This document shows, one piece after another, positions 1 through 41,763 of a DNA stretch of 41,763 nt. How positions within the stretch are numbered: the first letter of the stretch is position 1; each line of letters starts with the position of its first letter. The position numbers were made by a program, and so were the translations under genes. The DNA is from a virus. The notes beneath the pieces are model-generated. The model searched no databases and had not been told where the DNA came from. It saw only the letters and a list, made by a program, of their open reading frames with translations. The DNA lies in the IMG/VR virus record IMGVR_UViG_3300005987_000004, positions 1-41,763 of that record. One strand, given 5' to 3'.

Positions 1-100
1 CGCAGCAGGTGACTGTCACGAAGTACGTAAAGGCCAACCCGTGACAGCGACAACGACTGACCGACTCACCTGGGAGTCAGCCCTGAGAGGGTACGTCGGC
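1..100. repeat. Left copy of 100-bp terminal duplication
   Basis: Base-for-base identical to 41664-41763 by direct comparison. Confidence 0.95.
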
Positions 101-535
101 ATGTACGAAACCCTCGCCGCCAACGCCTTCGGTGACCTCGACGACCTGAGCGAAGAACTCGGCTACCTCGTTGATGCCGCACGCGTCGCCTACGTCAGCA
201 GCACAGCGTACCCCCGAATCGGATTCATGTTGATCGGCACCAACGCGATCGGCGAACTCAAAGCCACCCAACAGTGGGACCATGATCGGTTTGTGGAACT
301 TATGATCTCCAAACAGCACGACTACGGGCACAAGAACATCACCGCCTTCGGCCTGTTCGGCGTCATCGTCCGACTATCCGACAAGGTCGCACGACTCGCC
401 AACCTGGTCGGCAGCAGCACCCCCGCCCGCAACGAAGCGATCACCGACACCTGGACCGACATCGTCGGCTACTGCATCATCGCCGAAATGCTGTTCGACA
501 ACATGTTCACCCTGCCCCTCGGAGAAACGACATGA
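41..535 (+). CDS. All-alpha helical protein, DUF1599/Nmad1-like (MazG-fold-like) candidate
   Basis: ORF track. The GTG start makes a GTGA overlap with the upstream stop. The block KQHDYGHKNITAFGLFGVIVRLSDKVARL resembles the DUF1599 signature as I recall it; not searched. Confidence 0.55.
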   Translation: MTATTTDRLTWESALRGYVGMYETLAANAFGDLDDLSEELGYLVDAARVAYVSSTAYPRIGFMLIGTNAIGELKATQQWDHDRFVELMISKQHDYGHKNITAFGLFGVIVRLSDKVARLANLVGSSTPARNEAITDTWTDIVGYCIIAEMLFDNMFTLPLGETT

Positions 536-915
536 CTGTCATGAAGGAACTTCACCACTACCAGTTCGCCCTCGCCGCACCCGAAACCGAGTTCTCGCTC
601 CCGTTCGTCAAAGGCATGGCCAACCGCATGGCCGTCAGCTTCCACAAATACGGCTGCCTCGCCAACCCCGAAGCACGCACCATCGACTACCTCGCCTCCC
701 TGCAACAGCGGCTCAACATGTACCAGGAAACAGGGAACACCGAGTACCTGATCGACGCCGCAAACTTCGCCATGATCGAATACATGTACCCCAAGCACGT
801 CACCGCCCACTTCCAACCCACCGACAGCGACGGCTCACCAGGCCGCACCCGCACCGACGGCAGTGTCGACGCTGAACGCAACGCCAAGGTGGTGTCCACT
901 GTTGTTGACCTCTGA
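532..915 (+). CDS. MazG-like nucleotide pyrophosphohydrolase candidate
   Basis: ATGA overlap with the upstream stop and GGAGAA at 521-526. FHKYG and TGNTEYLIDAANFAMIEYM resemble MazG-type helices. Confidence 0.5.
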   Translation: MTVMKELHHYQFALAAPETEFSLPFVKGMANRMAVSFHKYGCLANPEARTIDYLASLQQRLNMYQETGNTEYLIDAANFAMIEYMYPKHVTAHFQPTDSDGSPGRTRTDGSVDAERNAKVVSTVVDL

Positions 916-1093
916 CAGCCTCACCAAACTCAAGCGCTCACTCGAACAGCTTGAGTACGACCTCAAAGAAATGCGTGCCCCGATGAACGTCCGCCACTCC
1001 GTCCGAGACGCCCAACTCGGAATAGAGTACGCGACGGCATGGTGGTGGCGTCAGCCACCACCGAAGACGTCAACCCTCAAGGATGAACGATGA
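863..1093 (+). CDS. Small hypothetical protein (start uncertain: GTG 863, or TTG 902/905)
   Basis: Its stop overlaps the next start (ATGA at 1090). The longest start overlaps the upstream gene by 53 nt; the TTG starts reduce that overlap. Confidence 0.45.
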   Translation: MSTLNATPRWCPLLLTSDSLTKLKRSLEQLEYDLKEMRAPMNVRHSVRDAQLGIEYATAWWWRQPPPKTSTLKDER

Positions 1094-1359
1094 AGTTCAT
1101 CGAGGACGACTGGGCCGACATCCCATTCGACTCCGCAGAAATCGAAGAACTCGAAGCAGCATTCAAACGGGTCCTCAACAACGAAGACGACCCCAACGGC
1201 CCCATCAAACTCGACCTGTCGTTCCCCCGCCCACAAGCCGCCAGCTTCATCGAAACCGTACAACGAGCACCACACCACCCCATGTACGCCAACGAGCTGC
1301 TACGATTCTGCCAATACCTCGCAGGGGTGGTGGAGCAGAAGCTTGGAGGCAACCCGTGA
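1090..1359 (+). CDS. Hypothetical acidic protein
   Basis: ATGA-coupled start and C3-rich codon pattern like its neighbours. Confidence 0.7.
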   Translation: MKFIEDDWADIPFDSAEIEELEAAFKRVLNNEDDPNGPIKLDLSFPRPQAASFIETVQRAPHHPMYANELLRFCQYLAGVVEQKLGGNP

Positions 1360-1487
1360 CCCCCGAAGACGAACAACTATGGGATGAAGCGCTCGAACTG
1401 GCAGAACAGTACGGGCTACCCGAAGACGACGAAACGGCCCCCTTTCGGGGGCCGTTTCTGCATTCTCAGATCAGCTCGCGCCGATGA
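1356..1487 (+). CDS. Possible 43-aa acidic ORF running through the terminator hairpin
   Basis: GTGA-coupled start at 1356, but the last 18 codons are the terminator stem-loop itself, so it is doubtful. Confidence 0.3.
   Translation: MTPEDEQLWDEALELAEQYGLPEDDETAPFRGPFLHSQISSRR
1431..1458. terminator. Bidirectional intrinsic terminator between the convergent early and late arms
   Basis: GAAACGGCCCCC-TTTC-GGGGGCCGTTTC, a 12-bp GC-rich stem with T-rich flanks on both strands. The same core occurs at 16310-16337. Confidence 0.8.
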
Positions 1488-2106
1488 ACGCCAGAATGCT
1501 CTCCACCCGAGGCGACCGCGCGTTACCCAACACGTAACGAATGTGATGCGCCTCATAGCCAGGCCGACCAGGCTTCGCACCCTCATGCGACCAACCGAAC
1601 GACTCGTAGTTGCGGAGAATCCACTCCCAACCCTTCGCGTACCGCTTGTCGGTCACACCATCAATGTCAGCCAAACCAGGCTCATTCCAACCCTGGAACC
1701 AACCCAAGTCCACCGCGATCGCAAGACCGTGATTCGACGTGCCAGGCACCGCCACAGGCATCTGCCCCTTGCGCAGATAGTACTTGACACCATTCCAAGT
1801 GCGAGTCGAATGAGTGACGTTGATCTTAGGGTCGTACGTCGGGGTGTACCGCTCGTTGAACACCTGGACCTGACGGAGGTACGAACGGTTCGCACCAGTG
1901 CCCGACAGATCGAACCCTGTTTCCTGCTTGCAGATGATCTGCATCCACTGGAACGACTCGGCCGCAGTCGGGAACAGGTCAAGGTTCCCCACACCAGGGA
2001 AATACACGGCACGCAGGTCGCAAGGACCAAGCTTGCCGTTGACAAGGGCGTCACCGTTCCAAGAACGGGGACGCGTGACAGGTAGGTAGATCGGTGCAAG
2101 AGCCAT
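1471..2106 (-). CDS. Endolysin, peptidase M15 (VanY / L-Ala-D-Glu peptidase-like, LAS metallopeptidase)
   Basis: SNHGLAIAVDL (the SxHxxGxAxD motif) and a downstream EAHH block. Last gene of the late arm. ATG 2106 follows the GTAACG-N16 motif; a TTG alternative lies at 2112. Confidence 0.85.
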   Translation of the reverse strand: MALAPIYLPVTRPRSWNGDALVNGKLGPCDLRAVYFPGVGNLDLFPTAAESFQWMQIICKQETGFDLSGTGANRSYLRQVQVFNERYTPTYDPKINVTHSTRTWNGVKYYLRKGQMPVAVPGTSNHGLAIAVDLGWFQGWNEPGLADIDGVTDKRYAKGWEWILRNYESFGWSHEGAKPGRPGYEAHHIRYVLGNARSPRVESILAFIGAS

Positions 2107-2128
2107 CACCAAAAGCGGTGATCGTTAC
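2104..2128 (-). promoter_or_regulatory. Late-strand start-associated motif GTAACG-N16-ATG (endolysin)
   Basis: Minus strand reads GTAACGATCACCGCTTTTGGTGATG. The TAA within it is the giant-ORF stop. Confidence 0.8.
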
Positions 2129-5100
2129 GGCTGGAACCCCAAACGAGACGACGACAAAGCCAGCTCCTCCATCTCACGTTTCCGACGGGCCAACTCCGAC
2201 GCCTTCATCGAAGGCGTGACCCTCGTCACGGGAACACCCAGGATGCCGAGCGCCGAGTTCGACTGACGGTCCACACCCACCGCCGACGACGGCATCAGGC
2301 GTTCAGCCTGGGCCAACGGCGGCAACATGTTCTTCAACACATGGTTGACCCGCGGGTCCACCACAACCTGACCCTCAGCGTTCCGCTCACCCAAACCCAA
2401 CATCTCAGCCAACGAACCCAACGGACCCGACAACGGGCCAGCAGCAATGCTCTGAGGGTTCTCCGAGAACGGCACATCGTTGTACAACTGGCGGGAACCC
2501 AACACCTCCACAGGCACTCGCATCGCAGGGTTCACATACGACAACAAGCGAGGCAGATCGCCAACCTCGGCAAGCTGCTCACCCAAACGGGTGAAGCCAA
2601 GGTCGGGGCGCAGGTACAAGTCCTCACCGATCTTCACGCCACCCTGCTCATCCAACCACGACGGCATGATGTCGTTGTCGTCACCAGGCTCAGCGATATT
2701 CCGCATCAACGAGTTGTACCCCGCGTACGCCTTCGGATTCGCCCACTGATTCATGATCTGCATCGGCAAGTTCCGAGACATCCAAATCCAGAACGGCACC
2801 ACCGCACGCATGTTCTGGTCAGCCACCGACAGGTCGCGGTAATCGAACAGGAACTGCTTCACCCGTGCAGCAGCCTCGTTGATGTCAGGGGCCTGACCGT
2901 TCTTCACCGCCGACACCGCAGTGTCGTACGCCAGCATGAACCGTGAAGCCGACTCGTACGAATCGCCCACCTTCTGCGAAGCACGCAACACCTTGTTATC
3001 CAACACCTTGCCCTTGCCGACACGCAGCAGATCAGCCACCTGATCTGACGTGTGCCCGCCACCAGCAGCGAACATCGTCCGAGCAGCAACCTCAGCCACC
3101 GCACGATCAGCCTCAGGCAGCGTCGCCAGCCAGGTGTCGACGCCCTTGCCGTCCCTGATCGACTGGCGCAGGCCCTTCCACAGGCCGAACCCCTGCGTTA
3201 GCGCACGGGGGTCGGCCCCCGAAGCAACCAACACAAAGCTGTTCGACATGATGTTTCGCACATGGAAACCAGGGGACAGCGTTGCGTACGACTTGAAGAA
3301 CCTGGTGTAGGTGCCGAACAGGCGGTTCACTTCGCGGGCAAACCCAGGCTGCTCGATGCGTTGCATCGACACCAGCATGTCAGCGATCTGCCGTGGGGCC
3401 TGCAACCCTGGCAGCCCAGCCGCGTCCATTGTCTTCCACCCGTCGCGGGCCTTGGCGAACTCGACCTCCCACTTCACCGTGCCACGCTCAAGGTCGTTCA
3501 GGAACGACTGCGCCTGGGCCAGCTTCTGCCCCGAGATCAACCAATCGGCCTCCAAGTCGATAGCGTTCGCAACAACCTTCGAGATCGGGTCCTCAGGATT
3601 TGAAACGACCATTTCAAGTTCCTGACGTGCCGACTGTAACCAGTCGATCGAATCAGCGGACGCCTTCGCAGGTGCGTCCGTCAATGCCTTCTCCACGACA
3701 CCCAGTCGCTCCTGCAAACGAGGAACCGTGGTTTGCATCAGCTCATTCATCTCGTCGACGACCGCACGGGCCGTGTCGTACTTGTGGCCGACAACAGCCA
3801 ACGTCTTCTCGGTCTGCTCGATCACAGCCGAAGCCGCTTCCCGTTCACCGCGAGCGGCAACAATCGCCCCCTCACGGGCTGTGTCAACCTTCTCGTTGAA
3901 CGAGTTCATCAGCTGATAAGCGCGCTCGCGCTTCTCGGCCAGAGGGATGGCCAGCTCCTGTGGGCGCACCGCCAGCTGCATCTCAGCGATCTGCGCTTCA
4001 CGTTGTGCGGCCACCGACCGCATCGTGTCCGTGTGCTGGCGGACAGCAACAGTGTTCCCAGCCCAACCACGCCAGGCGTTCACCGTCACCGACTGTTCAA
4101 GCTCGTCGATTTCGTCCAGCAGCTTGCGGGATGGGGTACTCGCATGTGCGGCCGTCTGGCCGTCCATGCGGGACCGCACCAGGGTCGGCGAATCCGCCAG
4201 AAACGACGACACAACAGGTTCCGAGAACCTGCGCTCAGGCATGCCGCCAACAACAGGGTTCAGCGACATCTGGTGTCGCAGCGTGTCAACCCTGCGCTGC
4301 AGCTCAGCAATCTTCGCCTTACGCACCTCAGCGCCGACAGACTCGATGCGGTCTGCGGGCCGATTGGCCTGGACCTGAGCCAGGTCTTGCTCGGCTTGGC
4401 GGATACGCCAACGCTGCTGCGTCAACGCATCCTCGACAACCCTGATCTCGTCCCTGATCTGCTCGGGAGAACGCTGAGGCATCCGAGCCTGACCGCTGAG
4501 TTCTTTCAGCTCGTCGCGAAGCTGGGCCTGTCGGCCCATCGCCGTCGCACGCTCCCGCGAATCCTCCAACGCCACTTCAACGGATTGCTTCCTCGTCGGC
4601 ACTGGCTGTGCCAGCCGCTTCTCGATCGCATCAAGTTCCTCGTACAGCTTCGCCTGGCGCTCGTTACGGGCCGTGTACCGCGGGTCGCCATGACGGGAGC
4701 GAACCGACTTCAAGTCCGTACGCAACACCCGCAGCCGCTCCGTTGAGGCGTCAACCAACGCCTTTGCCTCACGAACAGCACCCTCCGCAGCCGCCACCCT
4801 GTCGGTGGCGGTCTGCGACGGAACGATCATCGAGTTCATGTCATTGACCGCCCTGGAAAGCTGCATCTCCGCTTCTTCCAGTGCCACCCCCAGGCCCGAA
4901 AGGTCAGCGGGCGTCCCTGGCACGCCAGGCTCAACGACTTCCTTTCGCATCGGAACACCGAGCCGCAGCCACGACTCATCCCCATCGACAAGGATGCGAA
5001 CCTTCGACAAGGCAGCAGCCTGCGTCTGTGGCAACGAAGCCTCGGCTGCGTTCCGCAGATCACGCAACTCTTCGGACATCGCCCGAATGTTCTGCTCCAA

Positions 5101-8100
5101 CTCCTGCTTCTGCGGGAACAGATATGGGCGAATCTCACCGTTCCGCTTGTAGTTCGGAGACGCCAGCAGACCCTCAAGGTTCTTGCGGGCCTGACCCAAC
5201 TCGTTACTGATCGACCCCATGCGGGACCGAACCTGCTTCGCCTGCTCCGCAGTCATCGGAGCCTGGAACAACGAATCAGCCTCCACCTTCGAGAACACCA
5301 ACGGGACGCCCTGGGCGTCGACAACCTGGGTGCCGTTAGGGAGGAAGAACCCAGGTTGACCGTCGGCGGACTGCGCCCGCCACAGATCAAACCTCGCCAA
5401 ATCCATGATGCCCTCATGCAACTCCTGGTCACCCAACGCGATGTCGTAGTCAACCGAGTTCTTCCGACGGCGCAAACGGTCCATGTCCTTGCGGGCGGCA
5501 GCAACGAAACTGGCGTCAGTGCCCGCAGGCACTTGCGGTGCACGCGGGCCACGCAGCGCCATCGCATCAATGTCATCAGCGGCACGCTTCAACGCGCCCG
5601 CATAGAACGACCCGACCGTCGACCCCTGCAACAGGGCGTCGACGTCAACATTCGGGTCCAACAGGCCGTGGAACAAACGCTGCTGTGCTTCGGTGCGACG
5701 GAACTCTTCGAGCAGTGTGCCAGACACCGCCTGACGCCAATCCGACGTGTCCTTCACGGTCTGCCCGACCGAACGGGCGCTGATGCGCTTCGACCGATTG
5801 AACCCACCGATCATCTCCGTCAGGAACGCCTGGACATCGTCTGCTGTGGCGCTCGCAGCGAACGGCGAGCGACCAGACGCCTTCGCCTCACGCAACCGCG
5901 CCTTCGCAGCGTCCACGCCCTGCCACCTGCCGAAGAGAGATTCGTACCACGGCTTCACCACATCGTTGCGGTAAGCGGTGTGCTTCATCTTCTTCAACAT
6001 CACCTTCGGGTCCTCGGCCGCAGCAAGGGCAGGCCCGACGTGCTGGCGAAGCGCCTCGCCGCCAGGACGGGAGAACGCTTCGTCGAACATGCGGCGCAGC
6101 TCTGCCGCCGAAGCACCAGGACGAGACGACAAGTTCGGTGCGCGACGAGTCCACTCGTCAGCGATGTCCGTCAACGCCCCCTGCGACGTGAGCAGCTGCT
6201 TCATGCGCGCATCCCAATGCCCAGCCCATCGCTTTGCTGACGCCTGCACCGTAGAACGCAGCATCGCCTCCGACGGAACCAGACCAGACCACGCCATCAT
6301 GCGGGCAGCAAGGTTGAAACGATGCTGCGTGTCCGAGATCACATAGTAGTGCTGCAACGCGTCAGCAAGCTCAGCCTTCGCCTTCGCAGGAGAGCCGTAC
6401 TGCTTCCAACGCTTCGCATCCTCGGGAGAGAACGTGAACTTGTTCTGCATCAGTTCGAGCAGATCGTCGGCACGGGAACCGTACCGCTCCACCACCTCAT
6501 TGCCCGCCTTGTTGACAACAGTGCGCTCCTTGAAGAAGAAGTCGCCAAGCTTGAACGTGCGCGTCGAGTTGCCCTGACCGAGCGTGTACTCCTTCTTTGC
6601 GAACTCGTTGATCGTGCCTCGCAGGTTGTTCAACACCGTGTTGTCCAGCTGTTGACCGTTGAACTCGCCAAGCCGCAATGCTTGGCGGGCCAGTCGGAAC
6701 GTCACCACGTCCTCCTGGGCGGTCTTGATGAGTTCTTCCAACTCGCCAACATCAACATTCAGTTGAACGGACTTGCGCTGAATCTGACGCAACTCACGCG
6801 TCTCCACCGCCCCCAGGCGACGGGCCAGGTCGTCAGCATCGGCGGCCTTGTCCAGCTGTTCGAGCAGCCCTTCCATCGCCTGCGCCAACGGCGACTGCGG
6901 ATTGATGCCACCGTAGAACTTCTCGTCACGCGCCAACACCCAGGCCGCCGCAGAACGCAGATCGGCCAACGACACAGCAGACGACGAAGAACGCACCAGC
7001 GTTCGCTCGACGGACGCACGATTCAACCCAGCAACATTCGAGGGGACAATCGGGGCGGTCGAACGGCCAGCCACACGCTTCCACCAAGAAGCCTTCGGCA
7101 TCTCATTCTTCACCCACTTCTGCATCTCGCCAGCGGTCGCAGCAGCCTTGCCAGCGCGGGAAGCGAACCCCCTGTCGGTGGGCACCAACCCCAGCGCCAT
7201 CGCCACGTCATCGACCGCCTTGTCGCCGCTACGGGTGCCAGCAGACACCCGCTCCCAGTTCGCTGCGATCACTTCGTTGAACTCAACCATTCGAGCCTGC
7301 TGGCGGCCCAGCTCCGTGATCTCCTCACCAACCTTGTCCAGCTGACGCTTTAACTCCTTCACCGACACACCAGGCGTGTCACCCAACAGGGCACCCACAT
7401 CGTCAAACAGGCCATCAAGCAGACGCTGGGCACGCAACGCCCCAGCAGCAGACGCCTCAGCAACCTCAGGCACAGCACCATCGAACAAGCGGTGCAACTC
7501 ATCGTACGACGCCTGCAACTTCACCGAAGCCGAACCCAACGCCTTCTGCAACCCATCAACCTCAGGGCGCAAATTCGACGCAATTGTCGCTGCATCAAAC
7601 CGCTGATTCTCGATCGCCTTCAACCGCTGAGCAATCGCCGAACCACTGTTGTCCAGCTCGTCCCGCAGCTTCGCAACCGCAGCAGACGCCTCAGCGTGAG
7701 CGTCGGCGTGCTGCTTCGCAAACGACTTCACCCGACCAACCTGGGCAGCAACAGCGTCCTCATCGAACACCTCGCGGCGAACAAGCTTCGAGTCCAACGT
7801 GTCCATCACACCAACAGCCTTCAACGCACCGTAGCGGGCGGCCAGACCAGCCTGCTCGGCATGCTGCATCGCATACCGTTCCAGAATCGTCACGATGTCC
7901 GTCTCGAAGAAATCGCCACTGAACCCACCAGCGCGGGCCAGCTCATTCAACCGATCGACATACAGGTCTTCCTTCGTCAGCTTCGTGCCGAACCAGTCGA
8001 CCGACTCGCCAGCATTCACCTTCGACGCCAGCGAACGATGGTTGAACACTGACAGAGGGTCCCCATCGTCGAAACCCTTCTTCAACTCACCAAGGTACGG

Positions 8101-16309: not shown

Positions 16310-16337
16310 CAAACGGCCCCCTTTCGGGGGCCGTTTG
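16310..16337. terminator. Intrinsic terminator downstream of the major capsid gene
   Basis: CAAACGGCCCCC-TTTC-GGGGGCCGTTTG. The 26-nt core is identical to that of the 1431-1458 hairpin. Confidence 0.8.
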
Positions 16338-16403
16338 TCGTTCCCACCACAGGAGACGAGTAGATTGCCTTGCTTTACCCCAAAGGGAAGGGAGGAAGGC
16401 CGA

Positions 16404-17342
16404 TCAGGCGGTCTTGCCAGTCAGCTTGCCCAGGCGCTTGCGGTTCGACACCGTCAGGTTGCCGTACGCCGTGATGAGCGAGTAGCGGGCATCCATGTTC
16501 TCAGGACGCACGAACGGGGTCTGAGTGAACCAGCGGTCGCTGTGACCAACCAGCTTGATGTACTTCGAGTTCAGGAAGTACATGGTGCCAGAGGTGCAAG
16601 CGGGGTCGTAGACCACGGGAGCACCCTTGAACATCAGGTTCTGGAAACCCAGGTTCGCCATCTTGACATCCGAGTAGCGGACCTGAGGGGTCAGCAGCGA
16701 CTCAAACTTCTCGAACAGCGTCTGAGTCGTCAGGGCGATGTCAGGCTGGTCCTTACCGCGAGACACACTGTTGTACGCCGTACGCATGTACGCCTCGGTC
16801 AGCGCACCACCAGTGTTCTCCTCATAGGACCTCCACCAGGTGTTGTCCAAAGCCGACGAGTCGATACCACCGACAGTGTTGCCCGATTCGACCAGGTTGC
16901 CCAGGCCGTTGAAGTCCTTCGAGCTGTTGCCGCTACCGTCGGCGAACAGCATCGTGTTCAGACCTTCCTTCATCGTCTCTTCCGCCTGGAACACCTTCGC
17001 TTCCAGCAGATCGAGGACGGCCTGTTCGCCGTTGTTCTTCGCCTCTTCGATGCCACTGATGGCAATCGAAGTGGCCAGCTGACGCCACTCGTACTCCGCG
17101 GCAGTGATGCCTTCCTGCGGGGTCAGCTCGATCGGGTCGTAACCCGAGTACGAACCGAAGGTCGAGTTGTCAGCATAGAGCAGCGGCTCGATGATCTTCG
17201 TGCCGCCACGCAGCTTCACCTGACCCTTTTCCTTGAGGTACCAGGTCAGTACACGGTCGTTGAAGACGTTGTCGGTCAGCTTCTTCTGGTAGTTCGCCAG
17301 AGTAGTTGAGATGAGTGCATCAAAAGAGGCATTGCCAGCCAT
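16404..17342 (-). CDS. Major capsid protein (HK97-fold type)
   Basis: AAGGAG SD, position after the scaffold, a terminator downstream, and an N-terminal pattern (ALISTTL..Y...L.DNVF...L..YL) typical of capsid families. Confidence 0.85.
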   Translation of the reverse strand: MAGNASFDALISTTLANYQKKLTDNVFNDRVLTWYLKEKGQVKLRGGTKIIEPLLYADNSTFGSYSGYDPIELTPQEGITAAEYEWRQLATSIAISGIEEAKNNGEQAVLDLLEAKVFQAEETMKEGLNTMLFADGSGNSSKDFNGLGNLVESGNTVGGIDSSALDNTWWRSYEENTGGALTEAYMRTAYNSVSRGKDQPDIALTTQTLFEKFESLLTPQVRYSDVKMANLGFQNLMFKGAPVVYDPACTSGTMYFLNSKYIKLVGHSDRWFTQTPFVRPENMDARYSLITAYGNLTVSNRKRLGKLTGKTA

Positions 17343-17360
17343 GAGAGGCTCCTTGTTGGG

Positions 17361-18224
17361 TTAGCTTTCCAACTGCCGTTTCGCAGCGTTGAAAGCGTCT
17401 GAAAGTGAACGGACCTCACCCACCTGCGTCGTCCCATTCGGCTGTGCGGCAGAGCCGCCCGAAACGATCGCTGCACTCTTCTTCGCGGTTCGCTGCACAG
17501 TGGCTTGGCGGACCTGCTCTTCCAGACGCTGCTTCTCAGCAAGCACACGGTCGAAAGCGAGTTGCTTGTATGCGACCTCAAGATCGGGTTGCTGCGTGCG
17601 AATCGCATGAGCAATCACGTCTTGCGGGTTGAAATCAGGGAATGCGGTTTGCAGCTGCTGAATCTGGTTCCGCAACCGCATGTCAGATTCGGCCTGCTCG
17701 ATGCGCTCCAACCGCTGTGCAATCAAATCCAGACGGGGGTCTGAAACTGCTGCGGGAGAAGAACTGCCCCAACCATCATCCGACTCGGCCCAAGGGTCGA
17801 ACTGATCGTTCGCCACGGCTGTCGGCTGCTGCGTCACTTTCGGCTGAATGCCATACTGTGAGGCAAGAAGGGCAATGGTGCCCTCGGGGTCCACATCTAG
17901 CGCGGCCTTGACGGCGGAAGCCCAACCAAGGTCATTACGCTGCGCTGCCAACTCCTGTGTCTTGCGGGTGTAATCCGCCTGACGCTGGTAGCCAGCAACA
18001 GCCTCAGCCAACGGAACAAAGTCCTCCTGCCCCTCGATCTTGACAGGAACCCGAAAGTTCCCATACTGATCGAAGTCCAGAACATCGAACTGCTCCTCAA
18101 CTTCGGCCCCGTCCAGTTCTTCGACTTGTCCGTCAACAACGGGGTCTTCAATCTGGACATCATCTTCGACGAATACGTCGGTCATTACGCTCCTTGTGCG
18201 AGTCCCCACAACGGGGTTGCTCAT
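17361..18224 (-). CDS. Scaffolding protein (alternative start ATG 18185 with a strong AAGGAG SD)
   Basis: Acidic N-terminus and helical Q/A/E-rich body, between the portal and the capsid. Confidence 0.7.
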   Translation of the reverse strand: MSNPVVGTRTRSVMTDVFVEDDVQIEDPVVDGQVEELDGAEVEEQFDVLDFDQYGNFRVPVKIEGQEDFVPLAEAVAGYQRQADYTRKTQELAAQRNDLGWASAVKAALDVDPEGTIALLASQYGIQPKVTQQPTAVANDQFDPWAESDDGWGSSSPAAVSDPRLDLIAQRLERIEQAESDMRLRNQIQQLQTAFPDFNPQDVIAHAIRTQQPDLEVAYKQLAFDRVLAEKQRLEEQVRQATVQRTAKKSAAIVSGGSAAQPNGTTQVGEVRSLSDAFNAAKRQLES

Positions 18225-18246
18225 CACCTGTAGTCAGGGCCGTTAC
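18222..18246 (-). promoter_or_regulatory. Late-strand start-associated motif (scaffold)
   Basis: Minus strand reads GTAACGGCCCTGACTACAGGTGATG. The TAA within it is the portal stop. Confidence 0.8.
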
Positions 18247-19973
18247 ACCTGCGGAGCGCCACCGCCCAACATCGCCATAATCTCAGGCGGCACACCACCC
18301 TCAGGTGGCATGCCCTCGGGAGGCATGCCCTCCTCGGGGGGCATGCCCTCAGGACCCATCGGCTGCGGCGGGGGAGCAAGGAACGAATCAGGGTTCTTCA
18401 CCCCAAACCCGAACTGCAACACATGAACCGCTAACGCCCGCGGGTCAACCACCTGCATCTCAATGAACGGTGCCATCGCATCGACAAGCTGCAACGCGGA
18501 CTGACGACGGAACGACTCGTTGTTCGGCTGAGTGGACCCAGCCTCCACCTCGAAGTCGAACTCGCCAGCGATGTAATCGGCATCGAACGTCACCCAAACA
18601 GGCTCACCGTCCTGACCGAAAATGCGGGCAACCTGCTCGCCCTCCATGAACTGCTGTGCCAGCTGCACCATCCGAGACGCAACCGCCGAGATCGAACCCT
18701 CGATCGTCGCCAGCTTGTCAGCGGCACGGGCGTTCGACGCATCAGCGATGATCGACGCCTCCGTAGCGGTGCGGCGAATCTCAGGCATCTGCCCGTTCAT
18801 GTACTCAGACACACCCGAAATGCCCGTGATGTCATCACGAATCAGGTTCGACTGGTTGTAGAACTCGGGCGGAGTGATCGTCGCCTGCACAGGCTGCATC
18901 GCATCCTGCAACGGGCCATCGCCCTTCACGGGAATCATCGCATTGTCAACATCCGATTCCAGCGCCGCACGACCATCCGCATCGAACCTGTCCTCATCGA
19001 ACAGGTACTTGCGGGCGTACCGCTTGCGGTGATTCATCATCTGCGTGCGAGTCTCGTTCAGCTCCCGCTGCAACGGCTCGATCGCCTCAAGATCACCCAT
19101 CGGATAGAACTCGTCAGGGATGTCGTAGTTCCTGATCATCACGAACGGATGACCAAACGCGTACGGCATCGGCTGCGGGGGGACCAGGAAATGCTCGCAC
19201 GAATCAGCAAAGATGCTGATCGTGCGCTTCCGCAGATCGTAGAACTCCCAAACCTCAACAAACCCTTCGTCCTTGTCGTACGGGTCCTGCAACGTCCCGT
19301 CAGACGCCAAACGCTTCCACGAAGTCGGCTGCACGTTGTCACGCGCCTTCTTCGCATACCGCTTATCCGACTTCACATCCTTGATCGCACGACGAACCCG
19401 CTGAGCAATCCAACCAATGTCTTCCATCGACGTCGCATCAGGGTCCACGTACACGTCGAACGGCGACACCCGCTCCACAAACGGGCGGTCCTCAGTGATG
19501 ACCACCGACGGCATCACATCGTTGCCCTCGACCGCCTCATCCGAGATGTCACCCTCGGACCCGACCTGCTCCTCTTCAACGTAGCGGTATCCGCACTTCA
19601 ACCAGCCATGCCCGAAGATCAAGAAGTCCTTCACGGCCCGTCGGAACGACGGCTTCACGTTGTAATGCCGCCACCAGTAGTTGATGACCGCTTCCGTGAT
19701 GATCGCCCGAGGCGCATCATCAGGCTTCGTCGCGTTCACAGCGATCTTCGGATGGTTCACCGCCACGGACGGTGCGATCACGTTGATCGTCTGGAAACAG
19801 ATGTTGACGAGCAACCTGTCCTCGTTCGACAGATACTCGTAGTGCTTGCCGCGGTACAGGCGATTCAGGCGACGCCAAGTGTCGTCGTAGCCTTCATCGT
19901 CCCGCCAACGCTTTGAAGCGTTGATCTTCGAGTGGTAGCGGGAAACGATGTCAGAGTTGGACGGTCGGGGCAT
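18243..19973 (-). CDS. Portal protein
   Basis: 576 aa, upstream of the scaffold and capsid and downstream of the large terminase. C-terminal (E)GMPP repeats. Confidence 0.8.
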   Translation of the reverse strand: MPRPSNSDIVSRYHSKINASKRWRDDEGYDDTWRRLNRLYRGKHYEYLSNEDRLLVNICFQTINVIAPSVAVNHPKIAVNATKPDDAPRAIITEAVINYWWRHYNVKPSFRRAVKDFLIFGHGWLKCGYRYVEEEQVGSEGDISDEAVEGNDVMPSVVITEDRPFVERVSPFDVYVDPDATSMEDIGWIAQRVRRAIKDVKSDKRYAKKARDNVQPTSWKRLASDGTLQDPYDKDEGFVEVWEFYDLRKRTISIFADSCEHFLVPPQPMPYAFGHPFVMIRNYDIPDEFYPMGDLEAIEPLQRELNETRTQMMNHRKRYARKYLFDEDRFDADGRAALESDVDNAMIPVKGDGPLQDAMQPVQATITPPEFYNQSNLIRDDITGISGVSEYMNGQMPEIRRTATEASIIADASNARAADKLATIEGSISAVASRMVQLAQQFMEGEQVARIFGQDGEPVWVTFDADYIAGEFDFEVEAGSTQPNNESFRRQSALQLVDAMAPFIEMQVVDPRALAVHVLQFGFGVKNPDSFLAPPPQPMGPEGMPPEEGMPPEGMPPEGGVPPEIMAMLGGGAPQV

Positions 19974-20021
19974 TGGTCCACCAAACTGTGTAAGGGCGCA
20001 CTATCGGGTGCGGCGCGGACG

Positions 20022-20057
20022 AATGCCCGCACGTCGGGCAATGCCCGCACGTCGGGC
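20022..20057. repeat. Tandem duplication (2 x 18 bp) of AATGCCCGCACGTCGGGC, each unit a small palindrome
   Basis: Read directly from the sequence. Lies in the 147-bp gap upstream of the portal start. Confidence 0.9.
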
Positions 20058-20120
20058 ATGGTGCAGTACGGCGGTCGGGAACCCGCCACTGTCCGTAGTC
20101 AATGACACCTGTCACCACCA

Positions 20121-20336
20121 TCAAGCGACCTTGGTGTTCGACTTTGCGATGCCGAAACCAAGCGCACCAAGCACCAAAGCGACCTTCGCCTGGACGCCCG
20201 ACTCAACAAACCCCCAGCCAGCCAGATCGAGGGCAGTCTCAACGGCAAACGCCGTTGCCAGTACACCGTAGATGGTGTCCCGAATCTTCACGGGAATGCG
20301 CTGGAAAAGTTCGCTGGTCTGCGTGATCGGGTTCAT
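20121..20336 (-). CDS. Small two-TM membrane protein (holin candidate)
   Basis: Hydrophobic segments IYGVLATAFAV... and VALVLGALGFGIA. Confidence 0.55.
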   Translation of the reverse strand: MNPITQTSELFQRIPVKIRDTIYGVLATAFAVETALDLAGWGFVESGVQAKVALVLGALGFGIAKSNTKVA

Positions 20337-20629
20337 ACGTGCTGCCTTTCAGAAGCGTGGGCGTGGAACGCCAGGTGACCTGCAACCAGGTCGTTCAAAT
20401 GGTCAAGCTTTGCGTCGTGACGGGCGAGATGAACATCCAGGCTGTCGAAGCGGCTCACCAACGCCGCTGTCGTCGCACCCAACTCGTCCTTCACAACAAC
20501 CGCCGCGGACAAGCGGGCGTCCTGGGCGGCCGCATGTTGCGCAGTGTTCTTCTCATCTATCCGTTTCAGGAACCACATCACGGGTCCACCGATCAACGCG
20601 ACAGCAACAGCAGCAATCAGCGCCTCCAT
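20333..20629 (-). CDS. N-terminal-TM, coiled-coil protein
   Basis: MEALIAAVAVALIGGPVMWFL followed by a helical region. TGATG coupling to the upstream gene. Confidence 0.6.
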   Translation of the reverse strand: MEALIAAVAVALIGGPVMWFLKRIDEKNTAQHAAAQDARLSAAVVVKDELGATTAALVSRFDSLDVHLARHDAKLDHLNDLVAGHLAFHAHASERQHV

Positions 20630-20856
20630 CACACCCACCTCGCCCCAACAGGCTCGACCTCCCGACCCGTTTCCTTCGCCCGATCAACGATCTCCCGTTG
20701 ACGCTCACCAAAGGTCGGACCATGGAACGTTTCCTTACCATGCGAGAAACCGATCGAAATGCCACCCAGGTGGCACTTGAAGCAAATCTTCCCACGGCGA
20801 GGAATCACGTCAAACGTGAAAGTGGCCCCACATGTTTCACAAATCGCTGCACCCAT
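20629..20856 (-). CDS. Zinc-ribbon protein
   Basis: CETCG...CFKCH. Preceded by GTAACG-N15-ATG. Confidence 0.6.
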   Translation of the reverse strand: MGAAICETCGATFTFDVIPRRGKICFKCHLGGISIGFSHGKETFHGPTFGERQREIVDRAKETGREVEPVGARWV

Positions 20857-20877
20857 CACCCAAAGGCGAGTCGTTAC
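20854..20877 (-). promoter_or_regulatory. Late-strand start-associated motif, N15 variant (zinc-ribbon CDS)
   Basis: Minus strand reads GTAACGACTCGCCTTTGGGTGATG. The TAA within it is the large-terminase stop. Confidence 0.75.
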
Positions 20878-22466
20878 ATCCGTTTCGACACGTTGTACGA
20901 ACCGATAGGAATCCGTTCGTACGCCGCATCATTCGTAACCGACAAACTCTCAAACCAAGACAGCGAAAACTTCGGAGGCGGGGCCTCCTGCTTATACTGA
21001 GGCAACCACACGAACTTCAACATCTGGTAGCAGATCGCCAACGACATCACCCTGTCGTCGTGAGGGGAGCCATGCATCTTCCCGTTCGTGTCCCGCACAA
21101 ACGTCTTCAACTCGCCGATCGTCCACTGGTCCACCAAGTCCAGCTCACCATCGCGCAGCGACCCAGCCAGCTCGTCAACCGCCAACGGCTTCGACGCCGA
21201 CGTCGTCCGCCAACCCAAAATCTCCGTCTCTGACGGCACGCGCTGCCCCAGGCGGCGGGTGCGGTACAGATTCCGATACCCGTACCGTTGCATCGCCTTC
21301 AACGTCGTCAAACCATGGTTGTTGTTCTCCACACCAACCAAACACCCGTTGAACCACCAGCCGATCTCAGCCAGCAGGTAGCCGAAACGGTCAGGGTCGA
21401 TGTGCCCATGCCAATGGGCAACCACAGCTTTCGACTGGGCGTCGATCACATGAACGGACGAGTAGTCGCCGTGGCCCAAGCCCTCGGCGACGTCCGCCCC
21501 AATCACATACACACCCTTCGGCTCAGGGAACGCCCACACAGCAAACTCGCCACCATCGGACTCGATGAACTCGCCCGAGCGGCGGGCCTCGAACTTCATG
21601 AACCCCCGCACAGGGTCAACCGTCTCGATCTTCGACAGACGCTTCACGTCGAACACAGGGTTGCCTGACATGATGAATGCTTCCTCAGGGTCCCGCGGGT
21701 ACTCCTGATGCAGCTGCCACGATGGCATGTTACGAACCTTCGTTTCGTACCACGCCTCGTCACGATCACCAGCCGACCACGGCCAGAAAATCCCCTTGAA
21801 GTTGTTCGTCCCCGTCTGTGACCCCACCCACAACTGGTGGAAGAAATCGCCAGCACCGTTCGCCGTTGACAACCCGATCACACGACCACCCACGTCAGCG
21901 ATCGGCTCGATCGAAGCCCACGCCTCCTCAGGGTTCGGCAAGAACGCCCACTCATCCACAATCACCAGATACACCGACTCGCCACGCGCAGGGTCGTTGT
22001 TACTGGGCAACGATTCGATCGCCGAATCGTTGTCAAACGTCATCTTCAACTGGTTGTTCGACGTCACCTGCGGGCCACGCAACAGCATCCACTTCGGCAG
22101 ATACTTGAACCCGTACTTCGCTTTCGCCAACAACTTCGTCGCTTCACGCTCCGTCTTCGACAACATGACAATGAACCTGTCAGGCCAGAAGAACGCCAAC
22201 CAGAACGCGTACGCAGCCGCCAACGTAGAAAACCCGATCTGACGGGCCTTCAACGCAACCGAATAACGGTTGCTCATCCACTCACGAATCGTCTCCCGCT
22301 GCGCATGACGCATCTCAAAGATGATGCGACCACGCTCGGGATGCTTGATATACCAGTACTTCGTACAGAAATAGGTGAACGCATCCACCAGCTCATCAAC
22401 GGACGCCGAAGGCGGGCCTTTGCAGGCCCGCCACTCGCGTTCGTCAAGGAGTTCTTGAAGGTCCAA
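20874..22466 (-). CDS. Terminase large subunit
   Basis: ARQIGFST ATPase block, VYLVIVDEWAF Walker B, and a C-terminal nuclease-like GADVAEG...DYSSVHV. TTG start. Confidence 0.9.
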   Translation of the reverse strand: MDLQELLDEREWRACKGPPSASVDELVDAFTYFCTKYWYIKHPERGRIIFEMRHAQRETIREWMSNRYSVALKARQIGFSTLAAAYAFWLAFFWPDRFIVMLSKTEREATKLLAKAKYGFKYLPKWMLLRGPQVTSNNQLKMTFDNDSAIESLPSNNDPARGESVYLVIVDEWAFLPNPEEAWASIEPIADVGGRVIGLSTANGAGDFFHQLWVGSQTGTNNFKGIFWPWSAGDRDEAWYETKVRNMPSWQLHQEYPRDPEEAFIMSGNPVFDVKRLSKIETVDPVRGFMKFEARRSGEFIESDGGEFAVWAFPEPKGVYVIGADVAEGLGHGDYSSVHVIDAQSKAVVAHWHGHIDPDRFGYLLAEIGWWFNGCLVGVENNNHGLTTLKAMQRYGYRNLYRTRRLGQRVPSETEILGWRTTSASKPLAVDELAGSLRDGELDLVDQWTIGELKTFVRDTNGKMHGSPHDDRVMSLAICYQMLKFVWLPQYKQEAPPPKFSLSWFESLSVTNDAAYERIPIGSYNVSKRM

Positions 22467-22472
22467 CAGGAA

Positions 22473-22946
22473 TCAGCTGGTCCGACGAACCTTCGCCCAG
22501 CACCACAGATCAACAGGAGTACCCGCCGCGACGTTGTCCACGTCGAACTGCAACTCGTCACCAGCAGCGAACACAGTGTCCGCAGCAGCCGCCGAGAACG
22601 CATACGGGGCAGCAGCCGTCGAACTCGACGTCTCACCACCATCAATCGTCAGCTTCGTCGCAAGAATGGTCGTACCATTCTTGTTGACGTCCAGCGTAGT
22701 CAGGTTCGCATTGGCGGTCTTCACATTCGCACCAACATCCAGAACCTTGCACGAAAACGGCAGCGCCAGCGCTACGACCTCAGCCGCAGCCGACACGTTG
22801 CCCGTCACAGCCTTCACGAAGATGAACTCCTCCGTCGCCGCGATCGAAGCCATGTCAGCAGGCGGCAGAGCAGCAGCAGACGAACCGCCCACAATGCCCT
22901 GTAGCGCCGTGTACGCCAGCTTCGCTTCACCTTCGGTAATTGCCAT
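22473..22946 (-). CDS. Hypothetical beta-rich protein between the small and large terminase genes
   Basis: Strong AAGGAG SD before ATG 22946. Ala/Thr/Val-rich. Confidence 0.7.
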   Translation of the reverse strand: MAITEGEAKLAYTALQGIVGGSSAAALPPADMASIAATEEFIFVKAVTGNVSAAAEVVALALPFSCKVLDVGANVKTANANLTTLDVNKNGTTILATKLTIDGGETSSSTAAAPYAFSAAAADTVFAAGDELQFDVDNVAAGTPVDLWCWAKVRRTS

Positions 22947-23002
22947 GGGGGACTCCTTGAGAGTTAGGGGAGAAACAGTGATCTCACACAAACCCCCAGC
23001 CG

Positions 23003-23452
23003 TTACGCTCCAACCACCTCAGCAAAACCAGAACGCCGACCATCCCGCTCCGCCGACGCCCGAGACGCAATCAAAGCATCCAACTCCTCATCAGACAACT
23101 CAGCCACCGACCGAGTCGTCTGCACCTGCAACGGAGGCGGCACCATCCGACCAGTAGCCCTCAACCACGTCTCCGCAGCCTTGTTATCCCCATCCAACCC
23201 ACGCTGATACAGGCTATCCAGGAGTCCCTGCGTCCTCTCAGGAGACATCTGCACCGTATCCACACGCAACCGCCACTGCTCCCGAAAATCAGCCCGCTTC
23301 TCCCAATTCCGCAACGTCTCCGCAGCAACCCCCACCCCAGCCGCGTACTTATTCTTCGACGAAGGCACCCGCTCAGACGGCACAGTACACAACCAATCCA
23401 AATACGCCAACTGCCGAGAATCCAAACCACCAGTACCCGCTGTCGTAGCCAT
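23003..23452 (-). CDS. Terminase small subunit candidate
   Basis: First late gene. HTH-like AAGVGVAAETLRNWEKR and DNKAAETWLRATG. Preceded by the GTAACG-N16-ATG motif. Confidence 0.65.
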   Translation of the reverse strand: MATTAGTGGLDSRQLAYLDWLCTVPSERVPSSKNKYAAGVGVAAETLRNWEKRADFREQWRLRVDTVQMSPERTQGLLDSLYQRGLDGDNKAAETWLRATGRMVPPPLQVQTTRSVAELSDEELDALIASRASAERDGRRSGFAEVVGA

Positions 23453-23474
23453 CACCACAAGCCCCACCCGTTAC
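23450..23474 (-). promoter_or_regulatory. Late-strand start-associated motif (small terminase)
   Basis: Minus strand reads GTTTGTAACGGGTGGGGCTTGTGGTGATG. Confidence 0.8.
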
Positions 23475-23508
23475 AAACTACTTGCACACTACAAGTAACG
23501 TAACGCCT

Positions 23509-23527
23509 GGGGGGGGAAGGGGGGGGG
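23509..23527 (+). repeat. Homopolymer pair G8-AA-G9
   Basis: Read directly from the sequence. Confidence 0.95.
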
Positions 23528-23542
23528 CAAGAGCAAGACAAG

Positions 23543-23575
23543 CACCGTGAGCCGAGCTAAGGCTCGCTCACGGTG
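23543..23575. other. Stem-loop CACCGTGAGCCGAGC-TAA-GGCTCGCTCACGGTG
   Basis: 15-nt arms with one bulge, read directly from the sequence. Confidence 0.8.
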
Positions 23576-23712
23576 ATAGCAACGACAGTCCCGACCAACG
23601 GGAGGGACCCAAACCGTTACAAAACACCATATCCAACCCCCAGGGACCCAACCACTTCCAACCACCCACACCGCCACAGCCTGAGGGACTCCTTACTTTG
23701 GGTAGGGGCACA

Positions 23713-23732
23713 CCCCACCCCACCCCCACCCC
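23713..23732 (-). repeat. Canonical G-quadruplex motif on the minus strand (G4-T-G5-T-G4-T-G4)
   Basis: The plus strand reads CCCCACCCCACCCCCACCCC. Confidence 0.85.
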
Positions 23733-23863
23733 TTGCCATAACACCAGGTCAAAGCACATAACCTGCCTTACATGACCCCACCCAGGAAATTGCCCGATTA
23801 CTAGTAGTACAAGCGGTGTTCTCTCACGGGTCAATGGGGTTCGTGGGGGCGCTTGTATCAGGG

Positions 23864-23881
23864 TTGAAACGTGCGTTTCAA
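23864..23881. promoter_or_regulatory. Palindrome copy 1: TTGAAAC-GTGC-GTTTCAA
   Basis: Perfect 7-bp arms, 29 nt upstream of ATG 23910. Confidence 0.85.
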
Positions 23882-23909
23882 TCTGCTACCACAAGGAGAT
23901 GTAAGGGTC

Positions 23910-24323
23910 ATGTCGAAGAACAAGACGACGTTTGGTGTGTTCGAGTCGAAGATCGTTGAGGGTGACAAGTGCATCCTGGTCGGTTGGTGGGGTGCTGCTG
24001 AGGAAGCGGTGTCGTTGAAGCTGTCGGCTTCGGCGTATGCTGCTGAGGCGGTGAAGGTGTCGAAGCTGTACACTGCTGACAGTATCCGTGTGTCGATCGG
24101 CTACTGCCTGCGGGCGATGAAGGCTGGTTGGGGGTTGGGTGAGTTCGTGTCGTTCGAGCACTTGAAGGACTGTGTGGCGTCGCTGTCAACGAAGAAGGGC
24201 AAGGGGAAGATCGACCCCGTGCAGCGTGTGGCGGCGTCGGCGCACAACCTGACGTCGGTGCAGCTGCGTGCCCTGTTGGCCGACCTCGCTGAGGAGATGG
24301 GCTACAAGCTCGTCAAGAAGTGA
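23910..24323 (+). CDS. Hypothetical protein, first early gene (self-contained unit)
   Basis: CTACCACAAGGAG upstream of the ATG, a palindrome upstream and a terminator downstream. G-ending codon bias unlike most of the arm. Confidence 0.75.
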   Translation: MSKNKTTFGVFESKIVEGDKCILVGWWGAAEEAVSLKLSASAYAAEAVKVSKLYTADSIRVSIGYCLRAMKAGWGLGEFVSFEHLKDCVASLSTKKGKGKIDPVQRVAASAHNLTSVQLRALLADLAEEMGYKLVKK

Positions 24324-24336
24324 GCGTGGCCTGTTC

Positions 24337-24366
24337 GTGGCCCGCACCTTTCGGGGTGCGGGCCAC
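24337..24366 (+). terminator. Stem-loop, putative intrinsic terminator
   Basis: GTGGCCCGCACC-loop-GGTGCGGGCCAC, 14 nt after the stop. Confidence 0.6.
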
Positions 24367-24448
24367 GTTGGCGTTTCCAGCGTGTTTCACATGTCATCGG
24401 CTGTTGTTGGTGGCGTGTGACATGCACTGTGAATGCGGTGTGTGACGG

Positions 24449-24466
24449 TTGAAACGTTCGTTTCAA
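24449..24466. promoter_or_regulatory. Palindrome copy 2: TTGAAAC-GTTC-GTTTCAA
   Basis: Perfect arms. Lies after terminator 24337-24366 and before the next gene. Confidence 0.85.
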
Positions 24467-24504
24467 CTGGGCAAGTTTCCTACTACATGAGAGATGAGAC
24501 AGTG

Positions 24505-24663
24505 ATGAGTCGTAGTGTTGAGTTGGAGTTGTCGCGCCGTGATGTTGAGACGGTGGACCGTGGTGAGCATGATCGTTCGTGGGCTGATCGGTTGATCGCC
24601 TTGAATGATGATTACCGCCACTATCATGGTGGTGCGGTGCGTGTGCAGCGGGTGTGGTCATGA
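24505..24663 (+). CDS. Small hypothetical protein (alternative start 24487)
   Basis: ORF track frame. Its stop overlaps the next ATG (ATGA). Confidence 0.55.
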   Translation: MSRSVELELSRRDVETVDRGEHDRSWADRLIALNDDYRHYHGGAVRVQRVWS

Positions 24664-25091
24664 GTGGCCTGGCTGTTGGTGCGCGTGTGCGGGTGAAGGA
24701 TTCGCACGGTACGGCGTCTGCTGGTCGCACGGGTGAGATCGTCGGTCGGCGTGGCGGTTCTCGGTACGCTTGCGGTCCTCGCTTCTATTGGCGTGTGCGG
24801 TTGGATGATCTGGCTTCGACCTGGTTGTATCCTGATTCGTCGTTGGAGTTGCTGGGCGATGTGTGGGGTCCGCCGACTGGTCCGATGGTGTTCACGTCGG
24901 CCGAGTACGTCGCGTTCTACGGTGGGTGCGGGTTGCCGTGGGCCGTGAACGAACTGTGGTCGGCTGTCGACCCGCTGACAACGCTCGTCCTGCACCTGTG
25001 TGACGATGATGGTGTCGAGCGTTCGGCGTTGGTGTCGTTGCGTCGGGCCGCGCTCGATCTCTACATGCGGTCGTTGGGCGGTGAGGGCTGA
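24660..25091 (+). CDS. Hypothetical protein with an SH3/KOW-like N-terminus
   Basis: ATGA coupling. VGARVRVKD...GRTGEIVG motif. Confidence 0.65.
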   Translation: MSGLAVGARVRVKDSHGTASAGRTGEIVGRRGGSRYACGPRFYWRVRLDDLASTWLYPDSSLELLGDVWGPPTGPMVFTSAEYVAFYGGCGLPWAVNELWSAVDPLTTLVLHLCDDDGVERSALVSLRRAALDLYMRSLGGEG

Positions 25092-25285
25092 TGCGTTGGC
25101 TGTTGCTGGTTGCGTGTTGGGCTGGTTTCGTTGTCGTTGCGATCAACGTCAACGAAGCAACCTCGTTGTCGGGGTGTGTTCCTGTGGGGTCCGAGTTGGT
25201 GCCCGAGTTGGGTGTGGCTGTGTCGCCGCAGGGTCGTGTGGTTGAAACGCGGGTTTCAACTGGCGTCAGGTGGTGCCAGCCGTGA
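25091..25285 (+). CDS. Small protein with an N-terminal hydrophobic/signal-like segment
   Basis: MRWLLLVACWAGFVVVAI. TGATG coupling. Confidence 0.55.
   Translation: MRWLLLVACWAGFVVVAINVNEATSLSGCVPVGSELVPELGVAVSPQGRVVETRVSTGVRWCQP
25242..25259. promoter_or_regulatory. Palindrome copy 3: TTGAAAC-GCGG-GTTTCAA
   Basis: Perfect arms. Lies inside the 3' end of CDS 25091-25285, 23 nt before GTG 25282. Confidence 0.8.
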
Positions 25286-25470
25286 CCCGCATCATGCAAC
25301 CAGGCGACGCCTGCCTTGTCCTCTTCAATGGCGAATACCGTCGCGGCGTCGTTGTGAATGTGGAGGCGAGTGGGCCTTGGCCTGTTGACGTTCAGATCGA
25401 CGGGGAGCAGGATTTGCTTCCGTACAACTACGACCACAACGAGTGCACATGGTTGGAAGGTGAATTGTGA
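25282..25470 (+). CDS. Small SH3-like hypothetical protein
   Basis: GTGA coupling. PGDACLVLFNGEYRRGVVVNV. Confidence 0.55.
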   Translation: MTRIMQPGDACLVLFNGEYRRGVVVNVEASGPWPVDVQIDGEQDLLPYNYDHNECTWLEGEL

Positions 25471-25679
25471 GCGCTGATTTGTATGGTGCGTTCGCTGACC
25501 CGATCTTCCATCTGCGTTCACGTCGTGCGAGTGTGGCTCGCAGGCTGGTGGAGTTGGAGGCCCGCAAATGGTGCGCTTCTCCGTCGTTGACGGGTCGTGC
25601 GTGTGTGCAGTTGCGGCGCACGTTCTACACGCTGGCAGCCCGTGAGGTTGCCCTGCTTGACGCCCTTGGCGTCGCCTAG
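25467..25679 (+). CDS. Small hypothetical protein
   Basis: GTGA coupling. Followed by stem-loop 25695-25724. Confidence 0.55.
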   Translation: MSADLYGAFADPIFHLRSRRASVARRLVELEARKWCASPSLTGRACVQLRRTFYTLAAREVALLDALGVA

Positions 25680-25694
25680 TTGTAGCTCGACTAC

Positions 25695-25724
25695 CACCAC
25701 ACCCGCTTTCGAGCGGGTGTGGTG
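25695..25724 (+). terminator. Stem-loop, putative terminator
   Basis: CACCACACCCGC-TTTCGA-GCGGGTGTGGTG. Confidence 0.5.
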
Positions 25725-25769
25725 CTGGATGCGCTACAGCATCAACTACCACAACAAGGAGAAACAATC

Positions 25770-26099
25770 ATGACTGCATCAGCAGTAGCACCCACCACCA
25801 TGGTCATCGACGGCGTCGAATTCGTCCGAGCCGACAGCGTCAAGCCTGTCGGCCCGTCGGAGTGGCGTATCGTGATCGCCCAGCGCGGCTGGGTGTTCGT
25901 CGGCAGGTTCGAGCAGAACGGTGAGGAAATCACCCTGCACGACGCGTCGACGATTCGCACGTGGGGTACCACGAAGGGCCTGGGCCAGTTGGCGTTGGAG
26001 GGCAAGCAGACGGGCACGAAGCTGGACAAGGCGGGCACGGTGAAGTTGCATGTGTTGGGGGTGGTGGCGACGTTCGATACGGCGCACACGTCATGGTGA
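25770..26099 (+). CDS. Hypothetical beta-rich protein
   Basis: CTACCACAACAAGGAG upstream of the ATG. WRIVIAQRGWVFVGRF block. Confidence 0.7.
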   Translation: MTASAVAPTTMVIDGVEFVRADSVKPVGPSEWRIVIAQRGWVFVGRFEQNGEEITLHDASTIRTWGTTKGLGQLALEGKQTGTKLDKAGTVKLHVLGVVATFDTAHTSW

Positions 26100-26503
26100 G
26101 GGTCGGCGACAAGATCGTCGTATCCAGCCGATGCCCTGTAGGCCGCGGGCGAACTGGCCTTGTCGTTCGACTGGGCGTCGAACGCGACGGAAGGCCCACG
26201 GCACGCGCCTTGATGGACGACACAGGCTCCACCGCAACCTGGTACCACACATCGCTGACCGTCACCCAGCCCGCACTCACCAGAGTCATGGCCTCGTTGG
26301 GCGAAGACGCCCAAACGTCCTACGGCTACGGCTACGGCTACGGCTACGGCAACGGCTACGGCAACGGCCACGGCTACGGCTACGGCTACGGCAACGGCTA
26401 CGGCAACGGCTACGGCTACGGCGACGGCGACGGCTACGGCAACGGCTACGGCTACAGCTACGGCGACGGCAACGGCAACGGCAGCGGCTACGGCTACAGC
26501 TGA
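26093..26503 (+). CDS. SH3/KOW-like domain protein with a C-terminal Gly-Tyr(-Asn/Asp) repeat tail
   Basis: MVRVGDKIVV...GRGRTGLVV, then about 60 residues of GYGYGNGYG repeats. Confidence 0.7.
   Translation: MVRVGDKIVVSSRCPVGRGRTGLVVRLGVERDGRPTARALMDDTGSTATWYHTSLTVTQPALTRVMASLGEDAQTSYGYGYGYGYGNGYGNGHGYGYGYGNGYGNGYGYGDGDGYGNGYGYSYGDGNGNGSGYGYS
26321..26500 (+). repeat. 180-bp tandem array of TACGGC / AACGGC / GACGGC hexamers (in-frame, encodes YG/NG/DG)
   Basis: Read directly from the sequence. The antisense frame gives the spurious (AV)n ORF 25742-26515. Confidence 0.95.
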
Positions 26504-26513
26504 ACCAACGACC

Positions 26514-26558
26514 ATTCACGCATATCGGAAGGTCCAACCCCTTCCGATGTGCGTGAAT
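26514..26558 (+). terminator. Long stem-loop (19-bp arms, one mismatch), putative terminator
   Basis: ATTCACGCATATCGGAAGG-TCCAACC-CCTTCCGATGTGCGTGAAT. Confidence 0.6.
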
Positions 26559-26568
26559 GGTTGCACAA

Positions 26569-26586
26569 CTGAAACGACCATTTCAA
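26569..26586. promoter_or_regulatory. Palindrome copy 4: CTGAAAC-GACC-ATTTCAA
   Basis: The 21-nt string CTGAAACGACCATTTCAATCC is identical to that of copy 6. Lies after stem-loop 26514-26558. Confidence 0.85.
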
Positions 26587-26630
26587 TCCAATCCAACAGC
26601 AAACACCCACCACATTAGGAGAGAAAGACG

Positions 26631-26834
26631 ATGTTCACGATCATTGGATACGTTGTTGTTGCAGCGGTTGCTGCGGCAATGATTGTTGTCGGGGTTCGCA
26701 AGGCCCGACAGGAATACCAGCGAGGCTTCAACGATGGCTTGTTGGAAGGAATCGACGAGGGTGCCGCCTCGGGTTGGGCTGCGGCGTTCGCGTTCTACAC
26801 CATCATCGACGATGAGGGCGGGGTGCGCTCATGA
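26631..26834 (+). CDS. Small membrane protein
   Basis: AGGAGAGAAAG SD. TM segment IIGYVVVAAVAAAMIVVGV. Confidence 0.7.
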   Translation: MFTIIGYVVVAAVAAAMIVVGVRKARQEYQRGFNDGLLEGIDEGAASGWAAAFAFYTIIDDEGGVRS

Positions 26835-28846
26835 GCATCATCCGCATCGCCCTGCTCGACTATCGGCCAGGCCAGGGCGACTTCCTTGCCTTGCCTGATC
26901 GGGCGGAGGTCACCACCGAACAGATGGCAGGTGCCGCCCTGTACGGCGACCTCCCCTGTCTGCTGCTCGCCGTCCGAGAAGACCGCCGAATCCATGCGGC
27001 CGACTGGCTGCGACGCATGGGGATGCGTTGCTGGGTGTGGGTGTCTGGCGTCACCCCCGCCCGCACCCGCGATTCCAGCTTCACCGACCCGTTGCGGTTG
27101 CTTGCGTTGTCGACGTGGGACTCCAACCAGCACAGTATCGTGTTCGGTGGTCTGCGTTCGTACAACGAATACGAATTCCCACCCGTTCCCGTTTCCCCTA
27201 CCACCAATCCCATCAACACAGGAGACAACATCATGCCGAACAACAACATGGTCGACTACAGCCAACTGGTCGTGTCCACCGCGTCGTGGGACCGCCCCCG
27301 AGACAGTCGTGGACGGTTCACCGTCACATCACAGCGCAGCATCCTCATCGACGAAGCCCCCCGCTCAACCCTGGACGTCGATCTCGCCATCCTCTACGGG
27401 TCGCCCGAAGTGCAGACCGAACCCGCCATGGACACAGGCCCGTACGTGAACTCGTACGGGTCGACCTACATGGTCGAAGCATGCACCTACGAGCAGGCGT
27501 GCGAATCGTTCGGCGACCCGCAACGCTGCGCCCACTGCCACAACTGGTTCGACCTTGACAGCACATTGCAGCTGGCGAACGGACAGTACTACACCGACCA
27601 GAGCGCCAGCCCAACATGGTCGGGTCGGCGATCGCAGGTGTACCTGACCCGATGCTGCCCCCGCTGCATCGACCGCAGCAGCGAACGGTACTTCAACTGC
27701 GCGGTCTGCGAAGAACGGGAAGGCGAACCGATCTACTACCCGCGCCGCGACCGCGCCTCGAACGCATCGATGTGCTTCGCCTGCTGGGAAGACAGCAACT
27801 CTCGGGAATACGACGACGACGACGGATACGTTGTTGAGGACGGGCGCATCATCCACGACTACTCGTACCGCCCCGCACCCGAATTCCGTCACAACGACGG
27901 CAGCGTCGGTTTCGACGCTGCCGACCATGTGACGTACATGGGGTTCGAGTTGGAAATGGAATGCACCAACGGTGCAGACCCCACCACCCTCGGGCGGACC
28001 ATCCTCAAAGACCTGAACGATGCCGCCTACATCAAGACCGACGGGTCGCTGTCCTACGGCATCGAACTCGTCACCCACCCGCACACCCTCGCCGCCTACA
28101 AGGACGGGTTCGATTGGGGATGGGCTGAGAAGGTCGCGAACATGGGTGGCCGTTCCTGGTCGGCCAGCTCATGCGGCCTGCACATCCATGTGGGTGTGTC
28201 GACGTTCGAGTCCCGTTCCCACTTCGCACGCTGGTGGATGCTGTTCCACCGCAACGCCGACCAGTGGGTGAAACTCGCAGGTCGCGATTCGGCCCGCTGG
28301 GCGAACTTCGGCGACTGGGACGACTCGGCAGCGAACCAGGGTGCCATCCGTCGGGCGATCGGCTACATGCCGTTCAACTTGGAGAACTCGCCGTCCGCTC
28401 CGCCACCACCCGACTACTATCGGATGCGCCCGCAGCAGATCGACGAAGCCGAGTTCCGTCGCAACCAGTTCTTCAAGTACCACCCGAACCAGCTGGCACA
28501 GAAGGGGCGACGTGGCGGCACCCGTTACGTCGCGCTGAACACCAACAACGAACACACGGTGGAACTCAGGTTCTGGCGTCCATCGCTGCGTCACACCACT
28601 GTGCTCGCAGCGTTGGAAGCGACCGCCGCTTCCGTAGAGTACACCCGCGGGCTGCGGGTCCTCAACAAGAAAGAGGACCTGGCAACAAAGCTGGCTGTCG
28701 TGAAGTGGGACGCGTTCCGCAGCTGGGTGAAGGACCACGCCAACGAGTACCCGTACCTGGATTCGCGCATCGTCGCCCGCTTCAACGAAGCGGGCGACGG
28801 CGAACCCGAAGCTGGGAACGTCGACGAACGTGTCGGCGCACTGTGA
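26831..28846 (+). CDS. Amidoligase (Amidoligase_2 / GS-like COOH-NH2 ligase family) with a long N-terminal extension carrying four CxxC pairs
   Basis: Blocks YMGFELEME, DGSLSYGIELVTHP, SSCGLHIHV and TRYVALN..HTVELRFWRPSL. N-terminal CAHC/CPRC/CAVC/CFAC pairs. An in-frame ATG at 27233 has its own GGAGA SD. Confidence 0.75.
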   Translation: MSIIRIALLDYRPGQGDFLALPDRAEVTTEQMAGAALYGDLPCLLLAVREDRRIHAADWLRRMGMRCWVWVSGVTPARTRDSSFTDPLRLLALSTWDSNQHSIVFGGLRSYNEYEFPPVPVSPTTNPINTGDNIMPNNNMVDYSQLVVSTASWDRPRDSRGRFTVTSQRSILIDEAPRSTLDVDLAILYGSPEVQTEPAMDTGPYVNSYGSTYMVEACTYEQACESFGDPQRCAHCHNWFDLDSTLQLANGQYYTDQSASPTWSGRRSQVYLTRCCPRCIDRSSERYFNCAVCEEREGEPIYYPRRDRASNASMCFACWEDSNSREYDDDDGYVVEDGRIIHDYSYRPAPEFRHNDGSVGFDAADHVTYMGFELEMECTNGADPTTLGRTILKDLNDAAYIKTDGSLSYGIELVTHPHTLAAYKDGFDWGWAEKVANMGGRSWSASSCGLHIHVGVSTFESRSHFARWWMLFHRNADQWVKLAGRDSARWANFGDWDDSAANQGAIRRAIGYMPFNLENSPSAPPPPDYYRMRPQQIDEAEFRRNQFFKYHPNQLAQKGRRGGTRYVALNTNNEHTVELRFWRPSLRHTTVLAALEATAASVEYTRGLRVLNKKEDLATKLAVVKWDAFRSWVKDHANEYPYLDSRIVARFNEAGDGEPEAGNVDERVGAL

Positions 28847-28879
28847 CCACCAACGCAACCAGCAACCCCATCATCCGAA

Positions 28880-28897
28880 CTGAAATGGAGATTTCAA
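28880..28897. promoter_or_regulatory. Palindrome copy 5: CTGAAAT-GGAG-ATTTCAA
   Basis: The spacer GGAG is the only SD-like element for ATG 28902. Confidence 0.8.
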
Positions 28898-28901
28898 CCA
28901 C

Positions 28902-29978
28902 ATGTGCATTCTGATTCACACCACAGGCGACGGCAACACACCCACCAAAGACGCGCTCATCACAGCGTGCGACAACAACCCCGACGGGTTCGGTTGGGCG
29001 ATCGTGTACCCGACCGAAATCTGGTCGCATCGCACGATGGACGCCGCCCAGGCGGTCAACTCGTACCTCAACGCGATGGCAGCGGTCGAGGGCCGCTACC
29101 CGTCACTGTTCCACGCCCGCATCACCACACACGGCATCACGAACGTCGAGAACTGTCACCCGTTCAAGGTGGGCGACCATCAGACGATGCTCGCCCACAA
29201 CGGCATCATCACGAACGTGCCAGACATGAAAGATGGTCGGTCTGACACCCGCACGTTCGCCGAAGACTGGCTACCCCAGCTGGGGTTGGAGATGCTCGAC
29301 GACCCCGACGAGTTCGATCAGCTCGAACGGTTCATCGGGGCGTCGAAAATCGTGGTGCTCACCACCGACCCCCGACTCAAGCACTCCACGTACATCCTGA
29401 ACGAGTCGTACGGCAAGTGGGAGAACGGCATCTGGTACTCGAACAGTTCGCATCGTGAAAGCTACCAAACCTACACCACCAGCTACTCGCATGGTGGCGG
29501 CTGGTCCGAGAACCGCGAGTGGACAGGATGGCGGCCGTCGCAATCCACATTCGGGGTCATCAAGGAAGCGGACGGGCGGGAGTTCTACTTCCGTAAGGAC
29601 GAAGAACAAGAACAGTTGGACCCGTTGTTCTGCGATTTCTGCAACGAGTACTTCCTGTCCGCCGACGACTACTGCCCACAGTGCGACATGTGCGCCATCT
29701 GCGGCCGTTGGAACTGTCGGTGCGGCAAGGAAAGTGCACTCACCCCCGAAGATGGGGGCGAGTGGATTCCGACCGAATGGGAGCTGGGCCGCGACTGGTT
29801 CCAGAACGCAGACGGCGCACTGCTGCTGTGGGACAACGCTCTCGAACAGTGGCGGCCCGCCACGAACGCCGAATGCGACATCCACATCGCCATGCACGGT
29901 CCACTGTGGTCACCACTCGACGACGTCCATGACGCCGAAGACATCCATGCCGAATCCACCCTGTTCGTCGAACTCTAA
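28902..29978 (+). CDS. Class-II (Ntn, N-terminal Cys) glutamine amidotransferase-like protein with a Cys-rich C-terminal tail
   Basis: Starts MC, then HARITTHG, NCHPF and AHNGII. C-terminal CDFC..CPQCDMCAICGRWNCRC. Confidence 0.75.
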   Translation: MCILIHTTGDGNTPTKDALITACDNNPDGFGWAIVYPTEIWSHRTMDAAQAVNSYLNAMAAVEGRYPSLFHARITTHGITNVENCHPFKVGDHQTMLAHNGIITNVPDMKDGRSDTRTFAEDWLPQLGLEMLDDPDEFDQLERFIGASKIVVLTTDPRLKHSTYILNESYGKWENGIWYSNSSHRESYQTYTTSYSHGGGWSENREWTGWRPSQSTFGVIKEADGREFYFRKDEEQEQLDPLFCDFCNEYFLSADDYCPQCDMCAICGRWNCRCGKESALTPEDGGEWIPTEWELGRDWFQNADGALLLWDNALEQWRPATNAECDIHIAMHGPLWSPLDDVHDAEDIHAESTLFVEL

Positions 29979-29994
29979 CCCGAAAGACCAAACA

Positions 29995-30252
29995 ATGACC
30001 ACGATCACAAACCCGAACCCCGACATCTTCTACATGGAAGACGATCAACTGATGGCCAGCCTGGGTGTGTCGATGCCCGAGTTGGAAGCACTTCACAAGA
30101 CGTTGGGCATCGCCCTGTCGAACCTGATGGGCAAAGCAGGACGGCTGCCACCTGGCACCCCGCTGCACCAGTCCGTCACATCCGAACTGGCGTTGTTGTC
30201 GTCGTTGCAGCAGGAAGTGTTGGGCATCTACGCTGAGTACCAGTCAGGCTGA
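29995..30252 (+). CDS. Small helical acidic hypothetical protein
   Basis: ORF-track frame, ATG 29995, last gene before palindrome copy 6. Confidence 0.6.
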   Translation: MTTITNPNPDIFYMEDDQLMASLGVSMPELEALHKTLGIALSNLMGKAGRLPPGTPLHQSVTSELALLSSLQQEVLGIYAEYQSG

Positions 30253-30266
30253 AACGACCATTTCAA
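30249..30266. promoter_or_regulatory. Palindrome copy 6: CTGAAAC-GACC-ATTTCAA
   Basis: Overlaps the stop codon at 30250-30252, 47 nt before ATG 30313. Confidence 0.85.
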
Positions 30267-30312
30267 TCCGCAAGATCACCAAGCAAGTACCTACCATAAG
30301 GAGAAAGTTGTA

Positions 30313-30540
30313 ATGCAAGCACAAATCGAAACCGTTGAGCCGAACGTGACGCTCACCATGACGAAGACCGAAGCCGATCAGCTGTTTCGGGTGATGGGCT
30401 ATTCATGCGTCTCGGCCTGGGAAGGCTATGTGGGCGCAGTGTTCTACACCCCTCGCCGACCGATCACCCCCGACGAAGCGTCGGCGATCGGCAACAAGGT
30501 GTACCTCACCCTGAACACCATCCTCGGAGGCCAGGAATGA
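30313..30540 (+). CDS. Hypothetical protein
   Basis: CTACCATAAGGAG upstream of the ATG. Confidence 0.7.
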   Translation: MQAQIETVEPNVTLTMTKTEADQLFRVMGYSCVSAWEGYVGAVFYTPRRPITPDEASAIGNKVYLTLNTILGGQE

Positions 30541-30746
30541 GCGTCAACAGCGAATTCATCACTGAAACCGTCGACATCGTCAACGACTGCCGCCTGTGGG
30601 ACGTCAACATCGGAGCTATCGGCTCGCTCACAACCAGCGAGGTGCGAGACATCCTGACACTCCTCGAAGGTTGGGGGTACGTGTGGGGAGACGTCCCGTA
30701 CATGCCGTTCGAGTACGACGTCGTTTCCAAGTGGGGTCGGCCATGA
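30537..30746 (+). CDS. Hypothetical protein
   Basis: ATGA coupling. Confidence 0.6.
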   Translation: MSVNSEFITETVDIVNDCRLWDVNIGAIGSLTTSEVRDILTLLEGWGYVWGDVPYMPFEYDVVSKWGRP

Positions 30747-30925
30747 ACCGCTACCTGCTGTTCGCTGGCAGCCAGTACTACCCCAGTCGGGGGTGGCGAG
30801 ATTTCATCGCCAGCTTCGAGACGAAAGCCGAAGCGGTTCACGAAGCCGCAAAAGGCAGGGAAGATTGGTGGCAGATCGTTGACCTTGACACCGAAAGCGT
30901 TGTTGATGAAGGGACGCGTTCATGA
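30743..30925 (+). CDS. Hypothetical protein (YLLFAGSQYYP..GW.DF type small phage protein)
   Basis: ATGA coupling. Confidence 0.6.
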   Translation: MNRYLLFAGSQYYPSRGWRDFIASFETKAEAVHEAAKGREDWWQIVDLDTESVVDEGTRS

Positions 30926-31239
30926 GTGATCAGCCGTCGCTCGCACGACTTCTCGCCTTCCATGCCGAAGTCCCCGTCGTCGAAGCGGCAGAACTGCTGT
31001 CGTCGCATCACATGGAAATCCTGCGCACCATCCTTGGTGCGTGGGGTGACATGGCGGCCGACTGCGGGGAAGAGAAATCGACGTACGACTACCTGGTCAA
31101 CATTGGCCTCACCCCAGCGGTAGCGCGCTGGGTGTGCGGTCAACCGCAAACCGAACCACAACAGACGATCGCTGAACGCGAGTTGTGGGAGCAGTTGCCG
31201 CTACCTGATGAACTTCTGCCGTGGACGGTGACGTCATGA
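30922..31239 (+). CDS. Hypothetical protein
   Basis: ATGA coupling; ORF track. Confidence 0.65.
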   Translation: MSDQPSLARLLAFHAEVPVVEAAELLSSHHMEILRTILGAWGDMAADCGEEKSTYDYLVNIGLTPAVARWVCGQPQTEPQQTIAERELWEQLPLPDELLPWTVTS

Positions 31240-31496
31240 CCGCCGACAGACTGACCGACGGGCAGGTTGCTGCCATCCTGCTGTGTCCGAAGAACTTTGA
31301 GGATGAGGGTTGGGACGAGTACACGGGGTCGAACCTCCAAGGACTCGCCCGTGAGGTGGCGGCGTACCGCGCCGCCATGAAGGAAGTCGATTCGGACGAC
31401 GCACCCTGCGAGTACCGAGGCACCGAGCATTTCGCCTGGGCCTCTGGCTGGAACGCCGCCATCGAACACCTGCGTCAGGCGGCGGATGGCGGCTAA
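31236..31496 (+). CDS. Hypothetical protein
   Basis: ATGA coupling. Confidence 0.6.
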   Translation: MTADRLTDGQVAAILLCPKNFEDEGWDEYTGSNLQGLAREVAAYRAAMKEVDSDDAPCEYRGTEHFAWASGWNAAIEHLRQAADGG

Positions 31497-31764
31497 GAAG
31501 AAACAGGCCCCGCTGCCTGTACTCAACATCGGGGGCGCAGTCAGGGAACTGCGCCCCCAGGACCGCCGACCTGACGGGTCGGTCATTCTGCAATGCCACG
31601 GTGGCCCGTATGACCGCCGTCAGCTGCGCCTGTACCCACCGTTCAATGACCCTGTTGTGGTTGCTGATGGTGTGTACAGGTTGGCTGGTCCCGCCCAGCA
31701 GGGTGGGGCGGATGGTTTGTTGTTTCAACGTGAGGGTGTGCCCTCGGAAAAGGATGTGATTTGA
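31486..31764 (+). CDS. Hypothetical protein
   Basis: ORF track; 11-nt overlap with the upstream gene. Confidence 0.6.
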   Translation: MAAKKKQAPLPVLNIGGAVRELRPQDRRPDGSVILQCHGGPYDRRQLRLYPPFNDPVVVADGVYRLAGPAQQGGADGLLFQREGVPSEKDVI

Positions 31765-32148
31765 ATGTGTGATTCTTCTGTGGAGCGTGTTCCGCAGGTC
31801 GGCGAAGTGTGGCGTTCAACCAATCTGCCGTCTGAGCGCATCATTGTGGCGGTGTTGCCCGATCACCCATACTTGGTTGTGGTGGTCGGTCCCGAGGGTG
31901 GTGAGCCGTGGGTGTGTCGGGTTGAGTTGTTGACCCCGCCGCCCCCGCCGCCGCCCGCATGGGTTCGACCCAAGATCGACGCCTACCGCAACGCTGTCGG
32001 CAACATCTACTCCCACCAAACGCTGATAAGCTGGCATCCTAGTGATGATGCTGCTGATCGCATGGCGCACGGAAGGCGCATTGGCAAGGTGTACGCGAAC
32101 GACCCTGATCGTTGGGTGCCGTGCAGCGGCAAGGAGGTGCTGTCATGA
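31765..32148 (+). CDS. Hypothetical protein with an SH3-like N-terminus and a Pro tract
   Basis: ATG immediately after the upstream TGA. VGEVWRS...IIVAVL, then PPPPPPP. Confidence 0.65.
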   Translation: MCDSSVERVPQVGEVWRSTNLPSERIIVAVLPDHPYLVVVVGPEGGEPWVCRVELLTPPPPPPPAWVRPKIDAYRNAVGNIYSHQTLISWHPSDDAADRMAHGRRIGKVYANDPDRWVPCSGKEVLS

Positions 32149-32222
32149 AGTCCGCATGGTGGCTGCTGACCCCGCCAGTGGTGGCGGTCGTGGTGTTCCT
32201 GTTGGCACGGTGGCGGCCATGA
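32145..32222 (+). CDS. 25-aa single-TM micro-ORF
   Basis: AAGGAGG SD and ATGA coupling at both ends. MKSAWWLLTPPVVAVVVFLLARWRP. Confidence 0.45.
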   Translation: MKSAWWLLTPPVVAVVVFLLARWRP

Positions 32223-32419
32223 GCGTCGGCGATTACACCACCCAGGTCGAACGCTGCCAGGCTGAGCTGGTGGTGGAGTTGACGAAACACGCCGACCAAA
32301 TGGCCGACATTCTTGAAAAACTGGTGAACTGCCAGATCATCGAGGCCGAGGGCTGGAAGTTGGAAGAGGAAGCGTGGAACGCCGCCAAGGCGTACCGCGG
32401 GTTCGTGGGGGAGTGCTGA
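32219..32419 (+). CDS. Small helical hypothetical protein
   Basis: ATGA coupling. Confidence 0.6.
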   Translation: MSVGDYTTQVERCQAELVVELTKHADQMADILEKLVNCQIIEAEGWKLEEEAWNAAKAYRGFVGEC

Positions 32420-32470
32420 TGGCTGATCGGCGACGATCAACACGCCCGCCTACCCCAACCAGGAGAACCA

Positions 32471-32623
32471 ATGAACCACACCCTCATCCACACCACGGAC
32501 CTGCTCGCAGCGCTGCTCCGAGAAGCCATACGGTCAGACGAACCGCTGCTACCTGAACAGAAACAGCAAGCACGGCAGGCGCTCACCGACTACGACGAGA
32601 TCAGAGCAAGGCTGATGACGTGA
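32471..32623 (+). CDS. 50-aa hypothetical protein
   Basis: AGGAGA SD 5 nt before the ATG; below the ORF-track length cut-off. Confidence 0.5.
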   Translation: MNHTLIHTTDLLAALLREAIRSDEPLLPEQKQQARQALTDYDEIRARLMT

Positions 32624-32731
32624 CGACACTCCTCGTCCTCATCATCCTCCTACCCATCATCACCAACCAGCGGCGACGATGAAAACGCAAGCAACGCCCG
32701 CCATATGAGCGGGTAACATCAAAACACACAT

Positions 32732-32811
32732 GAAACCCCAACACAAACACGGAACAGCGACACCCTCAACGCCGAGGTCACGCCACCACCCGTGTTCTGT
32801 GTTGGGGTTTC
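32732..32811. repeat. Long inverted repeat (21/22-nt arms, 37-nt loop) immediately upstream of the integrase
   Basis: GAAACCCCAACACAAACACGG ... CCGTGTTCTGTGTTGGGGTTTC. Confidence 0.9.
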
Positions 32812-32840
32812 TGCGTTCCCACCCACCAAGGAGCAACCAC

Positions 32841-33785
32841 GTGAGCAACGACATCGTCGAATGGGTCGACTGGCTCCAAGACGTCCGCCAAGTACGCGGA
32901 GCCACAACCGACGCCTACAGGCGCACACTGTTCGAGTTCGCCAACTTCGTCGGCCACGAAAACTGGGCGACCGTAGACGGACAACAAATCGAAGCGTTCA
33001 TGGGCCGCGAACGCCGCGGCGGCATCACAGGAGCCGCCGCCACCCAAGACCGCGACCGTGTGGCAGTCGGCGGGTTCTACAAGTACCTGATGGCCCGAGG
33101 ACGCGTCCCAACCAACCCGATCGTTGACGTCGGCGTACCCAAGGTCCGCAACCGTCAACCCAGGGCCATCCCCGACCTGGTGTGGACGCGACTGTGGCAA
33201 GCCAGCAACCTGCCCGACGACGACCGACTATGGTTGGGGTTGGGCTGTTTCGCAGGGTTACGCCGTCAGGAGATCGTGTCCGTCGCCCCCTACCAGATCG
33301 ACCCCCAACGGGGGCTGATCTTACATCTGGAACGCAAGGGCGGTACCGAAGGCTCAATCGAGTACGTGGAACTCGCTCAGATCGTTTCTGAGCGTTTCCC
33401 GCACCTACTCCCCACCCCCGACGTTTGGACGTCTCTCGTGGCAAAATACGCCAGCGCACGGGCCTCTGAGCGTTGCCTCATCACCATGGACAGCCCAGCA
33501 ACCGACCTGACGCGCCTCAGGTCGTCATTCACGGACCCGAACCTGCCTGACCCTGCGGTCATCAACCGCCGACTCAAAACGGTACTCAGAACGGTTGGGC
33601 TGCCACCGAACGCGTTCACCCCGCACGCGTTGCGGCACACCTGCGCGACGAACCTCATCAGGGCGGGGCTACCCATCGAACTCGTCGCCGACATCCTCGG
33701 CCACTCCGACATCGACACCACACGACGCTACATCCGCTCCACAGGCATGCTGTCAGAATGGCGAACCCGACTGGCCGTCAATTGA
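32841..33785 (+). CDS. int: Tyrosine integrase
   Basis: AAGGAG SD before GTG 32841. GLRRQEI, HALRHTCATNLIRAG and LGHSDIDTTRRY (R..HxxR..Y catalytic pattern). Confidence 0.9.
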   Translation: MSNDIVEWVDWLQDVRQVRGATTDAYRRTLFEFANFVGHENWATVDGQQIEAFMGRERRGGITGAAATQDRDRVAVGGFYKYLMARGRVPTNPIVDVGVPKVRNRQPRAIPDLVWTRLWQASNLPDDDRLWLGLGCFAGLRRQEIVSVAPYQIDPQRGLILHLERKGGTEGSIEYVELAQIVSERFPHLLPTPDVWTSLVAKYASARASERCLITMDSPATDLTRLRSSFTDPNLPDPAVINRRLKTVLRTVGLPPNAFTPHALRHTCATNLIRAGLPIELVADILGHSDIDTTRRYIRSTGMLSEWRTRLAVN

Positions 33786-33799
33786 AACGCCCGTTTCAA
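33782..33799. promoter_or_regulatory. Palindrome copy 7: TTGAAAC-GCCC-GTTTCAA
   Basis: Perfect arms. Overlaps the integrase stop at 33783-33785. Confidence 0.85.
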
Positions 33800-33880
33800 A
33801 AACCACCACTGACACAGGCTCCGACCCGCCCCTACCGTGGGGAGGGGGATAAAGGGGGTGGGGCTACCGCCCCGTCCCGA

Positions 33881-33913
33881 CCGCCAACCGAACCCTCGGG
33901 GGTTCGTTGGCGG
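33881..33913. other. Stem-loop CCGCCAACCGAACCC-TCG-GGGGTTCGTTGGCGG
   Basis: Read directly from the sequence; one bulge. Confidence 0.75.
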
Positions 33914-33983
33914 TACAGGAACCGAAGCAACGACAGTCTGGTCCAGACACATGAACTGTGTCAGTTCACAAACCCCTACCACG

Positions 33984-34004
33984 GGAGACGCTCAGAGCGT
34001 CTCC
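33984..34004. other. Perfect palindrome GGAGACGCT-CAG-AGCGTCTCC
   Basis: Read directly from the sequence; 26 nt upstream of TTG 34030. Confidence 0.85.
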
Positions 34005-34029
34005 GTTCAAAGAAAGGAACGCTCTCACC

Positions 34030-34437
34030 TTGAGTGCATCCGCGTCAAGTCAGAAGTTTGTTGACCCCGTAACCGACGGTTGGATGGGGCCACACCTGGC
34101 CCACTACCTGTTCGGCGAATACCGCCACCCGAACAACACCGAAGAATGGTTGACGTTCTTCGAGCACCTTGTCCACGCCTACGACGTGTCCGAAGGCAAC
34201 ACCACCCCACCAACCACCACCGTCACCCGCAACGGCGTCGAGTACGAGCAGCCGCACGGCAAGGCAGCGATCAGCACCCTGCTCACCCCTGAGGCTCGCA
34301 GGTCGATGCACACCATGATCGACGAAGGCAAGTCGAACGGTGAGATCAGAGCCGAGATGGCCCGTGCGTTCGGCGCGGAAATCAAGTCGGACTACATGTG
34401 CCAGCTGCGTCGCCGCTACAAGGCGGTGAACCCATGA
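34030..34437 (+). CDS. Protein with a C-terminal helix-turn-helix (regulator candidate); start uncertain (TTG 34030 or ATG 34084)
   Basis: The C-terminus IDEGKSNGEIRAEMARAFGAEIKSDYMCQLRRRY looks like an HTH. Confidence 0.55.
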   Translation: MSASASSQKFVDPVTDGWMGPHLAHYLFGEYRHPNNTEEWLTFFEHLVHAYDVSEGNTTPPTTTVTRNGVEYEQPHGKAAISTLLTPEARRSMHTMIDEGKSNGEIRAEMARAFGAEIKSDYMCQLRRRYKAVNP

Positions 34438-34592
34438 GAAAGCTCGCCGTGCTCGCACTTCTCATCACACCCCTGGCGGGGTGTTCGCTCGAATCCGAAC
34501 CTGGCCCGAACCGCCGTGACGAATGTCGCAAACGTGGTGGCATGGTTCAAGAGAACCAGTTTGGCGACTACGCAGGCTGCGTGTTACCATGA
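34434..34592 (+). CDS. Small lipoprotein
   Basis: MRKLAVLALLITPLAGC: signal peptide plus an LAGC lipobox. ATGA coupling. Confidence 0.65.
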   Translation: MRKLAVLALLITPLAGCSLESEPGPNRRDECRKRGGMVQENQFGDYAGCVLP

Positions 34593-35407
34593 GGGTCATC
34601 GAGCGCGAGGACGCGCCCAACACATACGACATCACCATCCGCCAGTCCTGGCTGAAAGACGCCATCATGTGCAACGAACGAGGCCGACACGGCATCGTTC
34701 GAGGCAACTGGAACACGCCGAACGAACTCACAGCGTTCGGCACAGGCGCACACGCAGGCTTCGAGCTGAAACTGAACAACCCCAACGCCACCCACGACGA
34801 CATGCTGGACGCCGCCATGGCAGCGTTCGACGAAATCGCCGACGGCGGCACAATGCGCTGGGTGCGTTTGCAGCGCTACCAGATCGCACCCAAGATGGCC
34901 GACGCCGTCACCAACTGGATGGAAGGCATCTACCCGCACATCGAGGGCGACGTCCTCGGTGTCGAACACAACTTCACCTACCCACTCGAAACCATTGAGA
35001 TCGACGGCAAGACCCTGCACATTGCAGGGACAGGCACCATCGACCTTGTCACCTCCACGCAGATGTGGGACTGGAAGACCGCTTCCCGCAAGTACTCCCC
35101 GAAGGAGAAGCAGAAGCAGGACGTCCAGTCCACCATGTACGCAGGCGCAGCTGTCGCTGCTGGGTGGGCGTCCTGGCCGTGCACGTTCCAGTTCGGTGTG
35201 GTCATGCGTGACGGTGGGCATCAGATCGTTCCCGTGGAACGAGATGAGTCGCACCTGAACTGGTTGAAGCGAACGATCAGACCGTTCGTGCGGAACTACT
35301 TCAACATCGGGACGGATGAAGAGTGGGCGATGAACGACACAGGGTTTCTGTGTTCGGAGAACTGGTGTCCGTTCTGGTCGGTGTGTCGGGGGTGCCACTC
35401 GCAATGA
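34589..35407 (+). CDS. Cas4/RecB-family PD-(D/E)XK exonuclease with a Fe-S Cys cluster
   Basis: GTIDLV...WDWKT nuclease core. One N-terminal Cys and a C-terminal C..WCPFWSVCRGC. Confidence 0.8.
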   Translation: MRVIEREDAPNTYDITIRQSWLKDAIMCNERGRHGIVRGNWNTPNELTAFGTGAHAGFELKLNNPNATHDDMLDAAMAAFDEIADGGTMRWVRLQRYQIAPKMADAVTNWMEGIYPHIEGDVLGVEHNFTYPLETIEIDGKTLHIAGTGTIDLVTSTQMWDWKTASRKYSPKEKQKQDVQSTMYAGAAVAAGWASWPCTFQFGVVMRDGGHQIVPVERDESHLNWLKRTIRPFVRNYFNIGTDEEWAMNDTGFLCSENWCPFWSVCRGCHSQ

Positions 35408-35580
35408 GCTACGAACGCACCATCAACGATCTGATAAACCCCTGGCACGAAGAACGCTACGACCACAACACGTACGCGATCGCCGAGGATTTTAAAATAC
35501 TGGCAAAGCAAATCGCGAAACTCGAAGAACGGTTGGCGAAGCTGGAATGCAGGCCAGACCCGATGAGACCCATCCGATGA
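35404..35580 (+). CDS. Small coiled-coil hypothetical protein
   Basis: ATGA coupling. Confidence 0.55.
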   Translation: MSYERTINDLINPWHEERYDHNTYAIAEDFKILAKQIAKLEERLAKLECRPDPMRPIR

Positions 35581-35708
35581 CGGCCACCATCGCCCAGGCT
35601 GACACAGGCGGGAAACCGCTGCAAGAATCTTCCTGCGGGAGGGAGGCCCTGGACGGCCACTCCAAGGGCCACCTCCCGCCCCCTACCACAAGGAGTTGCA
35701 ACTCTTGA
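35577..35708 (+). CDS. Possible 43-aa ORF
   Basis: ATGA at its start and TTGA at its end give coupling on both sides, but it spans an SD-containing leader. Confidence 0.35.
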   Translation: MTATIAQADTGGKPLQESSCGREALDGHSKGHLPPPTTRSCNS

Positions 35709-36196
35709 CCCTTTCCACCAGTGAATCCATCGTCGCCCAGGTTGCGGCAAAGATCGCCGCAGACCTCGTCGACAAGAACGGCCAGTCCCTCGGTGCTGTC
35801 CTCGACGACTGGGACGCCGCGTTCCAGACCGTGAAGAAGTCGCTGTACGAAGCCCACGGTTTCGGTGACGGTTTCGCCCAGCAGGTCGCCGTGCCGCAGC
35901 AGAACAGCTACAGCAACAGCGCCCCCTCGTACAACATCGACCAGGCCGAACAGGCAATCAACAACACCTTCCAGGGCACCACCCCCGCCCAGCATTCCAT
36001 CCGAGTCAAGGGCGACCAGCACGGCCCCCTCCCTGACTGGCTGTTCGCCGAAGCAGCCGCCGCAGGCGTCGACGAAGTGTGGGACAACCGTGGCGATCTC
36101 GGCCCGAACGGCAACCGACCGCACTTCAAGTCCACCAGCAAGGACCCGAACGCCCCAGCGTTCTGGCCGCCGAAGCCCGCAGGCGCACGCCGATGA
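35705..36196 (+). CDS. Hypothetical protein
   Basis: CTACCACAAGGAG 9 nt upstream of TTG 35705. Confidence 0.65.
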   Translation: MTLSTSESIVAQVAAKIAADLVDKNGQSLGAVLDDWDAAFQTVKKSLYEAHGFGDGFAQQVAVPQQNSYSNSAPSYNIDQAEQAINNTFQGTTPAQHSIRVKGDQHGPLPDWLFAEAAAAGVDEVWDNRGDLGPNGNRPHFKSTSKDPNAPAFWPPKPAGARR

Positions 36197-36273
36197 CGGC
36201 TGCCATCGTCATCCTACTGCTCGGAGTAGTAGGTCTGTTCGCATTCGGCGAATGGCCGAGGCCGCGGTACTAG
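36193..36273 (+). CDS. 26-aa single-TM micro-ORF
   Basis: ATGA coupling. MTAAIVILLLGVVGLFAFGEWPRPRY. Confidence 0.4.
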   Translation: MTAAIVILLLGVVGLFAFGEWPRPRY

Positions 36274-37362
36274 ATGGACCCAGCACTCATCCTCGAACGA
36301 GTGCAAGCAGTGAAGAACGGGGAGCCACTCCACACGGGGGTGGCTCCCCTTCCGTCTCCCGACCTGGACACACTGCCTGACACCCCACCCGCCCCCCGCT
36401 ACTACAAACCACTCACCGAAGCCGCCGACGCCTTCGTCCGCTGGACCCAACACCCCGAACGCCAAGTGTTCACAGGGTTCAAACCCATCGACGACAGAAT
36501 GCGCGGAGTCGCCCCAGGCGAACTCGCCATGATCGTCGGCTACTCACACTCAGGCAAAACGTTGGCGCTCATGGAACTGCTACGGAACAACCGTGACCGT
36601 CTCGTCAACTACTTCTGCCCCGACGAACCACGGGTACTCACCCTCGTCAAACTCACCTGCCTCGTACACGACCTGAACGCACTCGATCTCGAAAGGCTCA
36701 TCCGTGAAGACGACTACGGGGCCATCGAACTGCTCCGCTCCACAGCAGCAGAACACTTCTCCAACCTCGCCGTGTTCGACGACCCGATCAGCATCGTCGA
36801 CATGGAACGAGCCTCCGAAGAAATCGCCGACATCCGAGGCAACAAAGAAGATGTCGTTGTCCTCGACTACCTCGAACTCATGCAAGGTGGAGGCGAAGAT
36901 GTTGCATCGAAAGCGAACACGGTCAAAGCGTGGGGAAGGCGTCGAGATGTTCCCCTCATCGTTCTCCACCAAACGTCTCGCACGTCAGGTGCGGACGGTC
37001 GTCCGATCACCATTTCGTCTGGCGCGTTCGGTGGGGAGCAGCAGGCGACCCACATTATCGGGGTGCGTCGGAAGCTTGCTGACATCAACAGCCGCCTTCG
37101 TGACGTCGACGAAAAGTTGGCGTCGGGCGGCAAACAGACACAGGCTGAGAGATTGATGGAGGAACGGGCGATGCTGCTGCGTGACGCAGAAGTGCATCGC
37201 CACACGGTCACCTTGAACCTTGTGAAGAACAAGCGTGTGGGTGGCGAACTGTTGGAAGAAGGTGTCGACTTTGAGATCGGTCAAGGGACTGGTCGGTTGA
37301 CACCGCTACGCAACGGCGATTTGCCGTTGCAGTACCGAATGCGACACATGGAGGACTTCTGA
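36274..37362 (+). CDS. DnaB-like replicative helicase (RecA-fold C-terminal domain only)
   Basis: GYSHSGKT Walker A, VVVLDYLELM Walker B, LHQTSR. Confidence 0.8.
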   Translation: MDPALILERVQAVKNGEPLHTGVAPLPSPDLDTLPDTPPAPRYYKPLTEAADAFVRWTQHPERQVFTGFKPIDDRMRGVAPGELAMIVGYSHSGKTLALMELLRNNRDRLVNYFCPDEPRVLTLVKLTCLVHDLNALDLERLIREDDYGAIELLRSTAAEHFSNLAVFDDPISIVDMERASEEIADIRGNKEDVVVLDYLELMQGGGEDVASKANTVKAWGRRRDVPLIVLHQTSRTSGADGRPITISSGAFGGEQQATHIIGVRRKLADINSRLRDVDEKLASGGKQTQAERLMEERAMLLRDAEVHRHTVTLNLVKNKRVGGELLEEGVDFEIGQGTGRLTPLRNGDLPLQYRMRHMEDF

Positions 37363-37667
37363 TGAAGCAAGAATTTGATCGTGAACTACTCGCCGAACTG
37401 GCCTACATGCCAGAAGGCTCAACCTACGAAGGGCACACCATCGTTCGGAACCAGATCGTCGGCCGCAGCCGATGGTCGACGCAGCACGAACTGATCTTCC
37501 TTGACCCCGACCTGCGGCACTGGCGCATCCCGTTCACCGACGGTGCGACAGAGATGCAGTACCAGGACCCGTTCGAGTACGACGAATGTGTTGCAGAGTT
37601 GGTGGAGCCGTACTCGAAGTCGACGGTTGAGTTCCGTGCGCTGGCCCCCAGCGAGGTGGCGGCATGA
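37362..37667 (+). CDS. Hypothetical protein, paralogue of 41399-41707
   Basis: Shared RW..hF, GATEMQ and V.P blocks. Confidence 0.65.
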   Translation: MKQEFDRELLAELAYMPEGSTYEGHTIVRNQIVGRSRWSTQHELIFLDPDLRHWRIPFTDGATEMQYQDPFEYDECVAELVEPYSKSTVEFRALAPSEVAA

Positions 37668-38206
37668 GTGAGGGCCGAGACGCACTCCTCTGGCTAGACA
37701 TCGAAACCACAGGACTCGACTACCAGAACGACGACATCATGGAGATCGCCTGGGCGATCACCACCATGAGGGGCGACCTGCTACCCTACAGCGGGTACTA
37801 CCTGTGCCAGCCAGACTGCAACAAACTGAGTGATTTCACATTGAAGATGCACACCGACAATGGGCTGGTCCACGACCTGCACGTCGACCACTTCCCCAGG
37901 TGGGGCGTCAAAGGCGCTGGCCGCCACATCGAGGCCCGCATCGCCGCAGCCAAGGGACACAACCAGTTCCAGAACATCCACCTCGCAGGCGCGTCCGTCC
38001 ACTTCGACCGCACCTTCCTCGCCACCAAAGGCGTCAACCTTGACGGCCTCACCCACCGTCACGTCGATCTGTCGTCGCTCAAGTTGGCGTTGGCGGCAAC
38101 AGGTCGGGCGGCGCAGAAGCGGACCCCACGCCATCGGGCGTGGTGGGACGTGATGGACGAGATCGACGAGTACCGCACACTGCTTTCCATGATCGGAGGA
38201 AGATGA
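37664..38206 (+). CDS. DEDDh 3'-5' exonuclease (oligoribonuclease-like)
   Basis: WLDIETTGL, HLAGASVHFDRTFL and HRAWWDVMDEIDEY. Confidence 0.8.
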   Translation: MSEGRDALLWLDIETTGLDYQNDDIMEIAWAITTMRGDLLPYSGYYLCQPDCNKLSDFTLKMHTDNGLVHDLHVDHFPRWGVKGAGRHIEARIAAAKGHNQFQNIHLAGASVHFDRTFLATKGVNLDGLTHRHVDLSSLKLALAATGRAAQKRTPRHRAWWDVMDEIDEYRTLLSMIGGR

Positions 38207-38361
38207 GTTACGAAACGGCCGCAATCGAAGAGCTGAGAGAAATCCTCAGCCTACACCCCGAAGAAGATGACGACGTCGTCATCGAACAAGCCATCGCAGC
38301 CATCGAACAGCTGCGCTACAACGCGCTGAAAGGCAAACCAGCATGCCTGAACCCAAGATGA
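38203..38361 (+). CDS. Small acidic hypothetical protein
   Basis: ATGA coupling. Confidence 0.5.
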   Translation: MSYETAAIEELREILSLHPEEDDDVVIEQAIAAIEQLRYNALKGKPACLNPR

Positions 38362-38480
38362 TTCTGATCGTCTGCCCCACATGCGGGTTCTCCTACAAAC
38401 AGTTCCCCCACATTGATTCGTGGTGCAACAAAACAGGCGCTTGTCGGCGCTCGAACAAACCAATGGAGGCAAAGAAATGA
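38358..38480 (+). CDS. 40-aa zinc-ribbon micro-protein
   Basis: ATGA coupling at both ends. CPTCG...C..TGAC. Confidence 0.45.
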   Translation: MILIVCPTCGFSYKQFPHIDSWCNKTGACRRSNKPMEAKK

Positions 38481-38830
38481 GCAACCTAACCTGGAAGTTC
38501 AACGAGGGCGACGGCCACTGGTGGGACACCGTCAACAACCTCAGAGACGACAACCCTGAACTCGTCGAATGGGGATTCGACCCTGCCGAAGACATCCTCA
38601 ACATCTGCGCCTGCGGCTCCCCCGACGTCATCGTCGACTGCATGCGCGACTACCTCACCCACCTGCGGCACCACCCGCACACCCAGTACGTCAAGTCCGC
38701 AGAACCTGCCACACTCCTGGTCGCCTACATGGCAGACCAGCTTGGATTCACCGACCACGGCGGGTCGATCTACGGGGCATGGTTGGACGACGCGGGCCGA
38801 CGGTGGCTCGAACTCGCAGGAGAACGATGA
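38477..38830 (+). CDS. Hypothetical protein
   Basis: GGAGG SD; ATGA coupling. Confidence 0.65.
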   Translation: MSNLTWKFNEGDGHWWDTVNNLRDDNPELVEWGFDPAEDILNICACGSPDVIVDCMRDYLTHLRHHPHTQYVKSAEPATLLVAYMADQLGFTDHGGSIYGAWLDDAGRRWLELAGER

Positions 38831-39735
38831 CCTGGGAAGACGACTTCTTCACACTGTTCCGAGGTCGTGGCGACTGCTACGGCTCATGGGAGGGCGGCTG
38901 CATCAAGCAGCCGCTCACCCGCGAACGCTACAAATACCACCTCACCAACGGACCCCACATCGGTGTCTACCCCTGCGTCACCATCAACGGCATCGCCCAA
39001 TGCGTCTGGTCCTGCTCCGACATCGACTACCCCGACCCAGCCGACGCACAGTCGCTCTGTGCCGCACTCCAAGCCTTCGGCTTGACCCCGTGGTTGGAAC
39101 AGACAAGGAAAGGTTGGCATGTGTGGGTGTTCGCCACAGGACTCACACCAGCCTCCGACATGCGAGACATGTTCCTCGTCGCCCACCAAATCATCGAAGT
39201 CCCACCCAAAGAAGTCAACCCCAAACAAACCACCCTCACCGTCGGCCAAGTAGGCAACTACGTCCGACTCCCATACCCAGCAGGATTCGACGCCACCGAT
39301 CGACGTGTCATTGCTGACACAGGCGGGCCACTCGACGTATTCTTGACACCAGAAGACTTCGTCACCCAAGCGATCGCCACCCGTGCGACACCAGCGGAGA
39401 TTGCGGAAGTCGCCAGCTACTACACCCCACCACCCGCACCAGTCCTCGACAACATGCGGGAAGCGTCAGGCGATGTGATGGTAGCAGCCTCGATGCTCAC
39501 CCCGCTGGGGAAAACGATCTACCGAAACGGCCCAGCCGAATGGCGTGATCGCTCCACAGCGGTCACGCATCTCGCACACGAATGCTTCAAAGCAGGGCTG
39601 TCTCCCCAGGACGCTCTGCTCGTCTTACAGGAGGCCGACAGCCGATGGGGCAAGTTCATGCAACGCGGAGCAGCAGGGGAGGCGGAAATTCTCAAGCTCG
39701 TACAACGGGCGTACGGAAGCATTCCGTCTACCTGA
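38827..39735 (+). CDS. Primase-polymerase (AEP-type) candidate
   Basis: HIGVYP...WSCSDIDYPD...GWHVWVF pattern typical of prim-pol / bifunctional primase domains. Confidence 0.65.
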   Translation: MTWEDDFFTLFRGRGDCYGSWEGGCIKQPLTRERYKYHLTNGPHIGVYPCVTINGIAQCVWSCSDIDYPDPADAQSLCAALQAFGLTPWLEQTRKGWHVWVFATGLTPASDMRDMFLVAHQIIEVPPKEVNPKQTTLTVGQVGNYVRLPYPAGFDATDRRVIADTGGPLDVFLTPEDFVTQAIATRATPAEIAEVASYYTPPPAPVLDNMREASGDVMVAASMLTPLGKTIYRNGPAEWRDRSTAVTHLAHECFKAGLSPQDALLVLQEADSRWGKFMQRGAAGEAEILKLVQRAYGSIPST

Positions 39736-40067
39736 CAGGACGCCCGCAACCGAAGGAACGTCCACGGTTCAACCGTGCGACGGGCCGCACCTACACACCC
39801 GCCAAAACCGAAGCAGCCGAGTCACGCATTGCGGAACAGTGGACCCACTCAAAGGGTCCGCTGTTCCCGAAAGACGTCCAGCTGAAAGTTTGGCTCCACT
39901 TCTCCGAAGACGGCGTAGCCGTTGACGTGTCCCCCGCCGAAACGATCGGAAAGATCACGTTGCGCGGTGACATCGACAACTACGTAAAGACCGTGTTGGA
40001 TGGTTTGAACGGGACTGCTTGGGAGGATGACATTCAGGTTGTTGAGGTGACGGCGGTGAAGTCATGA
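39645..40067 (+). CDS. rusA: RusA-like Holliday junction resolvase (start unresolved)
   Basis: YLTGRPQPKERPRF and RGDIDNYVKTVLDGLNG..WEDDIQV. The nearest canonical in-frame start is ATG 39645, a 91-nt overlap with the upstream gene. Confidence 0.7.
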   Translation: MGQVHATRSSRGGGNSQARTTGVRKHSVYLTGRPQPKERPRFNRATGRTYTPAKTEAAESRIAEQWTHSKGPLFPKDVQLKVWLHFSEDGVAVDVSPAETIGKITLRGDIDNYVKTVLDGLNGTAWEDDIQVVEVTAVKS

Positions 40068-40177
40068 GCAACCATGCACGCCGCCGCCAAATCGCCGCCT
40101 ACTGGCTGTACGACGACACGTTCGCCCACCCATTCGCCCGACTCATCCGACTCCTGAAAGCGCAAGGCAAACTGTGA
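40064..40177 (+). CDS. 37-aa basic micro-ORF
   Basis: ATGA and GTGA coupling at its two ends. Confidence 0.4.
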   Translation: MSNHARRRQIAAYWLYDDTFAHPFARLIRLLKAQGKL

Positions 40178-40467
40178 GCTTCACCAACACCCTACTCGAA
40201 CAAGCCAACGCCGAATACCCCCACATCCGCTGGGACGCCTTCCCCCTCCCCGACGACGCCTACGGACTCCACGCCATCCTGCCCGAAGTCCGTGGCTTCA
40301 CACAGTTCAACGGCATCGAAATCGCGGCCGCACGCAACCTGAGCGCACTGATCGACGTTCGCATTCAAGCCCTTGTCCAGCACATGCTTGACGAGGCTGA
40401 CTTGCACAGCGAGTTGTCGGAAACAGTGCTGGCCGAACGGATGGCCGCATCGGTGGCGCTCGCATGA
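40174..40467 (+). CDS. Hypothetical protein
   Basis: ORF track; GTGA coupling. Confidence 0.6.
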   Translation: MSFTNTLLEQANAEYPHIRWDAFPLPDDAYGLHAILPEVRGFTQFNGIEIAAARNLSALIDVRIQALVQHMLDEADLHSELSETVLAERMAASVALA

Positions 40468-40925
40468 CCGAGTTCCACCAGCGGCCCTTCGCACAACGAT
40501 GGGGCCAAATGGGCGACAAAGCCGAAACCAACTTCCTCGAACGCTACCCCAACGCCCACCGCCTCGGCCTCGACCGCACCACACTCAACACCCGCCGCAT
40601 GGGCGCACGCCTCCGCTACACCCCCGACTTCCTCCTCGAAGACGGGGCGTACGAAATCATGGGATTCGCATCCCGAGGCAACAACGTCCTCAAACTCAAG
40701 TGCGAGAAACTCGACGCACTACGCGACTGGTCCATCGTCATCCCCACCTACCTGTGGGTGCGAGACAGCAGCACCAACAACGTGTGGTGCGCAGACGTCG
40801 ACCTATGGTCGACGGCCTGCTACCAGCACGCCGACCGCAAGTTCTTCGACGACAACAACAGGGCCTATTGGGAGCTGCCCAGGGTGGCGTTCCCTGATCT
40901 TCACATCATCAGGGCAGCAGCATGA
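40464..40925 (+). CDS. Possible PD-(D/E)XK-like nuclease
   Basis: GDKAETNF...TPDFLLEDGAYEIMG resembles Hjc/restriction-like cores; weak. Confidence 0.4.
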   Translation: MTEFHQRPFAQRWGQMGDKAETNFLERYPNAHRLGLDRTTLNTRRMGARLRYTPDFLLEDGAYEIMGFASRGNNVLKLKCEKLDALRDWSIVIPTYLWVRDSSTNNVWCADVDLWSTACYQHADRKFFDDNNRAYWELPRVAFPDLHIIRAAA

Positions 40926-41110
40926 GCAAGCAGCTGACCGTTCAGCCAGAGACGATGCGGAGCATCAGACTGCAAGGCGTCAACGACGATGAGTCGAGAC
41001 GCTTCCTGGCCGTCGTGTACGCCTGTTCCTGCCACCAGAAAGACGGTTGGTGGCTCTGCCAGTACCACCAGGGCTTCGACGACGGAGTGGAGGAAGCCCG
41101 TGATACCTGA
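40922..41110 (+). CDS. Small Cys/His protein
   Basis: CSCH...CQYH. ATGA coupling. Confidence 0.55.
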   Translation: MSKQLTVQPETMRSIRLQGVNDDESRRFLAVVYACSCHQKDGWWLCQYHQGFDDGVEEARDT

Positions 41111-41402
41111 TCGTCGGGTCCCGCCCATCACCGAAACCGAATGGCTCATGATGGCCCCAGGCGAAACCCCCGACCTGTCAACCGACCACATGAACGCCGT
41201 GCTCGAAGCCATCGAACAGCTACCCGATGACGAACGAGAAATCCTCGAAGCCTACTTCTACGAACGGGCCTCCTACAGCGAACTTGCCAAACGAACCGAA
41301 CGCAACAAAGCGTACGCCTGGCGCAAAGTCCATCGCATCCTCAACAAACTCGAACCCCAACTCCGCAACAACCCCGTACTCATCGAAAGGTACAAGCTGT
41401 GA
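41100..41402 (+). CDS. Sigma-70 region-4-like HTH protein (start GTG 41100 or ATG 41148)
   Basis: LPDDEREILEAYFYERASYSELAKRTERNKAYAWRKVHRILNKL matches the region 4.2 / ECF-type HTH pattern. Confidence 0.6.
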   Translation: MIPDRRVPPITETEWLMMAPGETPDLSTDHMNAVLEAIEQLPDDEREILEAYFYERASYSELAKRTERNKAYAWRKVHRILNKLEPQLRNNPVLIERYKL

Positions 41403-41707
41403 AGCGAACTTTCCCATCCGAGCCACTCAGCGAGCTGCGATATAAGTTGCTCGGCGAATCGGTTCACCACGCCAATATCACCTACACCCTCCACGAACCG
41501 CCCGCCTGCATCAGCACGACACGATGGGGCATCATCGACCGCATGGTCTTCGAGGCCGAAGAGGGCCGCTTCTATGAGGCGATCTACGAGTTCGGAGCGA
41601 CCGAGATGCAGGACCACGACGACCTGACAGACAACGACTGCCACGACTGTTGGGAAGTGACCCCGCAGCAGGTGACTGTCACGAAGTACGTAAAGGCCAA
41701 CCCGTGA
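41399..41707 (+). CDS. Hypothetical protein, paralogue of 37362-37667
   Basis: GTGA coupling at both ends. Its 3' end lies in the duplicated 100 bp. Confidence 0.65.
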   Translation: MKRTFPSEPLSELRYKLLGESVHHANITYTLHEPPACISTTRWGIIDRMVFEAEEGRFYEAIYEFGATEMQDHDDLTDNDCHDCWEVTPQQVTVTKYVKANP

Positions 41708-41763
41708 CAGCGACAACGACTGACCGACTCACCTGGGAGTCAGCCCTGAGAGGGTACGTCGGC
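41664..41763. repeat. Right copy of 100-bp terminal duplication
   Basis: Identical to 1-100. Contains the 3' end of CDS 41399-41707 and the GTG start (41704, equal to 41) of the next CDS. Confidence 0.95.

Follow-up and report, generated by a model that had tools for sequence, protein, structure and literature searches.

In the 41,763-nt window (the whole stretch of viral DNA analysed here), a repeated motif GTAACG-N16-ATG is found at late genes. The motif is real, non-random and specific, and we consider it probable that its copies are phage-specific late promoter modules whose start point mostly coincides with the ATG, giving leaderless mRNAs. Each module would be composed of three parts: a recognition box of 6 to 7 bp (GTAACG here, replaced in sister clades by TAGAACG, GGGAACA or TAGAACA), 8 to 11 weakly conserved bases followed by a T/A-rich stretch, and a pyrimidine/purine (Y/R) initiation point 15 to 17 nt past the AAC of the box. 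In most copies the initiating purine would be either the start-codon A or the G before it, and the mRNA would be leaderless or carry a 1-nt leader. Where the module lies farther upstream, a leader with a normal SD would be made (the scaffold gene and CDS 22946 in the window). Transcription starting at the ATG would explain why the distance from box to ATG is so rigid and why a properly spaced SD is missing. Read as promoters, eight late-strand modules would divide the 22-kb late region into units, and one of them would restart transcription right behind the capsid terminator. In the divergent control region, two boxes face the opposite direction (Table 1). The conservation, strand specificity, spacing, box co-variation and leadered variants of the module are read directly from the sequences. 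We infer initiation at the Y/R point from the Y/R step and the leader onset.

Table 1. Predicted late promoter modules and associated features in the window (slash, predicted initiation point).
Feature	Position	Strand	Gene or context
Predicted late promoter module P1, TTTGTAACG-N13-GTG/ATG	23450..23474	-	First late gene (TerS-like, 149 aa, ATG 23452); leaderless transcript predicted
Predicted leadered module variant, GTAACG-N13-GTG/AGATCAC	22982..23006	-	Upstream of CDS 22946; transcription start predicted near 22984
Predicted module, N15 spacing	20854..20877	-	75-aa zinc-ribbon gene, ATG 20856; box TAA (20874) is the TerL stop
Predicted module and conserved scaffold leader	18183..18246	-	Scaffold gene, ATG 18185; box TAA (18243) is the portal gene stop
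Intrinsic terminator hairpin	16311..16336	-	3' of capsid gene; dG -26.7 kcal/mol, z -4.5
Predicted module	16280..16304	-	85-aa post-capsid gene, ATG 16282
Predicted module	11828..11852	-	179-aa gene, ATG 11830
Predicted module	9334..9358	-	Gene of giant 2403-aa virion protein, ATG 9336
Predicted module	2104..2128	-	VanY-type endolysin gene, ATG 2106; box TAA (2125) is the giant-ORF stop
Extra late-strand box TTTTGTAACG (23615-23620), without ATG	23543..23620	-	Strong hairpin and U-rich tail downstream
Two overlapping boxes GTAACGTAACG, then G-run	23495..23505	+	Facing early operon
Candidate box-binding factor, sigma-70 region-4-only helix-turn-helix, 100 aa	41100..41402	+	GTG start, SD GGAGGAAG

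The window contains 21 copies of GTAACG where 10.45 ± 3.25 are expected, and 15 of the 21 are on the minus strand. A count against shuffled controls placed the N16 spacing far above chance: GTAACG-N16-ATG was found six times, on the minus strand only (0.10 expected), and GTAACG-N13-GTGATG at the identical six sites (0.00 expected in 100 shuffles). The initial annotation had listed seven start-associated copies. Six of them have the N16 spacing and the seventh (20854-20877) has N15; all seven read GTGATG, in agreement with its remark that GTG precedes every ATG. Its four extended copies with TTTGTAACG were recovered at 23474, 16304, 11852 and 9358, and the same sequence is present once more at 23620. 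The TAA within the box indeed doubles as the stop codon of the upstream gene in three copies (TerL, portal gene and giant ORF), and the extra GTAACG copies that it had reported at 23001-23006, 23615-23620 and, on the plus strand, 23495-23505 were all found. A weight matrix trained on relatives only and scanned over both window strands picked out precisely the six N16 sites (15 to 24 bits) and no further site above 8 bits on either strand.

At ATG-type sites the ATG is a genuine start codon. The second codon in the window is Ala or Ser in six of seven cases and Gly in one, and the CxxC of the zinc-ribbon protein starts at codon 6 as counted from the motif ATG. Among relatives with N-terminal indels (MAGTPAYS, MSDIQAVPAYS, MTPNAVPAHS) the motif stays with the ATG. 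The motif consensus from -16 to -4 contains no GGAGG, and most sites have no SD at functional spacing; late genes without the motif have AAGGAG, GGGAGG or GAGGG 6 to 8 nt from the start. Some window copies carry G-rich SD-like bases within N16, which would be of use on read-through transcripts only.

The module is separable from the start codon, as seen in scaffold leaders, at other SD-led genes and in the window copy at 23006. The scaffold copy (18222-18246) had been assigned to a start codon, which proved incorrect: the orthologous site of every relative is leadered, and the start codon of the gene is the SD-led ATG 18185. The region 18183..18246 reads GTAACG-N13-GTG/ATGAGCAACC..GGGGACTC..AAGGAG-ATG(18185), and the ATG at 18224 is predicted to be the initiation point of transcription, not the scaffold start codon. 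In all clades the scaffold gene has the module followed by a conserved leader, AGAGCAACC...GGACTCT-AGGAG-ATG; the order box, T/A-rich stretch, AGAGCAACC..GGACTCT-AGGAG-ATG is seen at about 60 distinct scaffold-gene sites. The first A of this leader lies 17 nt from the AAC for TAACG boxes, 15 or 16 nt for GAACA and 16 nt for GAACG. At ATG-type sites of the matching box classes the A of the ATG is 17, 15 and 15 to 16 nt from the AAC, i.e., the two distances are equal within each box class. The occurrence away from start codons and this onset of the scaffold leader at the same box distance as the ATG A led us to read the module as a late promoter. The leadered design is also found at other SD-led genes, with the module 30 to 55 nt 5' of the ATG. 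CDS 22946 had been said to lack the motif, but GTAACG-N13-GTGAGA at 23006 lies 5' of this gene; the 5' UTR below the box carries AAGGAG and then the CDS, and the distance from the box AAC to the ATG is 55 nt with the SD in between.

The module is kept in hundreds of uncultured podophage contigs (44 to 62% GC), on the late strand only. In a conservation sample of 80 portal-centred loci covering the same GC range, 82 of 295 distinct GTAACG contexts have an ATG at N16 and 77 of 295 have TGATG at N14, and zero full motifs are found on the opposite strand. Distant clades use the same box-to-ATG design with a different box (GTAACG, TAGAACG, GGGAACA or TAGAACA, depending on the clade); GAAC-N15-ATG opens an ORF 84 times on the late strand vs 18 times on the other strand. 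The parts common to the clades are the box, the T/A-rich stretch and the pyrimidine/purine step, and the aligned cores share WWGT/A, which is the Y-1/R+1 step. The phage group with the module is uncultured, widespread and probably DNA-hypermodifying. In the related genome MW202803.1, which is without the sigma region-4-only protein described below, a palindromic box (GTTTC-N4-5-GAAAC) has the ATG 12 nt away at two genes; at a third gene the distance is 23 nt and an SD intervenes.

The inverted boxes in the divergent control region change with the late box. Where the late box is TAAC, each of the 22 control regions has inverted TAAC copies (only one of the 22 also has an inverted GAAC), and nearly all of those with a GAAC late box have inverted GAAC copies. 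The plus-strand boxes of the window are the counterpart of tandem inverted boxes kept in all relatives. In every clade the late operon is headed by the module, at the first late gene. In the window the capsid terminator hairpin is followed by GTTTGCATTT and immediately by the next box; in several relatives the flanks of the post-capsid site show GC-rich runs and then T-tracts, which look terminator-like by inspection only. The head-of-operon position and the strong terminator next to the box at 16304 fit a promoter. Among the options left by the initial annotation, a late promoter or a binding site for a phage late regulator gained support from the co-varying inverted boxes, the modules 30 to 55 nt 5' of SD-led genes, the position at the late-operon head, the preceding strong terminator and the tracking of the module with the class of sigma region-4 protein.

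Against the promoter reading, the geometry would be non-canonical: the box would lie at about -22 to -17, and the T/A-rich stretch would occupy -8 to -1. The modules have no -10 element at -12 to -7 and no -35 element at -35 to -30. This box and T/A geometry fits none of the sigma-70, ECF and sigma-54 promoter classes; the layout resembles that of single-subunit RNA polymerase promoters. Searches of the late genes and most larger early-strand ORFs against Pfam, PHROG and PDB sequences gave no RNA polymerase match. A 671-aa ORF is an amidoligase, and in the giant ORF only a C-terminal region is conserved, without RNA polymerase-like features or a conserved catalytic-like core. Because a phage RNA polymerase gene was not found, we infer that the host RNA polymerase reads the modules.

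A conserved phage sigma region-4-only protein (41100-41402) may bind the box. This protein of ~100 aa matches Sigma70_r4_2 / region 4, which is the sole part detected. It is kept in 64 of 80 helicase-centred loci, and many relatives carry it as a fusion with DUF1599. The putative recognition helix splits exactly by box class (15/15 and 8/8), a correlation that is confounded by clade. Confidence in the structure model is low (pLDDT 67; Foldseek E at least 1.5). With region 4 only, the candidate factor could not melt DNA by itself. As a tentative and rather doubtful proposal, the protein, free or DUF1599-fused, might redirect the host RNA polymerase to promoters with a box at about -20, a T/A-rich stretch directly next to the start and no -35/-10, initiating exactly at late start codons. 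If true, promoters would be recognized, or sigma appropriated, in a new manner, and the late transcriptome of widespread uncultured phages would be largely leaderless. Given a box position outside the known bacterial promoter classes and no phage polymerase found, the modules could reveal an undescribed means of directing the host RNA polymerase.

Several other explanations were weighed against the late promoter. The box could be read in a late polycistronic RNA, with a phage or host endoribonuclease cutting a fixed 15 to 17 nt downstream, which would leave mRNAs leaderless and also create the mature 5' end of the scaffold/capsid mRNA. Such cuts account for the equal distance to the ATG and to the AGAGCAACC leader and for the T/A-rich, single-strand-like stretch ahead of the cut, and the non-canonical promoter geometry would no longer be a problem. 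We regard processing as unlikely, since the first late gene has the module with no other conserved late-strand promoter evident in the ~150-nt control region, one copy sits directly behind a strong terminator, and no nuclease stands out as a candidate. Boxes that face the other way and co-vary, together with a DNA-binding protein of the sigma type, are more in keeping with recognition of DNA. Another explanation, quite unlikely in our estimate, is an activator box bound about 25 to 29 bp upstream of the start, like the T4 MotA box. The T/A-rich hexamer (e.g., TATTAG or TATATA) would then be a true -10 and transcription would start 5 to 7 nt past the ATG position. This arrangement is workable for two SD-led genes, the scaffold gene and CDS 22946. 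The hexamers look like TAnnnT/TATAAT, and the box-to-hexamer distance of 8 to 11 bp is near that in T4 middle promoters (12 ± 1 bp). However, ATG-type transcripts would miss their own start codon, including that of the first late gene, where no other promoter is evident. There would be no reason for the ATG to follow the module through N-terminal indels, and the box-to-hexamer distance differs by 3 to 4 nt among site types (by inspection).

Translation signals are also conceivable. A phage RNA-binding factor might recognize the box 15 to 17 nt 5' of an SD-less AUG and recruit the ribosome, the inverted boxes being anti-box sequences that sequester the first box. The rigid box-to-AUG spacing, the missing properly spaced SD at most sites and the stop codons in up to three frames around the module agree with this, as do hairpins containing the first-late-gene box, whose stems vary between phages yet remain complementary (by inspection; z -3 to -4.5). 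Hairpins are not general, however (mean z -0.56), and anti-box/box pairing fails inside single phages (e.g., GTTCCCT vs TAGAACA). The operator would have no role in the leadered variants, where the module is 30 to 55 nt from an SD-led ATG, and the likeness between the box and sigma -35 elements would have to be put down to chance; we consider such an operator very unlikely. The initial annotation had favoured a direct 16S rRNA contact, in which GGUGAU pairs with AUCACC, located immediately 5' of the anti-SD core. The established 16S 3' tail does contain AUCAC, the complement of GUGAU, and GTGATG is present in all seven window copies. But conservation of GTGATG/TGATG is confined to the GTAACG and TAGAACG clades: module-bearing sister clades retain the box, rigid spacing and ATG and read ...TATTAGT-ATG, ...AATGGC-ATG or ...ATTTGC-ATG, and position -3 is G in just 76% of the sites of the GTAACG clade. 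With GTGATG restricted to some clades, the anti-SD pairing idea fails. A pairing that overlaps an AUG cannot put that AUG in the P site, and here the overlap would leave an effective spacing of about 2 nt, which is too short. The box and its co-variation would also be left unexplained; we consider the ribosome contact highly improbable.

Read as late promoters, the modules share features with several known systems. T4 late promoters (TATAAATA), with gp55/gp33, and the SPO1 gp28 and gp33/34 systems use the host RNA polymerase with phage sigma-like factors. Here, too, a short phage-specific consensus precedes many late genes on one strand inside a long late block, a host-type -35/-10 pair is absent and the phage encodes a sigma-related protein. 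Unlike in these systems, the box would be at about -22 to -17 and not at -10, the phage protein has region 4 only (gp55 is region-2-like), most copies adjoin a start codon and the box diversifies by clade. Promoters of T7-group single-subunit RNA polymerases span about 23 bp (...CACTATAG/G). The modules are of similar size, with an upstream specificity element and a T/A-rich stretch directly before a purine start, often TATAG/G (e.g., TAGAACGAATCGCCTATAG/GTGATG), and occur in many copies across late genes. Compared with the contiguous ~23-bp T7-type consensus (-17 to +6), the T/A-rich stretch and Y/R step are present and the central 6 to 8 bp are unconserved; unlike in the T7 group, no RNA polymerase gene was found in the searches above, and T7 promoters are not tied to start codons. 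T4 middle promoters combine a MotA box at -30 with a sigma-70 -10, AsiA taking part in sigma appropriation. There, as here, a phage box replaces the -35, nearer a T/A-rich element, and a small phage protein would provide recognition; however, no MotA or AsiA homologues were detected here, that geometry leaves the ATG out of the transcript and the protein here resembles sigma region 4.

Middle and late genes of Thermus phage P23-45 reportedly have leaderless transcripts. Such transcripts are described as common in mycobacteria in one account (PMC4633059). The modules are like these leaderless systems in the fixed distance between promoter element and ATG, the lack of an SD and the preference for ATG; they differ in that the other systems have a TANNNT -10 located 6 to 7 nt 5' of the start codon and positions -12 to -7 are unconserved here. 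Promoters of the ECF factor sigma-D read GTAACA/G-N16-CGAT in M. abscessus and GTAACA/G-N17-18-GAT in C. glutamicum, with a -35 hexamer identical to the window box (PMC13537577). The sister-clade GGAAC and GAAC are typical ECF -35 cores of the G(G/T/A)AAC type, and the phage protein matches Sigma70_r4_2 / region 4. However, the modules have no conserved -10 (CGAT/CGTC) at N16-17, where only ATGG is conserved across clades; GAT follows N15 in the clade of the window. In the ECF layout the start lies 6 to 8 nt past the -10, which here would set it about 15 nt inside the genes, and the phage factor, unlike an ECF sigma, is without region 2. The initial annotation had also drawn a comparison with the start-associated sequences of cluster K mycobacteriophages, 13-bp repeats (GGGATAGGAGCCC) with the SD core AGGAG, 3 to 7 bp from the start, in the non-structural right arm and of unproven function (PMC3203893). 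The likeness stands as far as asymmetric, one-orientation repeats beside the starts of a gene subset, a strong ATG preference and an upstream stop codon sometimes within the repeat. It is superficial only, as the sequence, SD, distance and gene set differ: the box here is 16 nt away, without an SD, on late structural genes and also far from starts.

If the late-promoter reading is true, abundant uncultured phages run their late genes from many small start-codon promoters, and metagenomic phage genomes could be annotated for late gene starts and for transcription units by a simple sequence rule. This rule already corrects the scaffold start of the window and explains its SD-less genes. The co-varying box/sigma-4 pairs across clades form a natural series for the evolution of recognition specificity and are a possible source of orthogonal promoter parts. 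Below the extra late-strand box at 23615-23620, a strong hairpin (23543-23575) is followed by a U-rich tail, and this region may specify a short non-coding transcript or an attenuator.

The recurrence of GTAACG-N16-ATG in the window is not random, with six sites observed against 0.10 expected, all on the late (minus) strand. The same six sites read GTAACG-N13-GTGATG (0.00 expected), and one additional N15 copy lies on that strand. A weight matrix trained only on other phages found exactly the six N16 sites and no others above 8 bits on either strand. The finer details of the initial annotation were also borne out: TTT precedes four copies, the TAA of the GTAACG box doubles as a stop codon at three, and the additional boxes are present (listed in the table). 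Where late genes lack the motif, they show either an ordinary SD or a start codon that overlaps a stop codon. Reinitiation after the box TAA is inapplicable to the first gene and to the four copies with the upstream stop codon elsewhere. An upstream ORF terminating at the TGA of TGATG was dismissed after inspection of the frame, which has no start codon. In the endolysin copy, the spacer opens with ATCACC, which is exactly complementary to the start-codon GGTGAT (6-bp stem, loop GCTTTT); this ATCACC also mimics the 16S 3' tail. It was concluded that the motif is real and far more general than was visible in the window.

Features of the window and the inverted boxes of three clades (aa, amino acids)
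Feature	Position	Strand	Content
Late genes	23452 to 1471	minus	TerS-like, TerL, zinc-ribbon, portal, scaffold, capsid, SU10-type adaptor, tail proteins, 2403-aa virion protein, VanY endolysin
Early genes	23871 through window end to ~1487	plus	amidoligase, GATase-like, integrase, PD-(D/E)XK nuclease, DnaB-like helicase, exonuclease, AEP primase, RusA, sigma region-4, DUF1599
Control region	23475-23870	both	divergent, between first early and first late gene
GGCCCCTAnCC C/G run	23506-23540
Additional boxes	23006, 23620	minus	GTAACG
Additional boxes	23495-23505	plus	GTAACG
63-aa ORF	23568-23759	minus	Gly/Trp-rich
Zinc-ribbon gene	20629-20856	minus	CxxC..CFxCH..GIRLGFxHGKEDFHGPT
Scaffold leader	18183-18224	minus
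2403-aa virion protein	2125-9336	minus
Spacer stem in the endolysin copy of the motif	2106-2122	minus
Amidoligase	26831-28846	plus	PF12224 in homologues
Glutamine amidotransferase-like	28902-29978	plus	class II
Tyrosine integrase	32730-33785	plus
Sigma region-4 protein	41100-41402	plus	100 aa
DUF1599	41-535	plus	'nucleotide modification associated domain 1'
Inverted boxes, GTAACG clade			CGTTACnCGTTAC
Inverted boxes, GGGAACA clade			GTTCCCTnnGTTCCCT
Inverted boxes, TAGAACA clade			GTTCTA

The portal protein has approximately 600 relatives in IMG/VR, from which 80 loci (44-62% GC) were taken; 80 further loci were centred on the helicase and, in a more distant clade, 74 were centred on the TerS-like gene. 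The full motif is confined to the late strand in close clades. Among 295 distinct GTAACG contexts, ATG follows at N16 in 82, N15 in 10 and N17 in 11, and TGATG at N14 in 77. The same gene families carry the motif repeatedly (the first late gene, a 75-aa zinc-ribbon gene after TerL, a 76-aa post-capsid gene and a 144-aa gene). Where the motif abuts a start codon (ATG-type sites), the second codons encode small residues. The CxxC of the zinc-ribbon protein begins at codons 5-8. Where N-termini are of unequal length (MAGTPAYS, MSDIQAVPAYS, MTPNAVPAHS), the motif tracks the ATG and not the conserved protein core. Judged from sequence comparison, the ATG at these sites is the genuine start. The zinc-ribbon gene, between TerL and portal, is kept across the group with the module always present; the gene at the equivalent position in MW202803.1 (38887-39204) was annotated by its depositors as 'DNA-directed RNA polymerase'.

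A search for boxes with more distant starts found the same module (box and T/A-rich stretch) ahead of SD-led genes (leadered sites). At the scaffold gene, all clades contribute to a set of approximately 60 distinct sequences of the form box - N9-11 - TATATAG/TACGTAG/ATATGTAG - AGCAACC - N3-9 - GGACTCT - AGGAG - N5-9 - ATG/GTG. The window scaffold copy (GTAACGgccctgactacagGTGATGAGCAACCccgttgtGGGGACTCgcacAAGGAGcgtaATG) is the same conserved leadered site, which places the scaffold start at 18185. The motif noted there is present, but its ATG at 18224 is not the scaffold start and belongs to the putative promoter core. The second leadered case is the 23006 copy, GTAACG-N13-GTGAGATCAC, upstream of the AAGGAG-led CDS 22946 (55 nt from the box AAC to the ATG). 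The scaffold leader, (A/T)GAGCAACC-N3-9-GGACTC(T)-(A)GGAG, is near-invariant in about 60 related loci across clades of differing box, and may act as an operator on scaffold/capsid expression. It could form a weak stem of GAG/CUC plus CC/GG (CCCC/GGGG in the window); folding energy did not support a hairpin in the window leader (z 0.18).

When ATG-type sites (..ATTAGT|ATGG) and leadered sites (..ATATGT|AGAG) were aligned on the box, a common WWGT|A with a pyrimidine-purine step emerged. In the scaffold leader, the first A comes 17 nt after the AAC of TAACG boxes, 15-16 nt after that of GAACA and 16 nt after that of GAACG; for the A of the ATG the distances are 17, 15 and 15-16 nt. The 2-nt clade difference is present in both site types, as a fixed box-to-start distance predicts. 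We infer that transcription would begin at this fixed distance past the box, with ATG-type sites giving a leaderless mRNA or, should initiation fall on the G of TG|ATG, one with a 1-nt leader. The module stands at the head of the late operon in all clades. In the window it is also found directly 3' of a strong post-capsid terminator (dG -26.7 kcal/mol, z -4.5), and by inspection only, the post-capsid flanks of several relatives show GC-rich runs followed by T-tracts. With the start taken at the ATG, the box spans roughly -22 to -17 and the T/A-rich stretch covers -8 to -1; conserved bases are found neither at -12 to -7 nor at -35. The canonical ECF, sigma-70, sigma-54, T4 late and Bacteroidetes geometries were compared by hand with position matrices, and in none would the start fall on the ATG or upstream of it. 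The layout is closest to that of a T7-type promoter, minus the polymerase.

We favour reading the motif as a family of phage late promoters, mostly yielding leaderless mRNAs. Because its geometry fits neither sigma-70, ECF, sigma-54 nor T4 late promoters, other explanations have to be weighed. The position taken here for initiation could be an RNA processing site, which we consider unlikely. The next reading, an activator box plus a standard -10 with initiation 3' of the ATG, is slightly less probable again, as the ATG-type transcripts would be left without their own start codon. A translation operator acting at the RNA level is contradicted by the leadered variants and appears quite improbable. 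The initial annotation favoured contact of GGTGAT with 16S rRNA; TGATG is lost in sister clades and the spacing to the start codon is zero, which makes such contact very improbable. Phage late promoters are a known kind of element, and the literature searched held no account of this variant. The recognition mechanism may itself be new, with modest probability.

The box varies among clades. One subgroup uses TAGAACG-N15-ATG, and more distant clades have GGGAACA, AGGAACA or TAGAACA boxes with the ATG 15 nt past the AAC; GAAC followed at N15 by an ORF-opening ATG occurs 84 times on the late strand vs 18 on the other. The distant clades lack TGATG and read (T/C)ATT(A/T)(A/G)T-ATG-G, with G at +4 even when Glu, Val or Asp is the second residue. 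Every clade has, in its divergent control region, extra boxes in opposite orientation that match the late box of the phage concerned: inverted TAAC copies were found in 22 of 22 regions whose late box is of the TAAC type, and inverted GAAC in nearly all GAAC-box regions. A shared, clade-specific recognition factor would be the simplest explanation for this co-variation. RNA-RNA pairing is a poor alternative, since box variants within a phage would mispair (e.g., GTTCCCT with TAGAACA). MW202803.1, the closest annotated genome (portal identity 43%), has the synteny of the window but a palindromic box, GTTTC-N4-5-GAAAC. At two genes this box is 12 nt away from the ATG; at a third the distance is 23 nt, with an intervening SD.

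The order of elements in the control region is kept in the window and relatives: the early-gene SD block GCGACGACAGGAG is followed by a long hairpin whose sequence varies, then by GGCCCCTAnCC, the inverted boxes in tandem and lastly the late box. In relatives, the box of the first late gene is embedded in an inverted repeat whose arms differ by phage (e.g., ACAGGGCACC/GGTGTCCTGT and GGCAAGATC/GATCTTGCC); this repeat may be an operator. A strong hairpin at the box was seen at the first late gene alone (z -3 to -4.5); elsewhere it is absent (mean z -0.56), and it therefore does not belong to the core motif. Public gene calls on identical contigs include the 63-aa ORF inside the control region, across the box at 23620; this ORF appears spurious.

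Among the ORFs scanned in the window (the late genes and most of the larger early-strand ORFs) there was no RNA polymerase gene, which implies the host enzyme. The 671-aa ORF is an amidoligase instead, and the giant ORF is conserved only in its C-terminal ~450 aa, without a DxDxD-type core; phage RNA polymerase candidates had no PDB sequence matches. An attractive but unproven box reader is the sigma region-4 protein, which matches sigma-70 region 4 only (Pfam Sigma70_r4_2, 3.4e-8; NCBIfam sigma70-ECF; FliA region 4 in PDB). Of the 80 helicase-centred loci, 64 retain it, frequently as a fusion with a DUF1599 domain, and it is absent from MW202803.1. Its putative recognition helix reads (K/R)AKS(H/Y)AWRK in 15 of 15 cases with GAAC boxes, and SK(P/V)HAWR(L/I) or NKAYAWRK in 8 of 8 with TAAC boxes; the split by box class is exact, with phylogeny as a confounder. 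ECF-type sigma factors typically recognise a -35 core of G(G/T/A)AAC, and the sigma-D promoter sequence is GTAACA/G-N16-CGAT (PMC13537577). The structure model is of low confidence; its fold matches are all to sigma region 4, none significant. In many relatives (loci L091, L094, L097, L099, L102 and others) sigma region 4 is N-terminal to DUF1599 in a protein of ~255 aa, and in the window the two are separate with a 102-aa gene in between.

The window is a podovirus-like temperate phage genome of ~60% GC, and sequenced phages include no close relative. Near-identical phages were absent from the GenBank phage collection, and the endolysin as a probe for related loci gave no matches; the exact TerS-like protein is carried by four contigs (two Logan run assemblies and two JGI metagenomes). 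The amidoligase, glutamine amidotransferase-like and DUF1599 set looks like a DNA base hypermodification module. DnaB-like helicase, AEP primase and exonuclease were the only replication genes recognised, with no DNA polymerase gene in the window, and no known RNA families or tRNAs were found. The integrase gene is located mid early-strand block and not at a genome end. At ~24000-26600 the GC skew switches sign (+0.25 vs about -0.1 to -0.2 elsewhere), and the coding signal is ambiguous on both strands, with overlapping ORFs low in third-position GC. Counterparts of the 2403-aa virion protein in relatives are 2086-2191 aa long; good conservation is limited to the C-terminal ~450 aa (YTxxFK, PGFxVRN, LFDY, PFWxWMSRNxPxQ), and elsewhere the alignment is poor and gap-rich. 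Six genome-collection contigs carry a related capsid gene (44-46% identity). Three of them are binned as Acidimicrobiia (Ilumatobacter, Acidimicrobiales), a weak hint that the hosts of the wider group are actinobacterial.

What the first reader, a model, noticed from the sequence alone, without database searches (positions are those of the whole stretch)
26569..30266. Operator-bracketed amidoligase plus Ntn-amidotransferase module with zinc-ribbon arrays: candidate uncharacterised amide/peptide-ligation system
Seen in sequence:
- CDS 26831-28846 (671 aa) carries Amidoligase_2-type blocks in its C-terminal half: YMGFELEME at about 27938-27961, DGSLSYGIELVTHP, SSCGLHIHV at about 28172-28192, and TRYVALN..HTVELRFWRPSL.
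- These blocks sit behind about 360 aa with no enzyme motif I recognise but four CxxC pairs (CAHC, CPRC, CAVC, CFAC, about 27480-27790).
- An in-frame ATG at 27233 has its own GGAGA SD, so a shorter isoform lacking residues 1-134 is possible.
- The next CDS (28902-29978) starts Met-Cys and has HARITTHG, NCHPF and AHNG. This is the class-II N-terminal-nucleophile amidotransferase/amidohydrolase signature. It then has its own Cys-rich tail (CDFC..CPQCDMCAICGRWNCRC).
- A 67-aa membrane protein precedes the pair and an 85-aa helical acidic protein follows it.
- Palindrome copies 4, 5 and 6 sit exactly before, between and after these units. Copy 5 holds the only SD (GGAG) for the amidotransferase in its spacer.

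Established knowledge: comparative genomics by Iyer, Aravind and colleagues (2009) predicted that phage amidoligase plus GAT-II pairs make peptide tags or modified metabolites. The analogy is with GS-fold ligases such as PafA/Dop in pupylation. I know of no biochemical characterisation of a phage version.

Inference: this is a two-enzyme ligate/deamidate system. Its zinc ribbons may target a protein or nucleic acid. The co-transcribed small proteins are candidate substrates or tags.
Basis: partly seen in the sequence, partly recalled or inferred. Interest (0 to 1): 0.85.

Follow-up and report, generated by a model that had tools for sequence, protein, structure and literature searches.

The report
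Widespread phage amidoligase–amidohydrolase gene pair
Two adjacent early genes of this temperate phage encode an ATP-dependent amide-bond ligase with a zinc-ribbon array and a cysteine amidohydrolase; the pair is real and strictly co-inherited, but it belongs to a very common phage module described by comparative genomics in 2009, whose chemistry and target remain untested.

Summary

The enzyme calls are supported only by sensitive methods:
- The 671-aa protein is below Pfam's Amidoligase_2 cut-off. However, 57 of 60 homologues hit that family, and its model matches YbdK (E 1.4e-5).
- The 358-aa Met-Cys protein is below the Pfam GATase cut-offs. Its profile hits the GlmS glutaminase domain (8e-9) and its model matches GlmS, PurF and EgtC.

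The two genes are adjacent and co-oriented in 82 of 84 phage loci and in 61 of 78 Clostridia loci with a detectable amidoligase ORF. Marvin gp105/gp106 is the same pair. The ligase family has about 16,800 clusters at 50% identity.

The flanking small proteins are clade-specific, and the 85-aa protein has no conserved C-terminus, so they are poor tag candidates. The palindrome occurs 8 times across the genome and is not specific to this module. The family's zinc-ribbon arrays are strongly acidic, which argues against nucleic-acid binding.

New here:
- An internal SD-ATG is conserved in three relatives.
- Residues 135-340 are hypervariable (23% variable columns versus 2% in the catalytic domain).

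Verdict: a new member of a known, biochemically uncharacterised module.

The parts
26569..26589 (.). Palindrome copy (CTGAAACGACCATTTCAATCC), 42 nt upstream of the 67-aa gene.
   Evidence: The 21-mer is repeated exactly at 30249. It is one of 8 TGAAA-N6-TTTCA sites. The same position is occupied in L001 and L004. As RNA it folds at -1.5 kcal/mol with z = 0.
26631..26834 (+). 67-aa single-pass membrane-type protein. Its stop overlaps the ligase start (ATGA).
   Evidence: ORF and ATGA overlap. Homologues occur only in L001-L004, always directly upstream of the ligase gene. There is no Pfam or PHROG family.
26831..28846 (+). 671-aa zinc-ribbon plus GS/GCS-fold carboxylate-amine ligase (divergent Amidoligase_2).
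26831..27232 (+). N-terminal extension, aa 1-134. It is specific to the clade and has no known domain.
   Evidence: GC3 is 0.77 and dN/dS is 0.46. pLDDT is mostly below 50. No homologues were found.
27220..27235 (+). In-frame AGGAGA-N7-ATG (Met135): candidate internal start giving a 537-aa isoform.
   Evidence: The nucleotide motif is conserved in L001, L002 and L003 inside an otherwise unalignable A/C-rich stretch. L004 has only a weak GGGGA-N7-ATG.
27233..27850 (+). Hypervariable linker plus zinc-ribbon array, aa 135-340. The CxxC pairs lie at nt 27527-27784.
   Evidence: The CxxC pairs are invariant or nearly so in 60 homologues. 23% of columns vary among 6 natural variants, against 2% in the catalytic domain, p = 3e-15. 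dN/dS is 1.6.
27851..28780 (+). Catalytic ligase domain, aa 341-650.
   Evidence: pLDDT is about 85-98 over most of the core, with dips at aa 491-520 and 551-563. Foldseek gives YbdK 1r8g E 1.4e-5 and gamma-glutamylmethylamide synthetase 9qur. Invariant residues are E373, E375, K402, D404, E412, H451, H453, R485, R565, N570, E578 and R580.
28881..28896 (.). Palindrome copy TGAAATGGAGATTTCA between the two enzyme genes. Its spacer carries the GGAG Shine-Dalgarno sequence of the GAT gene.
   Evidence: The equivalent copy in L004 spans the ligase stop, and the GAT start follows it directly.
28902..29978 (+). 358-aa class-II (Cys-Ntn) glutamine-amidotransferase-fold amidohydrolase with a Cys-rich acidic tail.
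   Evidence: The Ntn domain is aa 1-185, with pLDDT mostly above 90.
29631..29723 (+). 8-Cys cluster C244-C274 (CxxC-N10-CxxCxxCxxC-N4-CxC).
   Evidence: It is conserved in 75 of 81 phage-type partners and in Marvin gp106, and absent from 59 of 61 Clostridia partners.
29995..30252 (+). 85-aa acidic helical protein. It is syntenic in the clade but probably not part of the enzyme module.
   Evidence: Identity to the L002-L004 proteins is 31-41%. In 8 other loci it lies 1-2 kb from the GAT. The C-terminus is not conserved.
30249..30269 (.). Palindrome copy. Its TGA is the stop codon of the 85-aa ORF.

Best explanation
This is a self-contained two-enzyme cassette of the phage early region.

Shown:
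- Gene 1 encodes a glutamine-synthetase/gamma-glutamylcysteine-ligase-fold carboxylate-amine ligase. It belongs to a divergent Amidoligase_2 clade and keeps all family-invariant acidic, His and Arg residues. An array of CxxC zinc ribbons precedes the catalytic domain.
- Gene 2 encodes a stand-alone class-II (N-terminal Cys nucleophile) amidotransferase-fold protein.
- The two genes are inherited together.

Inferred:
- The ligase uses ATP to join a carboxylate, most likely the gamma-carboxyl of glutamate, to an amine on a target.
- The Cys-Ntn enzyme keeps the residues that in GlmS hold the free alpha-carboxylate and alpha-amino group of glutamine (Arg73, Asn100-Gly101, Asp115). It therefore acts on the same gamma-glutamyl-type amide, trimming or reversing it. 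This would be a writer/eraser or ligate-then-process pair.
- That logic recurs in known GS-like ligase plus GAT-like hydrolase pairs: EgtA/EgtC, PuuA/PuuD, and GmaS with N-methylglutamate synthase.
- The target is probably a protein or a basic small amine rather than nucleic acid, because the zinc-ribbon arrays of the family are strongly acidic.
- The fast-evolving region aa 135-340 is the likely target-recognition surface.
- The protein may be made in two lengths, from Met1 and from Met135.
For: Ligase identity:
- 57 of 60 homologues hit Pfam Amidoligase_2, and long relatives score 22-39 bits against a cut-off of 22.
- Foldseek gives YbdK 1r8g E 1.4e-5 with probability 1.0, and gamma-glutamylmethylamide synthetase 9qur at E about 1e-2.
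- The invariant residues are listed.

GAT identity:
- Met-Cys start and invariant H71, R73, T76, G78, N84, H86, P87, H99, N100, G101 and D115.
- Profile hits to GlmS at 8e-9, PurF, 3mdn and 1te5. hhalign probability is 95%.
- Foldseek hits GlmS at 1.5e-6, then PurF and EgtC.
- There is no synthase domain. Homologues carry Pfam GATase_4, which from memory is the YafJ-type family of stand-alone proteins.

Linkage:
- The GAT ORF directly follows the ligase ORF in 82 of 84 phage loci; the two exceptions are contig ends.
- It does so in 61 of 78 Clostridia loci with a detectable ligase ORF.
- It does so in Marvin gp105/gp106.

Gamma-glutamyl chemistry: other phage clusters add an ATP-grasp enzyme annotated 'glutathione synthase', a gamma-glutamylcyclotransferase and a second COOH-NH2 ligase (PMC10945688; PMC3890496).

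Target type:
- 58 of 60 zinc-ribbon regions are net negative, median -20.5.
- The GAT tail has 35 Asp+Glu against 11 Lys+Arg.

Recognition surface: variability of aa 135-340 and dN/dS of 1.6.

Internal start.
Against: - No experiment exists for any member of the family.
- Both window proteins fall below the curated Pfam cut-offs on their own.
- A writer/eraser pair in one two-gene operon has no obvious net product.
- The match of Asp115 to GlmS Asp123 rests on motif position only. The profile alignments stop at His-Asn-Gly.
- The window's own zinc-ribbon stretch (aa 233-318) has net charge 0, unlike the family median.
- High variability in aa 135-340 could reflect relaxed constraint on a linker rather than an arms race.
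- The zinc-ribbon region is modelled with low confidence.
Confidence: 0.5

Rival explanations
1. Glutamine-dependent amidation. The Cys-Ntn protein is a true amidotransferase subunit. It hydrolyses free glutamine and passes ammonia to the ligase. The ligase activates a carboxylate on the target with ATP and converts it to a carboxamide (R-COOH to R-CONH2).
For: - This gives a productive net reaction for a self-contained two-gene module.
- The full glutamine-binding and oxyanion residue set is conserved.
- Adjacency, fixed gene order and short or overlapping junctions are near-universal.
- GS-fold enzymes use ammonia naturally (established knowledge).
Against: - To my knowledge, class-II GAT domains that donate ammonia are fused to their synthase domain, whereas stand-alone ones such as EgtC are hydrolases.
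- The one apparent fusion, L059, is a deletion that removes Cys1.
- The Cys-rich GAT tail that might dock the ligase is missing in the Clostridia pairs.
- I know of no GS-fold enzyme with a GAT partner that donates ammonia.
Confidence: 0.25
2. Auxiliary metabolic genes. The pair acts on free small molecules of the host, such as glutamine, glutathione-like thiols or polyamines, to shift nitrogen, thiol or polyamine pools during infection.
For: - Papers on marine and deep-sea phages read the pair this way (PMC10580990; PMC10945688).
- PuuA/PuuD and gamma-glutamylmethylamide synthetase are small-molecule precedents, and 9qur is a structural hit.
- Acidic regions could attract polyamines.
Against: - A conserved array of 4-8 CxxC zinc ribbons and variable N-terminal extensions of 100-250 aa are not expected for a small-molecule enzyme.
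- The hypervariable aa 135-340 points to recognition of a macromolecule.
- The published claims are annotation-based only.
Confidence: 0.1
3. DNA or nucleobase hypermodification. The ligase adds an amino-acid-type group to a base in phage DNA and the GAT matures it, protecting the DNA from restriction.
For: - Amidoligase and amidotransferase genes co-occur with thymidine hypermodification genes in viral metagenome contigs (PMC8989533).
- Zinc ribbons often bind nucleic acids (established knowledge).
Against: - No 5-HMUDK, aGPT-Pplase, dUMP hydroxymethylase, DpdA or DNA polymerase was found among the window ORFs scanned.
- The 80 IMG/VR loci carry WhiB-like and other small proteins beside the pair, and no other enzyme among the ten conserved neighbour clusters inspected.
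- The zinc-ribbon arrays are strongly acidic.
- The phage is temperate, with an integrase.
Confidence: 0.07
4. Peptide-tag conjugation. The flanking 67-aa or 85-aa protein is ligated to targets, or is itself the substrate, as in pupylation.
For: - The ligase has a GS-like fold, as PafA does.
- The four-gene order small-ligase-GAT-small is kept in L001-L004.
- The 67-aa gene is translationally coupled to the ligase gene.
Against: - The small proteins were not detected in most of the 80 IMG/VR loci, nor in Marvin at this position.
- The 85-aa protein's C-terminus varies: YQSG, SVDEH, QEMT, SNYHG.
- The 67-aa protein looks membrane-anchored.
- The partner is an Ntn hydrolase, not a Dop-like paralogue of the ligase.
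Confidence: 0.05

Closest known systems
Mycobacterium phage Marvin gp105/gp106 (Cluster S) and the phage 'amidoligase + GAT-II' pair of Iyer, Abhiman, Burroughs and Aravind 2009 (Pfam PF12224 Amidoligase_2)
   Same: - The architecture and gene order are the same. An N-terminal CxxC array is followed by a ligase core with the motifs GVELEV, HDGS..GVEIVSHP, HIHV, RYVAVN and ELRFF.
- Next comes a Met-Cys GAT with the same C-terminal 8-Cys cluster.
- Identity is 28% over aa 341-633.
- The function is equally unknown.
   Different: - The window protein has an extra 230-aa N-terminal region with a candidate internal start.
- It has only 4 CxxC pairs against a median of 6-7.
- It has a 50-aa insert, aa 500-555, shared only with P0001-P0004.
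- It scores below the Pfam cut-off.
- Marvin gp105 has a C-terminal extension instead.
LUZ24-like (Bruynoghevirus), PaP3, tf and phiEco32 clusters: COOH-NH2 ligase + Amidoligase_2 + GATase + ATP-grasp
   Same: An Amidoligase_2 gene lies beside a class-II GATase gene in the early region, followed by a roughly 70-aa ORF (PMC3890496).
   Different: - Those clusters hold two further ligases, which suggests a multi-step product. Here the pair stands alone.
- Their ligases are too distant to appear in tblastn at E <= 1e-5.
EgtA/EgtC (ergothioneine), PuuA/PuuD (putrescine), GmaS with N-methylglutamate synthase
   Same: - A GS/GCS-fold enzyme makes a gamma-glutamyl amide, and a GAT-fold Cys enzyme later cleaves or uses it.
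- EgtC and GmaS are structural hits.
   Different: - Those are small-molecule pathways of cells, with further enzymes acting between the two steps.
- They have no zinc-ribbon array and no phage context.
- PuuD is a class-I GAT fold, not class II.
PafA/Dop pupylation
   Same: A GS-like ligase forms an isopeptide bond through a glutamate gamma-carboxyl, and a partner amidase is encoded nearby.
   Different: - No Pup-like tag is present.
- The partner has an Ntn fold rather than being a ligase paralogue.
- The pair also occurs in phages of Clostridia and Proteobacteria, which to my knowledge lack pupylation.

Membership tests
Pfam PF12224 Amidoligase_2 (GS-like COOH-NH2 ligase) | Score at or above the curated gathering cut-off (22 bits). 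| tested here: not met
   The window protein scores 15.9 bits, E 0.012, over aa 435-483 only.
Pfam PF12224 Amidoligase_2 (GS-like COOH-NH2 ligase) | Homology to family members, shown through intermediates. | tested here: met
   57 of 60 aligned homologues hit PF12224 at E <= 1e-3, best 1e-9. Among ten long relatives, eight score 27-39 bits, one scores 21.8 and one gives no hit. BFVD hits are named 'Amidoligase enzyme' at E 3e-22.
Pfam PF12224 Amidoligase_2 (GS-like COOH-NH2 ligase) | GS/GCS-type catalytic fold with conserved acidic, His and Arg residues. | tested here: met
   Foldseek gives YbdK 1r8g E 1.4e-5 with probability 1.0. Invariant residues are E373, E375, E412, H451, H453, R485, R565, E578 and R580. 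Their mapping onto the metal- and ATP-binding residues of GS is from memory.
Pfam PF12224 Amidoligase_2 (GS-like COOH-NH2 ligase) | Gene neighbourhood with a GAT-II-like thiol peptidase (the Pfam description, recalled from memory). | tested here: met
   82 of 84 phage loci. 61 of 78 Clostridia loci with a detectable ligase ORF.
Pfam PF12224 Amidoligase_2 (GS-like COOH-NH2 ligase) | ATP-dependent amide-bond formation. | not testable with these tools
   This needs an enzyme assay.
Class-II (Ntn) glutamine amidotransferase fold (Pfam GATase_4 / GATase_6) | Score at or above the curated cut-offs. | tested here: not met
   GATase_6 scores 24.5 against 27. GATase_4 scores 19.6 against 23.
Class-II (Ntn) glutamine amidotransferase fold (Pfam GATase_4 / GATase_6) | Cys directly after the initiator Met, as the nucleophile. 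| tested here: met
   The protein starts Met-Cys. In the 24-sequence alignment M1 is invariant and C2 is conserved in at least 90%.
Class-II (Ntn) glutamine amidotransferase fold (Pfam GATase_4 / GATase_6) | Ntn four-layer fold and homology to solved glutaminase domains. | tested here: met
   Profile against PDB: GlmS 1xff at 8e-9, then PurF, 3mdn and 1te5. hhalign probability is 95%. Foldseek gives 1xff at 1.5e-6, then PurF and EgtC. pLDDT is mostly above 90 for aa 1-185.
Class-II (Ntn) glutamine amidotransferase fold (Pfam GATase_4 / GATase_6) | Glutamine-binding Arg, Asn-Gly oxyanion hole and Asp for the alpha-amino group. | tested here: inconclusive
   R73 and N100-G101 align with GlmS R73 and N98-G99. 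D115 in the RSDTR motif is invariant, but its match to GlmS D123 rests on motif position only.
Class-II (Ntn) glutamine amidotransferase fold (Pfam GATase_4 / GATase_6) | A fused acceptor (synthase) domain that receives ammonia, as in true amidotransferases. | tested here: not met
   The C-terminal 170 aa form a Cys-rich acidic tail with no enzyme domain.
Pup/ubiquitin-like tag conjugation | A co-conserved small tag protein with a conserved C-terminal ligation residue. | tested here: not met
   The C-termini differ, and the proteins were not detected in most loci.
Thymidine hypermodification clusters (5-HMUDK, aGPT-Pplase) | A 5-hmdU kinase, or a hydroxymethylase, in the genome. | tested here: not met
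   None was found in about 40 window ORFs scanned with Pfam or PHROGs. The structural genes on the minus strand were not all scanned.
Known anti-phage defence systems (PADLOC-DB v2) | A match to any defence-protein model. | tested here: not met
   No hit for any of the four proteins.
Repressor operator / stoperator-type sites (for the palindrome) | Many copies of one specific sequence at gene boundaries, conserved in relatives. | tested here: met
   There are 8 copies against 0.01 expected, and 7 of the 8 lie at gene boundaries. The same positions are occupied in L001 and L004. The three copies at the module have no RNA-folding signal.
Repressor operator / stoperator-type sites (for the palindrome) | Binding by a phage regulator. 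| not testable with these tools
   This needs EMSA or ChIP. A sigma-70 region-4-like protein at 40989-41402 is one candidate binder.

The most novel reading that the evidence does not exclude
The pair is a phage 'writer/eraser' for adding a single gamma-glutamyl group to lysines of basic host proteins, for example nucleoid-associated silencers or ribosomal proteins. The acidic, fast-evolving zinc-ribbon region would act as an interchangeable targeting module locked in an arms race, and two isoforms would be made from one gene. This would be a new kind of post-translational host takeover, or superinfection exclusion, carried by thousands of phage lineages.
Probability: 0.15. Interest if true: 0.8.

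Novelty: new member of a known kind. Interest (0 to 1): 0.4.

Why it matters
This cassette is one of the most common enzyme pairs of unknown function in phage genomes. The ligase family has about 16,800 clusters at 50% identity. It occurs in actinophages, including cultured Cluster S mycobacteriophages, and in Clostridia genomes, probably in prophages. More distant versions are reported in Pseudomonas, E. coli and marine phages.

Sixteen years after its prediction, nobody knows its substrate. This instance adds three clues for experiments:
- The targeting region is acidic and hypervariable while both catalytic domains are frozen.
- An internal start may give two isoforms.
- The pair works without any other conserved enzyme.

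This instance comes from an uncultured phage and does not make the question easier to test. Marvin gp105/gp106 in M. smegmatis is the practical model.

Tried and rejected
- **DNA similarity to cultured phages:** megablast found no match for the module. Elsewhere in nt 1-25000 there was only a 539-nt match in the VanY-like gene.
- **Profile of the ligase family against PDB sequences:** only insignificant LIM and zinc-finger hits, E >= 0.2, and none to the catalytic domain. The fold had to come from a model.
- **Apparent ligase-GAT fusion in L059:** rejected as Rosetta-stone evidence. The junction deletes the GAT N-terminus, including Cys1, and the zinc-ribbon part sits in a separate overlapping ORF.
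- **N-terminal extensions:** ten long family members carry no Pfam domain there. A search with aa 1-134 returned nothing, not even the 93%-identical relatives, so it says little.
- **RNA hairpin or terminator reading of the palindrome:** the three copies at the module fold at -1.5 to -3.8 kcal/mol, no better than shuffles. Terminator-like and promoter-like sites in 23000-34500 are at chance level.
- **Alternative motifs in L002 and L003:** inverted-repeat searches found no recurrent motif.
- **Other negatives:** no PADLOC defence model matched. No tRNA was found to mark an attachment site.
- **Literature:** Iyer et al. 2009 (PMC3268129) is not held in the library. What I say about it comes from citing papers and from memory.

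Full report
**Setting**

The window looks like a complete temperate phage genome of 41.8 kb.
- Virion and lysis genes lie on the minus strand, roughly 1471-23467. They include a VanY-type peptidase and a 2404-aa ORF.
- An early/replication arm runs on the plus strand from 23871.
- That arm contains a tyrosine integrase (32730-33785), a PD-(D/E)XK nuclease, a DnaB-like helicase, an RNase T-like exonuclease and a sigma-70 region-4-like protein.
- No cultured phage is similar at the DNA level.
- The finding lies about 3 kb into the early arm.

**Observation**

- The four ORFs, the ligase blocks, the four CxxC pairs and the in-frame AGGAGA-N7-ATG at 27220-27235 are all present.
- So are the Met-Cys start, the HARITTHG/NCHPF/AHNG motifs and the 8-Cys tail of the second enzyme.
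- The 67-aa gene overlaps the ligase start by ATGA.
- The palindrome TGAAA-N6-TTTCA occurs 8 times against 0.01 expected.
- Copies lie before (26570), between (28881, with the GAT gene's GGAG in its spacer) and after (30250, overlapping a stop codon) the units.

**Enzyme identities**

On their own, both proteins fail the curated Pfam cut-offs:
- Amidoligase_2 scores 15.9 bits against 22.
- GATase_6 scores 24.5 against 27.
- GATase_4 scores 19.6 against 23.
- PHROGs places both in families of unknown function.

Sensitive methods settle the matter.

For the ligase:
- 57 of 60 aligned homologues hit Amidoligase_2.
- The residues invariant across those 60 are E373, E375, K402, D404, E412, H451, H453, R485, R565, N570, E578 and R580.
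- The AlphaFold model is confident for most of aa 340-650.
- It matches the carboxylate-amine ligase YbdK (1r8g, E 1.4e-5, probability 1.0). It matches gamma-glutamylmethylamide synthetase more weakly.

For the second enzyme:
- A 24-sequence profile hits the GlmS glutaminase domain (8e-9), PurF and two stand-alone class-II GAT proteins.
- hhalign gives 95% probability.
- The model has pLDDT mostly above 90 for aa 1-185. It matches GlmS, PurF and the ergothioneine Ntn hydrolase EgtC.
- Arg73 and Asn100-Gly101 align with the glutamine-binding Arg and the oxyanion hole of GlmS.
- Invariant Asp115 sits where GlmS Asp123 would be, but that match rests on motif position only.

**Linkage and distribution**

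- Four relatives at 33-93% identity keep the order small protein, ligase, GAT, small protein.
- In 80 IMG/VR loci plus those four, the GAT ORF directly follows the ligase ORF on the same strand in 82 of 84. The two exceptions are contig ends.
- Many of these contigs carry a WhiB-like gene, so they are probably actinophages.
- In 80 bacterial-genome loci, all Clostridia, 78 have a detectable ligase ORF. A more divergent GAT follows it in 61 of these.
- Mycobacteriophage Marvin gp105/gp106 has the same two architectures, including the GAT's 8-Cys cluster.
- An exhaustive profile search finds 16,793 clusters at 50% identity (6,744 at E <= 1e-30). Many have unrelated N-terminal extensions of 100-250 aa that hold no Pfam domain.
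- UniProt already names viral homologues 'Amidoligase enzyme'.
- Papers up to 2025 note the pair in LUZ24-like, OM43, Poseidoniales and other phages. They cite Iyer et al. 2009 and only speculate: cell-wall modification, superinfection immunity, secondary metabolites or nitrogen metabolism.
- I found no biochemical study.

**What is not part of the module**

- The 67-aa membrane protein has homologues only in the four close relatives.
- The 85-aa protein is conserved in that clade. It lies 1-2 kb from the GAT in eight further loci, was not detected in the other loci, and has a variable C-terminus.
- Neither small protein is therefore a convincing tag or substrate.
- Among the ten conserved neighbour clusters inspected in the wider family, I recognised only a WhiB-like protein and no other enzyme. 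The pair appears self-sufficient.

**The palindrome**

- The full site is close to TTGAAACG-NN-CGTTTCAA.
- Near-perfect copies cluster at 23865, 24450, 25243 and 33783. The three copies at the module and one inside a late gene (3601) are degenerate.
- Positions are kept in L001. More tellingly, they are kept in L004, where protein identity is only about 40%. There the site spans the ligase stop and abuts the GAT start.
- L002, L003 and the 80 IMG/VR loci lack it.
- As RNA, the module copies fold no better than shuffled sequence. Promoter-like and terminator-like sites are at chance level.
- The best reading is a lineage-specific regulator-binding site that punctuates the early operon. It is not a bracket specific to this module.

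**New details seen here**

1. *Internal start.*
   - The nucleotide string AGGAGA(C/T)-N6-ATGCC is conserved in the window, L001, L002 and L003.
   - It sits in an A/C-rich stretch where the proteins otherwise do not align.
   - That stretch resembles this phage's 5' leaders.
   - The upstream 134 codons are nevertheless coding: GC3 is 0.77 and dN/dS is 0.46.
   - Two isoforms are plausible.
2. *Hypervariable region.*
   - Six natural variants of the protein exist.
   - 23% of columns vary in aa 135-340 against 2% in aa 341-671, Fisher p = 3e-15. There are 13 multi-state columns and indels.
   - Pairwise dN/dS is 1.6 there, against 0.19 in the catalytic domain and 0.09 in the GAT.
   - The GAT has only two variants over 14 contigs.
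3. *CxxC arrays.* They are universal in this ligase subfamily, with a median of 6-7 pairs. The GAT's Cys cluster is confined to the actinophage-type pairs.
4. *Charge.* The zinc-ribbon arrays are strongly acidic: median net charge is -20.5 and 58 of 60 are negative. The GAT tail is also acidic.

**Mechanism**

Shown: a GS/GCS-fold ligase and a Cys-Ntn amidohydrolase with intact catalytic residues are inherited as a unit.

Inferred:
- The ligase makes a glutamate-type amide on an amine.
- The Ntn enzyme, built to hold a free alpha-amino and alpha-carboxyl glutamyl group, cleaves or processes that amide.
- This follows recurrent cellular pairs (EgtA/EgtC, PuuA/PuuD, GmaS with N-methylglutamate synthase).
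- It also fits the ATP-grasp 'glutathione synthase' and gamma-glutamylcyclotransferase genes in larger phage clusters.
- The acidic, fast-evolving zinc-ribbon region points to a basic protein or amine target rather than DNA.

Rivals:
- The main rival is glutamine-dependent amidation, with the GAT as ammonia donor. It gives a cleaner net reaction, but it lacks precedent for stand-alone class-II GATs and for GS-fold acceptors.
- DNA hypermodification is unlikely. No partner genes were found and the arrays are acidic.
- No PADLOC defence model matches.

**Verdict**

The finding is real and correctly identified at the enzyme level. It is a new, somewhat elaborated member of a known and very widespread module that has not been characterised biochemically. 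The small-protein 'tag' idea and the 'operator-bracketed' framing do not hold.

Noticed in passing
window 26320-26501 (ORF about 26096-26503, + strand): Thirty tandem copies of the hexamer CTACGG encode a Gly-Tyr / Gly-Asn repeat tail on a 135-aa protein just upstream of the module (TRF score 259). There is no convincing family match.
   Followed up: partly
window 27233-27850 (aa 135-340 of the 671-aa protein): This is a hotspot of amino-acid variation among six natural variants. 23% of columns vary against 2% in the catalytic domain, with multi-state sites and indels at aa 165-185 and 311-313. Pairwise dN/dS is 1.6.
   Followed up: yes
window 3601, 23865, 24450, 25243, 26570, 28881, 30250, 33783: There are eight copies of a TTGAAACG-NN-CGTTTCAA-type palindrome. 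Seven lie at early-gene boundaries, and two supply the TGA stop codon of the upstream gene. One lies inside the 2404-aa late ORF. Positions are conserved in relative L004 at about 40% protein identity.
   Followed up: partly
window 2125-9339, - strand: A single 2404-aa ORF takes 17% of the genome. It is presumably a giant virion, tail or internal protein and was not annotated here.
   Followed up: no
window 40989-41402, + strand: A 137-aa protein has a sigma-70 region-4 domain (Pfam Sigma70_r4_2, 33 bits; PHROG 'RNA polymerase sigma factor / transcriptional regulator'). It is a candidate phage transcription factor and a possible binder of the palindrome.
   Followed up: no
window 37362-37667 and 41399-41707, + strand: Two small ORFs of 101 and 102 aa both match the same PHROG of unknown function (phrog_6343), so they are paralogues within one genome.
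   Followed up: no
L059 1991-4026: An IMG/VR relative has the ligase and GAT joined into one ORF by a deletion that removes the GAT's first 20 or so residues, including Cys1. The zinc-ribbon part is split into an overlapping ORF. This is probably a decayed copy or an assembly error.
   Followed up: yes
L005-L084 (IMG/VR loci), about 0.5 kb downstream of the GAT gene: A WhiB-like 112-aa protein is conserved in 67 loci. This marks these roughly 40-kb contigs as probable actinophages.
   Followed up: partly
window 1471-2112, - strand: A VanY-type D-Ala-D-Ala carboxypeptidase (Pfam 32 bits) holds the only stretch of nt 1-25000 with DNA similarity to a deposited phage: 77% over 539 nt to Caudoviricetes sp. 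MW202803 from Manatee Spring.
   Followed up: no
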